Shown here piece by piece: positions 1 to 37,781 of a DNA stretch of 37,781 bases. Source of the DNA: a virus (taxonomy: Duplodnaviria; Caudoviricetes); IMG/VR virus record IMGVR_UViG_3300025528_000017, positions 1 through 37,781 of that record, one strand, 5' to 3'. Numbering within the stretch: position 1 is the first letter of the stretch; every line of letters starts with the position of its first letter. Below the pieces are notes generated by a model. It was not told where the DNA came from, made no database searches, and worked only from the letters and a program-made list of their open reading frames with translations. The position numbers and the translations under genes are program-made.

Positions 1-2
1 CT

Positions 3-227
3 CTGGCGGTGCCGGGTGATCCGATGCCGGGTTGTGAGACGCAGGTGTTCGCGAACTGGTGTGATGGGCCGATCCGTGAGGACGGGTCGTGGAAGCGGTG
101 CCTGTTCGCGCATGGCCAGTATGGGGGTGGCGTGTACACGCCGCCGGTTCAGAACTGTTTCATCGTGCCCGGCCCGGATCGGATTCCGCCGTTGCCGCTG
201 GGGCAGCCGCCGTATCACATCGACTGA
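3..227 (+). CDS. CDGP-motif small Cys-containing protein, probably exported; 5' end truncated by the window edge
   Basis: Frame is open from base 3 (LAVPGDPMPGC...). WCDGPIREDGSWKRC and a C-terminal PPYHI resemble small mycobacterial secreted CDGP proteins. Confidence 0.7.
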   Translation: MAVPGDPMPGCETQVFANWCDGPIREDGSWKRCLFAHGQYGGGVYTPPVQNCFIVPGPDRIPPLPLGQPPYHID

Positions 228-228
228 T

Positions 229-247
229 CACCCTGTGCTGCGACGCT
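229..247 (+). promoter_or_regulatory. CACCC-N8-(-10) promoter motif, leaderless, upstream of the Zn-ribbon/terminase genes
   Basis: CACCC tgtgctgc GACGCT, then 7 nt to GTG 255. The -10 hexamer is imperfect. Confidence 0.55.
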
Positions 248-254
248 CGGTGTC

Positions 255-419
255 GTGGATGCTCAAGTTCGTTGCGCGGCCTGCGTGGGCGTATGGGTTG
301 GTGCTGTGTCGGCGTTGCGGGTGGATGAGCCGTCGGGGCGGGCGGTCTGCCCGCGGTGTGGCGGGACAGACACGTTCACGCAGCCGGCTGCTGGTCGGTC
401 TGGTGGCGGTGTGCGGTGA
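255..419 (+). CDS. 54-aa zinc-ribbon protein (not in ORF track)
   Basis: MDAQVRCAAC...AVCPRCGGTDTF has two CxxC pairs. Its TGA overlaps the terminase GTG (GTGA at 416-419) and it starts 7 nt after the promoter motif. Confidence 0.7.
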   Translation: MDAQVRCAACVGVWVGAVSALRVDEPSGRAVCPRCGGTDTFTQPAAGRSGGGVR

Positions 420-1897
420 GTGTCGCCCTGCTGGTGGCGGCCCGGTATGTCCGGGCTCGGCGGGCTGGTAGGTGGCCTGGGTCGCCGGCTGAGTTGGCGC
501 GCCGTCTGGATCCGCGGTTCAACGTGACGCCGACGATCCGGCTGCTGAGTGATTTGGCGGTGCGGGCGGTCAGGCAGCGGAATCAGCGTGACATTGTGAA
601 CACGCCGCCGCGGACGGGGAAGAGCCAGCTGTTGGCGGTGTGGCTGCCGGTGTGGGCGTTGGGTGAGGACCCGGATATGCAGATCGTGATCATTTCGAAT
701 GGTGACGATCTGGCGCAGGAGCATTCGCGTGAGGTGCGGGAGATCATCCGGGAGCATTCGGGTTTTCTGGGATACCGGATCGCGCAGGATAAGACGGCGG
801 TTGGCCGGTGGCGGGTTGAGGGGCGTCGTGGCGGCATGCTGGCGGCGGGTATCAACTCGGGTGTGGTGGGGTTTGGCGCGGATCTGATGATCATTGATGA
901 CCCGGTGAAGGATGCGGCGCAGGCGGATTCGGCGGCGCATCGGCGGCGGGTGCTGAATGAGTATCAGGGGTCGTTGTCGACGCGTGTGCACCCGGGCGGC
1001 AGCGTGTTTTTGGTGATGACGCGTTGGCATCAGCAGGATTTGGCGGGGTCGTTGTTGGAGTTGGAGCCGGACCGGTGGCGTGCGACGAATGTTCCGGCGG
1101 TGTCGGAGCCGGGTGTGCCGGACGCGTTGGGCCGGCCGCCGGGGGTGACGATGGTGTCGGCGCTGGGGTTTACGCCGAGGGATTTTGAGGATCGGCGCCG
1201 CTCGGTGGGGGAGCGGATGTGGTGGGCGCAGTATCAGGGGGTGCCGTCTTCGCCGGAGGGCGGGCTGGTGAAGCGGGAGTGGTTGAACGCGTGGCGGTTG
1301 GCGGCCGCACCGCAGAATCCGGTGTTGACGGTGGTGGGGGTGGATCCGTCGGATTCGGGTTCGGGTGATGCGTGCGGGCTGGTGGCGGCGTCGTTGATGC
1401 CGGCTGGTGTGCGGGTGTTGATTGCGGATAAGTCGGCGCCGATGACGTCGGATGAGTGGGCGCGGGCTGCGGTGGATCTGGCGGTCGAGGTGGGGGCGTC
1501 GGAGATTGCGGTGGAGGCGTTCGCGGCGCGGGAGACCTATACGCGGGTGGTTCGGGAGGCGTTGCGGCGGGCTCGGGTGGATTGGCCGATCAGGGTGTCG
1601 GGGTGGCCGCCGAAGGGCCGGGCGCGGGTGGGTGATGCGGTGGCGCGTTCGAGTGCGCTGTTGCAGGGGTTGGAGACGGGGATGGTGCGGCTGGCTGGCT
1701 ATTTCCCGGATTTTGAGGAGGCCGCTGTCGGGTGGTTGGCGGGTCGGCATCAGCCGGACTCGCTGGCGGCGTTGGTGGTCGCTGATGACGTGTTGGTGAA
1801 CTCGCGGGGCCGGTCGTGGGAGTTGGCGGCGCCGGTCGGGTTGGCTGGCGGGTCGGTGACGTCGGTGGATGATTGGATGCGCCGCAAAGTTGGGTGA
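416..1897 (+). CDS. terL: Terminase large subunit
   Basis: Walker A (PPRTGKS), Walker B (LMIIDDPVKD), coupling motif (VMTRWH), nuclease motif (VVGVDPS). Start moved from 356 to the GTGA overlap at 416. Confidence 0.95.
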   Translation: MSVALLVAARYVRARRAGRWPGSPAELARRLDPRFNVTPTIRLLSDLAVRAVRQRNQRDIVNTPPRTGKSQLLAVWLPVWALGEDPDMQIVIISNGDDLAQEHSREVREIIREHSGFLGYRIAQDKTAVGRWRVEGRRGGMLAAGINSGVVGFGADLMIIDDPVKDAAQADSAAHRRRVLNEYQGSLSTRVHPGGSVFLVMTRWHQQDLAGSLLELEPDRWRATNVPAVSEPGVPDALGRPPGVTMVSALGFTPRDFEDRRRSVGERMWWAQYQGVPSSPEGGLVKREWLNAWRLAAAPQNPVLTVVGVDPSDSGSGDACGLVAASLMPAGVRVLIADKSAPMTSDEWARAAVDLAVEVGASEIAVEAFAARETYTRVVREALRRARVDWPIRVSGWPPKGRARVGDAVARSSALLQGLETGMVRLAGYFPDFEEAAVGWLAGRHQPDSLAALVVADDVLVNSRGRSWELAAPVGLAGGSVTSVDDWMRRKVG

Positions 1898-1904
1898 ACC
1901 TGGT

Positions 1905-1923
1905 CACTGCCAGGTCGTAGTCT
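1905..1923 (+). promoter_or_regulatory. CAC-N10-TANNNT promoter motif, leaderless
   Basis: CACTG ccaggtcg TAGTCT, 6 nt to ATG 1930. Confidence 0.6.
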
Positions 1924-1929
1924 GCTGGT

Positions 1930-2160
1930 ATGGCCTCGGAACCTGATTTACGTGCTATCCGTCGTCGGTCGTGGTCGGGTGATCCGCCAGCAAAGCAGCC
2001 GCCGCCCGCGCCGCGCCCGCCTGTGTCGATTCGTGAGCTGGTGGACGCGTTGACCGAGCTGGCCGAGCGGGTTGGCTGGGATGCGCCAGTGGAGGGGCGT
2101 GACGGCGACCCGGTGCAGGTGGTCGATGACGGCGATGGCCGCGGGGTCGGGGTGTTCTGA
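1930..2160 (+). CDS. Hypothetical protein (76 aa)
   Basis: ORF directly after a promoter motif; stop overlaps the next ATG. Confidence 0.7.
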   Translation: MASEPDLRAIRRRSWSGDPPAKQPPPAPRPPVSIRELVDALTELAERVGWDAPVEGRDGDPVQVVDDGDGRGVGVF

Positions 2161-2309
2161 TGTGTGGTCCGCGGTGGCCGGTGACTGAGTGTCTGCATGA
2201 GCATGTCTACGAGGGTGTCCGCCAGGTGAATCTTGCCGGCGAGGTGCTGCGTGACGATCCGGCCGAGTGCGCGGATTGCGGGCTGGTATTCGATGATGAC
2301 CGCCCCTGA
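2160..2309 (+). CDS. 49-aa putative Zn-binding protein (not in ORF track)
   Basis: TGATG overlap with the upstream gene. MCGPRWPVTECLHEH...ECADCGLVF has CxH and CxxC ligands and fills the gap between neighbours. Alternative start GTG 2181. Confidence 0.6.
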   Translation: MCGPRWPVTECLHEHVYEGVRQVNLAGEVLRDDPAECADCGLVFDDDRP

Positions 2310-2541
2310 TTCACGGTTGGCCGCGTTGCCGGATGCGGCGATCGGTTTGGCGTTGGGGATGTCGGTGGCGCAGCCGGACGCTCGGCACGCTGGGCGGGTG
2401 TCGGTGCTCATTGATGAGCTGCGGCACCGCGGTGTGTTCGACGCGGTGATGGCGGCGTTGGATCCGGAGCTGGCGCAGTCGATCCGGTTGCTCGACTCGG
2501 TGGATAGGGGGCAGCGGTGGGCGCAGACCGGCAGTCGGTGA
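2293..2541 (+). CDS. Hypothetical protein (82 aa)
   Basis: In-frame ATG within track ORF 2233..2541; stop overlaps the next GTG. Confidence 0.7.
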   Translation: MMTAPDSRLAALPDAAIGLALGMSVAQPDARHAGRVSVLIDELRHRGVFDAVMAALDPELAQSIRLLDSVDRGQRWAQTGSR

Positions 2542-2699
2542 GCCCGGCGAGGTTCCGTGTGGCGTGGTCAGACGAGGACCGGGAGTGGGTCGGGTTGTGC
2601 GACGGGTTTCCGTCGTTGTCCTGGCTTGACTGCGATAAGGGTAAGGCGCTGGCCGGGATTCGGAAGTTGGTCGGCGATATCGAGGCGGGTCGAGCCTAA
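2538..2699 (+). CDS. hicB: Orphan HicB-like antitoxin N-terminal domain (53 aa)
   Basis: FRVAWSDEDREWVGLCDGFPSLSWLD...ALAGIRKLV matches the HicB partial RNase H-fold pattern. GTGA overlap at the start. No C-terminal DNA-binding domain. Confidence 0.75.
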   Translation: MSPARFRVAWSDEDREWVGLCDGFPSLSWLDCDKGKALAGIRKLVGDIEAGRA

Positions 2700-2788
2700 T
2701 CAGCACACTCCCCAGGACCTGCCAGTGACGCATGGCACAGCCGGGATAACGGGTTGGTAGCAGGGGTTTCGGCTTTCCGGGGCCCGGT

Positions 2789-2807
2789 CAGATCGCGTGT
2801 CTACCGT
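2789..2807 (+). promoter_or_regulatory. Variant promoter motif upstream of the HTH gene
   Basis: CAGAT cgcgtgtc TACCGT, 7 nt to GTG 2815, which starts a 13-codon uORF. Confidence 0.45.
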
Positions 2808-2852
2808 GGGGGTTGTGGGACGCTGGGTTCTCCTGGTCGCTGGTGGTTGGCT

Positions 2853-3374
2853 GTGACGGCGCCGGATCGGTGGGAGCCTGACGAGCAGCTCGTCGCGGCG
2901 GTGATGTCCAGCCCGAAGGCGTCGCGGCGGATGACTGAACTCGCTGACCCGGACCGTTGCTGGCTGGTCGCGGGCCTGACGTTGGCGGGGATGACCGCGC
3001 AGGACATCGCGGACCGCACCGGCTGCTCACTGCGGCTGATTCGGGCGATCCGTGCCGAACCGATGACCCAGGTGTGCGTGTACGCCCACCAACAGGTCGG
3101 TGCGCTCTCAGATTCGTTGCGCGGCGAGCAGATCGACCACGCGGCCACCCGGCTTGAGTTGGCGCGGGCCCGGGACGAAGCCGATCGGCTGCGGATGCAG
3201 GTGGATCAGCTGCTCGACGCGTTGACGACGGACGGCCGGATCGAGACGTTTCCGCGGTGTGGGCATCCGAAGGTGCGATACAACGTCTACGCGCATCGAG
3301 GCAAGACGTATTGCCGGGAGTGCCGGCGGGACTGGCAGGCGCAGCACCGAGCAGACCGACGCGCAGCGGGATAG
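2853..3374 (+). CDS. HTH DNA-binding protein with coiled coil and C-terminal Zn finger
   Basis: GMTAQDIADRTGCSLRLIRAI is HTH-like, followed by a heptad-rich middle and CGHP...YCREC. Likely start GTG 2853 within ORF 2754..3374. Confidence 0.75.
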   Translation: MTAPDRWEPDEQLVAAVMSSPKASRRMTELADPDRCWLVAGLTLAGMTAQDIADRTGCSLRLIRAIRAEPMTQVCVYAHQQVGALSDSLRGEQIDHAATRLELARARDEADRLRMQVDQLLDALTTDGRIETFPRCGHPKVRYNVYAHRGKTYCRECRRDWQAQHRADRRAAG

Positions 3375-3389
3375 TTACCGGGTAACTAT
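3371..3389. repeat. Perfect 19-bp palindrome, operator-like
   Basis: ATAGTTACC-G-GGTAACTAT, AT-rich in a high-GC background. Confidence 0.8.
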
Positions 3390-3399
3390 GGTTGCGTTG

Positions 3400-3418
3400 C
3401 ACGGCAACGGTTTACCGT
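3400..3418 (+). promoter_or_regulatory. CAC-N10-TANNNT promoter motif, leaderless
   Basis: CACGG caacggtt TACCGT, 8 nt to ATG 3427. Confidence 0.6.
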
Positions 3419-3426
3419 CTGCGGCC

Positions 3427-3837
3427 ATGAACCACAGCCTCGGTTTCACGATCCTCGTTCTTGTTATCTACGTCCTGGCGGTCGCCCGGCTGGTGCGGCT
3501 GGTGAACTTCGACACGGTGCTGGATCCGGTGCGGGTGCTCATTGCCCGCCGGGCCGCCCTGGCCGATCGTGCGGCGGCCGAGGCAGGGGATGCTGGCCGG
3601 GAGGCCAGCGCCGAACTGTACCGCCGTCGCGCCGGCCGCTGGAACACGCTGGCGTACTTCGTCGCATGCCCCTGGTGCGTGGGGTTCTGGCTGGCGCTGG
3701 CGACCGCGCCCATCCCGGTCGGGATCATGGGGTGGCCGTGGTGGGCGGTGTTCGGTGTCGCACTGGCAGCCAGCCACGTGGTGGGGTTGATGGCGCCGCT
3801 CTCGGCTGATGAAGAGATCGAGATCGTCGAGGCGTAA
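3427..3837 (+). CDS. Membrane protein, DUF1360-like
   Basis: Hydrophobic helices, RLVRLVNFD and CPWCVGFW motifs; sits just upstream of the portal. Confidence 0.8.
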   Translation: MNHSLGFTILVLVIYVLAVARLVRLVNFDTVLDPVRVLIARRAALADRAAAEAGDAGREASAELYRRRAGRWNTLAYFVACPWCVGFWLALATAPIPVGIMGWPWWAVFGVALAASHVVGLMAPLSADEEIEIVEA

Positions 3838-3838
3838 A

Positions 3839-3857
3839 CACCCAGCTTGGTTACCGT
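3839..3857 (+). promoter_or_regulatory. CACCC-N8-TANNNT promoter motif, leaderless, portal
   Basis: CACCC agcttggt TACCGT, 7 nt to GTG 3865. Confidence 0.75.
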
Positions 3858-3864
3858 CGCGGTC

Positions 3865-5736
3865 GTGGCAGCTCCGGAAATGCGTGTCGTTCGGCGCCGT
3901 AAAGGCGCGGCTCTGGTCGCCTCCGGTGCGCCGCGGGCGTTGACGGCAGCCAGCGCGCCGGTTGACGATCCCGCACAGATCTTCAAGGCCGGCGTGGTGG
4001 GCCGCCGGGGTGCGGAGTGGCAGACCGAAGCGTGGGAGATGCTGGACCGGGTCGGTGAGCTCGGCTGGTATGTGCGGTGGCGCGCCAACTCCTGCTCCCG
4101 GGTGCGGCTGGTCGCCTCCGAGATCGACCCGCTGACCGGTGAACCGACAGGTAGTGTCGCCGATGATGATCCGGCGGGGCAGCGGTTCGCCCAGATCGTG
4201 CGCAGCATCGCCGGTGGACAGCTCGGCCAGGCGCAGCTGATCAAACGGTCGGTTCAGTGCTTGACGGTGCCTGGCGAGTTTTGGGTCGCGATACTCGTCC
4301 GGCCGGAAGGCGAGAAGTGGTACGCGGTCACGCGGGAAGAGATCGAGCGCGACCCCCAGAACTCGAAGGCGGTCCTGATCGTCCTGCCCGACGGCACCAA
4401 GCACCGGTTCGACACGGGCGCCGGGGACGGCATGTTCCGGGTGTGGAATCCGCACGCCAAGAGGGCATCTGAGCCGGACAGCCCAGTGCGGGCGAATCTG
4501 GATTCGCTGCGTGAGATCGTGCGCACGACGAAGAAGATCACCAACGCCGACAACTCGCGGCTGTTGAATAATGGGATTCTGGCGATCCCGCAGGAGGCGT
4601 CGCTGCCGTCGGCGCAAGCCCCGACGGCGGCTGACAAGCCGGCGGGCGCGCCGGAGCTTTCGCAGGGCGGCCATGCGGCCCGGGCGTTGCAGGACATGAT
4701 CGTGAGTGTCGCCACTGTCGCCGCGGAAGAGGGCGAGAACTCGTTGGCGTCGTTGATCCCGATCGTCGCCTCGGTGCCGGCCGAGCATGTCGACAAGATC
4801 AAGCACGTCAAGCTGTCCGATGATGTGACTGACGTGGCGATCAAGACCCGCAACGATGGGATCGCACGGCTGGCGATGGGTTTGGACATGGCGCCGGAGC
4901 AGCTGCTCGGGTTGGGTCGCAATTCGAACCACTGGACCGCGTTCATGCTGGCCGACGAAGATGTGCAGCTGCATGTCTCGCCGGTGATGGAGACGATCTG
5001 CTCGGCAATCTACGACAACGTGCTGCGCGGCATGCTCGACGCCGAGGGGATCGACCCGGACCGGTACACGCTGTGGTACGACACGTCGCGGCTGACGGCC
5101 GACCCGGATCTGACCGACGAGGCGCGGGACGCGTTCGAAAAGGGCGCAATCTCGTCCGAGGCGCTGCTGCGGATCTACGGGCTGCCAGACGACGCCGCCT
5201 ACGACTTCACAACCCCCGAGGGGCGCCGGAAGTGGGCGCAGGACAGGGTCAGCCAGGACCCGCGGTGGATCCGTGAACTACTGCCGCTGCTGGACCCGTC
5301 GATGCAGGAGATTGAGTTCCCGGAGCCGCCGCCGGCGCTTCCCGCCCGATCTGAGCCGCCCAGGGATGACCGGTCGGGATCCGAGCGTGGGCAGGAGCCT
5401 GACACGGAGGACAACGAGCCGTCGGGGCGGGATTCAGCGTCAGCGGCGGACGGCGTGTCGATGGCGGTCGAGTTGATGGTCACGCGGGCGCTGGAGCTGG
5501 CGGGCAAGCGCCGGCGGCGGCGATCCGATATGGAGCGGCTCCGTGACGTGCCTGAGTACGAATACCACCGGTACATGGATCCGGTCGCCGACTCAGACGT
5601 GCCGGGCCTGATCAAGGGCTGGGACCTCGGTCTGGATGAGATCGCCGCCCGCTATGGGCTCGATGCCGATCAGTTGCGTGTGGTGGTGCAGCGTGAGGCG
5701 CGGCGCCAGTTGACGTCTCAGGTGGTGGATGTCTGA
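3865..5736 (+). CDS. Portal protein
   Basis: Size and position between terminase and MuF/protease; WQTEAWEMLDRVGEL, RVWNPH..RASEPDSP and RLAMGLD..PEQLLG resemble cluster B-type portals. Confidence 0.88.
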   Translation: MAAPEMRVVRRRKGAALVASGAPRALTAASAPVDDPAQIFKAGVVGRRGAEWQTEAWEMLDRVGELGWYVRWRANSCSRVRLVASEIDPLTGEPTGSVADDDPAGQRFAQIVRSIAGGQLGQAQLIKRSVQCLTVPGEFWVAILVRPEGEKWYAVTREEIERDPQNSKAVLIVLPDGTKHRFDTGAGDGMFRVWNPHAKRASEPDSPVRANLDSLREIVRTTKKITNADNSRLLNNGILAIPQEASLPSAQAPTAADKPAGAPELSQGGHAARALQDMIVSVATVAAEEGENSLASLIPIVASVPAEHVDKIKHVKLSDDVTDVAIKTRNDGIARLAMGLDMAPEQLLGLGRNSNHWTAFMLADEDVQLHVSPVMETICSAIYDNVLRGMLDAEGIDPDRYTLWYDTSRLTADPDLTDEARDAFEKGAISSEALLRIYGLPDDAAYDFTTPEGRRKWAQDRVSQDPRWIRELLPLLDPSMQEIEFPEPPPALPARSEPPRDDRSGSERGQEPDTEDNEPSGRDSASAADGVSMAVELMVTRALELAGKRRRRRSDMERLRDVPEYEYHRYMDPVADSDVPGLIKGWDLGLDEIAARYGLDADQLRVVVQREARRQLTSQVVDV

Positions 5737-8171
5737 TGTGGCCGACACCGGGTGAGGCGCTGTCGCACACGATCGATGCAGAGGCCGCGGTCGCGGATCT
5801 GTATGCGGAGGCGCTGCGACGGTGGGCGCCGCACGGGCGGGCGGCGGTGCTGCCCAGCCTCGACGCCACGGTGGTCACGGGGGAGTCGGGGATTGTGGCG
5901 TCGACGCTGCCGCCCGACCCGGATGCGTTGGAGCGGACGCAAAGCATCTGGGATGAGATCGCTGAGGCGGTGATTCTTGGCGGGCTGGGCCTGTTGTGGG
6001 CGGTGACGTTCGTGCGAGCGCGGCGTGCGCTCGGCCTGGCCGTGCCTGAATCGGGCGACGTGGACGAGGTGCTCGATACCGACAGCGTCCCGGTGGACGC
6101 GTCGGCGCTGTCGATCGTGGCCCGCGCCGCGGACGCGACGCCGACCGAAGTGCGTGAGGCCGCTGCGGCGGTCCGGGCAGTTGCTGCACCCCGTCAAGCG
6201 GTGGAAGATTTCACCGCGACGCGTCGGCAGGTCGTCTCCGCGACGCTCGGTGTGGTGCGGAAAACGGTGTCCGTCGCGGTGGCCGCAGTCCCGGAGACGA
6301 TGGCCGGCCAGGCTGCTGCGGTGCGTGCGGTGGCTGCCGACGTGCTCGACCCGGATTCGCAGCACATGCGCGATATCGCCCGCAACGAGGGCTACCAGGC
6401 CGCCGGCGTCATGAACCACGCGGTAGTGGAGGCTGCCCGCGGCTCAGATGAGGAGCTGGAGAAGACCTGGATCTGCACGATCGACGGCAAGACCCGGCCG
6501 ACACATTGGGCGGCCGATGGGCAGCGGGTGCCGCTGGACGGGAAGTTCACGATTGGCACCGAGCAGCTGGCGTATCCGGGTGATGAGTCGGCTCATCCGC
6601 GGGAGTGGAAGAACTGCCGGTGTCGGGTTGGGATTCTGGCGCCGGATGAGCCGCTGCCCGATGAGGTCGACCGGCACACTGAGCGGCTCGATGGCCGCGA
6701 CAGCGTGGTGATCCACCGGCAAGGCCGCACCCAGGCAGAGGAGATTGAGCGCCGCGCCAAGGCCGGCAATGTGCGGGCGCGTGACGACGAGGACGGGATC
6801 GGACGTGTGGCGTCCGCTGGGTGGACCGCACTGAGTGAACAGGAGTACGACATGGTCAACGAGCTGTCCGCCGACGCTGACGACACCAGCAACGACGAGA
6901 CATTCCTGACGTTCACCGACGCGCTGTTCGCGGTCACCGGTGTGCCGACGTCGGATGGGCGCATGTTGTCCGCTGACATCGACCTGTCGTTCCGTGACAC
7001 CCCGATGCCGCTGCAGTGGTGCGAGGAAATGGAGGGCGGACATCACGGATCCGTCACCGTCGGTGTTATTGAGTCGATCGCGCTCAAGGACGGTGAGGTG
7101 CGGGCGTCCGGGTACCTGCTCAACAACGAGCACGCGGTCAAGGCGATCGATCTCATCGCCCACGGTGTGTGCAACCCGTCGGTGGATCTGGGCAGCGTCG
7201 AGTGGGTGGCCACCGACGAGGACGGCAACGTCGTCACCGAGGAGAACTACGAAGACGGAATGACCGTCTATATGACGGTCACGAAAGCCGAGGTGTTGGC
7301 CACCACTATCGTGGCCATCCCGGCGTTCGGGGAGACCAGGATCGCGCTTAACGAGGAACGGGAGCACCGCGACAAGACGCTGGTCGCGTCCGCCGAGGGA
7401 TTCCGGCCGCGCGTGTACGACCCACAGATGTTCGCCGATCCGCAGTTGTCGGGTCCGACACCGATCCAGATGGACCCCGAGACCGGCCGCGTGTTCGGGC
7501 ATGTGGCGTGCTGGGCAGAACGGCACCGGTCGGTCGGGCTGGGGCACATGCACCCGCCGCGGTCGAAGTCGGGCTACGAGCATTTCCACTCCAGCCCGCC
7601 GGTGCACCTGTCGGACGGCACACTGCTGCCGGTCGGCCGGCTCACTGTGGGCACCGGTCACGCGGATACGCGGCTCGGGCCGGCCGCGGCGGCTGCTCAC
7701 TACGACAACACGGGCGCATGCTGGGCGCTGGTGCGTGCGGGTGAGGATACGCACGGGATCTGGGTGTCAGGTGTGGTGGCGCCGTGGGCGACTCCCGAGC
7801 AGGTGGAGATGGGGTTAGCGTCTCCGCTGTCCGGTGATTGGCGGCCGTTCGGCCGCGACCTGGAGCTGGTCGCGGTCTTGTCGGTGAATACCCCCGGGTT
7901 TTTGTGCCGGGGTTCGACGGACAGTCGCGGCAACCCGACAGCACTGGTCGCGTCGTTGTCACCGCGCCCGGGCGCCGACGCTTCGGCCGGCCATCTGACG
8001 CTGGCGGACATTAAGGCGGCGATGGCGGAGGCGATCGCTGAGGAACGCCGCAACCACGAGCTGGCGCAGCGGAGGGCCGAGGTCCTGGCCCGCGCCGAGC
8101 AGTCGGTCGGCGCACCGCCCAAGCCACCGACGCATGCGGATCGAGTTGCCGCGCTGCTGGAAAGGATCTGA
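5736..8171 (+). CDS. MuF-like head morphogenesis and capsid maturation protease fusion
   Basis: MuF motif KTWICTIDGKTRPTH..ADGQRVP...NCRC in the N-terminal half; prohead protease-like C-terminal half (TSDGRML, PMPL, HHGSVTVG, IVAIPAF). Confidence 0.88.
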   Translation: MWPTPGEALSHTIDAEAAVADLYAEALRRWAPHGRAAVLPSLDATVVTGESGIVASTLPPDPDALERTQSIWDEIAEAVILGGLGLLWAVTFVRARRALGLAVPESGDVDEVLDTDSVPVDASALSIVARAADATPTEVREAAAAVRAVAAPRQAVEDFTATRRQVVSATLGVVRKTVSVAVAAVPETMAGQAAAVRAVAADVLDPDSQHMRDIARNEGYQAAGVMNHAVVEAARGSDEELEKTWICTIDGKTRPTHWAADGQRVPLDGKFTIGTEQLAYPGDESAHPREWKNCRCRVGILAPDEPLPDEVDRHTERLDGRDSVVIHRQGRTQAEEIERRAKAGNVRARDDEDGIGRVASAGWTALSEQEYDMVNELSADADDTSNDETFLTFTDALFAVTGVPTSDGRMLSADIDLSFRDTPMPLQWCEEMEGGHHGSVTVGVIESIALKDGEVRASGYLLNNEHAVKAIDLIAHGVCNPSVDLGSVEWVATDEDGNVVTEENYEDGMTVYMTVTKAEVLATTIVAIPAFGETRIALNEEREHRDKTLVASAEGFRPRVYDPQMFADPQLSGPTPIQMDPETGRVFGHVACWAERHRSVGLGHMHPPRSKSGYEHFHSSPPVHLSDGTLLPVGRLTVGTGHADTRLGPAAAAAHYDNTGACWALVRAGEDTHGIWVSGVVAPWATPEQVEMGLASPLSGDWRPFGRDLELVAVLSVNTPGFLCRGSTDSRGNPTALVASLSPRPGADASAGHLTLADIKAAMAEAIAEERRNHELAQRRAEVLARAEQSVGAPPKPPTHADRVAALLERI

Positions 8172-8175
8172 CCCG

Positions 8176-8349
8176 ATGGGGTGCGGATGCCGGGGCAAGA
8201 AGCGCGCCGGGACGCGAGCGAAGGTCGTGGGGTTCGACTATGTGCCGCCAGGTGGTGGTGATCCGATCCGGTTCATGACCTCGATGGAAGCGCTGCTCGA
8301 GCAGCGCAAACGTGGCGGCGGCACCATCTACCAAGTCACCAGCGACTGA
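8176..8349 (+). CDS. Small basic protein (57 aa, MGCGC start)
   Basis: ATG 4 nt after the protease stop with an AAGGA RBS; typical small gene at this position in B-like phages. Confidence 0.75.
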   Translation: MGCGCRGKKRAGTRAKVVGFDYVPPGGGDPIRFMTSMEALLEQRKRGGGTIYQVTSD

Positions 8350-8461
8350 CTTCGACCTTCGCGCGCAGCGTGCCCTCGTTCGGGCCCGAGATTCAAGAGA
8401 TGGTTTGCTGGAAGATCGACTGCCGTTTCACTGGATATGCAGCTGATGCCGACCAGGTGAA

Positions 8462-8489
8462 CGGCCCCCACCTTGGATGGTGGGGGCCG
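8462..8489 (+). terminator. GC-rich hairpin, possible terminator before the capsid promoter
   Basis: CGGCCCCCACC-ttggat-GGTGGGGGCCG, perfect 11-bp stem; a short T run follows about 8 nt later. Confidence 0.55.
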
Positions 8490-8548
8490 CTTGCCGCTTT
8501 TGTCGCGTTGCCAGACGCTGACACCCATGATGCTATCCGCTCCCGCTG

Positions 8549-8567
8549 CACCCTGTGCTCATAGCTT
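8549..8567 (+). promoter_or_regulatory. CACCC-N8-TANNNT promoter motif, leadered, major capsid
   Basis: CACCC tgtgctca TAGCTT; about 80-nt leader with AGGAG at 8641. Confidence 0.75.
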
Positions 8568-8653
8568 GTTGCGGCAGAGAGTTCCTGCTGGCTGCGGGCC
8601 GAGGGGCGATCCGACAGGCAAGGTTTCACACCTTTGAGACAGGAGTTACCGCA

Positions 8654-10402
8654 GTGAAGTTCACCCTGCCCGATCAGTTGCCCGTCACTGTCGCCGAGCT
8701 GGACGAACTAGCCGACCAGGCGACCAAAGAGATCCGCGTGTACCAGACCCGCCACGAAGCTGGCGACGAGCTGTCGGTCGAGGACGCCGAACGGTTGGAG
8801 TACCTGCTGGATTCGCGGGACAAGATCATCGCGGCCCGCGACGAGGCCGCCAGCGCCGAGCAGGACCACACCAGCCGGCTGGCCAGCCTGCTGGACCGAG
8901 CCAACGCCCCGGCCGCCGAGGAGTCTGCTGAGGACACCACCGACGCGGACAGCGACGACGCCAGCGAGTCCGGCGAGGTTATCGCCGAAGCCGAGCAGAT
9001 CACCGAGGAAGCCGCCGAGGAGCAGCAGGCGGTTGCCGCGTCCGCGCAGCGTCCCGTGACGTTCGCCGGAGCCGCACCAGCGGATCAGCTGCCTGACGCC
9101 GCGGAGAACACCGGTGAGCCTGCCAAGCGATGGGAGCTGCTGCCATCGGCGCCGCGGTACGCCAACTTCGGCACCGAGAAGGTCACCTCCCGGGAGATCG
9201 CGCTGGCGATCGATTCCGTGAAGCCCGGGCAGCGCACCGGGATGCAGCCGACCGGCCGCCGTGATCTGGCCGGCGTGGCGTTCGCCACCCAGGCGATCGC
9301 GAAGATGGAACGCCCGCACGGCACGATCATCGAAGACCCGCAGCAGCTGCACGTGGCGCTGGACCGTCTCGCCGACGAGATCCCCGGCCACGGTGCGGTG
9401 TCCGCGCAGACGCTGGTCGCATCCGGCGGCTGGTGCGCACCCAGCGAGCAGCTGTACGACTTCTGCGATACTCCGGCCGCGGCGAACCTGATCTCGCTGC
9501 CGGAGATCACGATCCGCCGTGGCGGCATCCGGTTCCCCGCCGAGCCGGATTTCTCCGAGCTGCTGACCGGGTTCCACTTCACTGAGACGGAGCTGGAAGC
9601 CACCGACCAAGACGGCAATCCGACGGCGATCAAGGATTGCGTCGAGGTGCCCTGCCCCGACGAGATGGTCGAGTACCGGCTCGAGGCGATCGGCTGGTGC
9701 GTCAAGGCCGGGATCCTGCAGCGGCAGGGTTGGCCGGAGCTGATCCAGAAGTTCATTGACGAATTCCTGGTCGCGCACCAGTACCGGGTGTCGGCGCTGA
9801 CGGTGTCAAAGATGGTTGCGGCGTCGGTGGCGAAGACCGTTCCGACCGATGCGGTGCTGGGCGCCACCTCGGGTGTGCTCAACGGTCTGCACGTGCAGGC
9901 GCGAAACCTGCAGCTCAAGGCTCGCAAGGCCACCATCGAAGGCGTCGCGCCGGTGTGGTTCCGCGACGTGCTGCGGGCCGACCTCGCCCTGCGCGAGGGC
10001 CTGGACGTGCTGGCCGTGACCGACGCGCAGATCGACAACTGGCTCGCGGTACGCGGTATCTACCTGCAGTACGAGCACACCTGGCAGTCCCTCGATGAGG
10101 GCAAGCCCGGGCACCTGGACACCACGTGGTGGCCGGACAGCGTGCAGGTGCTGCTGTACCCGGCCGGCGCGTTCTTCCGCAGCCTGGACAACGTCATCAC
10201 GCTCGGCGTCCAGTACCCGATGGAGCAGGTGCAGCAGAACCGCTATACGCACGGGTTCGTCGAGGATGCGTTCCTCGTCGGGAAGCGGTGCGACCCGTCG
10301 CTGCTGGTGACTGTGCCGTTGTGCGTCAACGGCGCTGTCGGCGCGCGGGAGCAGATCGTCTGCACAGGAGCTGACAACGGTTCGGGTGAGGGCGAAGGCT
10401 AA
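8654..10402 (+). CDS. Major capsid (hexamer) protein with N-terminal scaffold-like region
   Basis: AGGAG RBS before GTG 8654; acidic coiled-coil N-terminus; LVASGGWCAPSEQLYDFC and LPEITIRRGGIRF motifs of B-type capsids. Confidence 0.9.
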   Translation: MKFTLPDQLPVTVAELDELADQATKEIRVYQTRHEAGDELSVEDAERLEYLLDSRDKIIAARDEAASAEQDHTSRLASLLDRANAPAAEESAEDTTDADSDDASESGEVIAEAEQITEEAAEEQQAVAASAQRPVTFAGAAPADQLPDAAENTGEPAKRWELLPSAPRYANFGTEKVTSREIALAIDSVKPGQRTGMQPTGRRDLAGVAFATQAIAKMERPHGTIIEDPQQLHVALDRLADEIPGHGAVSAQTLVASGGWCAPSEQLYDFCDTPAAANLISLPEITIRRGGIRFPAEPDFSELLTGFHFTETELEATDQDGNPTAIKDCVEVPCPDEMVEYRLEAIGWCVKAGILQRQGWPELIQKFIDEFLVAHQYRVSALTVSKMVAASVAKTVPTDAVLGATSGVLNGLHVQARNLQLKARKATIEGVAPVWFRDVLRADLALREGLDVLAVTDAQIDNWLAVRGIYLQYEHTWQSLDEGKPGHLDTTWWPDSVQVLLYPAGAFFRSLDNVITLGVQYPMEQVQQNRYTHGFVEDAFLVGKRCDPSLLVTVPLCVNGAVGAREQIVCTGADNGSGEGEG

Positions 10403-10426
10403 GGCTAAGCCGGCCGCGGATGAGCG

Positions 10427-10473
10427 AGGCGGGCAGCGTGAATCTCTCCGAGGCGGTTCACGTCTGCCCGCCT
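10427..10473 (+). other. Long intergenic stem-loop between the two capsid genes
   Basis: AGGCGGGCAG-CGTGAA pairs with TTCACG-t-CTGCCCGCCT (16 bp, one bulge); no U-tract. Confidence 0.7.
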
Positions 10474-10498
10474 TCCCCAATCTGAGAGGACGGGACGT

Positions 10499-11293
10499 AT
10501 GACTACCGCGCTGATGCCGGTGCAGTTCGACGCGCCGCTGGTCAACCCAGCGCCCAACGGATTGTTCGCCGCGGTGATTTGGCAGCCGTGGGAGGGTCCG
10601 CTGCGGTTCCTCGAGGGCGTCGACATCACCGTGTTCAACTACGGCGGCGCCGAATCGTTCGGGGTGTGGCGAGCCGACTGGTGCTCCACCTCAAAGGATC
10701 TCGAGCCCACGGATGTGAAAACCGGTGAGCGTCCCACGATGCCGGACACGTTCACGGCGATGACCACCTGGGCATACGACGAGTGCGACCTGACTAAGCG
10801 CAGCCGTGAGGAGGTCCTCACCCGAGCCGAGCAGGTCCACCGGCTGCAGGAACCCAACGCCGCCGAAACCGAGTTCGCCACCCGTCTTTTGGCTGATGCG
10901 GGTGCCGCCGACCCGGCCGCCGACATCACCGCCGCGCTGGCCGCATTGGAGGCTGGGTTGGCGCGCACCAACACCGTAGGCGTGATTCACGCCGGTGCGC
11001 AGTGGGCGGCGCCGGCGGCGCAAGCCGGGCTGATCGTCCGTTCCGGCGCCGGGCTCAAGACACCGCTGGGTCATACGTGGGTGTTCGGCGGTGGCTACGT
11101 CGATGCGCTCGACGATGTGTTGGTGGCGACGTCCCCGGTGTTGGGGTGGCGCGGCCCGGTCGAGGTGCGCGATGCGATGGTGCTGAAGCGCAACCGGTTC
11201 GGAGCGATCGCGGAGCGGTCTCTGGTGCTCGGTTACGAATCCGTGATCGGCGCGGCGGAGATCACGCAGGATCAGGGAAGCGACGTGGAGTGA
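10499..11293 (+). CDS. Major capsid pentamer protein (B-type second capsid protein)
   Basis: 264 aa directly after the hexamer gene, GAGAGGA RBS, TPLGHTWVFGGGY motif; assignment by synteny with cluster B phages. Confidence 0.75.
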   Translation: MTTALMPVQFDAPLVNPAPNGLFAAVIWQPWEGPLRFLEGVDITVFNYGGAESFGVWRADWCSTSKDLEPTDVKTGERPTMPDTFTAMTTWAYDECDLTKRSREEVLTRAEQVHRLQEPNAAETEFATRLLADAGAADPAADITAALAALEAGLARTNTVGVIHAGAQWAAPAAQAGLIVRSGAGLKTPLGHTWVFGGGYVDALDDVLVATSPVLGWRGPVEVRDAMVLKRNRFGAIAERSLVLGYESVIGAAEITQDQGSDVE

Positions 11294-11294
11294 C

Positions 11295-11654
11295 ATGCCT
11301 GCCGGTGTTGAGGTCACCGTCGTTGACGGGTTCGCCACGATCGATTTCGTGGACCGGTCCAAACGGGGACCAGGGCTGGCGGCGCTGCTCGAGGTGTGCG
11401 GCCCGGATCTGGTGCAGACGCTGACCCGGGAGGGCCCGCGACGGCTGTACCGGGTGCCGGAGGGCAACGCTCGAGCAGCGGGGCTGCTCGACGTACCAGC
11501 GCAGCCCGCTCCGACCGCGCCGGATCGCCGTGCGCCCGACGACAGCTGGAGCCGCGCGGAGTTGAACGCGTACGCGGTCAGCATCGGCATCGAATCACCG
11601 GAGAAGCTACGAAGCAAGGAAGCGGTCCTCAACGCGATCAGACACGCCGGGTGA
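11295..11654 (+). CDS. Head-associated hypothetical protein with C-terminal HeH/Rho-N-like helical module
   Basis: WSRAELNAYAVSIGI...SKEAVLNAI pattern; tightly packed after the pentamer gene. Confidence 0.75.
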   Translation: MPAGVEVTVVDGFATIDFVDRSKRGPGLAALLEVCGPDLVQTLTREGPRRLYRVPEGNARAAGLLDVPAQPAPTAPDRRAPDDSWSRAELNAYAVSIGIESPEKLRSKEAVLNAIRHAG

Positions 11655-11663
11655 GGTGTCACC

Positions 11664-12074
11664 GTGACGTGGCGACTGGTCCGCGATGACGCGCTGCAGT
11701 TCGTTCAGCTCTACCTGCTGGCCGTGGCCGTGGTTCGCGGCGTCGACTATCTCATCACCCCACCCGGGTCGTCGGCGGTCTTGTACTTCATCGAGCGCGC
11801 CGCGCCGCTGCCGGTGTGGGCGCTGATGTTCATCACCCTCGGCATCGTCGGCATAGCCGGGGAATGGTGGATCGGCTTCGGCGCCAGCCCGCATCGGTGG
11901 CTGGCGTCCTACGTAGCGCACGCCGCGCTGGCCAGCGTCTACACCGCCGTCGGCGTCGGTGCGCTGATCGAAATCTTCAGCCGACAACCGATCTACGGAT
12001 TCCGCACCCCTGTCGAATGGCTGCTCCTCGCAGCCATGCACGCGATATTCGTGCGGAGGAGAGAGCGTGTCTGA
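11664..12074 (+). CDS. Membrane protein with about 4 TM helices (holin-like)
   Basis: Four hydrophobic segments, basic C-terminus (RRRERV), GAGGTG RBS. Confidence 0.75.
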   Translation: MTWRLVRDDALQFVQLYLLAVAVVRGVDYLITPPGSSAVLYFIERAAPLPVWALMFITLGIVGIAGEWWIGFGASPHRWLASYVAHAALASVYTAVGVGALIEIFSRQPIYGFRTPVEWLLLAAMHAIFVRRRERV

Positions 12075-12555
12075 CCCGGAACGCGTGTTGTTGTCGGACC
12101 TCCCGCCATCCCTGCTGCTGATTCTCGCGATCGTGGTGTTCCTGGCATACACGCTGCCGCGAATCGCGGAAGCATCAGAGGCGGCGGCCAAACTGCTCGG
12201 ACCGATCGGCCGGTACTGGCGCGAACGAGGATTGACCCGCGCTGAACAGCGCCGCGCCGAAGTGCAGCGTGAAGCCCGCCAGTTGGCGAAAGCGATTGTC
12301 GCCGAGGTCACCCCGCCGGACTACGCCGAGATGGAACGCCGGCTGGCAAACATGGACCGCCGGATCAAGGTGCTCGAAGAATCCGATCAAATTCAGCGGG
12401 CCTACATCATCTACGACGAGCACTGGCACTTCGCCGACGAGATGGCCGCTGTCCGAAACCCCGAATGCACACCGGCGCCCAGGTACACGTTCGACCAGTT
12501 CAAGGAGCGGTGGCGCCAGGGCTGGCGGCCCGGCCGGCCATCCCCACAGCACTGA
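12067..12555 (+). CDS. Single-TM membrane protein with coiled coil
   Basis: N-terminal hydrophobic helix followed by a charged helical region; overlaps the upstream gene. Confidence 0.8.
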   Translation: MSDPERVLLSDLPPSLLLILAIVVFLAYTLPRIAEASEAAAKLLGPIGRYWRERGLTRAEQRRAEVQREARQLAKAIVAEVTPPDYAEMERRLANMDRRIKVLEESDQIQRAYIIYDEHWHFADEMAAVRNPECTPAPRYTFDQFKERWRQGWRPGRPSPQH

Positions 12556-12566
12556 CCGGTCGGATG

Positions 12567-12585
12567 CACCCACCCCTCTTACTGT
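12567..12585 (+). promoter_or_regulatory. CACCC-N8-TANNNT promoter motif, leadered, major tail
   Basis: CACCC acccctct TACTGT; leader carries an AGGAGG RBS before ATG 12653. Confidence 0.75.
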
Positions 12586-12652
12586 GCGGATCAGCCTCGG
12601 AGCACCTGAACACCCGGCGCGCAGCGCCCCATAGCAGGAGGACAGCCAGCAC

Positions 12653-13483
12653 ATGGCTCATGCAGTCGTCAAGGGCTACAAGCTCCGCGCAACCAAGGTG
12701 GATTCGTGCGGGCTTCCGATCGAGGGGCCAGCGAACCGGCTCGTCACCGACGGTTTCATCCGAGTGAACCTCGACCCAAACATGCGGGACGCGGAGGAGA
12801 TCGAGCAGGCCAACGCCGCCGGCGAGATTTGCGTCGCTGACCGCACCCCGCCGGAGCGGAAGTGGTGGAACACCGAAATCCAGCTGTGCCGGGTTGATCC
12901 GGACCTCTACGCGCTGGTCGCGTCCTGGGCTCGGGTGCTCGACTACGACGGCAAGCCCATCGGCTTTCGGGACCGCGCCAAGGTCGACACCGATACCGGT
13001 GTGATGTTCGAGCTGTGGACTGGCGGCGACGGCGACGACGACTGCCCGCCGCCGGAGGACGACTCGATCTTCTCCGCGGCGGCTTCCGGACGCCAGTACG
13101 GCTACGTGGCGTTCGCAGGCACGGAGTTCGTATCCGGCCCGCTGACGGTGGAAGCTGCGGCGTCGACGTTCACCCTCACGGGTCGCACGATCGCCCCGAA
13201 GAACTGGGGTCGCGGACCGTACAACGTCGCGGCGATCAACGGGTCCGGCGCGGCGGGTCGGCTGCTGGTGCCGGCCTACGACCCGGACGATGACAACCAC
13301 ATCGTGCACTTCCGCACACCGGTCGCGCCGCCGGAGGTCACCGACGGCGCTGTGCCGCTGGACATCACCAGCACCTTCACGCCCCCGAACTACTACTTCG
13401 GCGGCCCGGGCGGTGAGCCGGCCGCGGACGTGGCGCCGGACCAGCCCGACAACGGTTCCGGTGAGGGTGAGGGCGAAGGATAG
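12653..13483 (+). CDS. Major tail (tube) protein
   Basis: Strong RBS; VKGYKLRATKVDSCG, NAAGEICV and WGRGPYNV resemble B-type major tail proteins; position fits. Confidence 0.88.
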   Translation: MAHAVVKGYKLRATKVDSCGLPIEGPANRLVTDGFIRVNLDPNMRDAEEIEQANAAGEICVADRTPPERKWWNTEIQLCRVDPDLYALVASWARVLDYDGKPIGFRDRAKVDTDTGVMFELWTGGDGDDDCPPPEDDSIFSAAASGRQYGYVAFAGTEFVSGPLTVEAAASTFTLTGRTIAPKNWGRGPYNVAAINGSGAAGRLLVPAYDPDDDNHIVHFRTPVAPPEVTDGAVPLDITSTFTPPNYYFGGPGGEPAADVAPDQPDNGSGEGEGEG

Positions 13484-13500
13484 CCCTGGCCCGCCCGCAG

Positions 13501-14112
13501 GTGACTGAACGGCGGCCGGACACGCTGCTCATGCTCAGCGGGGGCATCGACTCCGCATACTGCCTGTGGCAGCGTGTCCGCGCCGGCCAGTACACCCGTA
13601 CGCACCACGTGTCGTTGGCCGATCACGAAGGCCGGCGCGACGTGGAGGACCGCGCCGTGCAGCAGATCCTGGACTGGATGCGCCGCAACGGTGGCGAGGG
13701 TCTGATCGAGCACACCAGCTCGGCCATGGATTTTCGGGACATGTGGATCCCGAAGAACTTTCACGCCTGGGCTTATTGGGCCGGCGCGATCATGGCCTCA
13801 CCGCGCGGCCAGTCGATCACCACTGTGATCCTGCCCCGGCATTCCGACGCGTTCCGCGGCGGACCCAACTCGCCCGGCGCCCGGAAGTCCGACGCCGCAT
13901 ACCGCGGACACATCAAGCTCATCTGCGGACGCGAGCCGAGGCTGTCGCTGCCGATGGCGCATCTGACGAAGGCCGAAGCGGTGGCGGCGATGCCGGAGGA
14001 TCTGCTGCGGCTGTGCTGGTGGTGCCGACGACCCCGCGCTGGTCAGCCGTGCCACAAGTGCATGACCTGCCGCCAGGTCGATCCAGCATTGGCCGCACGC
14101 TGGCGGCGTTGA
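13501..14112 (+). CDS. QueC-like PP-loop ATPase (7-cyano-7-deazaguanine synthase family, divergent)
   Basis: LLMLSGGIDS PP-loop, PMAHLTKAE, and C-x8-C-x2-C-x2-C Zn site (CRRPRAGQPCHKCMTC). Lacks the canonical YPDC motif. Confidence 0.85.
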   Translation: MTERRPDTLLMLSGGIDSAYCLWQRVRAGQYTRTHHVSLADHEGRRDVEDRAVQQILDWMRRNGGEGLIEHTSSAMDFRDMWIPKNFHAWAYWAGAIMASPRGQSITTVILPRHSDAFRGGPNSPGARKSDAAYRGHIKLICGREPRLSLPMAHLTKAEAVAAMPEDLLRLCWWCRRPRAGQPCHKCMTCRQVDPALAARWRR

Positions 14113-14113
14113 G

Positions 14114-14132
14114 CACCCTCGGTTCGTACCGT
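14114..14132 (+). promoter_or_regulatory. CACCC-N8-TANNNT promoter motif, leaderless, adaptor
   Basis: CACCC tcggttcg TACCGT, 7 nt to ATG 14140. Confidence 0.75.
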
Positions 14133-14139
14133 GAGCGCC

Positions 14140-14898
14140 ATGTCGTGCGACTGGCCAATCGACCGGGCATGCCTGCCCGAGCCTCCGAATCTCGGCGACG
14201 AGCCGACACCTGAGGAGCAGGCCGCCTACGACCTGGCGGTCGCGCAGCGGTCCTCAGCTGAGGACCTGGCCGTGCACGTCCTGTGGGCGCTATCGGGGCG
14301 GCAATTCGGGGTGTGTGAGGCCACGGTGCGGCCATGCCCGCCGTTGGGATATCCGCGGTCGACGTCGATAGCACTCTGGGACGGAACCGGCTGGGCGACT
14401 GCGGGTTGCGGCTGCGTCGGCAACTGTGTGCGGTCGGGTCCGTCGATGGTGCATCTGCCTGGCCCGGTCGCGACGCCGACCGACGACCACCCGCTCGAGG
14501 TCACCATCGCCGGGGAAACCCTCGACCCGGCCGAGTACGTGGTCGAGGGCGATGTCTTGTACCGGGGCGGCGGCAAGTCCTGGCCGGGCCAGAATCTCGC
14601 CCGCCCACTCGGTGAGTCTGGCACATGGTCGGTGACCTACTGGCGCGGTACCCCGGTACCTCCCGGCGTCGACAGGTTGACCGGACTGCTGGCCAAGGAG
14701 TTCCTGGCCGCCTGCCACGGTGATGAGAAGTGCCGCCTGCCGCGCAACGTCGCCCAGATCGCCCGCCAGGGCGTGACATACCGCTACGAGCTGGCGTCGG
14801 TCATCCACGCGGCCGGCAAGACCGGATTACCGGAGGTTGATCTGTGGCTGGCGGCGGTCAACCCCAATAAGCTGGCGGCGGGACCGGTGGTGCTGTGA
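14140..14898 (+). CDS. Head-to-tail adaptor
   Basis: LWALSGRQFGVC..TVRPC, LAKEFLAAC..CRLP, RQGVT and TGLPEVDLWL motifs; position fits. Confidence 0.8.
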   Translation: MSCDWPIDRACLPEPPNLGDEPTPEEQAAYDLAVAQRSSAEDLAVHVLWALSGRQFGVCEATVRPCPPLGYPRSTSIALWDGTGWATAGCGCVGNCVRSGPSMVHLPGPVATPTDDHPLEVTIAGETLDPAEYVVEGDVLYRGGGKSWPGQNLARPLGESGTWSVTYWRGTPVPPGVDRLTGLLAKEFLAACHGDEKCRLPRNVAQIARQGVTYRYELASVIHAAGKTGLPEVDLWLAAVNPNKLAAGPVVL

Positions 14899-15428
14899 CC
14901 GCGCCCCACTGCGTCGATGACGCCAGCGCGGTGGTGAACCAGTTCATCTCGTCCATGCTCAAGGCGTTCGACCCCAACTCGGAGTGCCCACCGCTGGGTG
15001 GCGGGTCGACCACAGTGCGGTTCTTCGCCGGAGATGGTGCTCTGCCATCGTGGAACCCGCACGGAACCGGCTGCGACGAGCCGATGCTGTGGGTGCGGGT
15101 CGCGCACCGCTATCGATCGAAAATCGGGTCGTTTCCAACCGCCTATGTGGGTGACGCATCCTGCGGTAACGCTGACATACGCCGGGCGTTGGCGGTGGAG
15201 GTCGGGGTCGGCCGGTGCACCACGATGGACGCCAACCCGGATTGGGACACTCTGTCGCAGGAAGCCGAGATCAGCTTGGACGACTCGTGGCGGATCGAGC
15301 AAGTCCTGTGCCACGCGGCGAAGCGTCTCCAATCGCCGCAGCGTGCAGTGGCCATCGATACGGTCGCACCGTTCGGGCCCGAAGGCGGACTGATCGCATG
15401 GACAGGCATGGCATACGTCCAACTGTGA
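14895..15428 (+). CDS. Head-tail connector / tail terminator-like protein
   Basis: GTGA overlap with the adaptor; size and position; GPEGGLIAW motif. Confidence 0.6.
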   Translation: MTAPHCVDDASAVVNQFISSMLKAFDPNSECPPLGGGSTTVRFFAGDGALPSWNPHGTGCDEPMLWVRVAHRYRSKIGSFPTAYVGDASCGNADIRRALAVEVGVGRCTTMDANPDWDTLSQEAEISLDDSWRIEQVLCHAAKRLQSPQRAVAIDTVAPFGPEGGLIAWTGMAYVQL

Positions 15429-15438
15429 GGAGCAAACG

Positions 15439-15831
15439 ATGGCGCAGCACGTGACGATCGAGGGAAGCAGGATCACCCCGTCGGACGCGTTGGGCCGCGG
15501 CGAGCGGCGCACCGTGGAACTGACCGACCGCGTGCGACGGTTGATCGCGATCGGCGCCGTCGTGGTCGTTGACGACAATCCGGCTACCGAACCGGTGGAG
15601 CAGGCCGACAGCACGCCAGACGGTGGAGGACTGCTGCCGCCGGGCCCGAACCTCGCTGACTCTGCCGATCTGACGCCGCTCGAACCGCTCATGATCGAGC
15701 CGCCGGCACTCAACGCCAGCCGGCGCGCCTGGGCGGAGTTTCTGACCAGCCGCGGCATCGAGTTCGATGATGATGCGATCCGCGACGACCTGATCGAGAT
15801 CTGGGAGAACCACTCAGGTGGCGACGGTTAG
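15439..15831 (+). CDS. Hypothetical virion-region protein with C-terminal HeH-like module
   Basis: GAGGAG RBS; PPALNASRRAWAEFL...RDDLIEIW. Confidence 0.75.
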   Translation: MAQHVTIEGSRITPSDALGRGERRTVELTDRVRRLIAIGAVVVVDDNPATEPVEQADSTPDGGGLLPPGPNLADSADLTPLEPLMIEPPALNASRRAWAEFLTSRGIEFDDDAIRDDLIEIWENHSGGDG

Positions 15832-16222
15832 AGTCACCTTCCGGCTCGATGAGGCCGCGCTCGATAGCGAGGTCGAGTCGATCGGGCGGCGGCGGCTGGC
15901 GTCGCTGCAGCGCCGCATCGCCACCCAGGCCCGCGCCGACGTTCCGGTGCTGACCGGCCACCTGGGCCGCTCTATCCGGGAGCTTCCGATCAAGGTGTCG
16001 GGGCCACGGGTGGTCACTGGTGGGGTGGAGGCGACCGCCGACTACGCGGCCCCCGTCCATGAAGGCTCGGCGGCGCATGTGATTCGGCCGCGCAAGGCCA
16101 AGGCGTTGCGGTTCCAGATCGGTGGCCGCACGGTGTTCGCCCGGATGGTGCGGCATCCTGGGACGAAGGCACGGCCATTCCTGCGTAACGCGGCCCAGCG
16201 CATCGCTTCCCAAGAGCGCTGA
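15818..16222 (+). CDS. HK97 gp10-like neck / tail completion protein
   Basis: PVLTGHLGRSI, YAAPVHEG and HPGTKARPFLRNA motifs. Confidence 0.8.
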   Translation: MATVRVTFRLDEAALDSEVESIGRRRLASLQRRIATQARADVPVLTGHLGRSIRELPIKVSGPRVVTGGVEATADYAAPVHEGSAAHVIRPRKAKALRFQIGGRTVFARMVRHPGTKARPFLRNAAQRIASQER

Positions 16223-16231
16223 CTGCTGTTG

Positions 16232-16250
16232 CACCCGGGGTCGGCAGGCT
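16232..16250 (+). promoter_or_regulatory. CACCC-N8-(-10) promoter motif, leaderless, chaperone
   Basis: CACCC ggggtcgg CAGGCT, 7 nt to ATG 16258; -10 imperfect. Confidence 0.6.
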
Positions 16251-16257
16251 ACGAGCC

Positions 16258-16755
16258 ATGACCACGTTTGCCTCGGACGGAACCCCCAAACCTGAACCTG
16301 CAGAGCCCCAGCCGGCCGCCGACCCGTCGACCGTCGAGCCTGTCCCGGCCGCCGTCCCCGCGGCCAGCGGCGCCGACACCGGCGAATCGCTGCCCGCTGT
16401 GCAGACCGCAAACACCGACGTCGCCGTCCCGGAGGATGACTGGCCGCACGACTGGCTCGAGTTCAAGGGCGACACGCTCGCCGTTCGCGTCCCGACCCCA
16501 CAGGCTATGGCCGCGCTCTCCCAAGGGCTCGGAAAGTTCATCCCACCGCAGGAGCAGAACGACATCAGCGGGTTGTTCATCGCCCGCCACCTGTCCCCGC
16601 AGGCGTATGCGCGGGTGTTCTCTCGGCTGATGGACCCAGACGACGCCGACTACGACCCGAACACGATCGGGGAGCTCGTCGCGGCGCTGCTCAACGCCGG
16701 TGTGGAGAAGTACAAGCAGCAGACGTGCTCAGCAAATCCAGAGACCTCGGAGTAG
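16258..16755 (+). CDS. Tail assembly chaperone (G-like)
   Basis: Immediately upstream of the tape measure gene; acidic, 165 aa. Confidence 0.75.
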   Translation: MTTFASDGTPKPEPAEPQPAADPSTVEPVPAAVPAASGADTGESLPAVQTANTDVAVPEDDWPHDWLEFKGDTLAVRVPTPQAMAALSQGLGKFIPPQEQNDISGLFIARHLSPQAYARVFSRLMDPDDADYDPNTIGELVAALLNAGVEKYKQQTCSANPETSE

Positions 16756-16774
16756 CACCCTGTCTCGCTAGCTT
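16756..16774 (+). promoter_or_regulatory. CACCC-N8-TANNNT promoter motif, leaderless, tape measure
   Basis: CACCC tgtctcgc TAGCTT, 6 nt to GTG 16781; fills the 25-nt intergenic gap, which has no RBS. Confidence 0.75.
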
Positions 16775-16780
16775 GACCGC

Positions 16781-19700
16781 GTGACCACGCCCGTCGGATC
16801 GATTCGCCTTGACCTGTCGATTGACGGGTCGAACCTGGGTGACGAGATCACCGCGGCGGTTCAAAAGCATGTGAAGGCCGCGCTCAGCGACCTCACCAAG
16901 CTGTTGAGTGAGGTGCAGGCGCAAATGGAATCCACCAGCCGCGCCAGCACATCCGTCGCTTCCGGGGTCGAGCATGCGGGAAAAGCTGCCCGCGAAGCCG
17001 CCGGCGGCATGAGCGACATGCAGCAGGCCAGCCAGGCCGCGGCCCAAGCCACCAAGACTGCCGGAGACGCAGCCCGCGCCGCCGGCAGTGGCATGGACGA
17101 CATGGGCCGCGCCAGTGACAAAGCTGCGGATAGCACCAGCAAGGCCGGTCGTGCTGCCAGCCAGGCAGGAAACGAGGTCGGGCGGTTCACCAATGCCGCG
17201 GAACGCGCGGCGTCGGTGAGTAAACAGCTCGGCGACGGGATGCGTAACACCGCGTCGGGGTTCGTGCGTGCCGGAGACGCGGTGCTGGGCGCGGTCGGCA
17301 AGTTCGCCAAGTGGACCGGCATCGGCGCCGCCGTGTCGGGCGCGATCGGTGGTGTGGCAGGCAGTTTCAGCGTGCTGCAGCTCGGCATGAATCGGCTCAC
17401 CTCGATCGAGAACGCGCGATCCACGCTGCAAGGGCTCGGTCACGACGCGCGAAGCGTCGAGGGCATCATGGATTCCGCGCTCACCGCGGTGAAGGGCACC
17501 GCGTTCGGGCTGGGCGAGGCTGCTACCGTGGCCGCCTCCGCGGTGGCCGCCGGTGTCCAGCCCGGCGAGGATCTGACCCGCACCCTCAAGTTGGTCGGTG
17601 ACGCCGCCGCGATCGCCAAGACCGACATGCAGTCGATGGGCGCGATCTTCAACAAGGTCGCCACATCGAACGAGGTGCGGGGCGAGGTCATGGCGCAGCT
17701 GCACAACCGAGGCATCCCGATCCTGCAGCTACTGAGCGAGGAAATCGGCAAGACCGCTGAGGAAACCGCGAAGATGGCCTCGGACGGCAAGATCGATTTC
17801 GAGACGTTCCGCAACGCCATCGAACGCGGCATGGGCGGCGCGGCGCTCAAGGCCGGCGAAACCTTCGAAGGCGCGATGGCGAACATGAGGGCCGCGCTCG
17901 GCCGGCTGGGCGCCGAGATCCTCAAGGGCCCGTTCGAGTCCGCACCCGCGGTGATCGGCCGAGTCACCGAAGGCATCGACGTGGCCACCGACGCGGTCAA
18001 GGGCATGGTCAGCTACCTGCGCACCGGTGAGGTGACCGACACGTTCCGGGATGTGTTCGGCCGCGGCGACATGGCTCGCCGGGTGCTGGCTGGACTTGAG
18101 CGGGTGCGGACGGTGGCGAGGCAGGTCCGCGACGGGTTCGAGGAACTGCAGGCCGCGTGGCGCGGCGACGATGGAGCGGCAGACTGGGCGACGAAAGCCG
18201 TCGATTTCGTTCGGGACTCGCTGGCGCGGGTGTGGAATATCGCAAAGCAGCTCGGGCCAGCGCTCGCCGGTATCGCCGCGTCATTCGCCAAAGCATCCGC
18301 CGCAGTGGGTGTCTCGGCGTGGACGATCTTCCTGGGCGCGGCCGAGTCGTTGGTGCCGATCCTGACGATGGTTGCGGACCTGATGCAACGCCACGAGGGT
18401 GTGGTGGTCGCGCTGGTGGCCGCGTATGCGCTGCTCAAAACTGGGTTTATCGGAGCAGCCGTGGCTGCCAAGGGCCTCGCGGTCATCAAAACGGTTACTG
18501 GCTGGATGACGGGCCTGATCGGTGTGACCACCGCAGCTGGCACGGCCATGTCCACGACGCTCACGACGGTTGCGACCGACGCTGATGGGCTCGGGAGCTC
18601 GATGGGTGGGCTAGGAGAGCGCACGAAGAAAGGCATGCGCGAGACCCTGCGCAGCCTGAAGGCTTTGCGCGGTGAGATCGGCACGACGATGCTCATGGCC
18701 GGGACAGCCGCCACCGCGACGAGTAGCGGTATCGCCCAGACCGTCGGCGCACTGTCCAGCGTCGCGGGAGGTGCGCTGGCTGGCAGCATCTTCGGGCCGG
18801 GAGGTGCGGCTATCGGCGCGGGCATCGGCGGCGGGATAGCGTTGGCGTCGTATCTGCTGGGCGAGAACGCGCGGGCTGCACGCGCGGCGGCGGCCGCGCA
18901 AGCTGAGCTCGCAGAGCAGATCCAACGTGCCAAAGAGGCACAGCTGGCATCCCTGGGGGTTCAGAAGGAACTCAACGCGGCGCTGCTGGAGTCGGCCGGT
19001 GTCGTTGACGAAGCCGCGGTTGCAGCGGTCGCCCGGACCATCGACAACCTTCCCGAGATGCTCAGAGGGCGGCTGAGCGACGACCAGATCCAAGGTGTCG
19101 TCGAGTCGATCCAAAAGCTCGGGGTGTCGTCAGAAAGTCTTGCCTCGCAGCTGACCCGGGGCGGCCCGGCCCTGGACGCCACTCTGGCGGCCCTACGGGC
19201 ATTGGGCCCGGACGGTGAGCGTGCCGCAGATGCAATTCTCGGCGTCGCTGCCCGGTTCGATCATGCCCGGACTCGAGCTGAGGCGGCCGCCCCAGCCTTG
19301 TCCGAGATGGCGCAGAAGATGGGCGTGGACGTACTGCAGGCGGCCGACGACCTGTCGGTGGCGTTGAAGGCTGTCCCACAGAACATCCCGCTGAACATGG
19401 ACATGCCCGGCGCCGAAGCGCTGGTGGGGTTGCTCCGCGAGGCGGGCGCGGCGGTGGAGGTGCTGGGCGACGGCACCCTCCATCTCGACGTCAACGATGA
19501 GAAGGTTCGAAACGCGATCACGGTTGTTGACAGCCTCGGCTGGGCGATCAAGCAGGTTCCCGACACCAAGCAGATCGAGATCACTGTCAAGACTGACGAA
19601 GCAGCGCTGCAGCGGTTCATCTCGCAGATGACCACCGAAATGCAGAAATTCACGACACTGTGGATCACCCCTCAGCTGACGGGCGAAATTCCCGCCGGAC

Positions 19701-22700
19701 AGCCCAGACCCAACCCCACAACCGGTGGAAACGCCCTGGACCCAGGATTCTTCATTCCTGGCGGCCGCGCCGATGGTGGTGTGCTGCCCGGCTACAGCCC
19801 GGGGCGGGACAACATGCTGGTGCCGCTGTCCGGCGGCGAAGGGATCATCATCCCCGAGGCGATGCGGGCGCTCGGCGGGTCGTGGCTCTACCAGCTGAAC
19901 TCGAGGTTCCGGCCCGGCATCTCGCGCCGAGGCTACGCAGATGGTGGTGTGCATCGCGGCAGCGGCGCACTGCCGGGCCCAGTGTTCGACACCCGCGACG
20001 ATGACGAACCGCTCAAGCTGCTCGAGGACATCCGCGACCTGCTGGCCGGCGCCGGGCCCACAACCGCGCCGCTGAACGTCACCGCCCGCGAGGTGTCCAC
20101 GCTCGCGGACAGGGCGGTCGGGCGGATGGCGGGTATGACACCCGGCGGAACTGGCCCGTTCGGCACGCCGATCGCACCACGGCACCGCGGCTACGAGATG
20201 GCCGCCGCCGCGATCTCCGCGTTGGGTGGGGATCCGGAGAAGTGGCTAGGTGCTGAGCCGGTCTCGTACTGGCGTGAGCGGATCAACGAGTCGGTGCAGG
20301 CGGTGCAGCAGGCCACCTCTGCGATGGGCCCGGTGGTGGCGGACATGGGCCGGTATGTGGAGGCGTTGCAGGAGTTCGCACGCACCGGTGACCTGTCGGC
20401 TGTCCAGGGTGTCGGGTTGTCCGCCACCGATTCGGTGATCACCGCCATCACCAGCGCCCGCAACAAGAAGACGGACCGCCTGTCCGATACGGAGATCGGC
20501 GCGTTGATTGAGCAGACGCTGGGCCCGTCCGGCTATGTGGGGGTGCTCGACGAACGCAACGCGTCCTTGGTCAAGAGCCTGCAGTCGTTCCGCGACAAGA
20601 TCGCCAAGGGCTCCGGCACGATGACCGGCGGTGCGCTGGTGGCGGGCCTGCCCGCCCACACTGGCGCCGCAACGTTCAGCACGTCGGGTCTGATGCCTGC
20701 CACCGCCGCGCTGGGCCAGGCGGTGCTCCAAATGTTCCCGCAGATCCGCGAGATCGGTGGATACCGGCAAGACCCACACCCAGACCACCCGTCCGGGCGG
20801 GCGATCGACATCATGATCCCCGGCGGCACCACACGCGGTGGCCGCAACCCCGCCGGCGAGGCGCTCGGGGACCAGATCTGGAACTGGCTGATGTCCACCG
20901 GGATCGTGGACCCCAAGGGCAGCCTGTGGAAGACCGATGTGGGCGGTGACCACTTCGACCATATTCATGCCCGGATCGCGGAGGGGATGGAGAACGCTGC
21001 GATTCAGGCGGGGCTTATCCCGGCTGCCGCTGGCACGCCGGCGGCAAGCCTCGGTGGGCTGTCAGCCACGGGTGGGGCGACACCGGTATTCGTCACGAAC
21101 TGGCCCGGCACCGGCGGCATGGGGATGCCGCCCGGGCTGCAGCCGATCCTCGACGCGGCGGCACAAGGCAGCGGGGAAGCCGCGTCGAACGTGCTCGGCG
21201 ACGTCATGAGCGCGGTCGCCGGTCTCGGCCAGGAGGATTGGGCCAAACGCGATGCCAGCTACGCGACCCTGAACAAGCTGGTGCGGGACCGCAACCCGCT
21301 GGCTCTCGCCGCGGCACTCGGTCTTGATGTGGAGGACTTCACCCGCCAAGGTGGCGGCCACGGCGACATCACGGCTAACGACGGGCCCGGCTACGACTCG
21401 TCCGGACGTCTGTACTCCGACACCGCAGCGCTGCTGGATCGCACGTTCACCAGCCTGAACGCGCAACTGGCCGCGATGCGCGATCAGATGGTGTCGGTCA
21501 TCGAGCAGGTGTCGCACAAGCTCAACGACGCCGCGCTGGAACCGATCGTCAAGGCCGGTGTGCAGTCCGCCCTGGAGGGGTTGAAGGACAGCGTCAGTCA
21601 TGCGATCGGCACGGCGATGGGCCAGGCCGCCGCCCCGCCGATCGCTGATGCGGTGCGGCAAGGCATGGCGTCGTTGCCGATCGCCACTTCCGGCGGAGAC
21701 AGCGGCGGGAATGCGTTCTCCGGATTGATCCCCGGCATGGCGTCCGGCGGCCCGGTCTACGGCGGCGTCGCGGGGAGGGACTCGGTGCCGGCGTTGCTGA
21801 TGCCGGGCGAGCATGTGCTGACCACCGACGACGTGGCCCGGCTGGGCGGCCAGTCCGGCGTGTATGCGTTCCGGGCCGCGTTGGCCCGCACCGGCGGCGT
21901 GCGCGGGTTCGCCACCGGCGGGGCGGTCGTCAACGATGTAGTCGGGGCGGAGTTCTTCGGCGTCTCCCAGATCCCGATCATCGGGTTGATTGTCAACATC
22001 CTGATCCGGGTGCTGCTGTCGGTGCTGGGCGTGCAGATCCAAGCGCGGGACACGCTGCTGCAGATGACCGACGAGTTCCGGCAGTTCCGCGGCGACTTCC
22101 AGGCGTTCGACGCGTCCGGTCGCCTGCTCAACGACACCAGCGCCCTGGTGGACCGCGCGCAATCCAGCGAGGAGATGGCCGCCCAGGAGCGTATTCGCAT
22201 CCTCAAGATCGTCATCGAGGCGCTGATTCGGTACATCATCGAGAAGGTCATCGTCCCGATCGGCAAGGCGGTGGCCAACGCCGCTATCTCCGCCGGCGCA
22301 TCGGCGGCCGGCGCGGCGATCAACACCCAGGCGCCGGGCGTGGGCGGCATCGTGTCGAGCTTGATCACTGCGGCCGGCAGCGCCGGTGTGGACATCGTCG
22401 CCGAGATCGGAACTGATCTGGCGCTGGCGATCAGCGAAACCGTGATTGCCGTGGTTGCCGAGGGGCTGCAGTCGCTGTTCCCCGACCTGATGACCACCAT
22501 CTTCGGCGGCGGGCTGCTGTCGATGCTGCTCGACCCGATCGGCAACATCCTCGGCAACACCTTCGGTGGGCTGCTCGGCGGCATCACCAGCCTGCTCGCA
22601 GGCCTGTTCGGTGGTGCGGCCACGTTGATCCCCGGTTTGCCGTTCGACCGCGGCGGCATCGCCTACGGCACCGGGCTGATGCCGAAGGCCACGATCGCGC

Positions 22701-22882
22701 CTGAGCGGGTGCTGTCGCCGCGACAAACCGAGCTGTTCGAGCGGATGGTCGCTGCACTGGAACGCAACCCGCGCGCCGCCACCGGTTCGACCACCATCGT
22801 TGACGTCGGAGGTATCACCGTGGCCGGAGGGCCGGAGGCCGGTGAGCGGGTGCGCGCTGGACTCATGGAGCTGATGCACTGA
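16781..22882 (+). CDS. Tape measure protein (2033 aa) with embedded putative peptidoglycan peptidase motif
   Basis: Longest ORF, Ala/Gly-rich; tape-measure domain (SALTAVKGTAFGLGEAATVAA); DHPSGRAIDI...HFDHIH motif. Confidence 0.95.
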   Translation: MTTPVGSIRLDLSIDGSNLGDEITAAVQKHVKAALSDLTKLLSEVQAQMESTSRASTSVASGVEHAGKAAREAAGGMSDMQQASQAAAQATKTAGDAARAAGSGMDDMGRASDKAADSTSKAGRAASQAGNEVGRFTNAAERAASVSKQLGDGMRNTASGFVRAGDAVLGAVGKFAKWTGIGAAVSGAIGGVAGSFSVLQLGMNRLTSIENARSTLQGLGHDARSVEGIMDSALTAVKGTAFGLGEAATVAASAVAAGVQPGEDLTRTLKLVGDAAAIAKTDMQSMGAIFNKVATSNEVRGEVMAQLHNRGIPILQLLSEEIGKTAEETAKMASDGKIDFETFRNAIERGMGGAALKAGETFEGAMANMRAALGRLGAEILKGPFESAPAVIGRVTEGIDVATDAVKGMVSYLRTGEVTDTFRDVFGRGDMARRVLAGLERVRTVARQVRDGFEELQAAWRGDDGAADWATKAVDFVRDSLARVWNIAKQLGPALAGIAASFAKASAAVGVSAWTIFLGAAESLVPILTMVADLMQRHEGVVVALVAAYALLKTGFIGAAVAAKGLAVIKTVTGWMTGLIGVTTAAGTAMSTTLTTVATDADGLGSSMGGLGERTKKGMRETLRSLKALRGEIGTTMLMAGTAATATSSGIAQTVGALSSVAGGALAGSIFGPGGAAIGAGIGGGIALASYLLGENARAARAAAAAQAELAEQIQRAKEAQLASLGVQKELNAALLESAGVVDEAAVAAVARTIDNLPEMLRGRLSDDQIQGVVESIQKLGVSSESLASQLTRGGPALDATLAALRALGPDGERAADAILGVAARFDHARTRAEAAAPALSEMAQKMGVDVLQAADDLSVALKAVPQNIPLNMDMPGAEALVGLLREAGAAVEVLGDGTLHLDVNDEKVRNAITVVDSLGWAIKQVPDTKQIEITVKTDEAALQRFISQMTTEMQKFTTLWITPQLTGEIPAGQPRPNPTTGGNALDPGFFIPGGRADGGVLPGYSPGRDNMLVPLSGGEGIIIPEAMRALGGSWLYQLNSRFRPGISRRGYADGGVHRGSGALPGPVFDTRDDDEPLKLLEDIRDLLAGAGPTTAPLNVTAREVSTLADRAVGRMAGMTPGGTGPFGTPIAPRHRGYEMAAAAISALGGDPEKWLGAEPVSYWRERINESVQAVQQATSAMGPVVADMGRYVEALQEFARTGDLSAVQGVGLSATDSVITAITSARNKKTDRLSDTEIGALIEQTLGPSGYVGVLDERNASLVKSLQSFRDKIAKGSGTMTGGALVAGLPAHTGAATFSTSGLMPATAALGQAVLQMFPQIREIGGYRQDPHPDHPSGRAIDIMIPGGTTRGGRNPAGEALGDQIWNWLMSTGIVDPKGSLWKTDVGGDHFDHIHARIAEGMENAAIQAGLIPAAAGTPAASLGGLSATGGATPVFVTNWPGTGGMGMPPGLQPILDAAAQGSGEAASNVLGDVMSAVAGLGQEDWAKRDASYATLNKLVRDRNPLALAAALGLDVEDFTRQGGGHGDITANDGPGYDSSGRLYSDTAALLDRTFTSLNAQLAAMRDQMVSVIEQVSHKLNDAALEPIVKAGVQSALEGLKDSVSHAIGTAMGQAAAPPIADAVRQGMASLPIATSGGDSGGNAFSGLIPGMASGGPVYGGVAGRDSVPALLMPGEHVLTTDDVARLGGQSGVYAFRAALARTGGVRGFATGGAVVNDVVGAEFFGVSQIPIIGLIVNILIRVLLSVLGVQIQARDTLLQMTDEFRQFRGDFQAFDASGRLLNDTSALVDRAQSSEEMAAQERIRILKIVIEALIRYIIEKVIVPIGKAVANAAISAGASAAGAAINTQAPGVGGIVSSLITAAGSAGVDIVAEIGTDLALAISETVIAVVAEGLQSLFPDLMTTIFGGGLLSMLLDPIGNILGNTFGGLLGGITSLLAGLFGGAATLIPGLPFDRGGIAYGTGLMPKATIAPERVLSPRQTELFERMVAALERNPRAATGSTTIVDVGGITVAGGPEAGERVRAGLMELMH

Positions 22883-24315
22883 TGGCCTATCGCGGATGGT
22901 TCGCCCTCAACGGTGTGGAGTTCGCCAACACCGCGCGGGTTGTCGCGCACCTGGGGCGAGACGTCCCCACCAGCGACCTGGGCATCTTCACGCAGGCTGC
23001 CGCGGATTGCGGACTGGTCGAATCCACCGAGTACCCAGGCCTGTACGAGCTCCCGGACACCGCCACCGAGGTCGCGCCCGGGTTGTGGGCCCCGCCCAAC
23101 GGTGCGCGCCGCTACGGGCCTGGGCTTCTCGAATTCGACGGCACCTGCTGGGGACCGGCCGCCATCTGCTCGTCGTGCTCCACCCACGTCGCCTATGACG
23201 ATTCATGGCCGGGGCTTCGGGAGTTCCTCGGCGACACGATGTACCGGCCGGAGCTGGCGCCCTGGTACACCACACAGCTGCCGGAGTCCGGCGAGTTCGG
23301 CGGCGTGTGGGTGATGAAGGTTGACGGGCTGGGCCCGACACCGGTGGAGCGCACGGTCACGCAGATGGCCGGCTCCGGGGCGGCGGCAGGTCCGTCCCGC
23401 GACGCATCCCGCACCGTGACGTTTGAGGCGCTGCTGATCGGCTGCACCCATGTCGGCGTCGAATACGGGCTGGACTGGCTGACGTGTCTGCTGCGAGACA
23501 CCAACACCGATACCGGATCCACGCTGCGTTATCTGGCGGCCTCCCCGTCATATTCGGGTGTGGACCCGGCGACGCTGGTGCGCGAGGTGCACAACGTCGT
23601 CCTGACGAAGGCGCCGACGATATCGCAGGAGTTCAACACCGAGCCGCGGGCGCATCAGCAGGCCACGATGTACCGGGTCACCTGGGAGATGGCTGTGCTC
23701 AGTCCGTATGCGTATCTGCCGGCTGTCCCGGTCGTGGTGGATTGGGACGAGATCGTCCGCCAGCCGATCAACTGGGTGCATGCCGCGGATTGCCGGCGGC
23801 CGGAGACGTGTGAGGACATGCCGACGCTGTTCTCGACGGAGTGTGTTCCGGTGGAGATCGCGGTGGTGACCACGCCGCCGCCGGTGTGTGGTGGCTGCCT
23901 GCCGGTCGGGGAGATCGACAAGTATTCGTTCCGGGTGCCGACGATGGAGTACGCGTTCCGGTGCCGGGAGACCGCGGTGACCACGATCATCCGGAATCTC
24001 GGAGAGGCGCCGCTGACGTTGCAGGCGTTCTGGCGCGAGTGCGGTTCGGATATCCGGTGTGAGGACAACCGGTTTCCGCTGCAGGTGGCGGGTTTGCCGC
24101 CGACCGCGGAGCTGCACTTGGACGGGATCACCGGCCGGTATTGGGCGCACTACGACGGCCGGAAACGCCGCGTCGTCGGAGTGGTCGGCACGCCGAACGG
24201 TGCGCCGTGGCGGCCCCCGATCATCGACCGTGAAACGTGCTGGGACTTCATCGTTCAAACCGCCAGCAGCAGCAAGTTCGAGGTCGAGATGATTCTCTAC
24301 GACCGGGAGCCGTGA
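22882..24315 (+). CDS. Minor tail protein (distal tail-like)
   Basis: First gene after the tape measure, TGATG overlap, 477 aa. Confidence 0.85.
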   Translation: MAYRGWFALNGVEFANTARVVAHLGRDVPTSDLGIFTQAAADCGLVESTEYPGLYELPDTATEVAPGLWAPPNGARRYGPGLLEFDGTCWGPAAICSSCSTHVAYDDSWPGLREFLGDTMYRPELAPWYTTQLPESGEFGGVWVMKVDGLGPTPVERTVTQMAGSGAAAGPSRDASRTVTFEALLIGCTHVGVEYGLDWLTCLLRDTNTDTGSTLRYLAASPSYSGVDPATLVREVHNVVLTKAPTISQEFNTEPRAHQQATMYRVTWEMAVLSPYAYLPAVPVVVDWDEIVRQPINWVHAADCRRPETCEDMPTLFSTECVPVEIAVVTTPPPVCGGCLPVGEIDKYSFRVPTMEYAFRCRETAVTTIIRNLGEAPLTLQAFWRECGSDIRCEDNRFPLQVAGLPPTAELHLDGITGRYWAHYDGRKRRVVGVVGTPNGAPWRPPIIDRETCWDFIVQTASSSKFEVEMILYDREP

Positions 24316-25352
24316 TGATTGTCTCCGCGGAGCAGATCGTGGCGGTGCGCACTATCGCCGGTGTGCAGCTCTACCAGTTCCTAGCCAGCGGATATTCCCA
24401 TCTGAAATGGACGCGGGCTCTGCGTGAGGTGTCGATCTGTGACCTGGTCGTGCCCCCGGCTGACGGCTACGTGCGGATCCCGGATATAACACCCTGGCTG
24501 CACTGGGTGGACGTGTGGGACGACCAAGGGCAGCAGCTGTACTGGTCGGGACCGATCACCCGGGCCGAGCAGGGCCGCGACTGGCTGTCGCTGTCCGCCC
24601 GCGACGTCAGCGCGCTGCTGGCACGGACACGCTGCCCGCTGACGAAACGGTGGGACGCCGCCGACCCCGCTGACATCGCCTCCGAACTCTGGGCCGCAGT
24701 GATCGAGCATCACGGCCTGAACATCCGCAGCCTCGCCCGTAGGGATCCGCGAGGCGACCGATTCGGCTACGACTGTGTCGCTGATGAGACGATGGCCGAC
24801 GAAGTCGTCGGCGAACTGGTCGATCTCGGCCTCTACTGGTCAGTGGTGGCCGGCATTCCACTGCTCGGGCCCGCGAAGCGAGAGCCGGTCGCCACCCTCG
24901 GCGAGCACGACTTCATCGAGGGCGGTTTGTCGGTGATCCGCGACGGCGCAAACACGTTCAACGATGTGATGTTACGTACCGGCGACAGCGTGTCGCGTGC
25001 CCGCTTGCCGATGGGCGGGCTGAATCTGCAGACCATCGTGAATATCGACTCGATGTTCGGGGTGTCCAACGCTGACCGTGCAGCCCATCAAGCAGTGCGG
25101 CACACCGGCACGATCCGGGACGCCATCAGCGTGCCGGAGGGCGCCACGCTGCACCCGGACGCCCCGATCAGTATCCGCGAGTTGGTGCCCTCTGTGCGGA
25201 TCAATGTCGAAGCGTTCGGGCTGCTTTCGACGATGGAGCTGGAAGGCGTGACCGTGACGTGCACTCAGAACGAGACGTCGGTCGGAGTGGACCTCGAATC
25301 GGTCGACGACGATCTGCCGGAGCTGGTGGAGATCATGGAGGCCCAGCGTTGA
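24315..25352 (+). CDS. Minor tail protein (hub-like)
   Basis: TGATG overlap; LKWTRALREVS and LYWSGPI motifs. Confidence 0.85.
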   Translation: MIVSAEQIVAVRTIAGVQLYQFLASGYSHLKWTRALREVSICDLVVPPADGYVRIPDITPWLHWVDVWDDQGQQLYWSGPITRAEQGRDWLSLSARDVSALLARTRCPLTKRWDAADPADIASELWAAVIEHHGLNIRSLARRDPRGDRFGYDCVADETMADEVVGELVDLGLYWSVVAGIPLLGPAKREPVATLGEHDFIEGGLSVIRDGANTFNDVMLRTGDSVSRARLPMGGLNLQTIVNIDSMFGVSNADRAAHQAVRHTGTIRDAISVPEGATLHPDAPISIRELVPSVRINVEAFGLLSTMELEGVTVTCTQNETSVGVDLESVDDDLPELVEIMEAQR

Positions 25353-28162
25353 GCGACACCCGGGTTGGTCGGACACCGCGCTCGGATGCGGAGTGGGCGC
25401 GGGAGACGGAGCGGCGTCTGCGCGCGTTGGAGCGGGCACGGACCGCGCGCGCGGGGGAGTACGTGCTGTCGTCGCGGGACGGCCGCCTGGTGGCCACCAA
25501 GCCGGGCGAAACGCCGCTGGAGGTCGGACAGGTCCCCGCACCGGTAGAGATCGACCTGTCGGCGCGTGGCTCGGTCGTCTCCGATATCACCGCGATCGCA
25601 ACAGCGGTCGGCTACCCGGAGGTCGATGAGGACGATCCGCCGTCGCTGGATGATGTGCGGCAGTGGGTGTTGCAGCAGTTGTTCGGCAAGATCCCGCCAT
25701 CTCGGATTCCGGGGCTGCCATGGGCGCATTTGTTCGACGGCGCCGAGGAGCTGCTCGACGACCCGTCGTTCGATAACCCGTCGACGTTCGCCAACAACCC
25801 TGCGATCACCTATGACCCCGACTTCGGCCGGCTGAAGCCAGGGTCGGCGCGAATCGACGCCGACGGCACAACCCGGGTCGGTGTATCGAACCTGATCTCG
25901 GTGGCCGCCGGCGAGGTCATGCCGATGTCGGTTCACGTGTTCTACGAAGGCGTGACCGCCACCGGGCAGGACCCGATCCGAATGTCGGTGCGCGGCTACC
26001 ACGTCGAAAAGGACGGCACACGCACGCTGGTCGATACCCAGCTGATCGATGCAGTGGCCGCACCTTCTGGTGAGAGCGACGACGTGCCCGAAGCTGAGGA
26101 CGGCTGGCTGCGGCTCTCCGGCTCCTACACCGTGCCGGAGCTCGCCGAATCGGTCGACGAGATCGTGATGGAAATCAGCGTCACCGACGCGATGACCGCC
26201 GGCTCGGTGTGGTTTGACGACGGCTCGGTGAAGAAGACCCGTGACGGGATGCCGCAGCTGTGGATCAAGAACCTGCCGACTGATCTGAATTCGTTGTGGA
26301 ACGGCCTCACTGGCATGGTCGACCAGCTTTTGATTCGGCTGGGCATCACTCCGGTCGGGGGACTGTTCGACCGCATTTTCGACCTGTCCGACGAGCTGGA
26401 ATGGATTCAGGAGAAAGCGGCCGAGGGCGCAGCTGAGGCAGCCGCGGCGTTGAACAACATCGGCCAGCTCGCTTACAACCTGGCCACCAACCCGGCCAGT
26501 GTCTTGGGTCCGATCTCGCAGTCGATGGTGACCGGACTGCAATCGGCGTTGAGTGGTGTCAACAATTTCGTGCAGAGTCTCATCGACGCGATTGTGTCGG
26601 CGTTGCGGCGGATTCCGATCGTGGGCGGCACGCTGGCTGACATCGTTGCTGACATCGGCGATCTGCTCGATTTCGTCGATGAGACTGCGCTGGAGGGGCA
26701 GCACACCCGGGAGAGCATCGTCGGCGGGTATCGGCGCTCCCCGGCACCGGGGGCGACGACCGTGGATGTCGAAAATGTCATGACGGACATTTCGACAGAT
26801 ATTGTGGTGGCGCAGGATTCAGCGATCACGTTGGCGAATCTGGCCAACGCGCCGAAGAATGTGCCGTTCTGGGTGTCCCCGGACCCGTTTGAGGATGTGG
26901 CGTTCCCGCGGGCCATGCTGACCCCGCGCCAGTCGATTAACGTCGGCATCGGCCCCACCGGATCCGTCTGGTCGGGCAGCGCCGGAAGTACGGCGCACAC
27001 CCACTCCAACCCTTCCCCGACTGTCACGACCGACTACGTAATTCCAGCTGTCGCTGGCGCCGATGGGGATCAATACTTCAACGCGATCCGCACTACCTAC
27101 AACCGCATCTATAACACGATCGGATTCATCACCAGCGGTGGCACCCCGCCGGCGACGGTCTACGCCGCGCTATATCGCATCGACCCGGAGACGGGCGAAG
27201 CAACGATGGAATACGACTTCGGCAACGTCAGCGCGCACATCCTCACCGGCAGCGGCCTGGTCGACCAACGCTTGACGATGGACCACGACATCATCGCCAA
27301 CGAAGGCGATCTGTGGGCGGTGTCGATCCTGCCGGTGGGCGGGAGCCTCGGGTTTGGGGCGATCCGGCGTTCTGACATGGGCTACACCGGGATCTATCCG
27401 CGTTATGCCACAGCGCGTCTCACGGGACGCACCTTTATGCCGGTGTCTGTGGCTGGAGATGACTTCGTGTCATCGAACTTCCGCGTGTGGGCGTGCCTGG
27501 GTCAGGCCCACGAGGAAGACACGTCTCCGGTGACGCTTGTGGAGACCTTCAACGCCGCTGACACCGCCGATTGGCGCTCCAACAACTGGAACAGGTGGGT
27601 CAGCCACTACAGCTACCGGCTTGGCATCAAGGGGGGCAGGCTCTATCTGGACAACGGTGCTGCTATCGCGGCTCTCACGGTGGCTGGGTCGGCCCTGCAC
27701 CGCACACTGCTGCACACCAGCGACCATGCCTGCGAAATCACCATCGGGTCCGGTTGGGATGCAGCGGCGTACGGCCATGCGACCACCCGCGCTTATGTGC
27801 GTTGCCGCAGCAACGGCTCTGGAGGTGTCGCCATGCACCTGGACAACGACGGCACCCAGACTCGGCTGCGTATCGCGACCATCTCCACCATGACGGAGGT
27901 GGGCACTGTCAGAGCAACGGTCACCGGCCTGAACGCTGCTGTGGGCGACCGTTTCCGCATCCAAGCCGAGGGCAGCACCTACCGGTGCTTCCGCAACGAT
28001 GAGCCGATCCCCGGCGCGGTGTGGGAGGACACCGCCGGGATCATCCCGCAGACCCCGGCGTTTCGGGCTGTGGGCTGCGGCGTCGGAAACCGTCGCGCGA
28101 TCCTGCTCGGCCCCATCTCTGAGTCTGCCTACATCGACCACTGGCGCGCCTACGACCTGTAA
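25349..28162 (+). CDS. Large minor tail protein / putative receptor-binding protein
   Basis: TTG start overlapping the upstream stop; carbohydrate-binding-like region, helical stalk and C-terminal beta-rich domain. Confidence 0.85.
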   Translation: MSDTRVGRTPRSDAEWARETERRLRALERARTARAGEYVLSSRDGRLVATKPGETPLEVGQVPAPVEIDLSARGSVVSDITAIATAVGYPEVDEDDPPSLDDVRQWVLQQLFGKIPPSRIPGLPWAHLFDGAEELLDDPSFDNPSTFANNPAITYDPDFGRLKPGSARIDADGTTRVGVSNLISVAAGEVMPMSVHVFYEGVTATGQDPIRMSVRGYHVEKDGTRTLVDTQLIDAVAAPSGESDDVPEAEDGWLRLSGSYTVPELAESVDEIVMEISVTDAMTAGSVWFDDGSVKKTRDGMPQLWIKNLPTDLNSLWNGLTGMVDQLLIRLGITPVGGLFDRIFDLSDELEWIQEKAAEGAAEAAAALNNIGQLAYNLATNPASVLGPISQSMVTGLQSALSGVNNFVQSLIDAIVSALRRIPIVGGTLADIVADIGDLLDFVDETALEGQHTRESIVGGYRRSPAPGATTVDVENVMTDISTDIVVAQDSAITLANLANAPKNVPFWVSPDPFEDVAFPRAMLTPRQSINVGIGPTGSVWSGSAGSTAHTHSNPSPTVTTDYVIPAVAGADGDQYFNAIRTTYNRIYNTIGFITSGGTPPATVYAALYRIDPETGEATMEYDFGNVSAHILTGSGLVDQRLTMDHDIIANEGDLWAVSILPVGGSLGFGAIRRSDMGYTGIYPRYATARLTGRTFMPVSVAGDDFVSSNFRVWACLGQAHEEDTSPVTLVETFNAADTADWRSNNWNRWVSHYSYRLGIKGGRLYLDNGAAIAALTVAGSALHRTLLHTSDHACEITIGSGWDAAAYGHATTRAYVRCRSNGSGGVAMHLDNDGTQTRLRIATISTMTEVGTVRATVTGLNAAVGDRFRIQAEGSTYRCFRNDEPIPGAVWEDTAGIIPQTPAFRAVGCGVGNRRAILLGPISESAYIDHWRAYDL

Positions 28163-28167
28163 AAGTC

Positions 28168-29259
28168 ATGCCTATCTCACCTGTAGTTTCCCACCCGATG
28201 ACCGGTTGGTGGCCAGACGTACCCACGCTCTCCGCGGTGCGGCCGCGGGGATGGTTCACCGAGCTTGAAACACCCACCGAGCCCACACCCGACATCGGCT
28301 GGTGGGCCATCCACTCCACCACCGCCACCGACACCGGCGTCGGTGAAGACCTCGCCGCGCTGTTGGCCCGAGCTGCCGGCATCGATAGCGGCGTCGGTGA
28401 AGACCAGGCTGCGTTGCAGCTGCTAACCGAGCAGCTGGCCGCCGACATCGGTATCGGCATGGACACCGGGCTACTGCTGCCCTACCTCACCACCACCGAC
28501 ACCGGCGTCGGCCAAGACCTACTGGCAGGCCCCGTCGGGATCGGCCGCCTGCCCGACCTCGGCATCGGCCAAGACCTCGCAGCCCTACAGCTGAGGGCGC
28601 AGGTCGGCACCGACCTCGGCATCGGCCAAGACCTCGAGCAACAGCTACGAGCACGACTCCCATCCCGACCCACCGCAGGCGTCGGCGCGGACACAGGCAC
28701 GATCGGATTCACCCCGCAGGCCGCGGTGCTGCACACCATCACCACGTCCGGCACCATCATCCACCTGCAAATCCCCGCATGGTGCCGCTGGATCGACGGC
28801 ATCGGGCTAGGCGCGGGAGGCGGCGGCGCACCCGGCAACCAACTCGGCGGGTCCGGAGCCGGCGCAGACGCCGGGCAATACGCCTCGCGGCGGTGGGACC
28901 GAGGTGTCAACCGCAACAACTGGCGCAGAGTTGCAATCCGCGCCGGAAACGGCGGCGCGCAAAACGGAGGCAACGGACAACCCACCGAAATCTGGATCGA
29001 AGACTGGAACGGGCAAGTCGATCACCTCGTCGCACCCGGCGGCGCTGGCAAAACCCATCAGGTCGCGCTCCCCTCCGACCGCGAAGGCAAAGCACCTGGA
29101 AACCACAGCTTCCAAGGCATCACCGCCACCGGCGGCACCGGCAACTCCACCCCTCCCGGCTCCGGCGGCCGCGGCGGCGGAGGCACTTTCTGGCCACTCA
29201 ACCCCGGCTCCGGCGATGCAGGCGCGAGAGGACAAGCATGGATCCGCTTCTCGATGTAG
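28168..29259 (+). CDS. Minor tail protein with DxGxGxD repeats and glycine-rich C-terminal domain
   Basis: About 7 repeats, then IPAWCRWID..LGAGGGG glycine-rich domain typical of mycobacteriophage minor tails. Confidence 0.85.
   Translation: MPISPVVSHPMTGWWPDVPTLSAVRPRGWFTELETPTEPTPDIGWWAIHSTTATDTGVGEDLAALLARAAGIDSGVGEDQAALQLLTEQLAADIGIGMDTGLLLPYLTTTDTGVGQDLLAGPVGIGRLPDLGIGQDLAALQLRAQVGTDLGIGQDLEQQLRARLPSRPTAGVGADTGTIGFTPQAAVLHTITTSGTIIHLQIPAWCRWIDGIGLGAGGGGAPGNQLGGSGAGADAGQYASRRWDRGVNRNNWRRVAIRAGNGGAQNGGNGQPTEIWIEDWNGQVDHLVAPGGAGKTHQVALPSDREGKAPGNHSFQGITATGGTGNSTPPGSGGRGGGGTFWPLNPGSGDAGARGQAWIRFSM
28318..28700 (+). repeat. Coding tandem repeats (about 18-21 aa period)
   Basis: DTGVGED, DSGVGED, DIGIGMD, DTGVGQD, DLGIGQD twice, TAGVGAD; ccgacctcggcatcggccaagacctcg occurs twice exactly. 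Confidence 0.85.
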
Positions 29260-29480
29260 AACCACCACCCGACGGACAAGGATGGTGGCCCGACCGGTTC
29301 CTCGTCCACAACGGATGGACCGACACCCTCGACACCACTTGGCGTGCCGTCCCCAACTATCCGACCATGCAAGCCCGCCGCGACGGCAACACTCTGCAAC
29401 TACGCACCGACGGGCCCGCGCACAGCTATCAGCTCACCCCCACCGACGAAACTACGGCCGACCTCGCCGAAAGGGATTGA
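29238..29480 (+). CDS. Small tail-region protein (80 aa)
   Basis: GAGAGGA RBS before ATG 29238; the 3' part of track ORF 28779..29480. Confidence 0.65.
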   Translation: MDPLLDVEPPPDGQGWWPDRFLVHNGWTDTLDTTWRAVPNYPTMQARRDGNTLQLRTDGPAHSYQLTPTDETTADLAERD

Positions 29481-29483
29481 TCC

Positions 29484-29846
29484 ATGACCGTCTACCAGCC
29501 AGCTCACCGCCGCGCCTGCGCCGAAGCAATCACCGCACTCGGCAACCGAATCGGGTTGTACGCCGGATCTACCCGGGTCGGCACCGTCTACGCGGACACC
29601 ACCTGGGGTGCGGCCACCGACATCACCGAAGGCGGCGTCGACAAAGCCCAGGTCACCGGGTCAACCGTCACAATCACCATCCCCGGCGGCACCGTCGCCA
29701 ACGGAACCGTGATCGACGGCTATGGGATTTTCAGCGGCTCAACTCTTTTGCGCCGCAACACCCTGCCAGTGTCGCTGACGATCAACGATGGGTCGCAGCA
29801 GGTTCAGGTCGACGTCACACCGGTGTTCACGTACCGCGGCGAATGA
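29484..29846 (+). CDS. Small tail-associated beta-rich protein (120 aa)
   Basis: Good RBS, Thr/Gly/Val-rich, within the tail module. Confidence 0.8.
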   Translation: MTVYQPAHRRACAEAITALGNRIGLYAGSTRVGTVYADTTWGAATDITEGGVDKAQVTGSTVTITIPGGTVANGTVIDGYGIFSGSTLLRRNTLPVSLTINDGSQQVQVDVTPVFTYRGE

Positions 29847-29920
29847 TCGACCGCATCGAACGAGCGGATCGACCAGCTCCTGAGCCGAATCTGGCAGCGA
29901 ATTCCGATCCGGGGCACTGG

Positions 29921-29939
29921 CACCCCAGGTCCGTAACCT
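29921..29939 (+). promoter_or_regulatory. CACCC-N8-TANNNT promoter motif, leaderless
   Basis: CACCC caggtccg TAACCT, 7 nt to GTG 29947. Confidence 0.75.
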
Positions 29940-29946
29940 ACGGGTC

Positions 29947-30588
29947 GTGGCCTATCTGGAGTACACAGAGCCGAACGTCTGCATCGATGAGAACCTCACG
30001 ACAGACGACGCCGGCCAGCTCCGCCTGCAGCCGTGGGCTGTTCCCCGTCTGGTCGCCGACGTCCGGGCGAATTCTGGCGGCGACGGCCGGGTGTACCCGG
30101 CCACGACCTTGCCCGGGAAACTGCTGATCGATGGCCGCGTCGCTTGGCGTAATGACACCCCAATCGACCAGCGCATCCTCATTCGGATCACCCGCGGACC
30201 ACGATCCTGGATCACGTCGAATCCGAACGCGATCCAGTTCCGGGATCGCTGGACGTTCGCGGTCGACGCCGAACCAGCCGAGCCAATCACCACCGGCATC
30301 TACAACGGCCACACCGGATCCGCGATCGACTTCGGCACGAACAGCGTGGCCGAACCCCAGCCCGGGGTTGAGTGGATGTGGACCGACACCAACAGCTCCG
30401 ACGAATGGGTGCCGTATCCGATCGAGCCCGGCCAGCACTTCCGGCTGCGGTACCGCTGCTATGTGTGGACGCCGCCGCCCTGGTCTGACAACGCGAACAA
30501 GAATCAGCCGCGCCACGAGGCGCACGCCCGCTGGGCGCGACTGCAGCTGATCGCGTTCGGGCAGCAAGGAAACGTGGTGACCGGATGA
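29947..30588 (+). CDS. Minor tail protein, paralog 1 of 3
   Basis: Shares W.NDTP..Q, TRGPR and PGQHF..R patterns with the two downstream paralogs. Confidence 0.8.
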   Translation: MAYLEYTEPNVCIDENLTTDDAGQLRLQPWAVPRLVADVRANSGGDGRVYPATTLPGKLLIDGRVAWRNDTPIDQRILIRITRGPRSWITSNPNAIQFRDRWTFAVDAEPAEPITTGIYNGHTGSAIDFGTNSVAEPQPGVEWMWTDTNSSDEWVPYPIEPGQHFRLRYRCYVWTPPPWSDNANKNQPRHEAHARWARLQLIAFGQQGNVVTG

Positions 30589-30692
30589 TGTTCTGTAAGC
30601 GGTGCGGCGCCAGAATCGCTGAGCCGGTGCCCGGCGAGTACCGGCACGTCCTGCCGACGCTCGACGACAACCACCAGGCGGTGCCGCAATGA
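30585..30692 (+). CDS. 35-aa CxxC micro-protein (not in ORF track)
   Basis: MMFCKRCGARIAEPVPGEYRHVLPTLDDNHQAVPQ; ATGA overlaps at both ends. Confidence 0.65.
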   Translation: MMFCKRCGARIAEPVPGEYRHVLPTLDDNHQAVPQ

Positions 30693-31288
30693 CCGTCAAA
30701 CCCTGCACCGCCGAATACATGCTGTCGACAGTCGACGGCATGGGTATGCGTCGCAACTGGTTCCCCCGCGTCGTCGCCGAACGGTTCCTCGGCTCCACCA
30801 AAGACGGCCCAATCAGCCGCGCCCCCGATCCGGTCACGATGATCGACGGCGACGTCACCTGGCACAACAATTCCCGCGATCCGCAGATGGTGGCGGTCCA
30901 GGTCAACCGCGCACCCCGCACCATCGTGGCGCAAAACCCGTCCACCGTGGTCATCCACGACGCCTGGTCATTCGCCACCGGCGTGTCCCCCGTGGCCGAC
31001 TACCCGAGCATCGTCCAAGACGCTTTCGGAGGCCGCGCCCAGGTCGACCGACCCGAAACCCGCGGCGAGGACCTGCGGTTCGGACGCCTGTTCATCGACG
31101 GCGACAGCTCGCAATCATGGGTGCCGATCGGTGAACTGGCGCCACAACGCTCCCTGCACTTCCGGTATCTGTGCGCGGTGCAGACCCCCGGCACGTGGAC
31201 TGCGCCCACCGAGTACGAACCGCGCTACGAGGCGCACGCCCGCTGGGCGCGACTGCTGGTGTTCGCCGGACCGATCGGAGCGTCGTGA
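30689..31288 (+). CDS. Minor tail protein, paralog 2 of 3
   Basis: Aligns by eye with 29947..30588 (IDG.V.W.N, R.PR, NP, EAHARWARL). Confidence 0.8.
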   Translation: MTVKPCTAEYMLSTVDGMGMRRNWFPRVVAERFLGSTKDGPISRAPDPVTMIDGDVTWHNNSRDPQMVAVQVNRAPRTIVAQNPSTVVIHDAWSFATGVSPVADYPSIVQDAFGGRAQVDRPETRGEDLRFGRLFIDGDSSQSWVPIGELAPQRSLHFRYLCAVQTPGTWTAPTEYEPRYEAHARWARLLVFAGPIGAS

Positions 31289-32580
31289 GCAACGAGCACT
31301 TCCAGATCATCGATGAGACGATCTCGCCGCAGCCGTGGACGCAATACCGACTGCTGGCCTCCCGCACCACAGCGTCGGTGTCCCGCTCCTACGACACCTC
31401 GGGTGGCGGCAACAAGAACGACCCCGTCCACACAGTCTCGCTGGCGTGGACGAACGACACACCGGTGCCGCAGTACGTGTACGGCATGGTCACCCGCGGC
31501 GGCGCCCAGGTGGCGCTGCAGGCCCGTTCACGCGGCTACCTCGCCATGAGCCACGGCATCGAGATCACACCCACACCCGACCCGCCGGGGTCGTTCGACA
31601 TGATCGAGGTGTCACGGTTCGGCGGCGGCATGGACGTTGGCCGCGGCGGTCTGCTCGCGATCGGCACCGGATTCGGAGTGCACGAGGTCCGCGCCAACAG
31701 CGCGTCCGCACCTCTGTTGCCGCAGCGCACCGGATGGGCAGCCGTCGCGCCAGGGGAGACGTTCCACGCCCGCGTCGATCTGCGGTTCATCTCCGAGTTC
31801 TGGGAGAACAGCATGATCGACGGCGGCGACCAGAACACCGTCAGCCAGTTCATCTCCGGCGACACCCGACTCGACCTCTACGGGATCCCCGCGGTCATCC
31901 CGCCGTCGCCGCGGCCGACCCCGACGATCGTCGGGGTGGAGCACGGCGTCAACAACACCTTCCCAGCCGATGTTGACGTGCCCGCCGGCACCCAAGAGGG
32001 TGACATCATCCTGGCGATCGTCGCCAACAACATCGGCCTGGCCTCCGACATCACCCCGCAGGAACCGGGCTGGACCCAGGTGCACGTCCGCAACGACGGA
32101 CTGGCCGGCATCGGGGATGTGCACATGAAGGTCTACATGCGCACCGCCACCGATGACGAGCCGGCGTCGTACCGGTTCACCACCGGCATCCTCGCCGAAG
32201 TTATCGCCCACCTCGTCGTGATCCGTGACGCCAGCCCGTTCCTCACCGACGGCTGGCAATTCGCGTCCAGCTTGCGCAGGTTCTTCTGGGAACGCGCCGA
32301 AGGGCACATCTGCCCCTCTATCGACCGTGCCGGCCAACTGCTGCTCTGCGCCTCCTACTTCGCGCACTCCCCGCTGCAGGCTCCGATTAACCAGGAGCCG
32401 CCAGACGGCATGACTGAGCTGTCCGATGTAGACGCTAACGGCAGTTCCTGCGCGGTCGCTGCGATGCCCAATCCGCCGCGGCCCACCGGAGAGCGCATGT
32501 TCGTGCCGACGAAAACCCCGCAGTGGTCGGGACGCTCGATCGCGCTGACCATCTTGGTGCCGGGCGCGCCGACACTGTAA
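31285..32580 (+). CDS. Minor tail protein, paralog 3 of 3, with C-terminal extension
   Basis: GTGA overlap; WTNDTPVPQ...TRGG N-terminal domain plus VPAGTQEGDIILAIV...PGWT beta domain. Confidence 0.8.
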   Translation: MSNEHFQIIDETISPQPWTQYRLLASRTTASVSRSYDTSGGGNKNDPVHTVSLAWTNDTPVPQYVYGMVTRGGAQVALQARSRGYLAMSHGIEITPTPDPPGSFDMIEVSRFGGGMDVGRGGLLAIGTGFGVHEVRANSASAPLLPQRTGWAAVAPGETFHARVDLRFISEFWENSMIDGGDQNTVSQFISGDTRLDLYGIPAVIPPSPRPTPTIVGVEHGVNNTFPADVDVPAGTQEGDIILAIVANNIGLASDITPQEPGWTQVHVRNDGLAGIGDVHMKVYMRTATDDEPASYRFTTGILAEVIAHLVVIRDASPFLTDGWQFASSLRRFFWERAEGHICPSIDRAGQLLLCASYFAHSPLQAPINQEPPDGMTELSDVDANGSSCAVAAMPNPPRPTGERMFVPTKTPQWSGRSIALTILVPGAPTL

Positions 32581-32613
32581 TCGGAGTGGATCTGAAAGGG
32601 AGAATCGCCTCGG

Positions 32614-32970
32614 ATGTATGAACCGCCACCCGGTTTCGATGACATGCTCGGCGACGCTGAGCTCGTCCCCATGGAAGGCCCGTTCCGGCCACTCGAGGTG
32701 CCAGGGGTCGGCAGTGTGCTGGCACGCAGACCGATGCCGCGATCCACTGCGGCGCTGGCCATGAGCGCGAACGCGAAAATCGATGCCACCGCCCGCCAGG
32801 ATTACCTCACCCTCTTCGTGCGCAACCATCTGGCTGACGGCGAATACGAGCGGCTGACGGTTGCGATGATCAACGGCGAAGCGCCGCCGGACACCCTCGG
32901 CAGGGTCGCGCGATCTATCTCCACTTGGGGCACGGCGCGCCCTACGTCGCCGTCATCAGCCTCGCGTTGA
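32614..32970 (+). CDS. Second tail assembly chaperone (G-like paralog)
   Basis: Collinear similarity to 16258..16755 (RxPxP..AAL, LF..HL...Y.R, P.T.G); ends GTARPT-SPSSASR. Confidence 0.7.
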   Translation: MYEPPPGFDDMLGDAELVPMEGPFRPLEVPGVGSVLARRPMPRSTAALAMSANAKIDATARQDYLTLFVRNHLADGEYERLTVAMINGEAPPDTLGRVARSISTWGTARPTSPSSASR

Positions 32971-33290
32971 TGGCGGCTCACCACTGGAGAACGCTGCGGC
33001 AACGGATCCGGTCGAACGGCATCGCTGACCCGATGTCGCTGTCGTCGATGCACGCGGTTATCGACGAGATGGAGGCGCTCGCGCTGGAGGCCGCCGGGTC
33101 GTCCTTCGATGATCCGGACCGGGCACGCCGCGAACGACAAGAGCTGCTCGACAAGCTGTACGCGCCCGCCCCGGAGGGCGCCGAAGACCTCAACGGCGAG
33201 CAGTATCAGCCGCCTCCGTCCGGGTTCGAGGACCCCGCCGAGGTAGAGGCCAGTTTCGATGCGTTCTCCCGGGCGCTGGGTGCACGCTGA
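32940..33290 (+). CDS. T-like chaperone extension, probably reached by -1 frameshift (alternative ATG 32969)
   Basis: The -1 frame is open across the end of the G gene (PYVAVISLALMAAHHWR..GIADP); acidic helical protein; no clear RBS. Confidence 0.6.
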   Translation, partial: PYVAVISLALMAAHHWRTLRQRIRSNGIADPMSLSSMHAVIDEMEALALEAAGSSFDDPDRARRERQELLDKLYAPAPEGAEDLNGEQYQPPPSGFEDPAEVEASFDAFSRALGAR

Positions 33291-33301
33291 GCCCATAACC
33301 T
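33283..33301 (+). promoter_or_regulatory. CAC-N10-TANNNT promoter motif, leaderless
   Basis: CACGC tgagccca TAACCT, 7 nt to ATG 33309. Confidence 0.7.
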
Positions 33302-33308
33302 GCCGGGC

Positions 33309-33725
33309 ATGTCGAAGATCCTGGTGCCTAACCTCGACATGGACAAACCGCCCGGGCAGCGGTTCGCGCCGCAGGTGCGGGAGGAGATCGCTGAGGTCGC
33401 ACCGTCGACGGTCAACGACGGCGAGATCACCACCAACAAGCTCGACGATCGGGCGGTCACCAACCCAAAGATCGCGCTCGGCGCAGTCCAATCCGAGAAT
33501 ATCGGCGCCAAACAGGTCAAGACCGCCAACATCGATGATCAGGCGGTGGGCACCGACCAGCTTGACGATGAGGCGGTCACCCCCGATAAGGCCGGGCCGG
33601 GCGTGATGACAGTGTTCGACTCGTCGGGCAACCCGATCCAGGCCGCCACCATTGTGGTGACCGACCAGGAATGGTCATCGCTTACACCCGCTCCGAACAC
33701 GTTCTACGAGGTCTTGGACACCTGA
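33309..33725 (+). CDS. Short tail fibre-like protein with 10-aa repeats
   Basis: Six repeats (DGEITTNKLD, DRAVTNPKIA, LGAVQSENIG and others); C-terminal EWSSL.PAPNTFY motif. Confidence 0.75.
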   Translation: MSKILVPNLDMDKPPGQRFAPQVREEIAEVAPSTVNDGEITTNKLDDRAVTNPKIALGAVQSENIGAKQVKTANIDDQAVGTDQLDDEAVTPDKAGPGVMTVFDSSGNPIQAATIVVTDQEWSSLTPAPNTFYEVLDT

Positions 33726-33726
33726 C

Positions 33727-34434
33727 GTGGCCAGACGCTACTTCGGTGACCAGCCGGTGGCCCGCCGATACTTCGGCAGCATCCCGATCAAGGCGCGCTA
33801 CTTCGGAGACCAACTCGTCTGGTCCTCCGCCCGGATCGGTGACCACTTCAACCGCCCCGACGCGCCGACCCTCGGACCCGACTGGACCGACCACGGCCCA
33901 TCAGCCACATACAAGGCCGGCGTGGTCAACGGCATGTGTCGCCTCGCCGTGCCGGACGGGTTGCTTGCGCTCGCGCTGATCACCTCCCGGCAGCGCTACA
34001 ACGCCGCGATCCTCGACAAGGACGACGGCTACATCGAGTTCCGCATCGGCTCCCAGGGCTCGGGACCCTCGATCACCGGCGACCTGTGCCGCACGACGGT
34101 GTTCGCCCGTGTCTCCAACAACGGATTCACTCACGGTGTCGGCATCGGTCTGGACTCGTCCACGATTCGGATCGTGCGCCGCGTCAACAACACCGAAACC
34201 GTGACAGAGAACTGCGGCGCCTTCTCGGCAGGCGACATCATCCGCTACGACTTCCGGGGCGATCTGCACACCGTGCGCCGCAACGGCAAGTTCGCCGGCG
34301 AATGGGAAGACACCGGCCAAACCGCGGCCCGCGGACCCGATTACCGCTCCCTCGGGCTGGCCGTGATGGCCAGCAAGGACCTCCTGGGGCCGCGCCGGTT
34401 CGGCCCGGCGATCGACTACATCGACATGGTCTGA
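33727..34434 (+). CDS. Minor tail / fibre-tip protein
   Basis: Three N-terminal RYFG repeats; C-terminal domain resembles the C-terminus of 25349..28162. Confidence 0.8.
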   Translation: MARRYFGDQPVARRYFGSIPIKARYFGDQLVWSSARIGDHFNRPDAPTLGPDWTDHGPSATYKAGVVNGMCRLAVPDGLLALALITSRQRYNAAILDKDDGYIEFRIGSQGSGPSITGDLCRTTVFARVSNNGFTHGVGIGLDSSTIRIVRRVNNTETVTENCGAFSAGDIIRYDFRGDLHTVRRNGKFAGEWEDTGQTAARGPDYRSLGLAVMASKDLLGPRRFGPAIDYIDMV

Positions 34435-34444
34435 CCGCGCACTT

Positions 34445-34463
34445 CACCCCTCGTTCGTAGCGT
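34445..34463 (+). promoter_or_regulatory. CACCC-N8-TANNNT promoter motif, leadered, lysis cassette
   Basis: CACCC ctcgttcg TAGCGT; GGGAGG RBS downstream. Confidence 0.75.
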
Positions 34464-34495
34464 CAGCCGCGAAACCCGGCAGGGAGGGGGTTCGC

Positions 34496-34621
34496 ATGAT
34501 GCGACGACTGCTGCTGATCATCTGCGGCGCCATCATCTGCGCGCCCGTTCTTGTCGCTGCGATTCTCGTCCTCGCCGTCGAGTTCGCCGACGGCGGCCAA
34601 GGATTCGGCACCGACATATGA
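34496..34621 (+). CDS. 41-aa single-TM membrane protein (not in ORF track)
   Basis: GGGAGG RBS; MMRRLLLIICGAIICAPVLVAAILVLAVEFADGGQGFGTDI; first gene of the lysis unit. Confidence 0.7.
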   Translation: MMRRLLLIICGAIICAPVLVAAILVLAVEFADGGQGFGTDI

Positions 34622-34636
34622 AGTGGAGGCACTGAA

Positions 34637-35812
34637 TTGAGCCTCGGCCTCACCAACACCAGCACGTTCGACCAGGTCGCTCGAGCGATCGTCGTGGAGA
34701 CCCGCCGCCGCGGCTACGGCCGAGACGAGTCGATCGCCGTGCTCTCGACGGCTATCCAGGAGTCCGGGCTGCGCATGGTGTGGCACTCGAATGGCCGCTG
34801 GCACGGATACTTCCAGCAGGACTCCAGCTATCCGGACCGGCTCGACCCCAACCGCAACATCCTCGAGTTCCTCGACCGCCTCGACCAGAAACGCTCCAGC
34901 GCCGGCGCATCCCCGGACATCTGGCTCAACATCTTCTGGCTGCAGCAGCGGCCCTCCGACCCGTCCGCGCAGACCGCCTACGACCGCGGCCGCAAAGCCT
35001 ACCTCGACGAGATCAAACGCCACGTCGACCAGGCCGCCCGACTCTACGACCACCACACAGGAGACACCATGCGACCCGATTTCAACGAGTTCCCGATCTG
35101 GTCGAAGAACTTCTCATCGCGGTCCGGCAAGAAGCCAACCATGTTCCTGATCCACACCCAGGAGGGGGGCGGCGGGGACGCCGCCGCAGAGAACCTGGCG
35201 AAGTGGTTCCAGACCGCCAACCAGGTCAGCTACCACTACACGATCAGCCAGGCCAGCGACGGCGGCGTCACGGTGGTGGACTGCGTCGACACCGACTTCA
35301 GCTCATGGTCGGTCGGCAACGCCAACGGCATCAGCATCAACCTGTGCTTCGCCGGCTCCCGCGCCGCGTGGACCCGCGACCAATGGCTCAAGCAACGCAA
35401 CGCGATTGACGTCGCCGCATACCTCGCCGTCCAGGACGCGAAGAAGTACGGCTTCTCGACGCTGGTGGTGCCGCCGCCGTATACGAACGGCACCCCGGGT
35501 ATCTCAGATCACCGTTGGGTCACCGACGTTTTCGGTTGGGGCACCCACACCGACGTCGGCCCCAACTTCCCCTGGGACGTGTTCACGGCCGCGGTAACCA
35601 GGTACGCCAGCGGCCCCGCCCCGGCGAAGCGGTTCCCGCAGGACTGGTCCGACCGCGAGCTGCTGGAGTACATCGCCGCCCAACTCGGCCCCGAGCACAG
35701 CGCGTGGCCCGAGAAGTGGGCGGACCAGAGCGTCGACGGCAAGCCCCTGACGCTCCGTGACGGGATGATTCGCGCACTGAAGCGGATCGAGCGGTTGATC
35801 GAGGCCCGCTGA
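34637..35812 (+). CDS. lysA: Lysin A (Ms6-like; N-terminal domain plus amidase-2 domain)
   Basis: GGAGG RBS and TTG start; QES and GYFQQ N-terminal motifs; amidase motifs FLIHTQEG, VSYHY, SINLCFAG, DH and HTDVGPNFPW. Confidence 0.93.
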   Translation: MSLGLTNTSTFDQVARAIVVETRRRGYGRDESIAVLSTAIQESGLRMVWHSNGRWHGYFQQDSSYPDRLDPNRNILEFLDRLDQKRSSAGASPDIWLNIFWLQQRPSDPSAQTAYDRGRKAYLDEIKRHVDQAARLYDHHTGDTMRPDFNEFPIWSKNFSSRSGKKPTMFLIHTQEGGGGDAAAENLAKWFQTANQVSYHYTISQASDGGVTVVDCVDTDFSSWSVGNANGISINLCFAGSRAAWTRDQWLKQRNAIDVAAYLAVQDAKKYGFSTLVVPPPYTNGTPGISDHRWVTDVFGWGTHTDVGPNFPWDVFTAAVTRYASGPAPAKRFPQDWSDRELLEYIAAQLGPEHSAWPEKWADQSVDGKPLTLRDGMIRALKRIERLIEAR

Positions 35813-36963
35813 TGGCCCACGACGAGCACGGCAACTGGATCGGCCTCGGCGACGGCGACACCGGGCCGGGCGTGGCGCGGCTGCAGCACCGGCTGCTGTA
35901 CGCCTACCCGACGTACTCCCGCTCCGAGGAATTGGGTGTCACCGAATCCGGCGTCTACACCCCCGCCACCCGCCAGGCGGTCGTCAACATCTGCCGCCAC
36001 GTCAACGACCTGCCCGACCACCTCAAACCGCCGGCCGCCCGCGGCCACACGTTGCGCACCGACGGCATCGCCGACTGGCGCGTGCAGACCGCGCTCGGCG
36101 CTGTCGTTCCGGCCGGCGGGAACGCGCCACCGGCCAAGCGGTTCATCCAGCAAGGCGTCGGTTACCCGGCGATGGGGTTCCTGACCCCGGATCCGCACGT
36201 GTCCTATGTGGAGTCCCGAGACGCCGGTGTCGCCGAGCTGCTGCGCCTCGCGCTGCCGGATCCGCGGCCGAAGGTGCTGATCGGCTACTCCCAAGGCGCC
36301 GACGTCGCCACCCACGCCCTGCATCGGTGGCCGGCGGATCGCCGCGACGAGATCGCGATGGTCGTGACGTTCGGTTCCCCGGGCCGGGCGCCCGGGCCGA
36401 CCCTGTTCGGCACCGATTTCCACGGCGCCGGCATCTCCGGCGTCTACACCCCCGCCTGGGCCCGCCCCCGCACATGGGACTTCATCCTCGACGGCGACTG
36501 GTACCCCGCCGCCAGAGGACTCCTCCCCCTGCTCTACGAGCTGCTGACCCGCATGGAACTGTCCCTCGAGTTCGCCATGTTCCTGGTGCAACGGCTGTCC
36601 ACGGCGGCCGGGCAGCTGCTCCTCGGGGTGCAGCCGTCGGATCAGCCCGGCGCCGGGGCGCTCGCGCCGATCGCGCCGATGGTCCTCGGCCGCGGCGGAA
36701 ACGTCCTCGGCGTCACGTCGATCTTCGCGCTGCTGCCGCAACTGATCTGGCTCCTGGTCGACGCCATCACGTTCGTGCACACCAACGCCCACGTCCGCTA
36801 CCACGACCTGCCCATGCCGAAGTGGGGCGGCCTCACCGGTGTCGATCGGGCGGCGCACCTGATCACCGAACACGTCGACAGCGCCGTCGTCTACACCATC
36901 CCCGGAACCTGGGCCGGATGGAACGACGGACCACCCGCCTGGACCGCCTGGAAACTCCCGTGA
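35812..36963 (+). CDS. lysB: Lysin B (cutinase-like esterase with N-terminal peptidoglycan-binding-like domain)
   Basis: GYSQG nucleophile elbow, TFGSP, GDWY and H.RY motifs; follows lysA. Confidence 0.9.
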   Translation: MAHDEHGNWIGLGDGDTGPGVARLQHRLLYAYPTYSRSEELGVTESGVYTPATRQAVVNICRHVNDLPDHLKPPAARGHTLRTDGIADWRVQTALGAVVPAGGNAPPAKRFIQQGVGYPAMGFLTPDPHVSYVESRDAGVAELLRLALPDPRPKVLIGYSQGADVATHALHRWPADRRDEIAMVVTFGSPGRAPGPTLFGTDFHGAGISGVYTPAWARPRTWDFILDGDWYPAARGLLPLLYELLTRMELSLEFAMFLVQRLSTAAGQLLLGVQPSDQPGAGALAPIAPMVLGRGGNVLGVTSIFALLPQLIWLLVDAITFVHTNAHVRYHDLPMPKWGGLTGVDRAAHLITEHVDSAVVYTIPGTWAGWNDGPPAWTAWKLP

Positions 36964-36977
36964 GAAAGGACCATTCG

Positions 36978-37247
36978 ATGTCGATCTTCACCCGAAAGTT
37001 CTGGCGGGACACCGCCGAGCGAGTCGTCTCATCGGCCGGGCAGGGCTTTCTCGTCGGCGGCGGACTCGGCGTCGGCGCCGAAGCTGCCCAGGCCGTCGAT
37101 GCCCGGTATTTCCCCTGGGTGGCTGCGCTGGGCACCGCCGTCGGCATGGCGGCGGCCACGTTCGCGAAATGCCTCGCGGCGACGCGGATCAGCGGCAACC
37201 CAGACAGTGCCGCCTTCGAATGGAAACATCCGGGCGGCGCCGCATGA
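36978..37247 (+). CDS. Holin (r1t-like, 2 TM)
   Basis: GAAAGGA RBS; FTRKFWRDTAERVV..AGQ signature; follows the lysins. Confidence 0.85.
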   Translation: MSIFTRKFWRDTAERVVSSAGQGFLVGGGLGVGAEAAQAVDARYFPWVAALGTAVGMAAATFAKCLAATRISGNPDSAAFEWKHPGGAA

Positions 37248-37567
37248 GCACCCTGGCGGTCGTGCTCGGGTCCGGCGGCATCGGCGCCGTGCTGGCCGCG
37301 ATCGTCAACTGGGCAGCGAGCCGCAGCCAGGTCCGGGTCGATCATTTCCGCGCCATCGTCGACGCACTGAATCGTCGCATCGACGACCTGCAGGAAGAGG
37401 TGGAGCAGCTGCGGGAGATGCTGGAGGAGGAGCGTGTAGAGCACGGCGGGACACGTCGTGTGCTGACGTCGGCGTTGCGCTACATCCGCGCGTTGTGGGG
37501 GTGGCTGGACTCTGGTCAGCCGGGGCAGCGGCCACCGCCGCCGGAGGAGATTCGCGACGAGCTGTGA
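37244..37567 (+). CDS. Lysis-cassette single-TM coiled-coil protein
   Basis: ATGA overlap with the holin; N-terminal TM, coiled coil, C-terminal PPPPEEI. Confidence 0.8.
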   Translation: MSTLAVVLGSGGIGAVLAAIVNWAASRSQVRVDHFRAIVDALNRRIDDLQEEVEQLREMLEEERVEHGGTRRVLTSALRYIRALWGWLDSGQPGQRPPPPEEIRDEL

Positions 37568-37568
37568 T

Positions 37569-37607
37569 GCGGGGCCACCCCAGTGTTGAGGGTGGCCCCG
37601 CTTTTTT
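37569..37607 (+). terminator. Intrinsic terminator ending the lysis operon
   Basis: GCGGGGCCACCC, 9-nt loop, GGGTGGCCCCGC, then TTTTTT. Confidence 0.93.
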
Positions 37608-37658
37608 CGTGCCTATTTTCCACACCCAAACCCTTGCGCACCCGCGGGGGCCGCCCGC

Positions 37659-37781
37659 ATGGATGGCGGGGAACTCCAAACCGTGCGGGAGTTCCTGGGC
37701 CTGACGATCGAGTCGCTGGCGGGGATGCTGCGGGTCAACCCCCGCACCATCAGGTCGTGGGAGGCCGGCCGCGACCCCATC
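37659..37781 (+). CDS. XRE-family HTH protein, 3' truncated by the window edge
   Basis: MDGGELQTVREFLGLTIESLAGMLRVNPRTIRSWEAGRDPI is a classic Cro/C1-type HTH pattern. Confidence 0.85.
   Translation, partial: MDGGELQTVREFLGLTIESLAGMLRVNPRTIRSWEAGRDPI

Follow-up and report, generated by a model that had tools for sequence, protein, structure and literature searches.

Virion glycosylation in mycobacteriophages acts at short shared C-terminal ends with a conserved C-terminal serine as the acceptor, and was reportedly described by Freeman et al. in 2023 for Che8, Corndog and Myrna. In the tubulin-tail glutamylation and glycylation of the TTL and RimK enzymes, the acceptors are flexible, Gly/Glu-rich C-terminal tails on the surface of a polymer, and two kinds of PP-loop enzyme, the lasso-peptide cyclases and the diphthine-ammonia ligase Dph6, activate a carboxylate on a peptide or protein by adenylation and turn it into an amide. 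Within the QueC family, Cap9 (type IV CBASS) and QatC join CDG to the amine of an N-terminal glycine in host defence (10.1101/2025.04.06.647259, PMC13329287), and canonical QueC carries the substrate motifs YxQxHxxE, VPxRN and YPDC (PMC13329287). In phage Jabs, the C-terminal extensions of the MCPh build a turret protruding from each hexon.

We analyzed a window of 37,781 nucleotides from a two-capsid-protein mycobacterial phage, in which the capsid hexamer protein and the tail tube protein have the same C-terminal nine residues, containing a Gly-Glu repeat, and a QueC-family gene adjoins the tail gene. As in virion glycosylation, a phage-encoded enzyme (here a candidate) would serve both capsid and tail-tube subunits through C-terminal ends common to the two, whose exposure at the surface is suggested by the comparison with Jabs; however, the tag here is Gly-Glu and not Ser-ended, and the linked enzyme is of the PP-loop adenylating type and not a glycosyltransferase. 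Cap9 and QatC are a precedent for a QueC enzyme working on a flexible Gly-rich protein terminus, but here the enzyme is phage-encoded, and the tag is C-terminal and offers only carboxylates. The lasso-peptide cyclases and Dph6 have AsnB-like or Dph6 scaffolds, lack the QueC zinc site and act on a single site rather than on a repeat borne by virion subunits. Compared with TTL and RimK, the constant enzyme has a PP-loop/QueC fold and not an ATP-grasp fold, and the window has no ATP-grasp gene; the likeness is partial, as an ATP-grasp gene neighbors the enzyme in three loci only (RimK-like genes come after it in PIS136, L025 and L052); in P0074, a YheC/D ATP-grasp is fused to a related domain. 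Lastly, the ~90-residue peripheral domains of the cluster B2/B3/W capsid and tail proteins and the Jabs MTP have the same attachment point on both proteins, but are folded and have no linked enzyme, whereas a 9-11 residue repeat is present here.

Shared C-terminal ends of the capsid and tail proteins

The ORF of the major capsid hexamer protein (8555..10402, + strand; phrog_777, E 1e-202), whose true start probably lies ~30 codons inside, encodes a protein 53% identical to the prophiT49-1 capsid, which has the same length and Cys positions as the published Jabs MCPh. Its tag (10373..10402, +; coding 10373-10399, then TAA) consists of a short polar linker and (Gly-Glu)2-Gly followed by the stop. 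The major tail (tube) protein (12653..13483, +; phrog_792, E 2e-114), with matches in 861 phage records, ends in the same linker and (Gly-Glu)3-Gly before its stop (13448..13483, +; coding 13448-13480, then TAG), and thus has one Gly-Glu unit more. A preliminary description of this DNA had reported this common nine-residue end, near-identical in DNA save for synonymous changes, on two otherwise unrelated proteins, and each point holds: the coordinates and translations agree, 24 of 27 bases match in the 5' register with all three differences at third positions, and the proteins belong to a major head family (phrog_777) and a major tail family (phrog_792). We rejected a chance origin, since ~2e-7 nine-residue shared ends are expected among 26 genes under a plain composition model that overstates significance for low-complexity sequence.

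The description had also related the DQGSDVE end of the pentamer to the tag. The major capsid pentamer protein (10499..11293, +; phrog_779), 55% identical to the Taptic 'major capsid pentamer protein', has a degenerate acidic end (11270-11290), and in the window this end matches the tag only loosely; the prophage G801, which is 98-99% identical, has Gly in place of its Val, and a Gly-Glu unit is thereby restored. The G801 hexamer has an extra unit, so that its last 11 residues are those of the tail, and full tags are present on the pentamers of L019, L022 and G846.

In the AlphaFold model of the tail tube protein (mean pLDDT 85.8), residues 268-276 have pLDDT <50, so the tag is predicted to be disordered. 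It stands where the Jabs MTP has its peripheral domain (265-352), and by analogy with Jabs both the capsid and the tail tags are likely exposed at the surface.

Several readings of the DNA around the tags were rejected. A frameshift fusion of the tagged protein to the enzyme is contradicted by offsets of 0, +1 or +2 in eight loci and by a stop at 13468 in the -1 frame of the window; readthrough would meet a second in-frame stop one codon (capsid) or six codons (tail) further on; and a Shine-Dalgarno role of the tag DNA does not agree with its synonymous codon variation or with the 70-130 bases that separate several tags from the next gene. A strong hairpin between the hexamer and pentamer genes (10426..10475, +; -49.2 kcal/mol for 10400-10500, z -3.2, with equal stability in 2 of 200 shuffles) likely attenuates pentamer expression and lies outside the tag system.

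The adjoining QueC-family gene

Seventeen bases past the tail gene begins a gene absent from the preliminary description (13501..14112, +; PF06508, E 5e-6; phrog_1550), which encodes a QueC-family PP-loop ATP pyrophosphatase of 203 aa, the candidate tag-modifying enzyme. The best fold match of the model (pLDDT 96.7) is the protein-modifying Cap9 (9NTO_B; Z 17.9, rmsd 2.7, 171 aligned residues), and QueC (3BL5) gives Z 16.2; PDB sequence searches with the enzyme, the hexamer and the tail returned nothing. The SGGIDS pyrophosphate-binding loop (13537..13554, +; S13, G14, G15, D17 and S18) and the C-x8-C-x2-C-x2-C zinc site (14023..14070, +; C175, C184, C187 and C190) are invariant in 41 homologues. 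With Cap9 the enzyme has in common the minimal QueC fold (~185-200 aa by the Cap9 criterion), SGGxDS and the zinc site, and with canonical QueC, including the Rosebush/Qyrzula phage QueC, the SGGxDS loop, the C(x)8CxxCxxC motif and PF06508. QatC is different, having ~400 aa and C(x)19CGxCxxRR, and the window enzyme does not match NF041925.

The current annotation, 'QueC-like queuosine biosynthesis', and the nearest folds, Cap9 and QueC, would fit an enzyme that makes or transfers 7-deazaguanine, as preQ0 for DNA or in a Cap9-type deazaguanylation, with the tag unrelated. We consider this very improbable for the following reasons. First, none of the three canonical substrate motifs is retained and the deazaguanine-binding motifs are absent; the corresponding positions, equated by sequence and not by superposed coordinates, hold H35-H36..G44-R45..E49, P84-K85-N86 (no Arg) and H114-x-D116. 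The RN and YxDC nucleobase-binding residues of Cap9 are likewise not kept (no Arg-Asn, no Tyr or Cys), except for Asp116, the counterpart of the YPDC Asp, whose retention leaves some room for a small-molecule substrate. Second, the TIGR00364 score is 16.2 bits against a cut-off of 150.3. Third, QueD was found in none of four complete tagged phages (the control, Qyrzula, was positive) and in none of four host genomes, G801 among them. Fourth, the enzyme profile did not match the Qyrzula-type QueC of a B2 record among 79 controls. The setting of the gene also differs: it lies in virion operons, unlike canonical queC, and in the window its neighbors are the tail tube and head-tail adaptor genes and not the CD-NTase and TGT-like Cap10 genes that adjoin Cap9. 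A TGT family search gave no match in five of five records, the intended control itself among them.

Co-occurrence of the repeat and the enzyme

When 50,697 phage records were searched with the enzyme by tblastn, 11 records from eight phages matched, and Gly-Glu ends were present on capsid and tail in all six phages examined (Muddy, FF47, 8UZL, Maco7, DS6A and PIS136, the tail of the last ending in one unit and then acidic residues). The enzyme clade contains 20 rows (support 95/95), environmental phages included, and Gly/Glu tags, counted by visual reading of the C-terminal ends, are found on the capsid, tail or adaptor in 17 of 19 informative rows. The tagged proteins belong to three capsid families (phrog_777, 10 and 247) and four tail families (phrog_792, 117, 885 and 3884), and the tagged tails do not form one clade (3-4 changes, AU p 9e-5). 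An enzyme-first search of 400 genomes yielded the G846 prophage, with 6-9 units on hexamer, pentamer and tail and the enzyme directly behind the tail gene. The enzyme gene need not adjoin a tag, since in DS6A 7 kb separate it from the closest one. The preliminary description had proposed a shared surface-exposed recognition tag for a modifying enzyme or decoration protein, and a survey of homologous capsid/tail pairs for co-varying tails and a co-occurring enzyme gene; the co-occurrence over unrelated virion modules supports a tag that co-varies with a modifying enzyme, and the gene that accompanies it is the QueC-like one.

The two remaining clade rows are a complete provirus with untagged capsid and tail (L020) and a satellite-like element, also in G782, with no more than two Asp close to its capsid C-terminus (L038). 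Distant homologues (21-38% identity; 22 loci: L031-34, L036-37, L039-46 and L058-67 in part) lie outside tagged virion operons, which limits the link of tag and enzyme to the clade at >=39% identity. No new match came from the enzyme profile in 400 family-level genomes or the enzyme protein in 400 class-level genomes, and the tail protein search of genome contigs gave nothing.

The repeat could be an unmodified acidic brush, or a linker remaining after loss of the ~90-residue peripheral domain, with the enzyme as a moron that moves with the 3' end of the tail gene. Most relatives have a domain of ~90-117 residues there on the tail and often on the capsid too, other inserts occur behind the tail gene (PG1), and Muddy-like phages start the enzyme within the tag DNA. 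The repeat also exists without the enzyme: ~20 distinct ORFs of >=100 aa end in it with no clade enzyme within 10 kb. Two of them, encoding a tail-fibre-like protein (L213) and a possible capsid (L151), lie in complete genomes that lack the enzyme; others, on fragments, encode a baseplate hub and a virion protein. In L131 (11% complete) the tail ends in acidic residues that include two scattered units, and no enzyme follows it; JacoRen57 has Glu-rich ends though no enzyme, and PG1 gp14 has an internal Gly-Glu/Asp repeat. However, this explanation accounts neither for tags on capsid and pentamer genes at distances of kilobases, nor for the distant DS6A gene, nor for recurrence over unrelated capsid and tail families, nor for the lack of the repeat in 21 of 23 short tail homologues, and we regard the brush as quite unlikely. 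In favor of the link between repeat and enzyme, among the best 120 tail homologues only two, both known enzyme carriers, have >=2 units. NoShow and JacoRen57, whose tails are 76-78% identical to that of Muddy, have neither gene nor repeat, and the clade enzyme occurs in none of 79 tail-family viral records, one partial tag among them (38 are >=90% complete and ~20 are near-identical prophages).

The preliminary description had pointed to glycosylated C-terminal extensions in some mycobacteriophages and had named Ser, Asp/Glu carboxylates or the terminal Gly as acceptor. The window tags contain Ser, and capsid and tail tube are reported to be glycosylated in Che8, Corndog and Myrna (PMC12363180). 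Yet PF00535 (GT2) was found neither in the window, a record only 56% complete, nor in four complete tagged genomes (Sparky was positive), nor among 22 ORFs of the flanking arm in the near-identical prophage; for other GT families the check covered annotations, a choice of ORFs scanned with Pfam, and the two Sparky genes. Sparky, with a capsid 70% identical to that of DS6A, has two glycosyltransferases, no enzyme and no repeat, and its capsid and tail both end in a different, Ser-ended tag, Gly-Gly-Gly-Ser; neither glycosyltransferase matched anything in those tagged phages that were tested. As L022 tags contain no Ser or Thr, and the last residue of a tag can be G, E, V, I or A, Ser and the terminal Gly are not supported as acceptors, while the Glu carboxylates fit. 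O-glycosylation of the tag on Ser is thus extremely improbable.

A candidate modification of the virion surface

The tags, the enzyme fold with intact ATP and zinc motifs, and their co-occurrence over unrelated virion modules are observed directly. As the repeat and a neighboring QueC-like gene are common to the window phage, Muddy and other unrelated phages, comparison of the sequences suggests that the repeat is likely a site of chemical modification; co-occurrence and the modeled fold argue for this. Gly-Glu is the constant part of the tags, while Ser and the terminal residue vary. We favor, with some reservation, that the repeat is the substrate tag of the adjoining enzyme, which would adenylate its Glu side chains, couple a small amine to them and thereby coat the virion. 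Speaking against this are the two untagged clade rows, the repeat ends that occur where the enzyme is absent, and the retained Asp116. In the chemistry of the family (QueC, Cap9), from which this is argued, a carboxylate becomes an acyl-adenylate and an amine then displaces AMP; the enzyme is predicted to use ATP on the side-chain carboxylates and join an amine. Since the tag offers no amine and no constant reactive group except Glu, and since a source of deazaguanine was not found, the protein would donate the carboxylate, the reverse of Cap9. A first guess for the nucleophile would be a small amine from the host: ammonia, a polyamine, an amino sugar or an amino acid, for example beta-alanine; backbone cyclisation at Glu-Gly would be an alternative.

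The tag might instead serve only as a docking address: the basic enzyme would attach to the acidic repeat and act on some other site or molecule, or would itself travel on the particle as decoration or cargo. The enzyme is indeed basic (pI 9.8; median 9.0 over 43 homologues), the number of units ranges from 2 to 9, and several homologues are fused to small domains that elsewhere are separate phage genes (phrog_6480 in L027, L028 and L030; SAP in P0048). But the catalytic motifs are invariant, up to nine units per subunit would hardly be needed, and the capsid is the only chain of the Muddy capsid entry 8EDU among the matches listed, although this carries little weight for a flexible passenger. 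Docking alone is unlikely, in our estimate.

If the tag Glu are modified, the coat could involve about 800-830 surface subunits, each offering 2-3 Glu, to judge from the 480 hexon subunits and 58 six-membered tail rings of Jabs. Much as in virion glycosylation, the likely purpose would be to alter how the particle is charged at its surface, adheres, resists proteases or is recognised. We found no description of this coating in the literature, and passages of the Muddy capsid structure paper do not mention the C-terminus. A bolder version, possible but doubtful, is a surface chemistry resembling the 'tubulin code', in which the QueC-fold ligase branches the gamma-carboxyl of Glu in a portable tag, some phages extend the branch via a RimK-like ATP-grasp or make the amine themselves (PanD, beta-alanine), and Muddy carries hundreds of unrecognised adducts with effects on its adhesion, its stability or its neutralisation by antibodies.

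If true, the modification would add to glycosylation a second chemistry of phage-directed virion modification and give the QueC family a new role, that of a phage enzyme working on protein carboxylates, and a gene annotated as queuosine biosynthesis would be reassigned. A scaffold-independent tag of 6-10 residues with a 200-residue ligase would also make a compact protein-labelling tool. Since Muddy is in patient use and its gp16, the counterpart of the window enzyme, is unannotated, a coat covering practically all of the capsid and tail subunits would, if present, bear on antigenicity and clearance.

Shared ends of the hexamer and tail proteins

By PHROGs annotation, the window runs terminase, portal, hexamer (phrog_777), pentamer family (phrog_779), tail tube (phrog_792), adaptor, tape measure and lysins, which is the order of cluster B/W-like phages. 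The common C-terminal end noted in the preliminary description is a real feature. On translation, the last nine residues of the hexamer ORF (8555-10402) and the tail ORF (12653-13483) are identical, with one additional Gly-Glu unit at the tail end, and the tag DNA matches at 24 of 27 bases in the 5' register, all mismatches being at third positions; a composition model, which is generous for low-complexity sequence, expects ~2e-7 such pairs among 26 genes. The related pentamer end proposed at the same time is, in the window, only a loose match. In G801, a Mycobacterium-genus genome with a chromosomal prophage that shares 98-99% identity with the window, the hexamer has an extra unit and the pentamer a Val to Gly change; the repeat number is therefore fluid and the pentamer end a drifting copy.

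We placed the tags on the virion by homology to the phage Jabs. The prophiT49-1 hexamer, pentamer and tail are 53%, 61% and 69% identical to those of the window, and its protein lengths and cysteine positions are those given in the Jabs cryo-EM preprint, which also describes hexamer C-terminal extensions forming a turret that protrudes from each hexon and a peripheral domain at tail residues 265-352. Since the window tail tag (residues 266-276, disordered in the predicted structure) starts at a corresponding position, the window tags would be surface-exposed. Elsewhere in the window, a long stable hairpin in the hexamer-pentamer gap (10426-10475, z -3.2) may determine the 480:55 ratio of subunits, and there are two separate tail-assembly-chaperone-like loci (PF23781; 16258-16755 and 32614-33290), the latter overlapped by a further ORF in the way usual for a programmed frameshift.

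A QueC-like enzyme and its tagged clade

A 203-residue QueC-family ORF begins 17 bases behind the tail stop (PF06508, E 5e-6); none lies behind the tail gene in the 13 relatives first examined. Its model (pLDDT 96.7) best matches Cap9, the type IV CBASS protein-conjugating enzyme (Z 17.9, rmsd 2.7, 171 aligned), followed by QueC (Z 16.2) and other PP-loop enzymes (Z at most 13). The ATP loop and zinc cysteines, invariant across 41 homologues, are common to canonical QueC, whereas the enzyme keeps none of the three substrate motifs that PMC13329287 uses to define canonical QueC. It scores 16 with TIGR00364, whose cut-off is 150, and its gene context matches none of the seven clusters considered from that paper.

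A search of 50,697 phage records returned 11 enzyme-bearing records representing 8 phages, and all six phages examined end capsid and tail in Gly-Glu: Muddy, FF47, 8UZL and Maco7, where the enzyme gene immediately follows the tail gene; DS6A, with 6-7 units, where the enzyme is gene 2 and lies 7 kb away from the capsid; and PIS136. With environmental and prophage loci added by profile scans and near-duplicates (L021, L023, L035, L047, L048, L053, L057) excluded, homologues of at least 39% identity form one clade of 20 rows (support 95/95). By eye, 17 of 19 rows are tagged, the 20th having no upstream DNA. The window, Muddy, FF47, DS6A, PIS136, L019, L022, L024, L025 and L027 carry the tag on both proteins, as L028 does weakly; L029, L030, L050, L052 and L054 were counted from the one readable end of each, and in L049 the tag sits on the head-tail adaptor. 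The capsids of these virions fall into three PHROG families and the tails into four. The untagged exceptions are L020 and L038, and no homologue below 39% identity was found in a tagged virion operon. Outside the tree are L055 (upstream gene tagged), L056 (one unit), L026 (small gene tagged, capsid end missing), G846 (three proteins with 6-9 units, from an enzyme-first search of 400 genomes) and G782 (an untagged element as in L038). The L038 element is small, integrase-bearing and satellite-like, occurs in two Mycobacterium-genus genomes (L038:79-3291, L319:409-8558), and has scaffold, capsid and enzyme without the tag; its enzyme might act on a helper phage.

Several features of the enzyme genes deserve mention. 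The annotated start of Muddy gp16 (L015:10160-10767; start 10216) removes the first beta strand, and translation probably begins within the DNA of the tail tag, where FF47 and 8UZL have their annotated starts. Three enzymes form fusions with a phrog_6480 domain that bears the label 'Arc-like repressor' (L027:10595-10963, L028:10595-10876, L030:4600-4959) and whose position suggests a small module associated with the head. Across the wider family, which has 2,949 representatives at E 0.001, there are also tandem double QueC-like proteins of 400-450 aa (P0045, P0103-P0107, P0121, P0164).

Untagged relatives and repeats without the enzyme

Among 79 viral records with the window's tail family (38 at least 90% complete; about 20 near-identical prophages), whole-record searches found no clade enzyme, apart from one weak fragment (E 2e-4); in one record (L131, 11% complete) the tail end contains two scattered units. 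When the 120 best tail homologues were checked for at least two units within the last 16 residues, 2 had them: that of the window itself and the L019 type. On a 49-row tail tree the six tagged rows need 3-4 changes, and a single clade is rejected (AU p 9e-5). NoShow (by whole-record profile search) and JacoRen57, both of Muddy's genus, have neither enzyme gene nor repeat; the JacoRen57 ends contain Glu. Sparky, whose capsid is 70% identical to that of DS6A, also has neither. Its capsid and tail end Gly-Gly-Gly-Ser and its genome encodes two glycosyltransferases (Sparky loci L233:5365-6333 and 8045-8707; L308:39586-41738), likely a further case of virion glycosylation. The contrast with DS6A suggests two alternative tag-enzyme pairs occupying one position.

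In the reverse direction, two DNA pattern scans for the repeat ahead of a stop codon yielded 75 and 70 loci. Ends in frame with an ORF of at least 100 aa included those of Muddy, DS6A, L019, L022 and a window-like contig. About 20 distinct ORFs of this size end in the repeat without a clade enzyme within 10 kb, three being virion proteins by PHROGs and one a possible capsid by position, and the repeat alone is therefore not diagnostic. Whole-record searches for seven of them found no enzyme, three or fewer of these records being complete. Every protein annotated as major capsid or major tail that ended in the repeat came from an enzyme-bearing phage. A complete 63-kb phage has a 358-aa possible capsid ending in the repeat (L227:15441-16517; G001) and no QueC-like gene was found in it; it may use another partner enzyme. 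PG1 gp14, behind the pentamer gene (L013:5689-6537), has an internal Gly-Glu/Gly-Asp repeat in a locus that lacks a clade enzyme. In many untagged relatives (L002-L147), capsid, pentamer or tail ends are Thr-Pro or Pro-rich, which we take, by analogy, to be possible host O-mannosylation sites.

Proposed acceptor residues and chemistry

Glycosylation of the shared tag, the precedent first invoked, is disfavored: neither the window nor four complete tagged genomes gave a GT2 match, Muddy and DS6A have no gene annotated as a glycosyltransferase, the 22 ORFs in the flanking arm of the G801 prophage include none, and the two enzymes of Sparky have no match in the tagged phages tested. Of the acceptors suggested, Ser and the terminal Gly find no support and the Glu carboxylates fit, since the tags lack Lys, differ in their last residue and do not all contain Ser/Thr, leaving Glu side chains as the one reactive group common to them.

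Cap9 uses ATP to activate the carboxylate of CDG, which is then joined to an N-terminal Gly amine (10.1101/2025.04.06.647259); the window tag, in contrast, is C-terminal. QueD was found neither in Muddy, DS6A, PIS136 and L028 (the positive control matched) nor in four host genomes including G801, so the tagged phages and hosts searched would have no CDG supply. We consider it probable that the candidate enzyme acts on or through the tag, and lean, less firmly, towards modification of tag Glu by acyl-adenylate chemistry: the enzyme would form an acyl-adenylate on Glu, which an amine, the candidate nucleophile, would then attack. Lasso cyclases and Dph6 are PP-loop precedents that likewise activate protein-borne carboxylates.

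Some enzyme neighbours hint at extensions of this chemistry. A RimK-like ATP-grasp gene, a candidate chain-extending enzyme, follows the enzyme in three two-capsid phages (L018:15705-16454 in PIS136, L025:6161-6913, L052:4182-4979); P0074 combines a YheC/D ATP-grasp with a related domain in a single fusion; and in L049 an aspartate 1-decarboxylase (PanD, E 5e-39; 1257-1598), a possible source of beta-alanine, lies directly behind the enzyme inside the virion operon. The window has none of these genes.

The shared ends are likely the visible part of a tag-plus-enzyme system. In the literature covered, we found no paper that connects a QueC-like gene or this Gly-Glu repeat with virion proteins; Freeman et al. 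2023 and the supplements of PMC13329287 may bear on the novelty. Virion protein modification itself is known; the tag-enzyme pair would represent such a modification with an enzyme class previously unreported for this role.

Follow-up and report, generated by a model that had tools for sequence, protein, structure and literature searches.

A QueC-fold enzyme encoded among phage virion genes covaries with glycine-glutamate tags on capsid and tail proteins

INTRODUCTION

QueC activates a carboxylate by adenylation and then adds ammonia, whereas in Cap9 of type IV CBASS a protein N-terminal amine is used instead, as set out in the available text of PMC13279940. The tyrosine and the aspartate of the QueC motif YPDC recognise the deazaguanine ring according to the same text, and Y35, R99, Y131 and Y189 are given as essential residues of E. 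coli QueC in the available part of PMC13329287. As far as these two texts go, Cap9 keeps the CDG-binding tyrosine and aspartate as well as the RN and YxQ motifs, and acylates an N-terminal glycine (PMC13329287, PMC13279940). QatC, from the qatABCD system, has a QueC core with a remodelled pocket and an inferred protein substrate (PMC13279940); it is about 430 aa long with extensions, carries a C-x19 variant of the zinc motif and has QatB as a partner (PMC13329287). In another subfamily of PP-loop enzymes, peptide carboxylates are converted to amides or nitriles, with ATP-dependent activation of the carboxylate described for PesC, TsrC and ScdTA; PesC-type enzymes are asparagine-synthetase-like, act on the C-terminal carboxylate of RiPPs and use Gln (10.64898/2026.03.11.711119).

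On the side of the virion, the accessible portions of two papers describe that Che8, Corndog and Myrna encode enzymes that glycosylate capsid and tail-tube proteins and thereby shield the particle from antibodies (PMC12363180), and that the extensions which Bxb1 has on both capsid and tail lie on the outside and are dispensable (PMC8704799). Here we analysed a 37,781-nucleotide stretch of viral DNA (the window) that encodes a QueC-fold enzyme directly behind a tail gene. The covariation of this enzyme with C-terminal Gly-Glu tags on virion proteins is the new result of this study. The literature searched, in which subscription papers were thinly covered, held no account of the tag or of the enzyme subfamily: the passages on Muddy in the capsid-structure preprint are silent about its C-terminal tag, the accessible parts of 10.1101/2022.09.09.507160 and PMC11965321 contain nothing on it, and the available family-survey text of PMC13329287 describes no cluster with the motifs of this enzyme family.

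RESULTS

Gene neighbourhood

The window corresponds to the arm of a temperate mycobacterial siphophage that carries the structural and lysis genes, and its gene order matches prophiT49-1, GodPhather and Dori. A prophage in the lysogen genome G730 encodes an enzyme protein 100% identical to that of the window; the other arm of this prophage holds a repressor, an antirepressor, RecET, RusA and a replication initiator. The ends of the prophage copy differ from those of the window, and a serine resolvase/invertase gene lies near its terminase end (L302:3476-4045). Enzyme matches were found in 1 of 401 genomes of the order and in 4 of 400 of the genus (one genome unscored), which is consistent with a prophage gene. 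The following genes and putative signals surround the enzyme:

8555..10402, + strand: major capsid (hexamer) protein gene, predicted substrate (phrog_777; start codon uncertain)
10499..11293, + strand: gene in the capsid pentamer protein slot (phrog_779; untagged, ends QDQGSDVE)
12580..12585, + strand: putative -10 hexamer TACTGT ahead of the tail gene (motif match only)
12653..13483, + strand: major tail protein gene, predicted substrate (phrog_792)
14127..14132, + strand: putative -10 hexamer TACCGT ahead of the head-tail adaptor gene (motif match only; ATG 14140 follows after 7 nt)

The enzyme gene starts 17 nt past the tail gene, as an earlier note on this DNA had stated (tail stop at 13483, enzyme start at 13501). 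The note also regarded tail and enzyme as a two-gene unit, with separate promoters before it and behind it. This remains plausible: both hexamers could be located, and Dori, prophiT49-1 and L006 have similar ones at the same places as 12580 and 14127, but a sigma-70 scan of 10300-16800 returned neither promoters nor terminators. A gap of 7 nt between hexamer and ATG is a leaderless-type spacing. TACCGT stands 7-8 nt before the start codons of three late genes (window 3413, 3852 and 14127), a spacing that suggests leaderless promoters. A contig from an RNA library covers 13175-14200, and was set aside as evidence of expression because DNA carry-over is possible. Further downstream, two overlapping ORFs after the tape measure gene (22882-25352; phrog_838, and positions 337-676 of phrog_837) are possibly a split or frameshifted minor tail gene.

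Fold and motifs of the enzyme

The enzyme gene and its two diagnostic motifs are located as follows:

13501..14112, + strand: QueC-fold PP-loop/zinc enzyme, predicted tag writer (GTG start, 203 aa)
13537..13554, + strand: SGGIDS pyrophosphate loop, residues 13-18 (SGGxDS in 41/41 aligned homologs)
14023..14070, + strand: C-x8-C-x2-C-x2-C zinc motif, C175-C190 (four cysteines in 41/41 rows)

That this ORF encodes a QueC-like protein with both motifs intact had been noted before and is borne out here by their conservation in every aligned homolog. The protein scores 26.5 bits against Pfam QueC, just over the cut-off of 22, and 16.2 bits against the NCBIfam QueC equivalog TIGR00364, whose cut-off is 150.3; it matches phrog_1550 with an E value of 2.5e-42. 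A model from a 41-sequence alignment reached a pLDDT of 96.7. Among solved structures it is closest to Cap9 (PDB 9NTO; Z 17.9, with 171 residues at an rmsd of 2.7 A), followed by B. subtilis QueC (Z 16.2, with 176 residues at 3.7 A), both at 14-15% identity; by Foldseek the two are nearly level, and QatC is matched as well (TM 0.66-0.67). Sequence searches of the PDB with the enzyme and with the tail protein gave no match.

Canonical QueC and the enzyme share the fold, SGGxDS, C-x8-CxxCxxC and the family-conserved residues K157 (QueC K165) and E49 (QueC E42). However, their identity is 14-18%, the enzyme gene sits among virion genes with no pathway neighbours, and the QueC motifs YxQxHxxE, VPxRN and YPDC occur in none of 41 aligned homologs and none of 144 further representatives. 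In a profile alignment to E. coli QueC none of Y35, R99, Y131 and Y189 is kept in the window enzyme; the place of Y189 is occupied by R176, an arginine found in 40/41 homologs. IPKN stands opposite VPGRN and GPNS opposite YPDC. The loss of both motifs had been described correctly, with IPKN named as the altered form, but IPKN itself is not conserved in the family (K85 in 15/41, N86 in 28/41). H114 is kept in 40/41 homologs, but the YxDC after it is absent; H35-H36, W90 and W173 are invariant in the family and new relative to QueC. Since the ATP and zinc motifs are kept while the essential QueC residues and YPDC are gone, it seems likely from sequence that the enzyme keeps ATP activation and has lost CDG binding.

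The modelled protein resembles Cap9 in its minimal size and fold, and might likewise be a QueC-fold enzyme directed at protein. Unlike Cap9, it lacks the H-x4-YxDC, RN and Y/FxQ-x5-E motifs, no CD-NTase was found among 40 window and 33 prophage-arm ORFs, no CDG source was found, the genes beside it encode tail and adaptor proteins, and what covaries with it is a Glu tag at the C-terminus. It has in common with QatC a QueC core with a remodelled pocket, but differs in its 203 aa, its C-x8 motif and the lack of a qatA/B/D context. The enzyme belongs to neither QueC, Cap9 nor QatC.

Purifying selection acts on the gene, with dN/dS values of about 0.12-0.33 in comparisons with three homologs (dS near saturation), and its GC and GC3 equal those of its neighbours. 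The protein is basic (pI 9.8), as are 35/44 homologs with a pI above 8; this would suit an acidic substrate, although basic proteins are frequent in genomes of this kind. The wider family has 2949 representatives matching at E 0.001, and its nearest atlas clusters are mostly viral. Longer fused forms were absent among 7997 candidates of 617-2000 aa, a result of little weight, and tandem and ATP-grasp fusions are present among the 150 best profile matches (tandem double domains in P0045, P0103-P0107 and P0164; a fused ATP-grasp domain in P0074). Many homologs carry an additional small domain fused to their C-terminus (L014, L015, L017, L036, L038; P0029-P0053), either with an HVGGGWY motif, SAP-like, or resembling window ORF 15439-15831; in other phages this domain is a stand-alone post-capsid gene.

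C-terminal tags

Two proteins encoded in the window end in tags:

10373..10399, + strand: capsid C-terminal tag DNGSGEGEG (enzyme gene 3.1 kb downstream)
13448..13480, + strand: tail C-terminal tag DNGSGEGEGEG (absent from close enzyme-less tail relatives)

Across the carriers the conserved element is a Gly-rich linker followed by Gly-Glu repeats, and the DNGS part is not conserved. Muddy ends its capsid protein with GGGSGEGEGESE and its tail protein with GGGGEGEGEGE, the PIS136 capsid protein ends with STGEGEGEGGEGGEG, and in DS6A capsid and tail both finish in long GE runs. Very long GE runs are found on the capsid, pentamer-slot and tail proteins of L305; the pentamer-slot gene is tagged in L006 and L008 too, unlike the window copy. 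L014 and L015 have weaker variants such as GGEGEEV and GGENGGEV. The tags contain no lysine, several are free of serine or threonine (among them the Muddy and L006 tail tags), and the last residue is G, E, A, V or I. Hence the side-chain carboxylates of glutamate are the only reactive groups that all tags share. Most tags are encoded by mixed synonymous codons. GEGE tags resemble tubulin tails. As to background, 9 of 363 distinct long ORFs have at least two GE within their last 16 residues, and 8 of these 9 are capsid or tail proteins of enzyme carriers.

The enzyme often starts within about 20 nt of a tag stop codon or overlaps it, and the adjoining tag DNA may double as a ribosome-binding site. 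Such a role cannot account for the remote tags; the DS6A enzyme (gene 2), for example, is separated from both tagged genes by 7-10 kb. In Muddy the enzyme frame is open back into the tail tag and contains an in-frame GTG there (L007:9976-10030), so that gene 16 probably begins earlier than annotated, the annotated start lying within the ATP-loop strand.

Tags in carriers of the enzyme

Enzyme matches by tblastn were restricted to 11 of 50,697 phage records, namely the Muddy group (8), DS6A (2) and PIS136 (1), of which the C-termini of Muddy, DS6A and PIS136 were inspected. Close homologs, with about 39% identity or more, came from 24 loci after merging of duplicate contigs, and four fragments that had no recognisable capsid or tail gene (L013, L038, L041 and L043) were excluded. 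Of the 20 assessable loci, 17 have G/E-rich tags, borne by capsid or tail genes or by the immediately preceding gene: the window, L305, L006, L008, L007, L010, L011, L003, L012, L039, L014, L015, L016, L017, L036, L037 and L042. In the last three the tag is borne by an upstream gene without a capsid or tail assignment. The tagged proteins span at least four capsid families (phrog_777, phrog_10, phrog_247 and the Muddy/DS6A type) and at least four tail families (phrog_792, 117, 885 and 3884). In the enzyme tree the Muddy copy groups with that of the window (95/93) though their virion genes are unrelated, which indicates that the enzyme gene has moved between virion lineages and that tags were re-established on non-homologous proteins.

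Three enzyme loci are untagged (L009, L025 and L306). L009 is a complete provirus (G006) with a 62% identical enzyme, no GEGE-coding matches and a tail protein ending in VVLGGGG. L025 and L306 are near-identical small chromosomal elements whose capsids end in SDDGSS; with a capsid gene, a 47-49% identical enzyme, no tag and no tail gene seen, they have a satellite-like look. Distant family members (21-38% identity) have no tags in their flanks, and we therefore restrict the covariation to the close subfamily.

In the PIS136 clade the tags are partly internal. A RimK/cyanophycin-synthetase-like ATP-grasp gene directly follows the enzyme in this clade (L003:10705-11454, L012:6161-6910, L039:4182-4976), a point of likeness to RimK ATP-grasp ligases; this partner possibly performs a second, chain-extending step.

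The enzyme in tagged and untagged relatives

On the side of the virion, we surveyed 78 IMG/VR loci of the window's tail family, drawn from the best 80 of 94 relatives. Four tails are tagged; three of these loci carry the enzyme, and the contig of the fourth stops 18 codons into the enzyme gene. Among the 74 untagged loci none carries the enzyme within the flank fetched, which was mostly searched within 7 kb (the tail end is missing from L194 and L195, and for at least six loci the downstream DNA is shorter than 1.3 kb). Five untagged neighbours were searched as whole records; four were blank, and G467 (L197), an untagged sister of the PIS136 clade, was rejected as a carrier, its PP-loop match being weak (E 5.4e-4, positions 4-51). 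On a tree of 50 tail proteins with less than 90% identity, the combined state of tag and enzyme needs four changes, at least three of them forced by starred branches.

None of nine named relatives without an enzyme tblastn match has GE repeats (NoShow, JacoRen57, ReT1v-2, prophiT49-1, GodPhather, Dori, Phlyer, LilSpotty and Sparky). Dori and the window form a matched pair, the Dori tail ending in DVAPDQPAQTP and the window tail in DVAPDQPDNGSGEGEGEG. NoShow and JacoRen57 are 75-78% identical to Muddy and have neither tag nor enzyme gene, and LilSpotty and Sparky are the nearest tail and capsid relatives of DS6A. The capsid of Sparky is 70% identical to that of DS6A, but its capsid and tail both end in GGGS and it has two annotated glycosyltransferases (L309:4501-5469 and 7181-7843; L310:45586-47738); it is likely that these form a virion-glycosylation cassette in the slot of the DS6A GE tags. 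L269-L271 share the capsid end of L017 but stop at AAGGE or AADGE, and no enzyme match was found in them. None of the 21 loci found through the fused small domain gave an enzyme match, and a crowded-out scan with the Muddy-type tail alignment gave eight loci, none tagged and one cut before the tail end.

Longer C-terminal extensions of the LTGG type on capsid and tail are common in enzyme-less relatives (L135, L137, L139, L158, L162, L176, L182 and L188). Since these are paired as well, capsid and tail ends covary in several ways in the window's family; as a guess, the LTGG-type extension has an Ig-like fold. Two tag-pattern scans of IMG/VR (70 and 42 loci) returned mostly out-of-frame or unrelated matches, and tags on capsid plus tail only in enzyme-bearing contigs or a truncated sibling. 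Single in-frame (GE)n ends without the enzyme belong to a baseplate hub family and to other proteins of unrelated viruses, and a giant-virus bin has several paralogs with such ends; in five unrelated records with (GE)n ends that were searched whole, three of them near-complete, the enzyme was absent. Co-occurrence of tag and enzyme across phages had been put forward in the earlier note as a check on its proposal, and we find the two gained and lost together in unrelated virion families.

Search for a deazaguanine pathway

Profiles for folE, queD, radical-SAM and tgt families gave no match in the window, in agreement with what had been noted from the sequence alone. The same profiles (TGT, QueD, FolE, radical-SAM) gave no match in five enzyme-bearing virus records, four of them complete (Muddy, DS6A, G008 and G006); in control genomes they were positive in 10-14 of 14, although a very divergent DpdA could escape PF01702. 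The lysogen genomes G730 and G775 have one full-length TGT each and no QueD or QueC match, and of 61 genomes sampled from the genus only 8 gave a QueD-family match. Deazaguanine genes elsewhere in the genome had been named as a finding that would speak against a protein modifier; among 33 ORFs scanned in the other arm of the G730 prophage, mostly of at least 110 aa, there were neither deazaguanine nor glycosyltransferase families.

DISCUSSION

The covariation over unrelated virion families supports the earlier proposal that the enzyme acts on the GEGEG tags. We consider it probable, judging from these sequence patterns, that it adenylates the glutamate side chains of the tags and couples them to a nitrogen nucleophile, so coating the virion. 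In such a mechanism the QueC-fold enzyme, with ATP, would adenylate the tag glutamates, as may be expected from QueC chemistry, and each activated glutamate would then be joined to the nucleophile. The tag would be the acyl donor, the reverse of the polarity in Cap9, and the modified tags would cover the virion surface, probably as a shield. It might be possible that the nucleophile is ammonia, giving an amide and possibly a nitrile as in QueC; we put this forward only tentatively, and it is weakened because a change from Glu to Gln could simply be encoded in the gene. Another small host amine is a somewhat more doubtful candidate, and a nitrogen from a protein amine or the backbone, with a cross-link or an imide as the product, is rather improbable. 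Adenylation, the timing of expression and the benefit of the enzyme are what we infer for it.

An acidic tag could instead serve as a docking handle for a basic enzyme (pI 9.8) whose chemistry happens elsewhere, or could have an assembly role with the tag itself left unmodified. Within this unlikely alternative, the enzyme might acylate the N-terminal amine of a virion protein with a small carboxylic acid, as Cap9 does; the closest fold is indeed that of Cap9 (Z 17.9), which according to the available text of PMC13279940 acylates a protein N-terminus, and several homologs are fused to small domains of the post-capsid virion region. However, the inspected tagged proteins have no common N-terminal Gly motif (they begin MAH, MAGF, MTAP and MADV), the YxD substrate-binding pair is missing and no donor-acid pathway is nearby. 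It is still less probable that the tags are an independent feature of the surface and the enzyme a hitchhiking moron that uses purine-rich tag DNA as a ribosome-binding site. Close or overlapping starts at tag stop codons and the (GE)n ends that exist without the enzyme would be expected from this, but the second and third tags lie kilobases off, the DS6A enzyme gene is remote from both of its tags, and no enzyme-less tag was found in the tail family among the best 80 of 94 relatives.

The two remaining readings concern known relatives of the fold, and we give both very little credence. An anti-defence role against QueC-family immunity (Qat, type IV CBASS), either as an inhibitor or as the decoy that had been suggested as an alternative, finds no support beyond the structural kinship with Cap9 and QatC: the catalytic motifs are invariant, the tags would be left unexplained, and the window protein has no QatC or Cap9 model match in NCBIfam or PADLOC. 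Least credible of all is that the enzyme makes preQ0 or ADG for the modification of DNA or tRNA. The Pfam match, the names in databases (queuosine enzymes) and the single full-length TGT of the lysogen genome, about 120 kb from the enzyme gene, speak for it, but the equivalog score is far below its cut-off, the three QueC motifs are missing from every homolog compared, pathway genes were not found in the complete carriers, and QueD-family matches are rare among the sampled genomes of the genus. The view that the enzyme is not a preQ0 synthase is thus supported, as the pathway was not found in complete carriers and the substrate motifs are absent.

Returning to an enzyme that modifies the tags, glycosylation cassettes offer a parallel, since they too pair capsid and tail C-terminal tags that covary with a phage enzyme. 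In mycobacteriophage glycosylation (Freeman et al. 2023) the acceptor is reportedly a C-terminal serine. Here the predicted writer is not a glycosyltransferase, of which none was found among the scanned ORFs, and the Muddy and L006 tail tags have no hydroxyl residue. The tags probably fill the surface slot that in other mycobacteriophages is taken by glycosylation or by Ig-like extensions, and the most likely mode is a virion-coating cassette with a new writer and a new tag. As a further step, for which we see slightly less than an even chance, this could be a mobile writer-and-tag system, interchangeable with glycosylation cassettes, that gives hundreds of surface glutamates a group that cannot be encoded (a nitrile, an amine adduct or an isopeptide) and thus a second, sugar-free virion-coating chemistry, on Muddy too.

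If true, virions would have a surface coating of a kind not described before, made by a post-translational chemistry that is new on them, and the QueC fold would have a third use directed at proteins, this time with the polarity reversed and on the side of the phage. It would also give a function to Muddy gene 16 and DS6A gene 2, now named hypothetical or queuosine enzymes. The reading is cheaply testable, as Muddy can be grown on M. smegmatis and a structure of its capsid is available (8EDU), and a short portable tag with a 200-aa writer could become a tool for site-specific protein labelling. Muddy is a clinically used phage, as stated in the accessible portion of PMC12363180, and how antibodies recognise such phages, how stable they are and how host defences sense them may depend on their surface.
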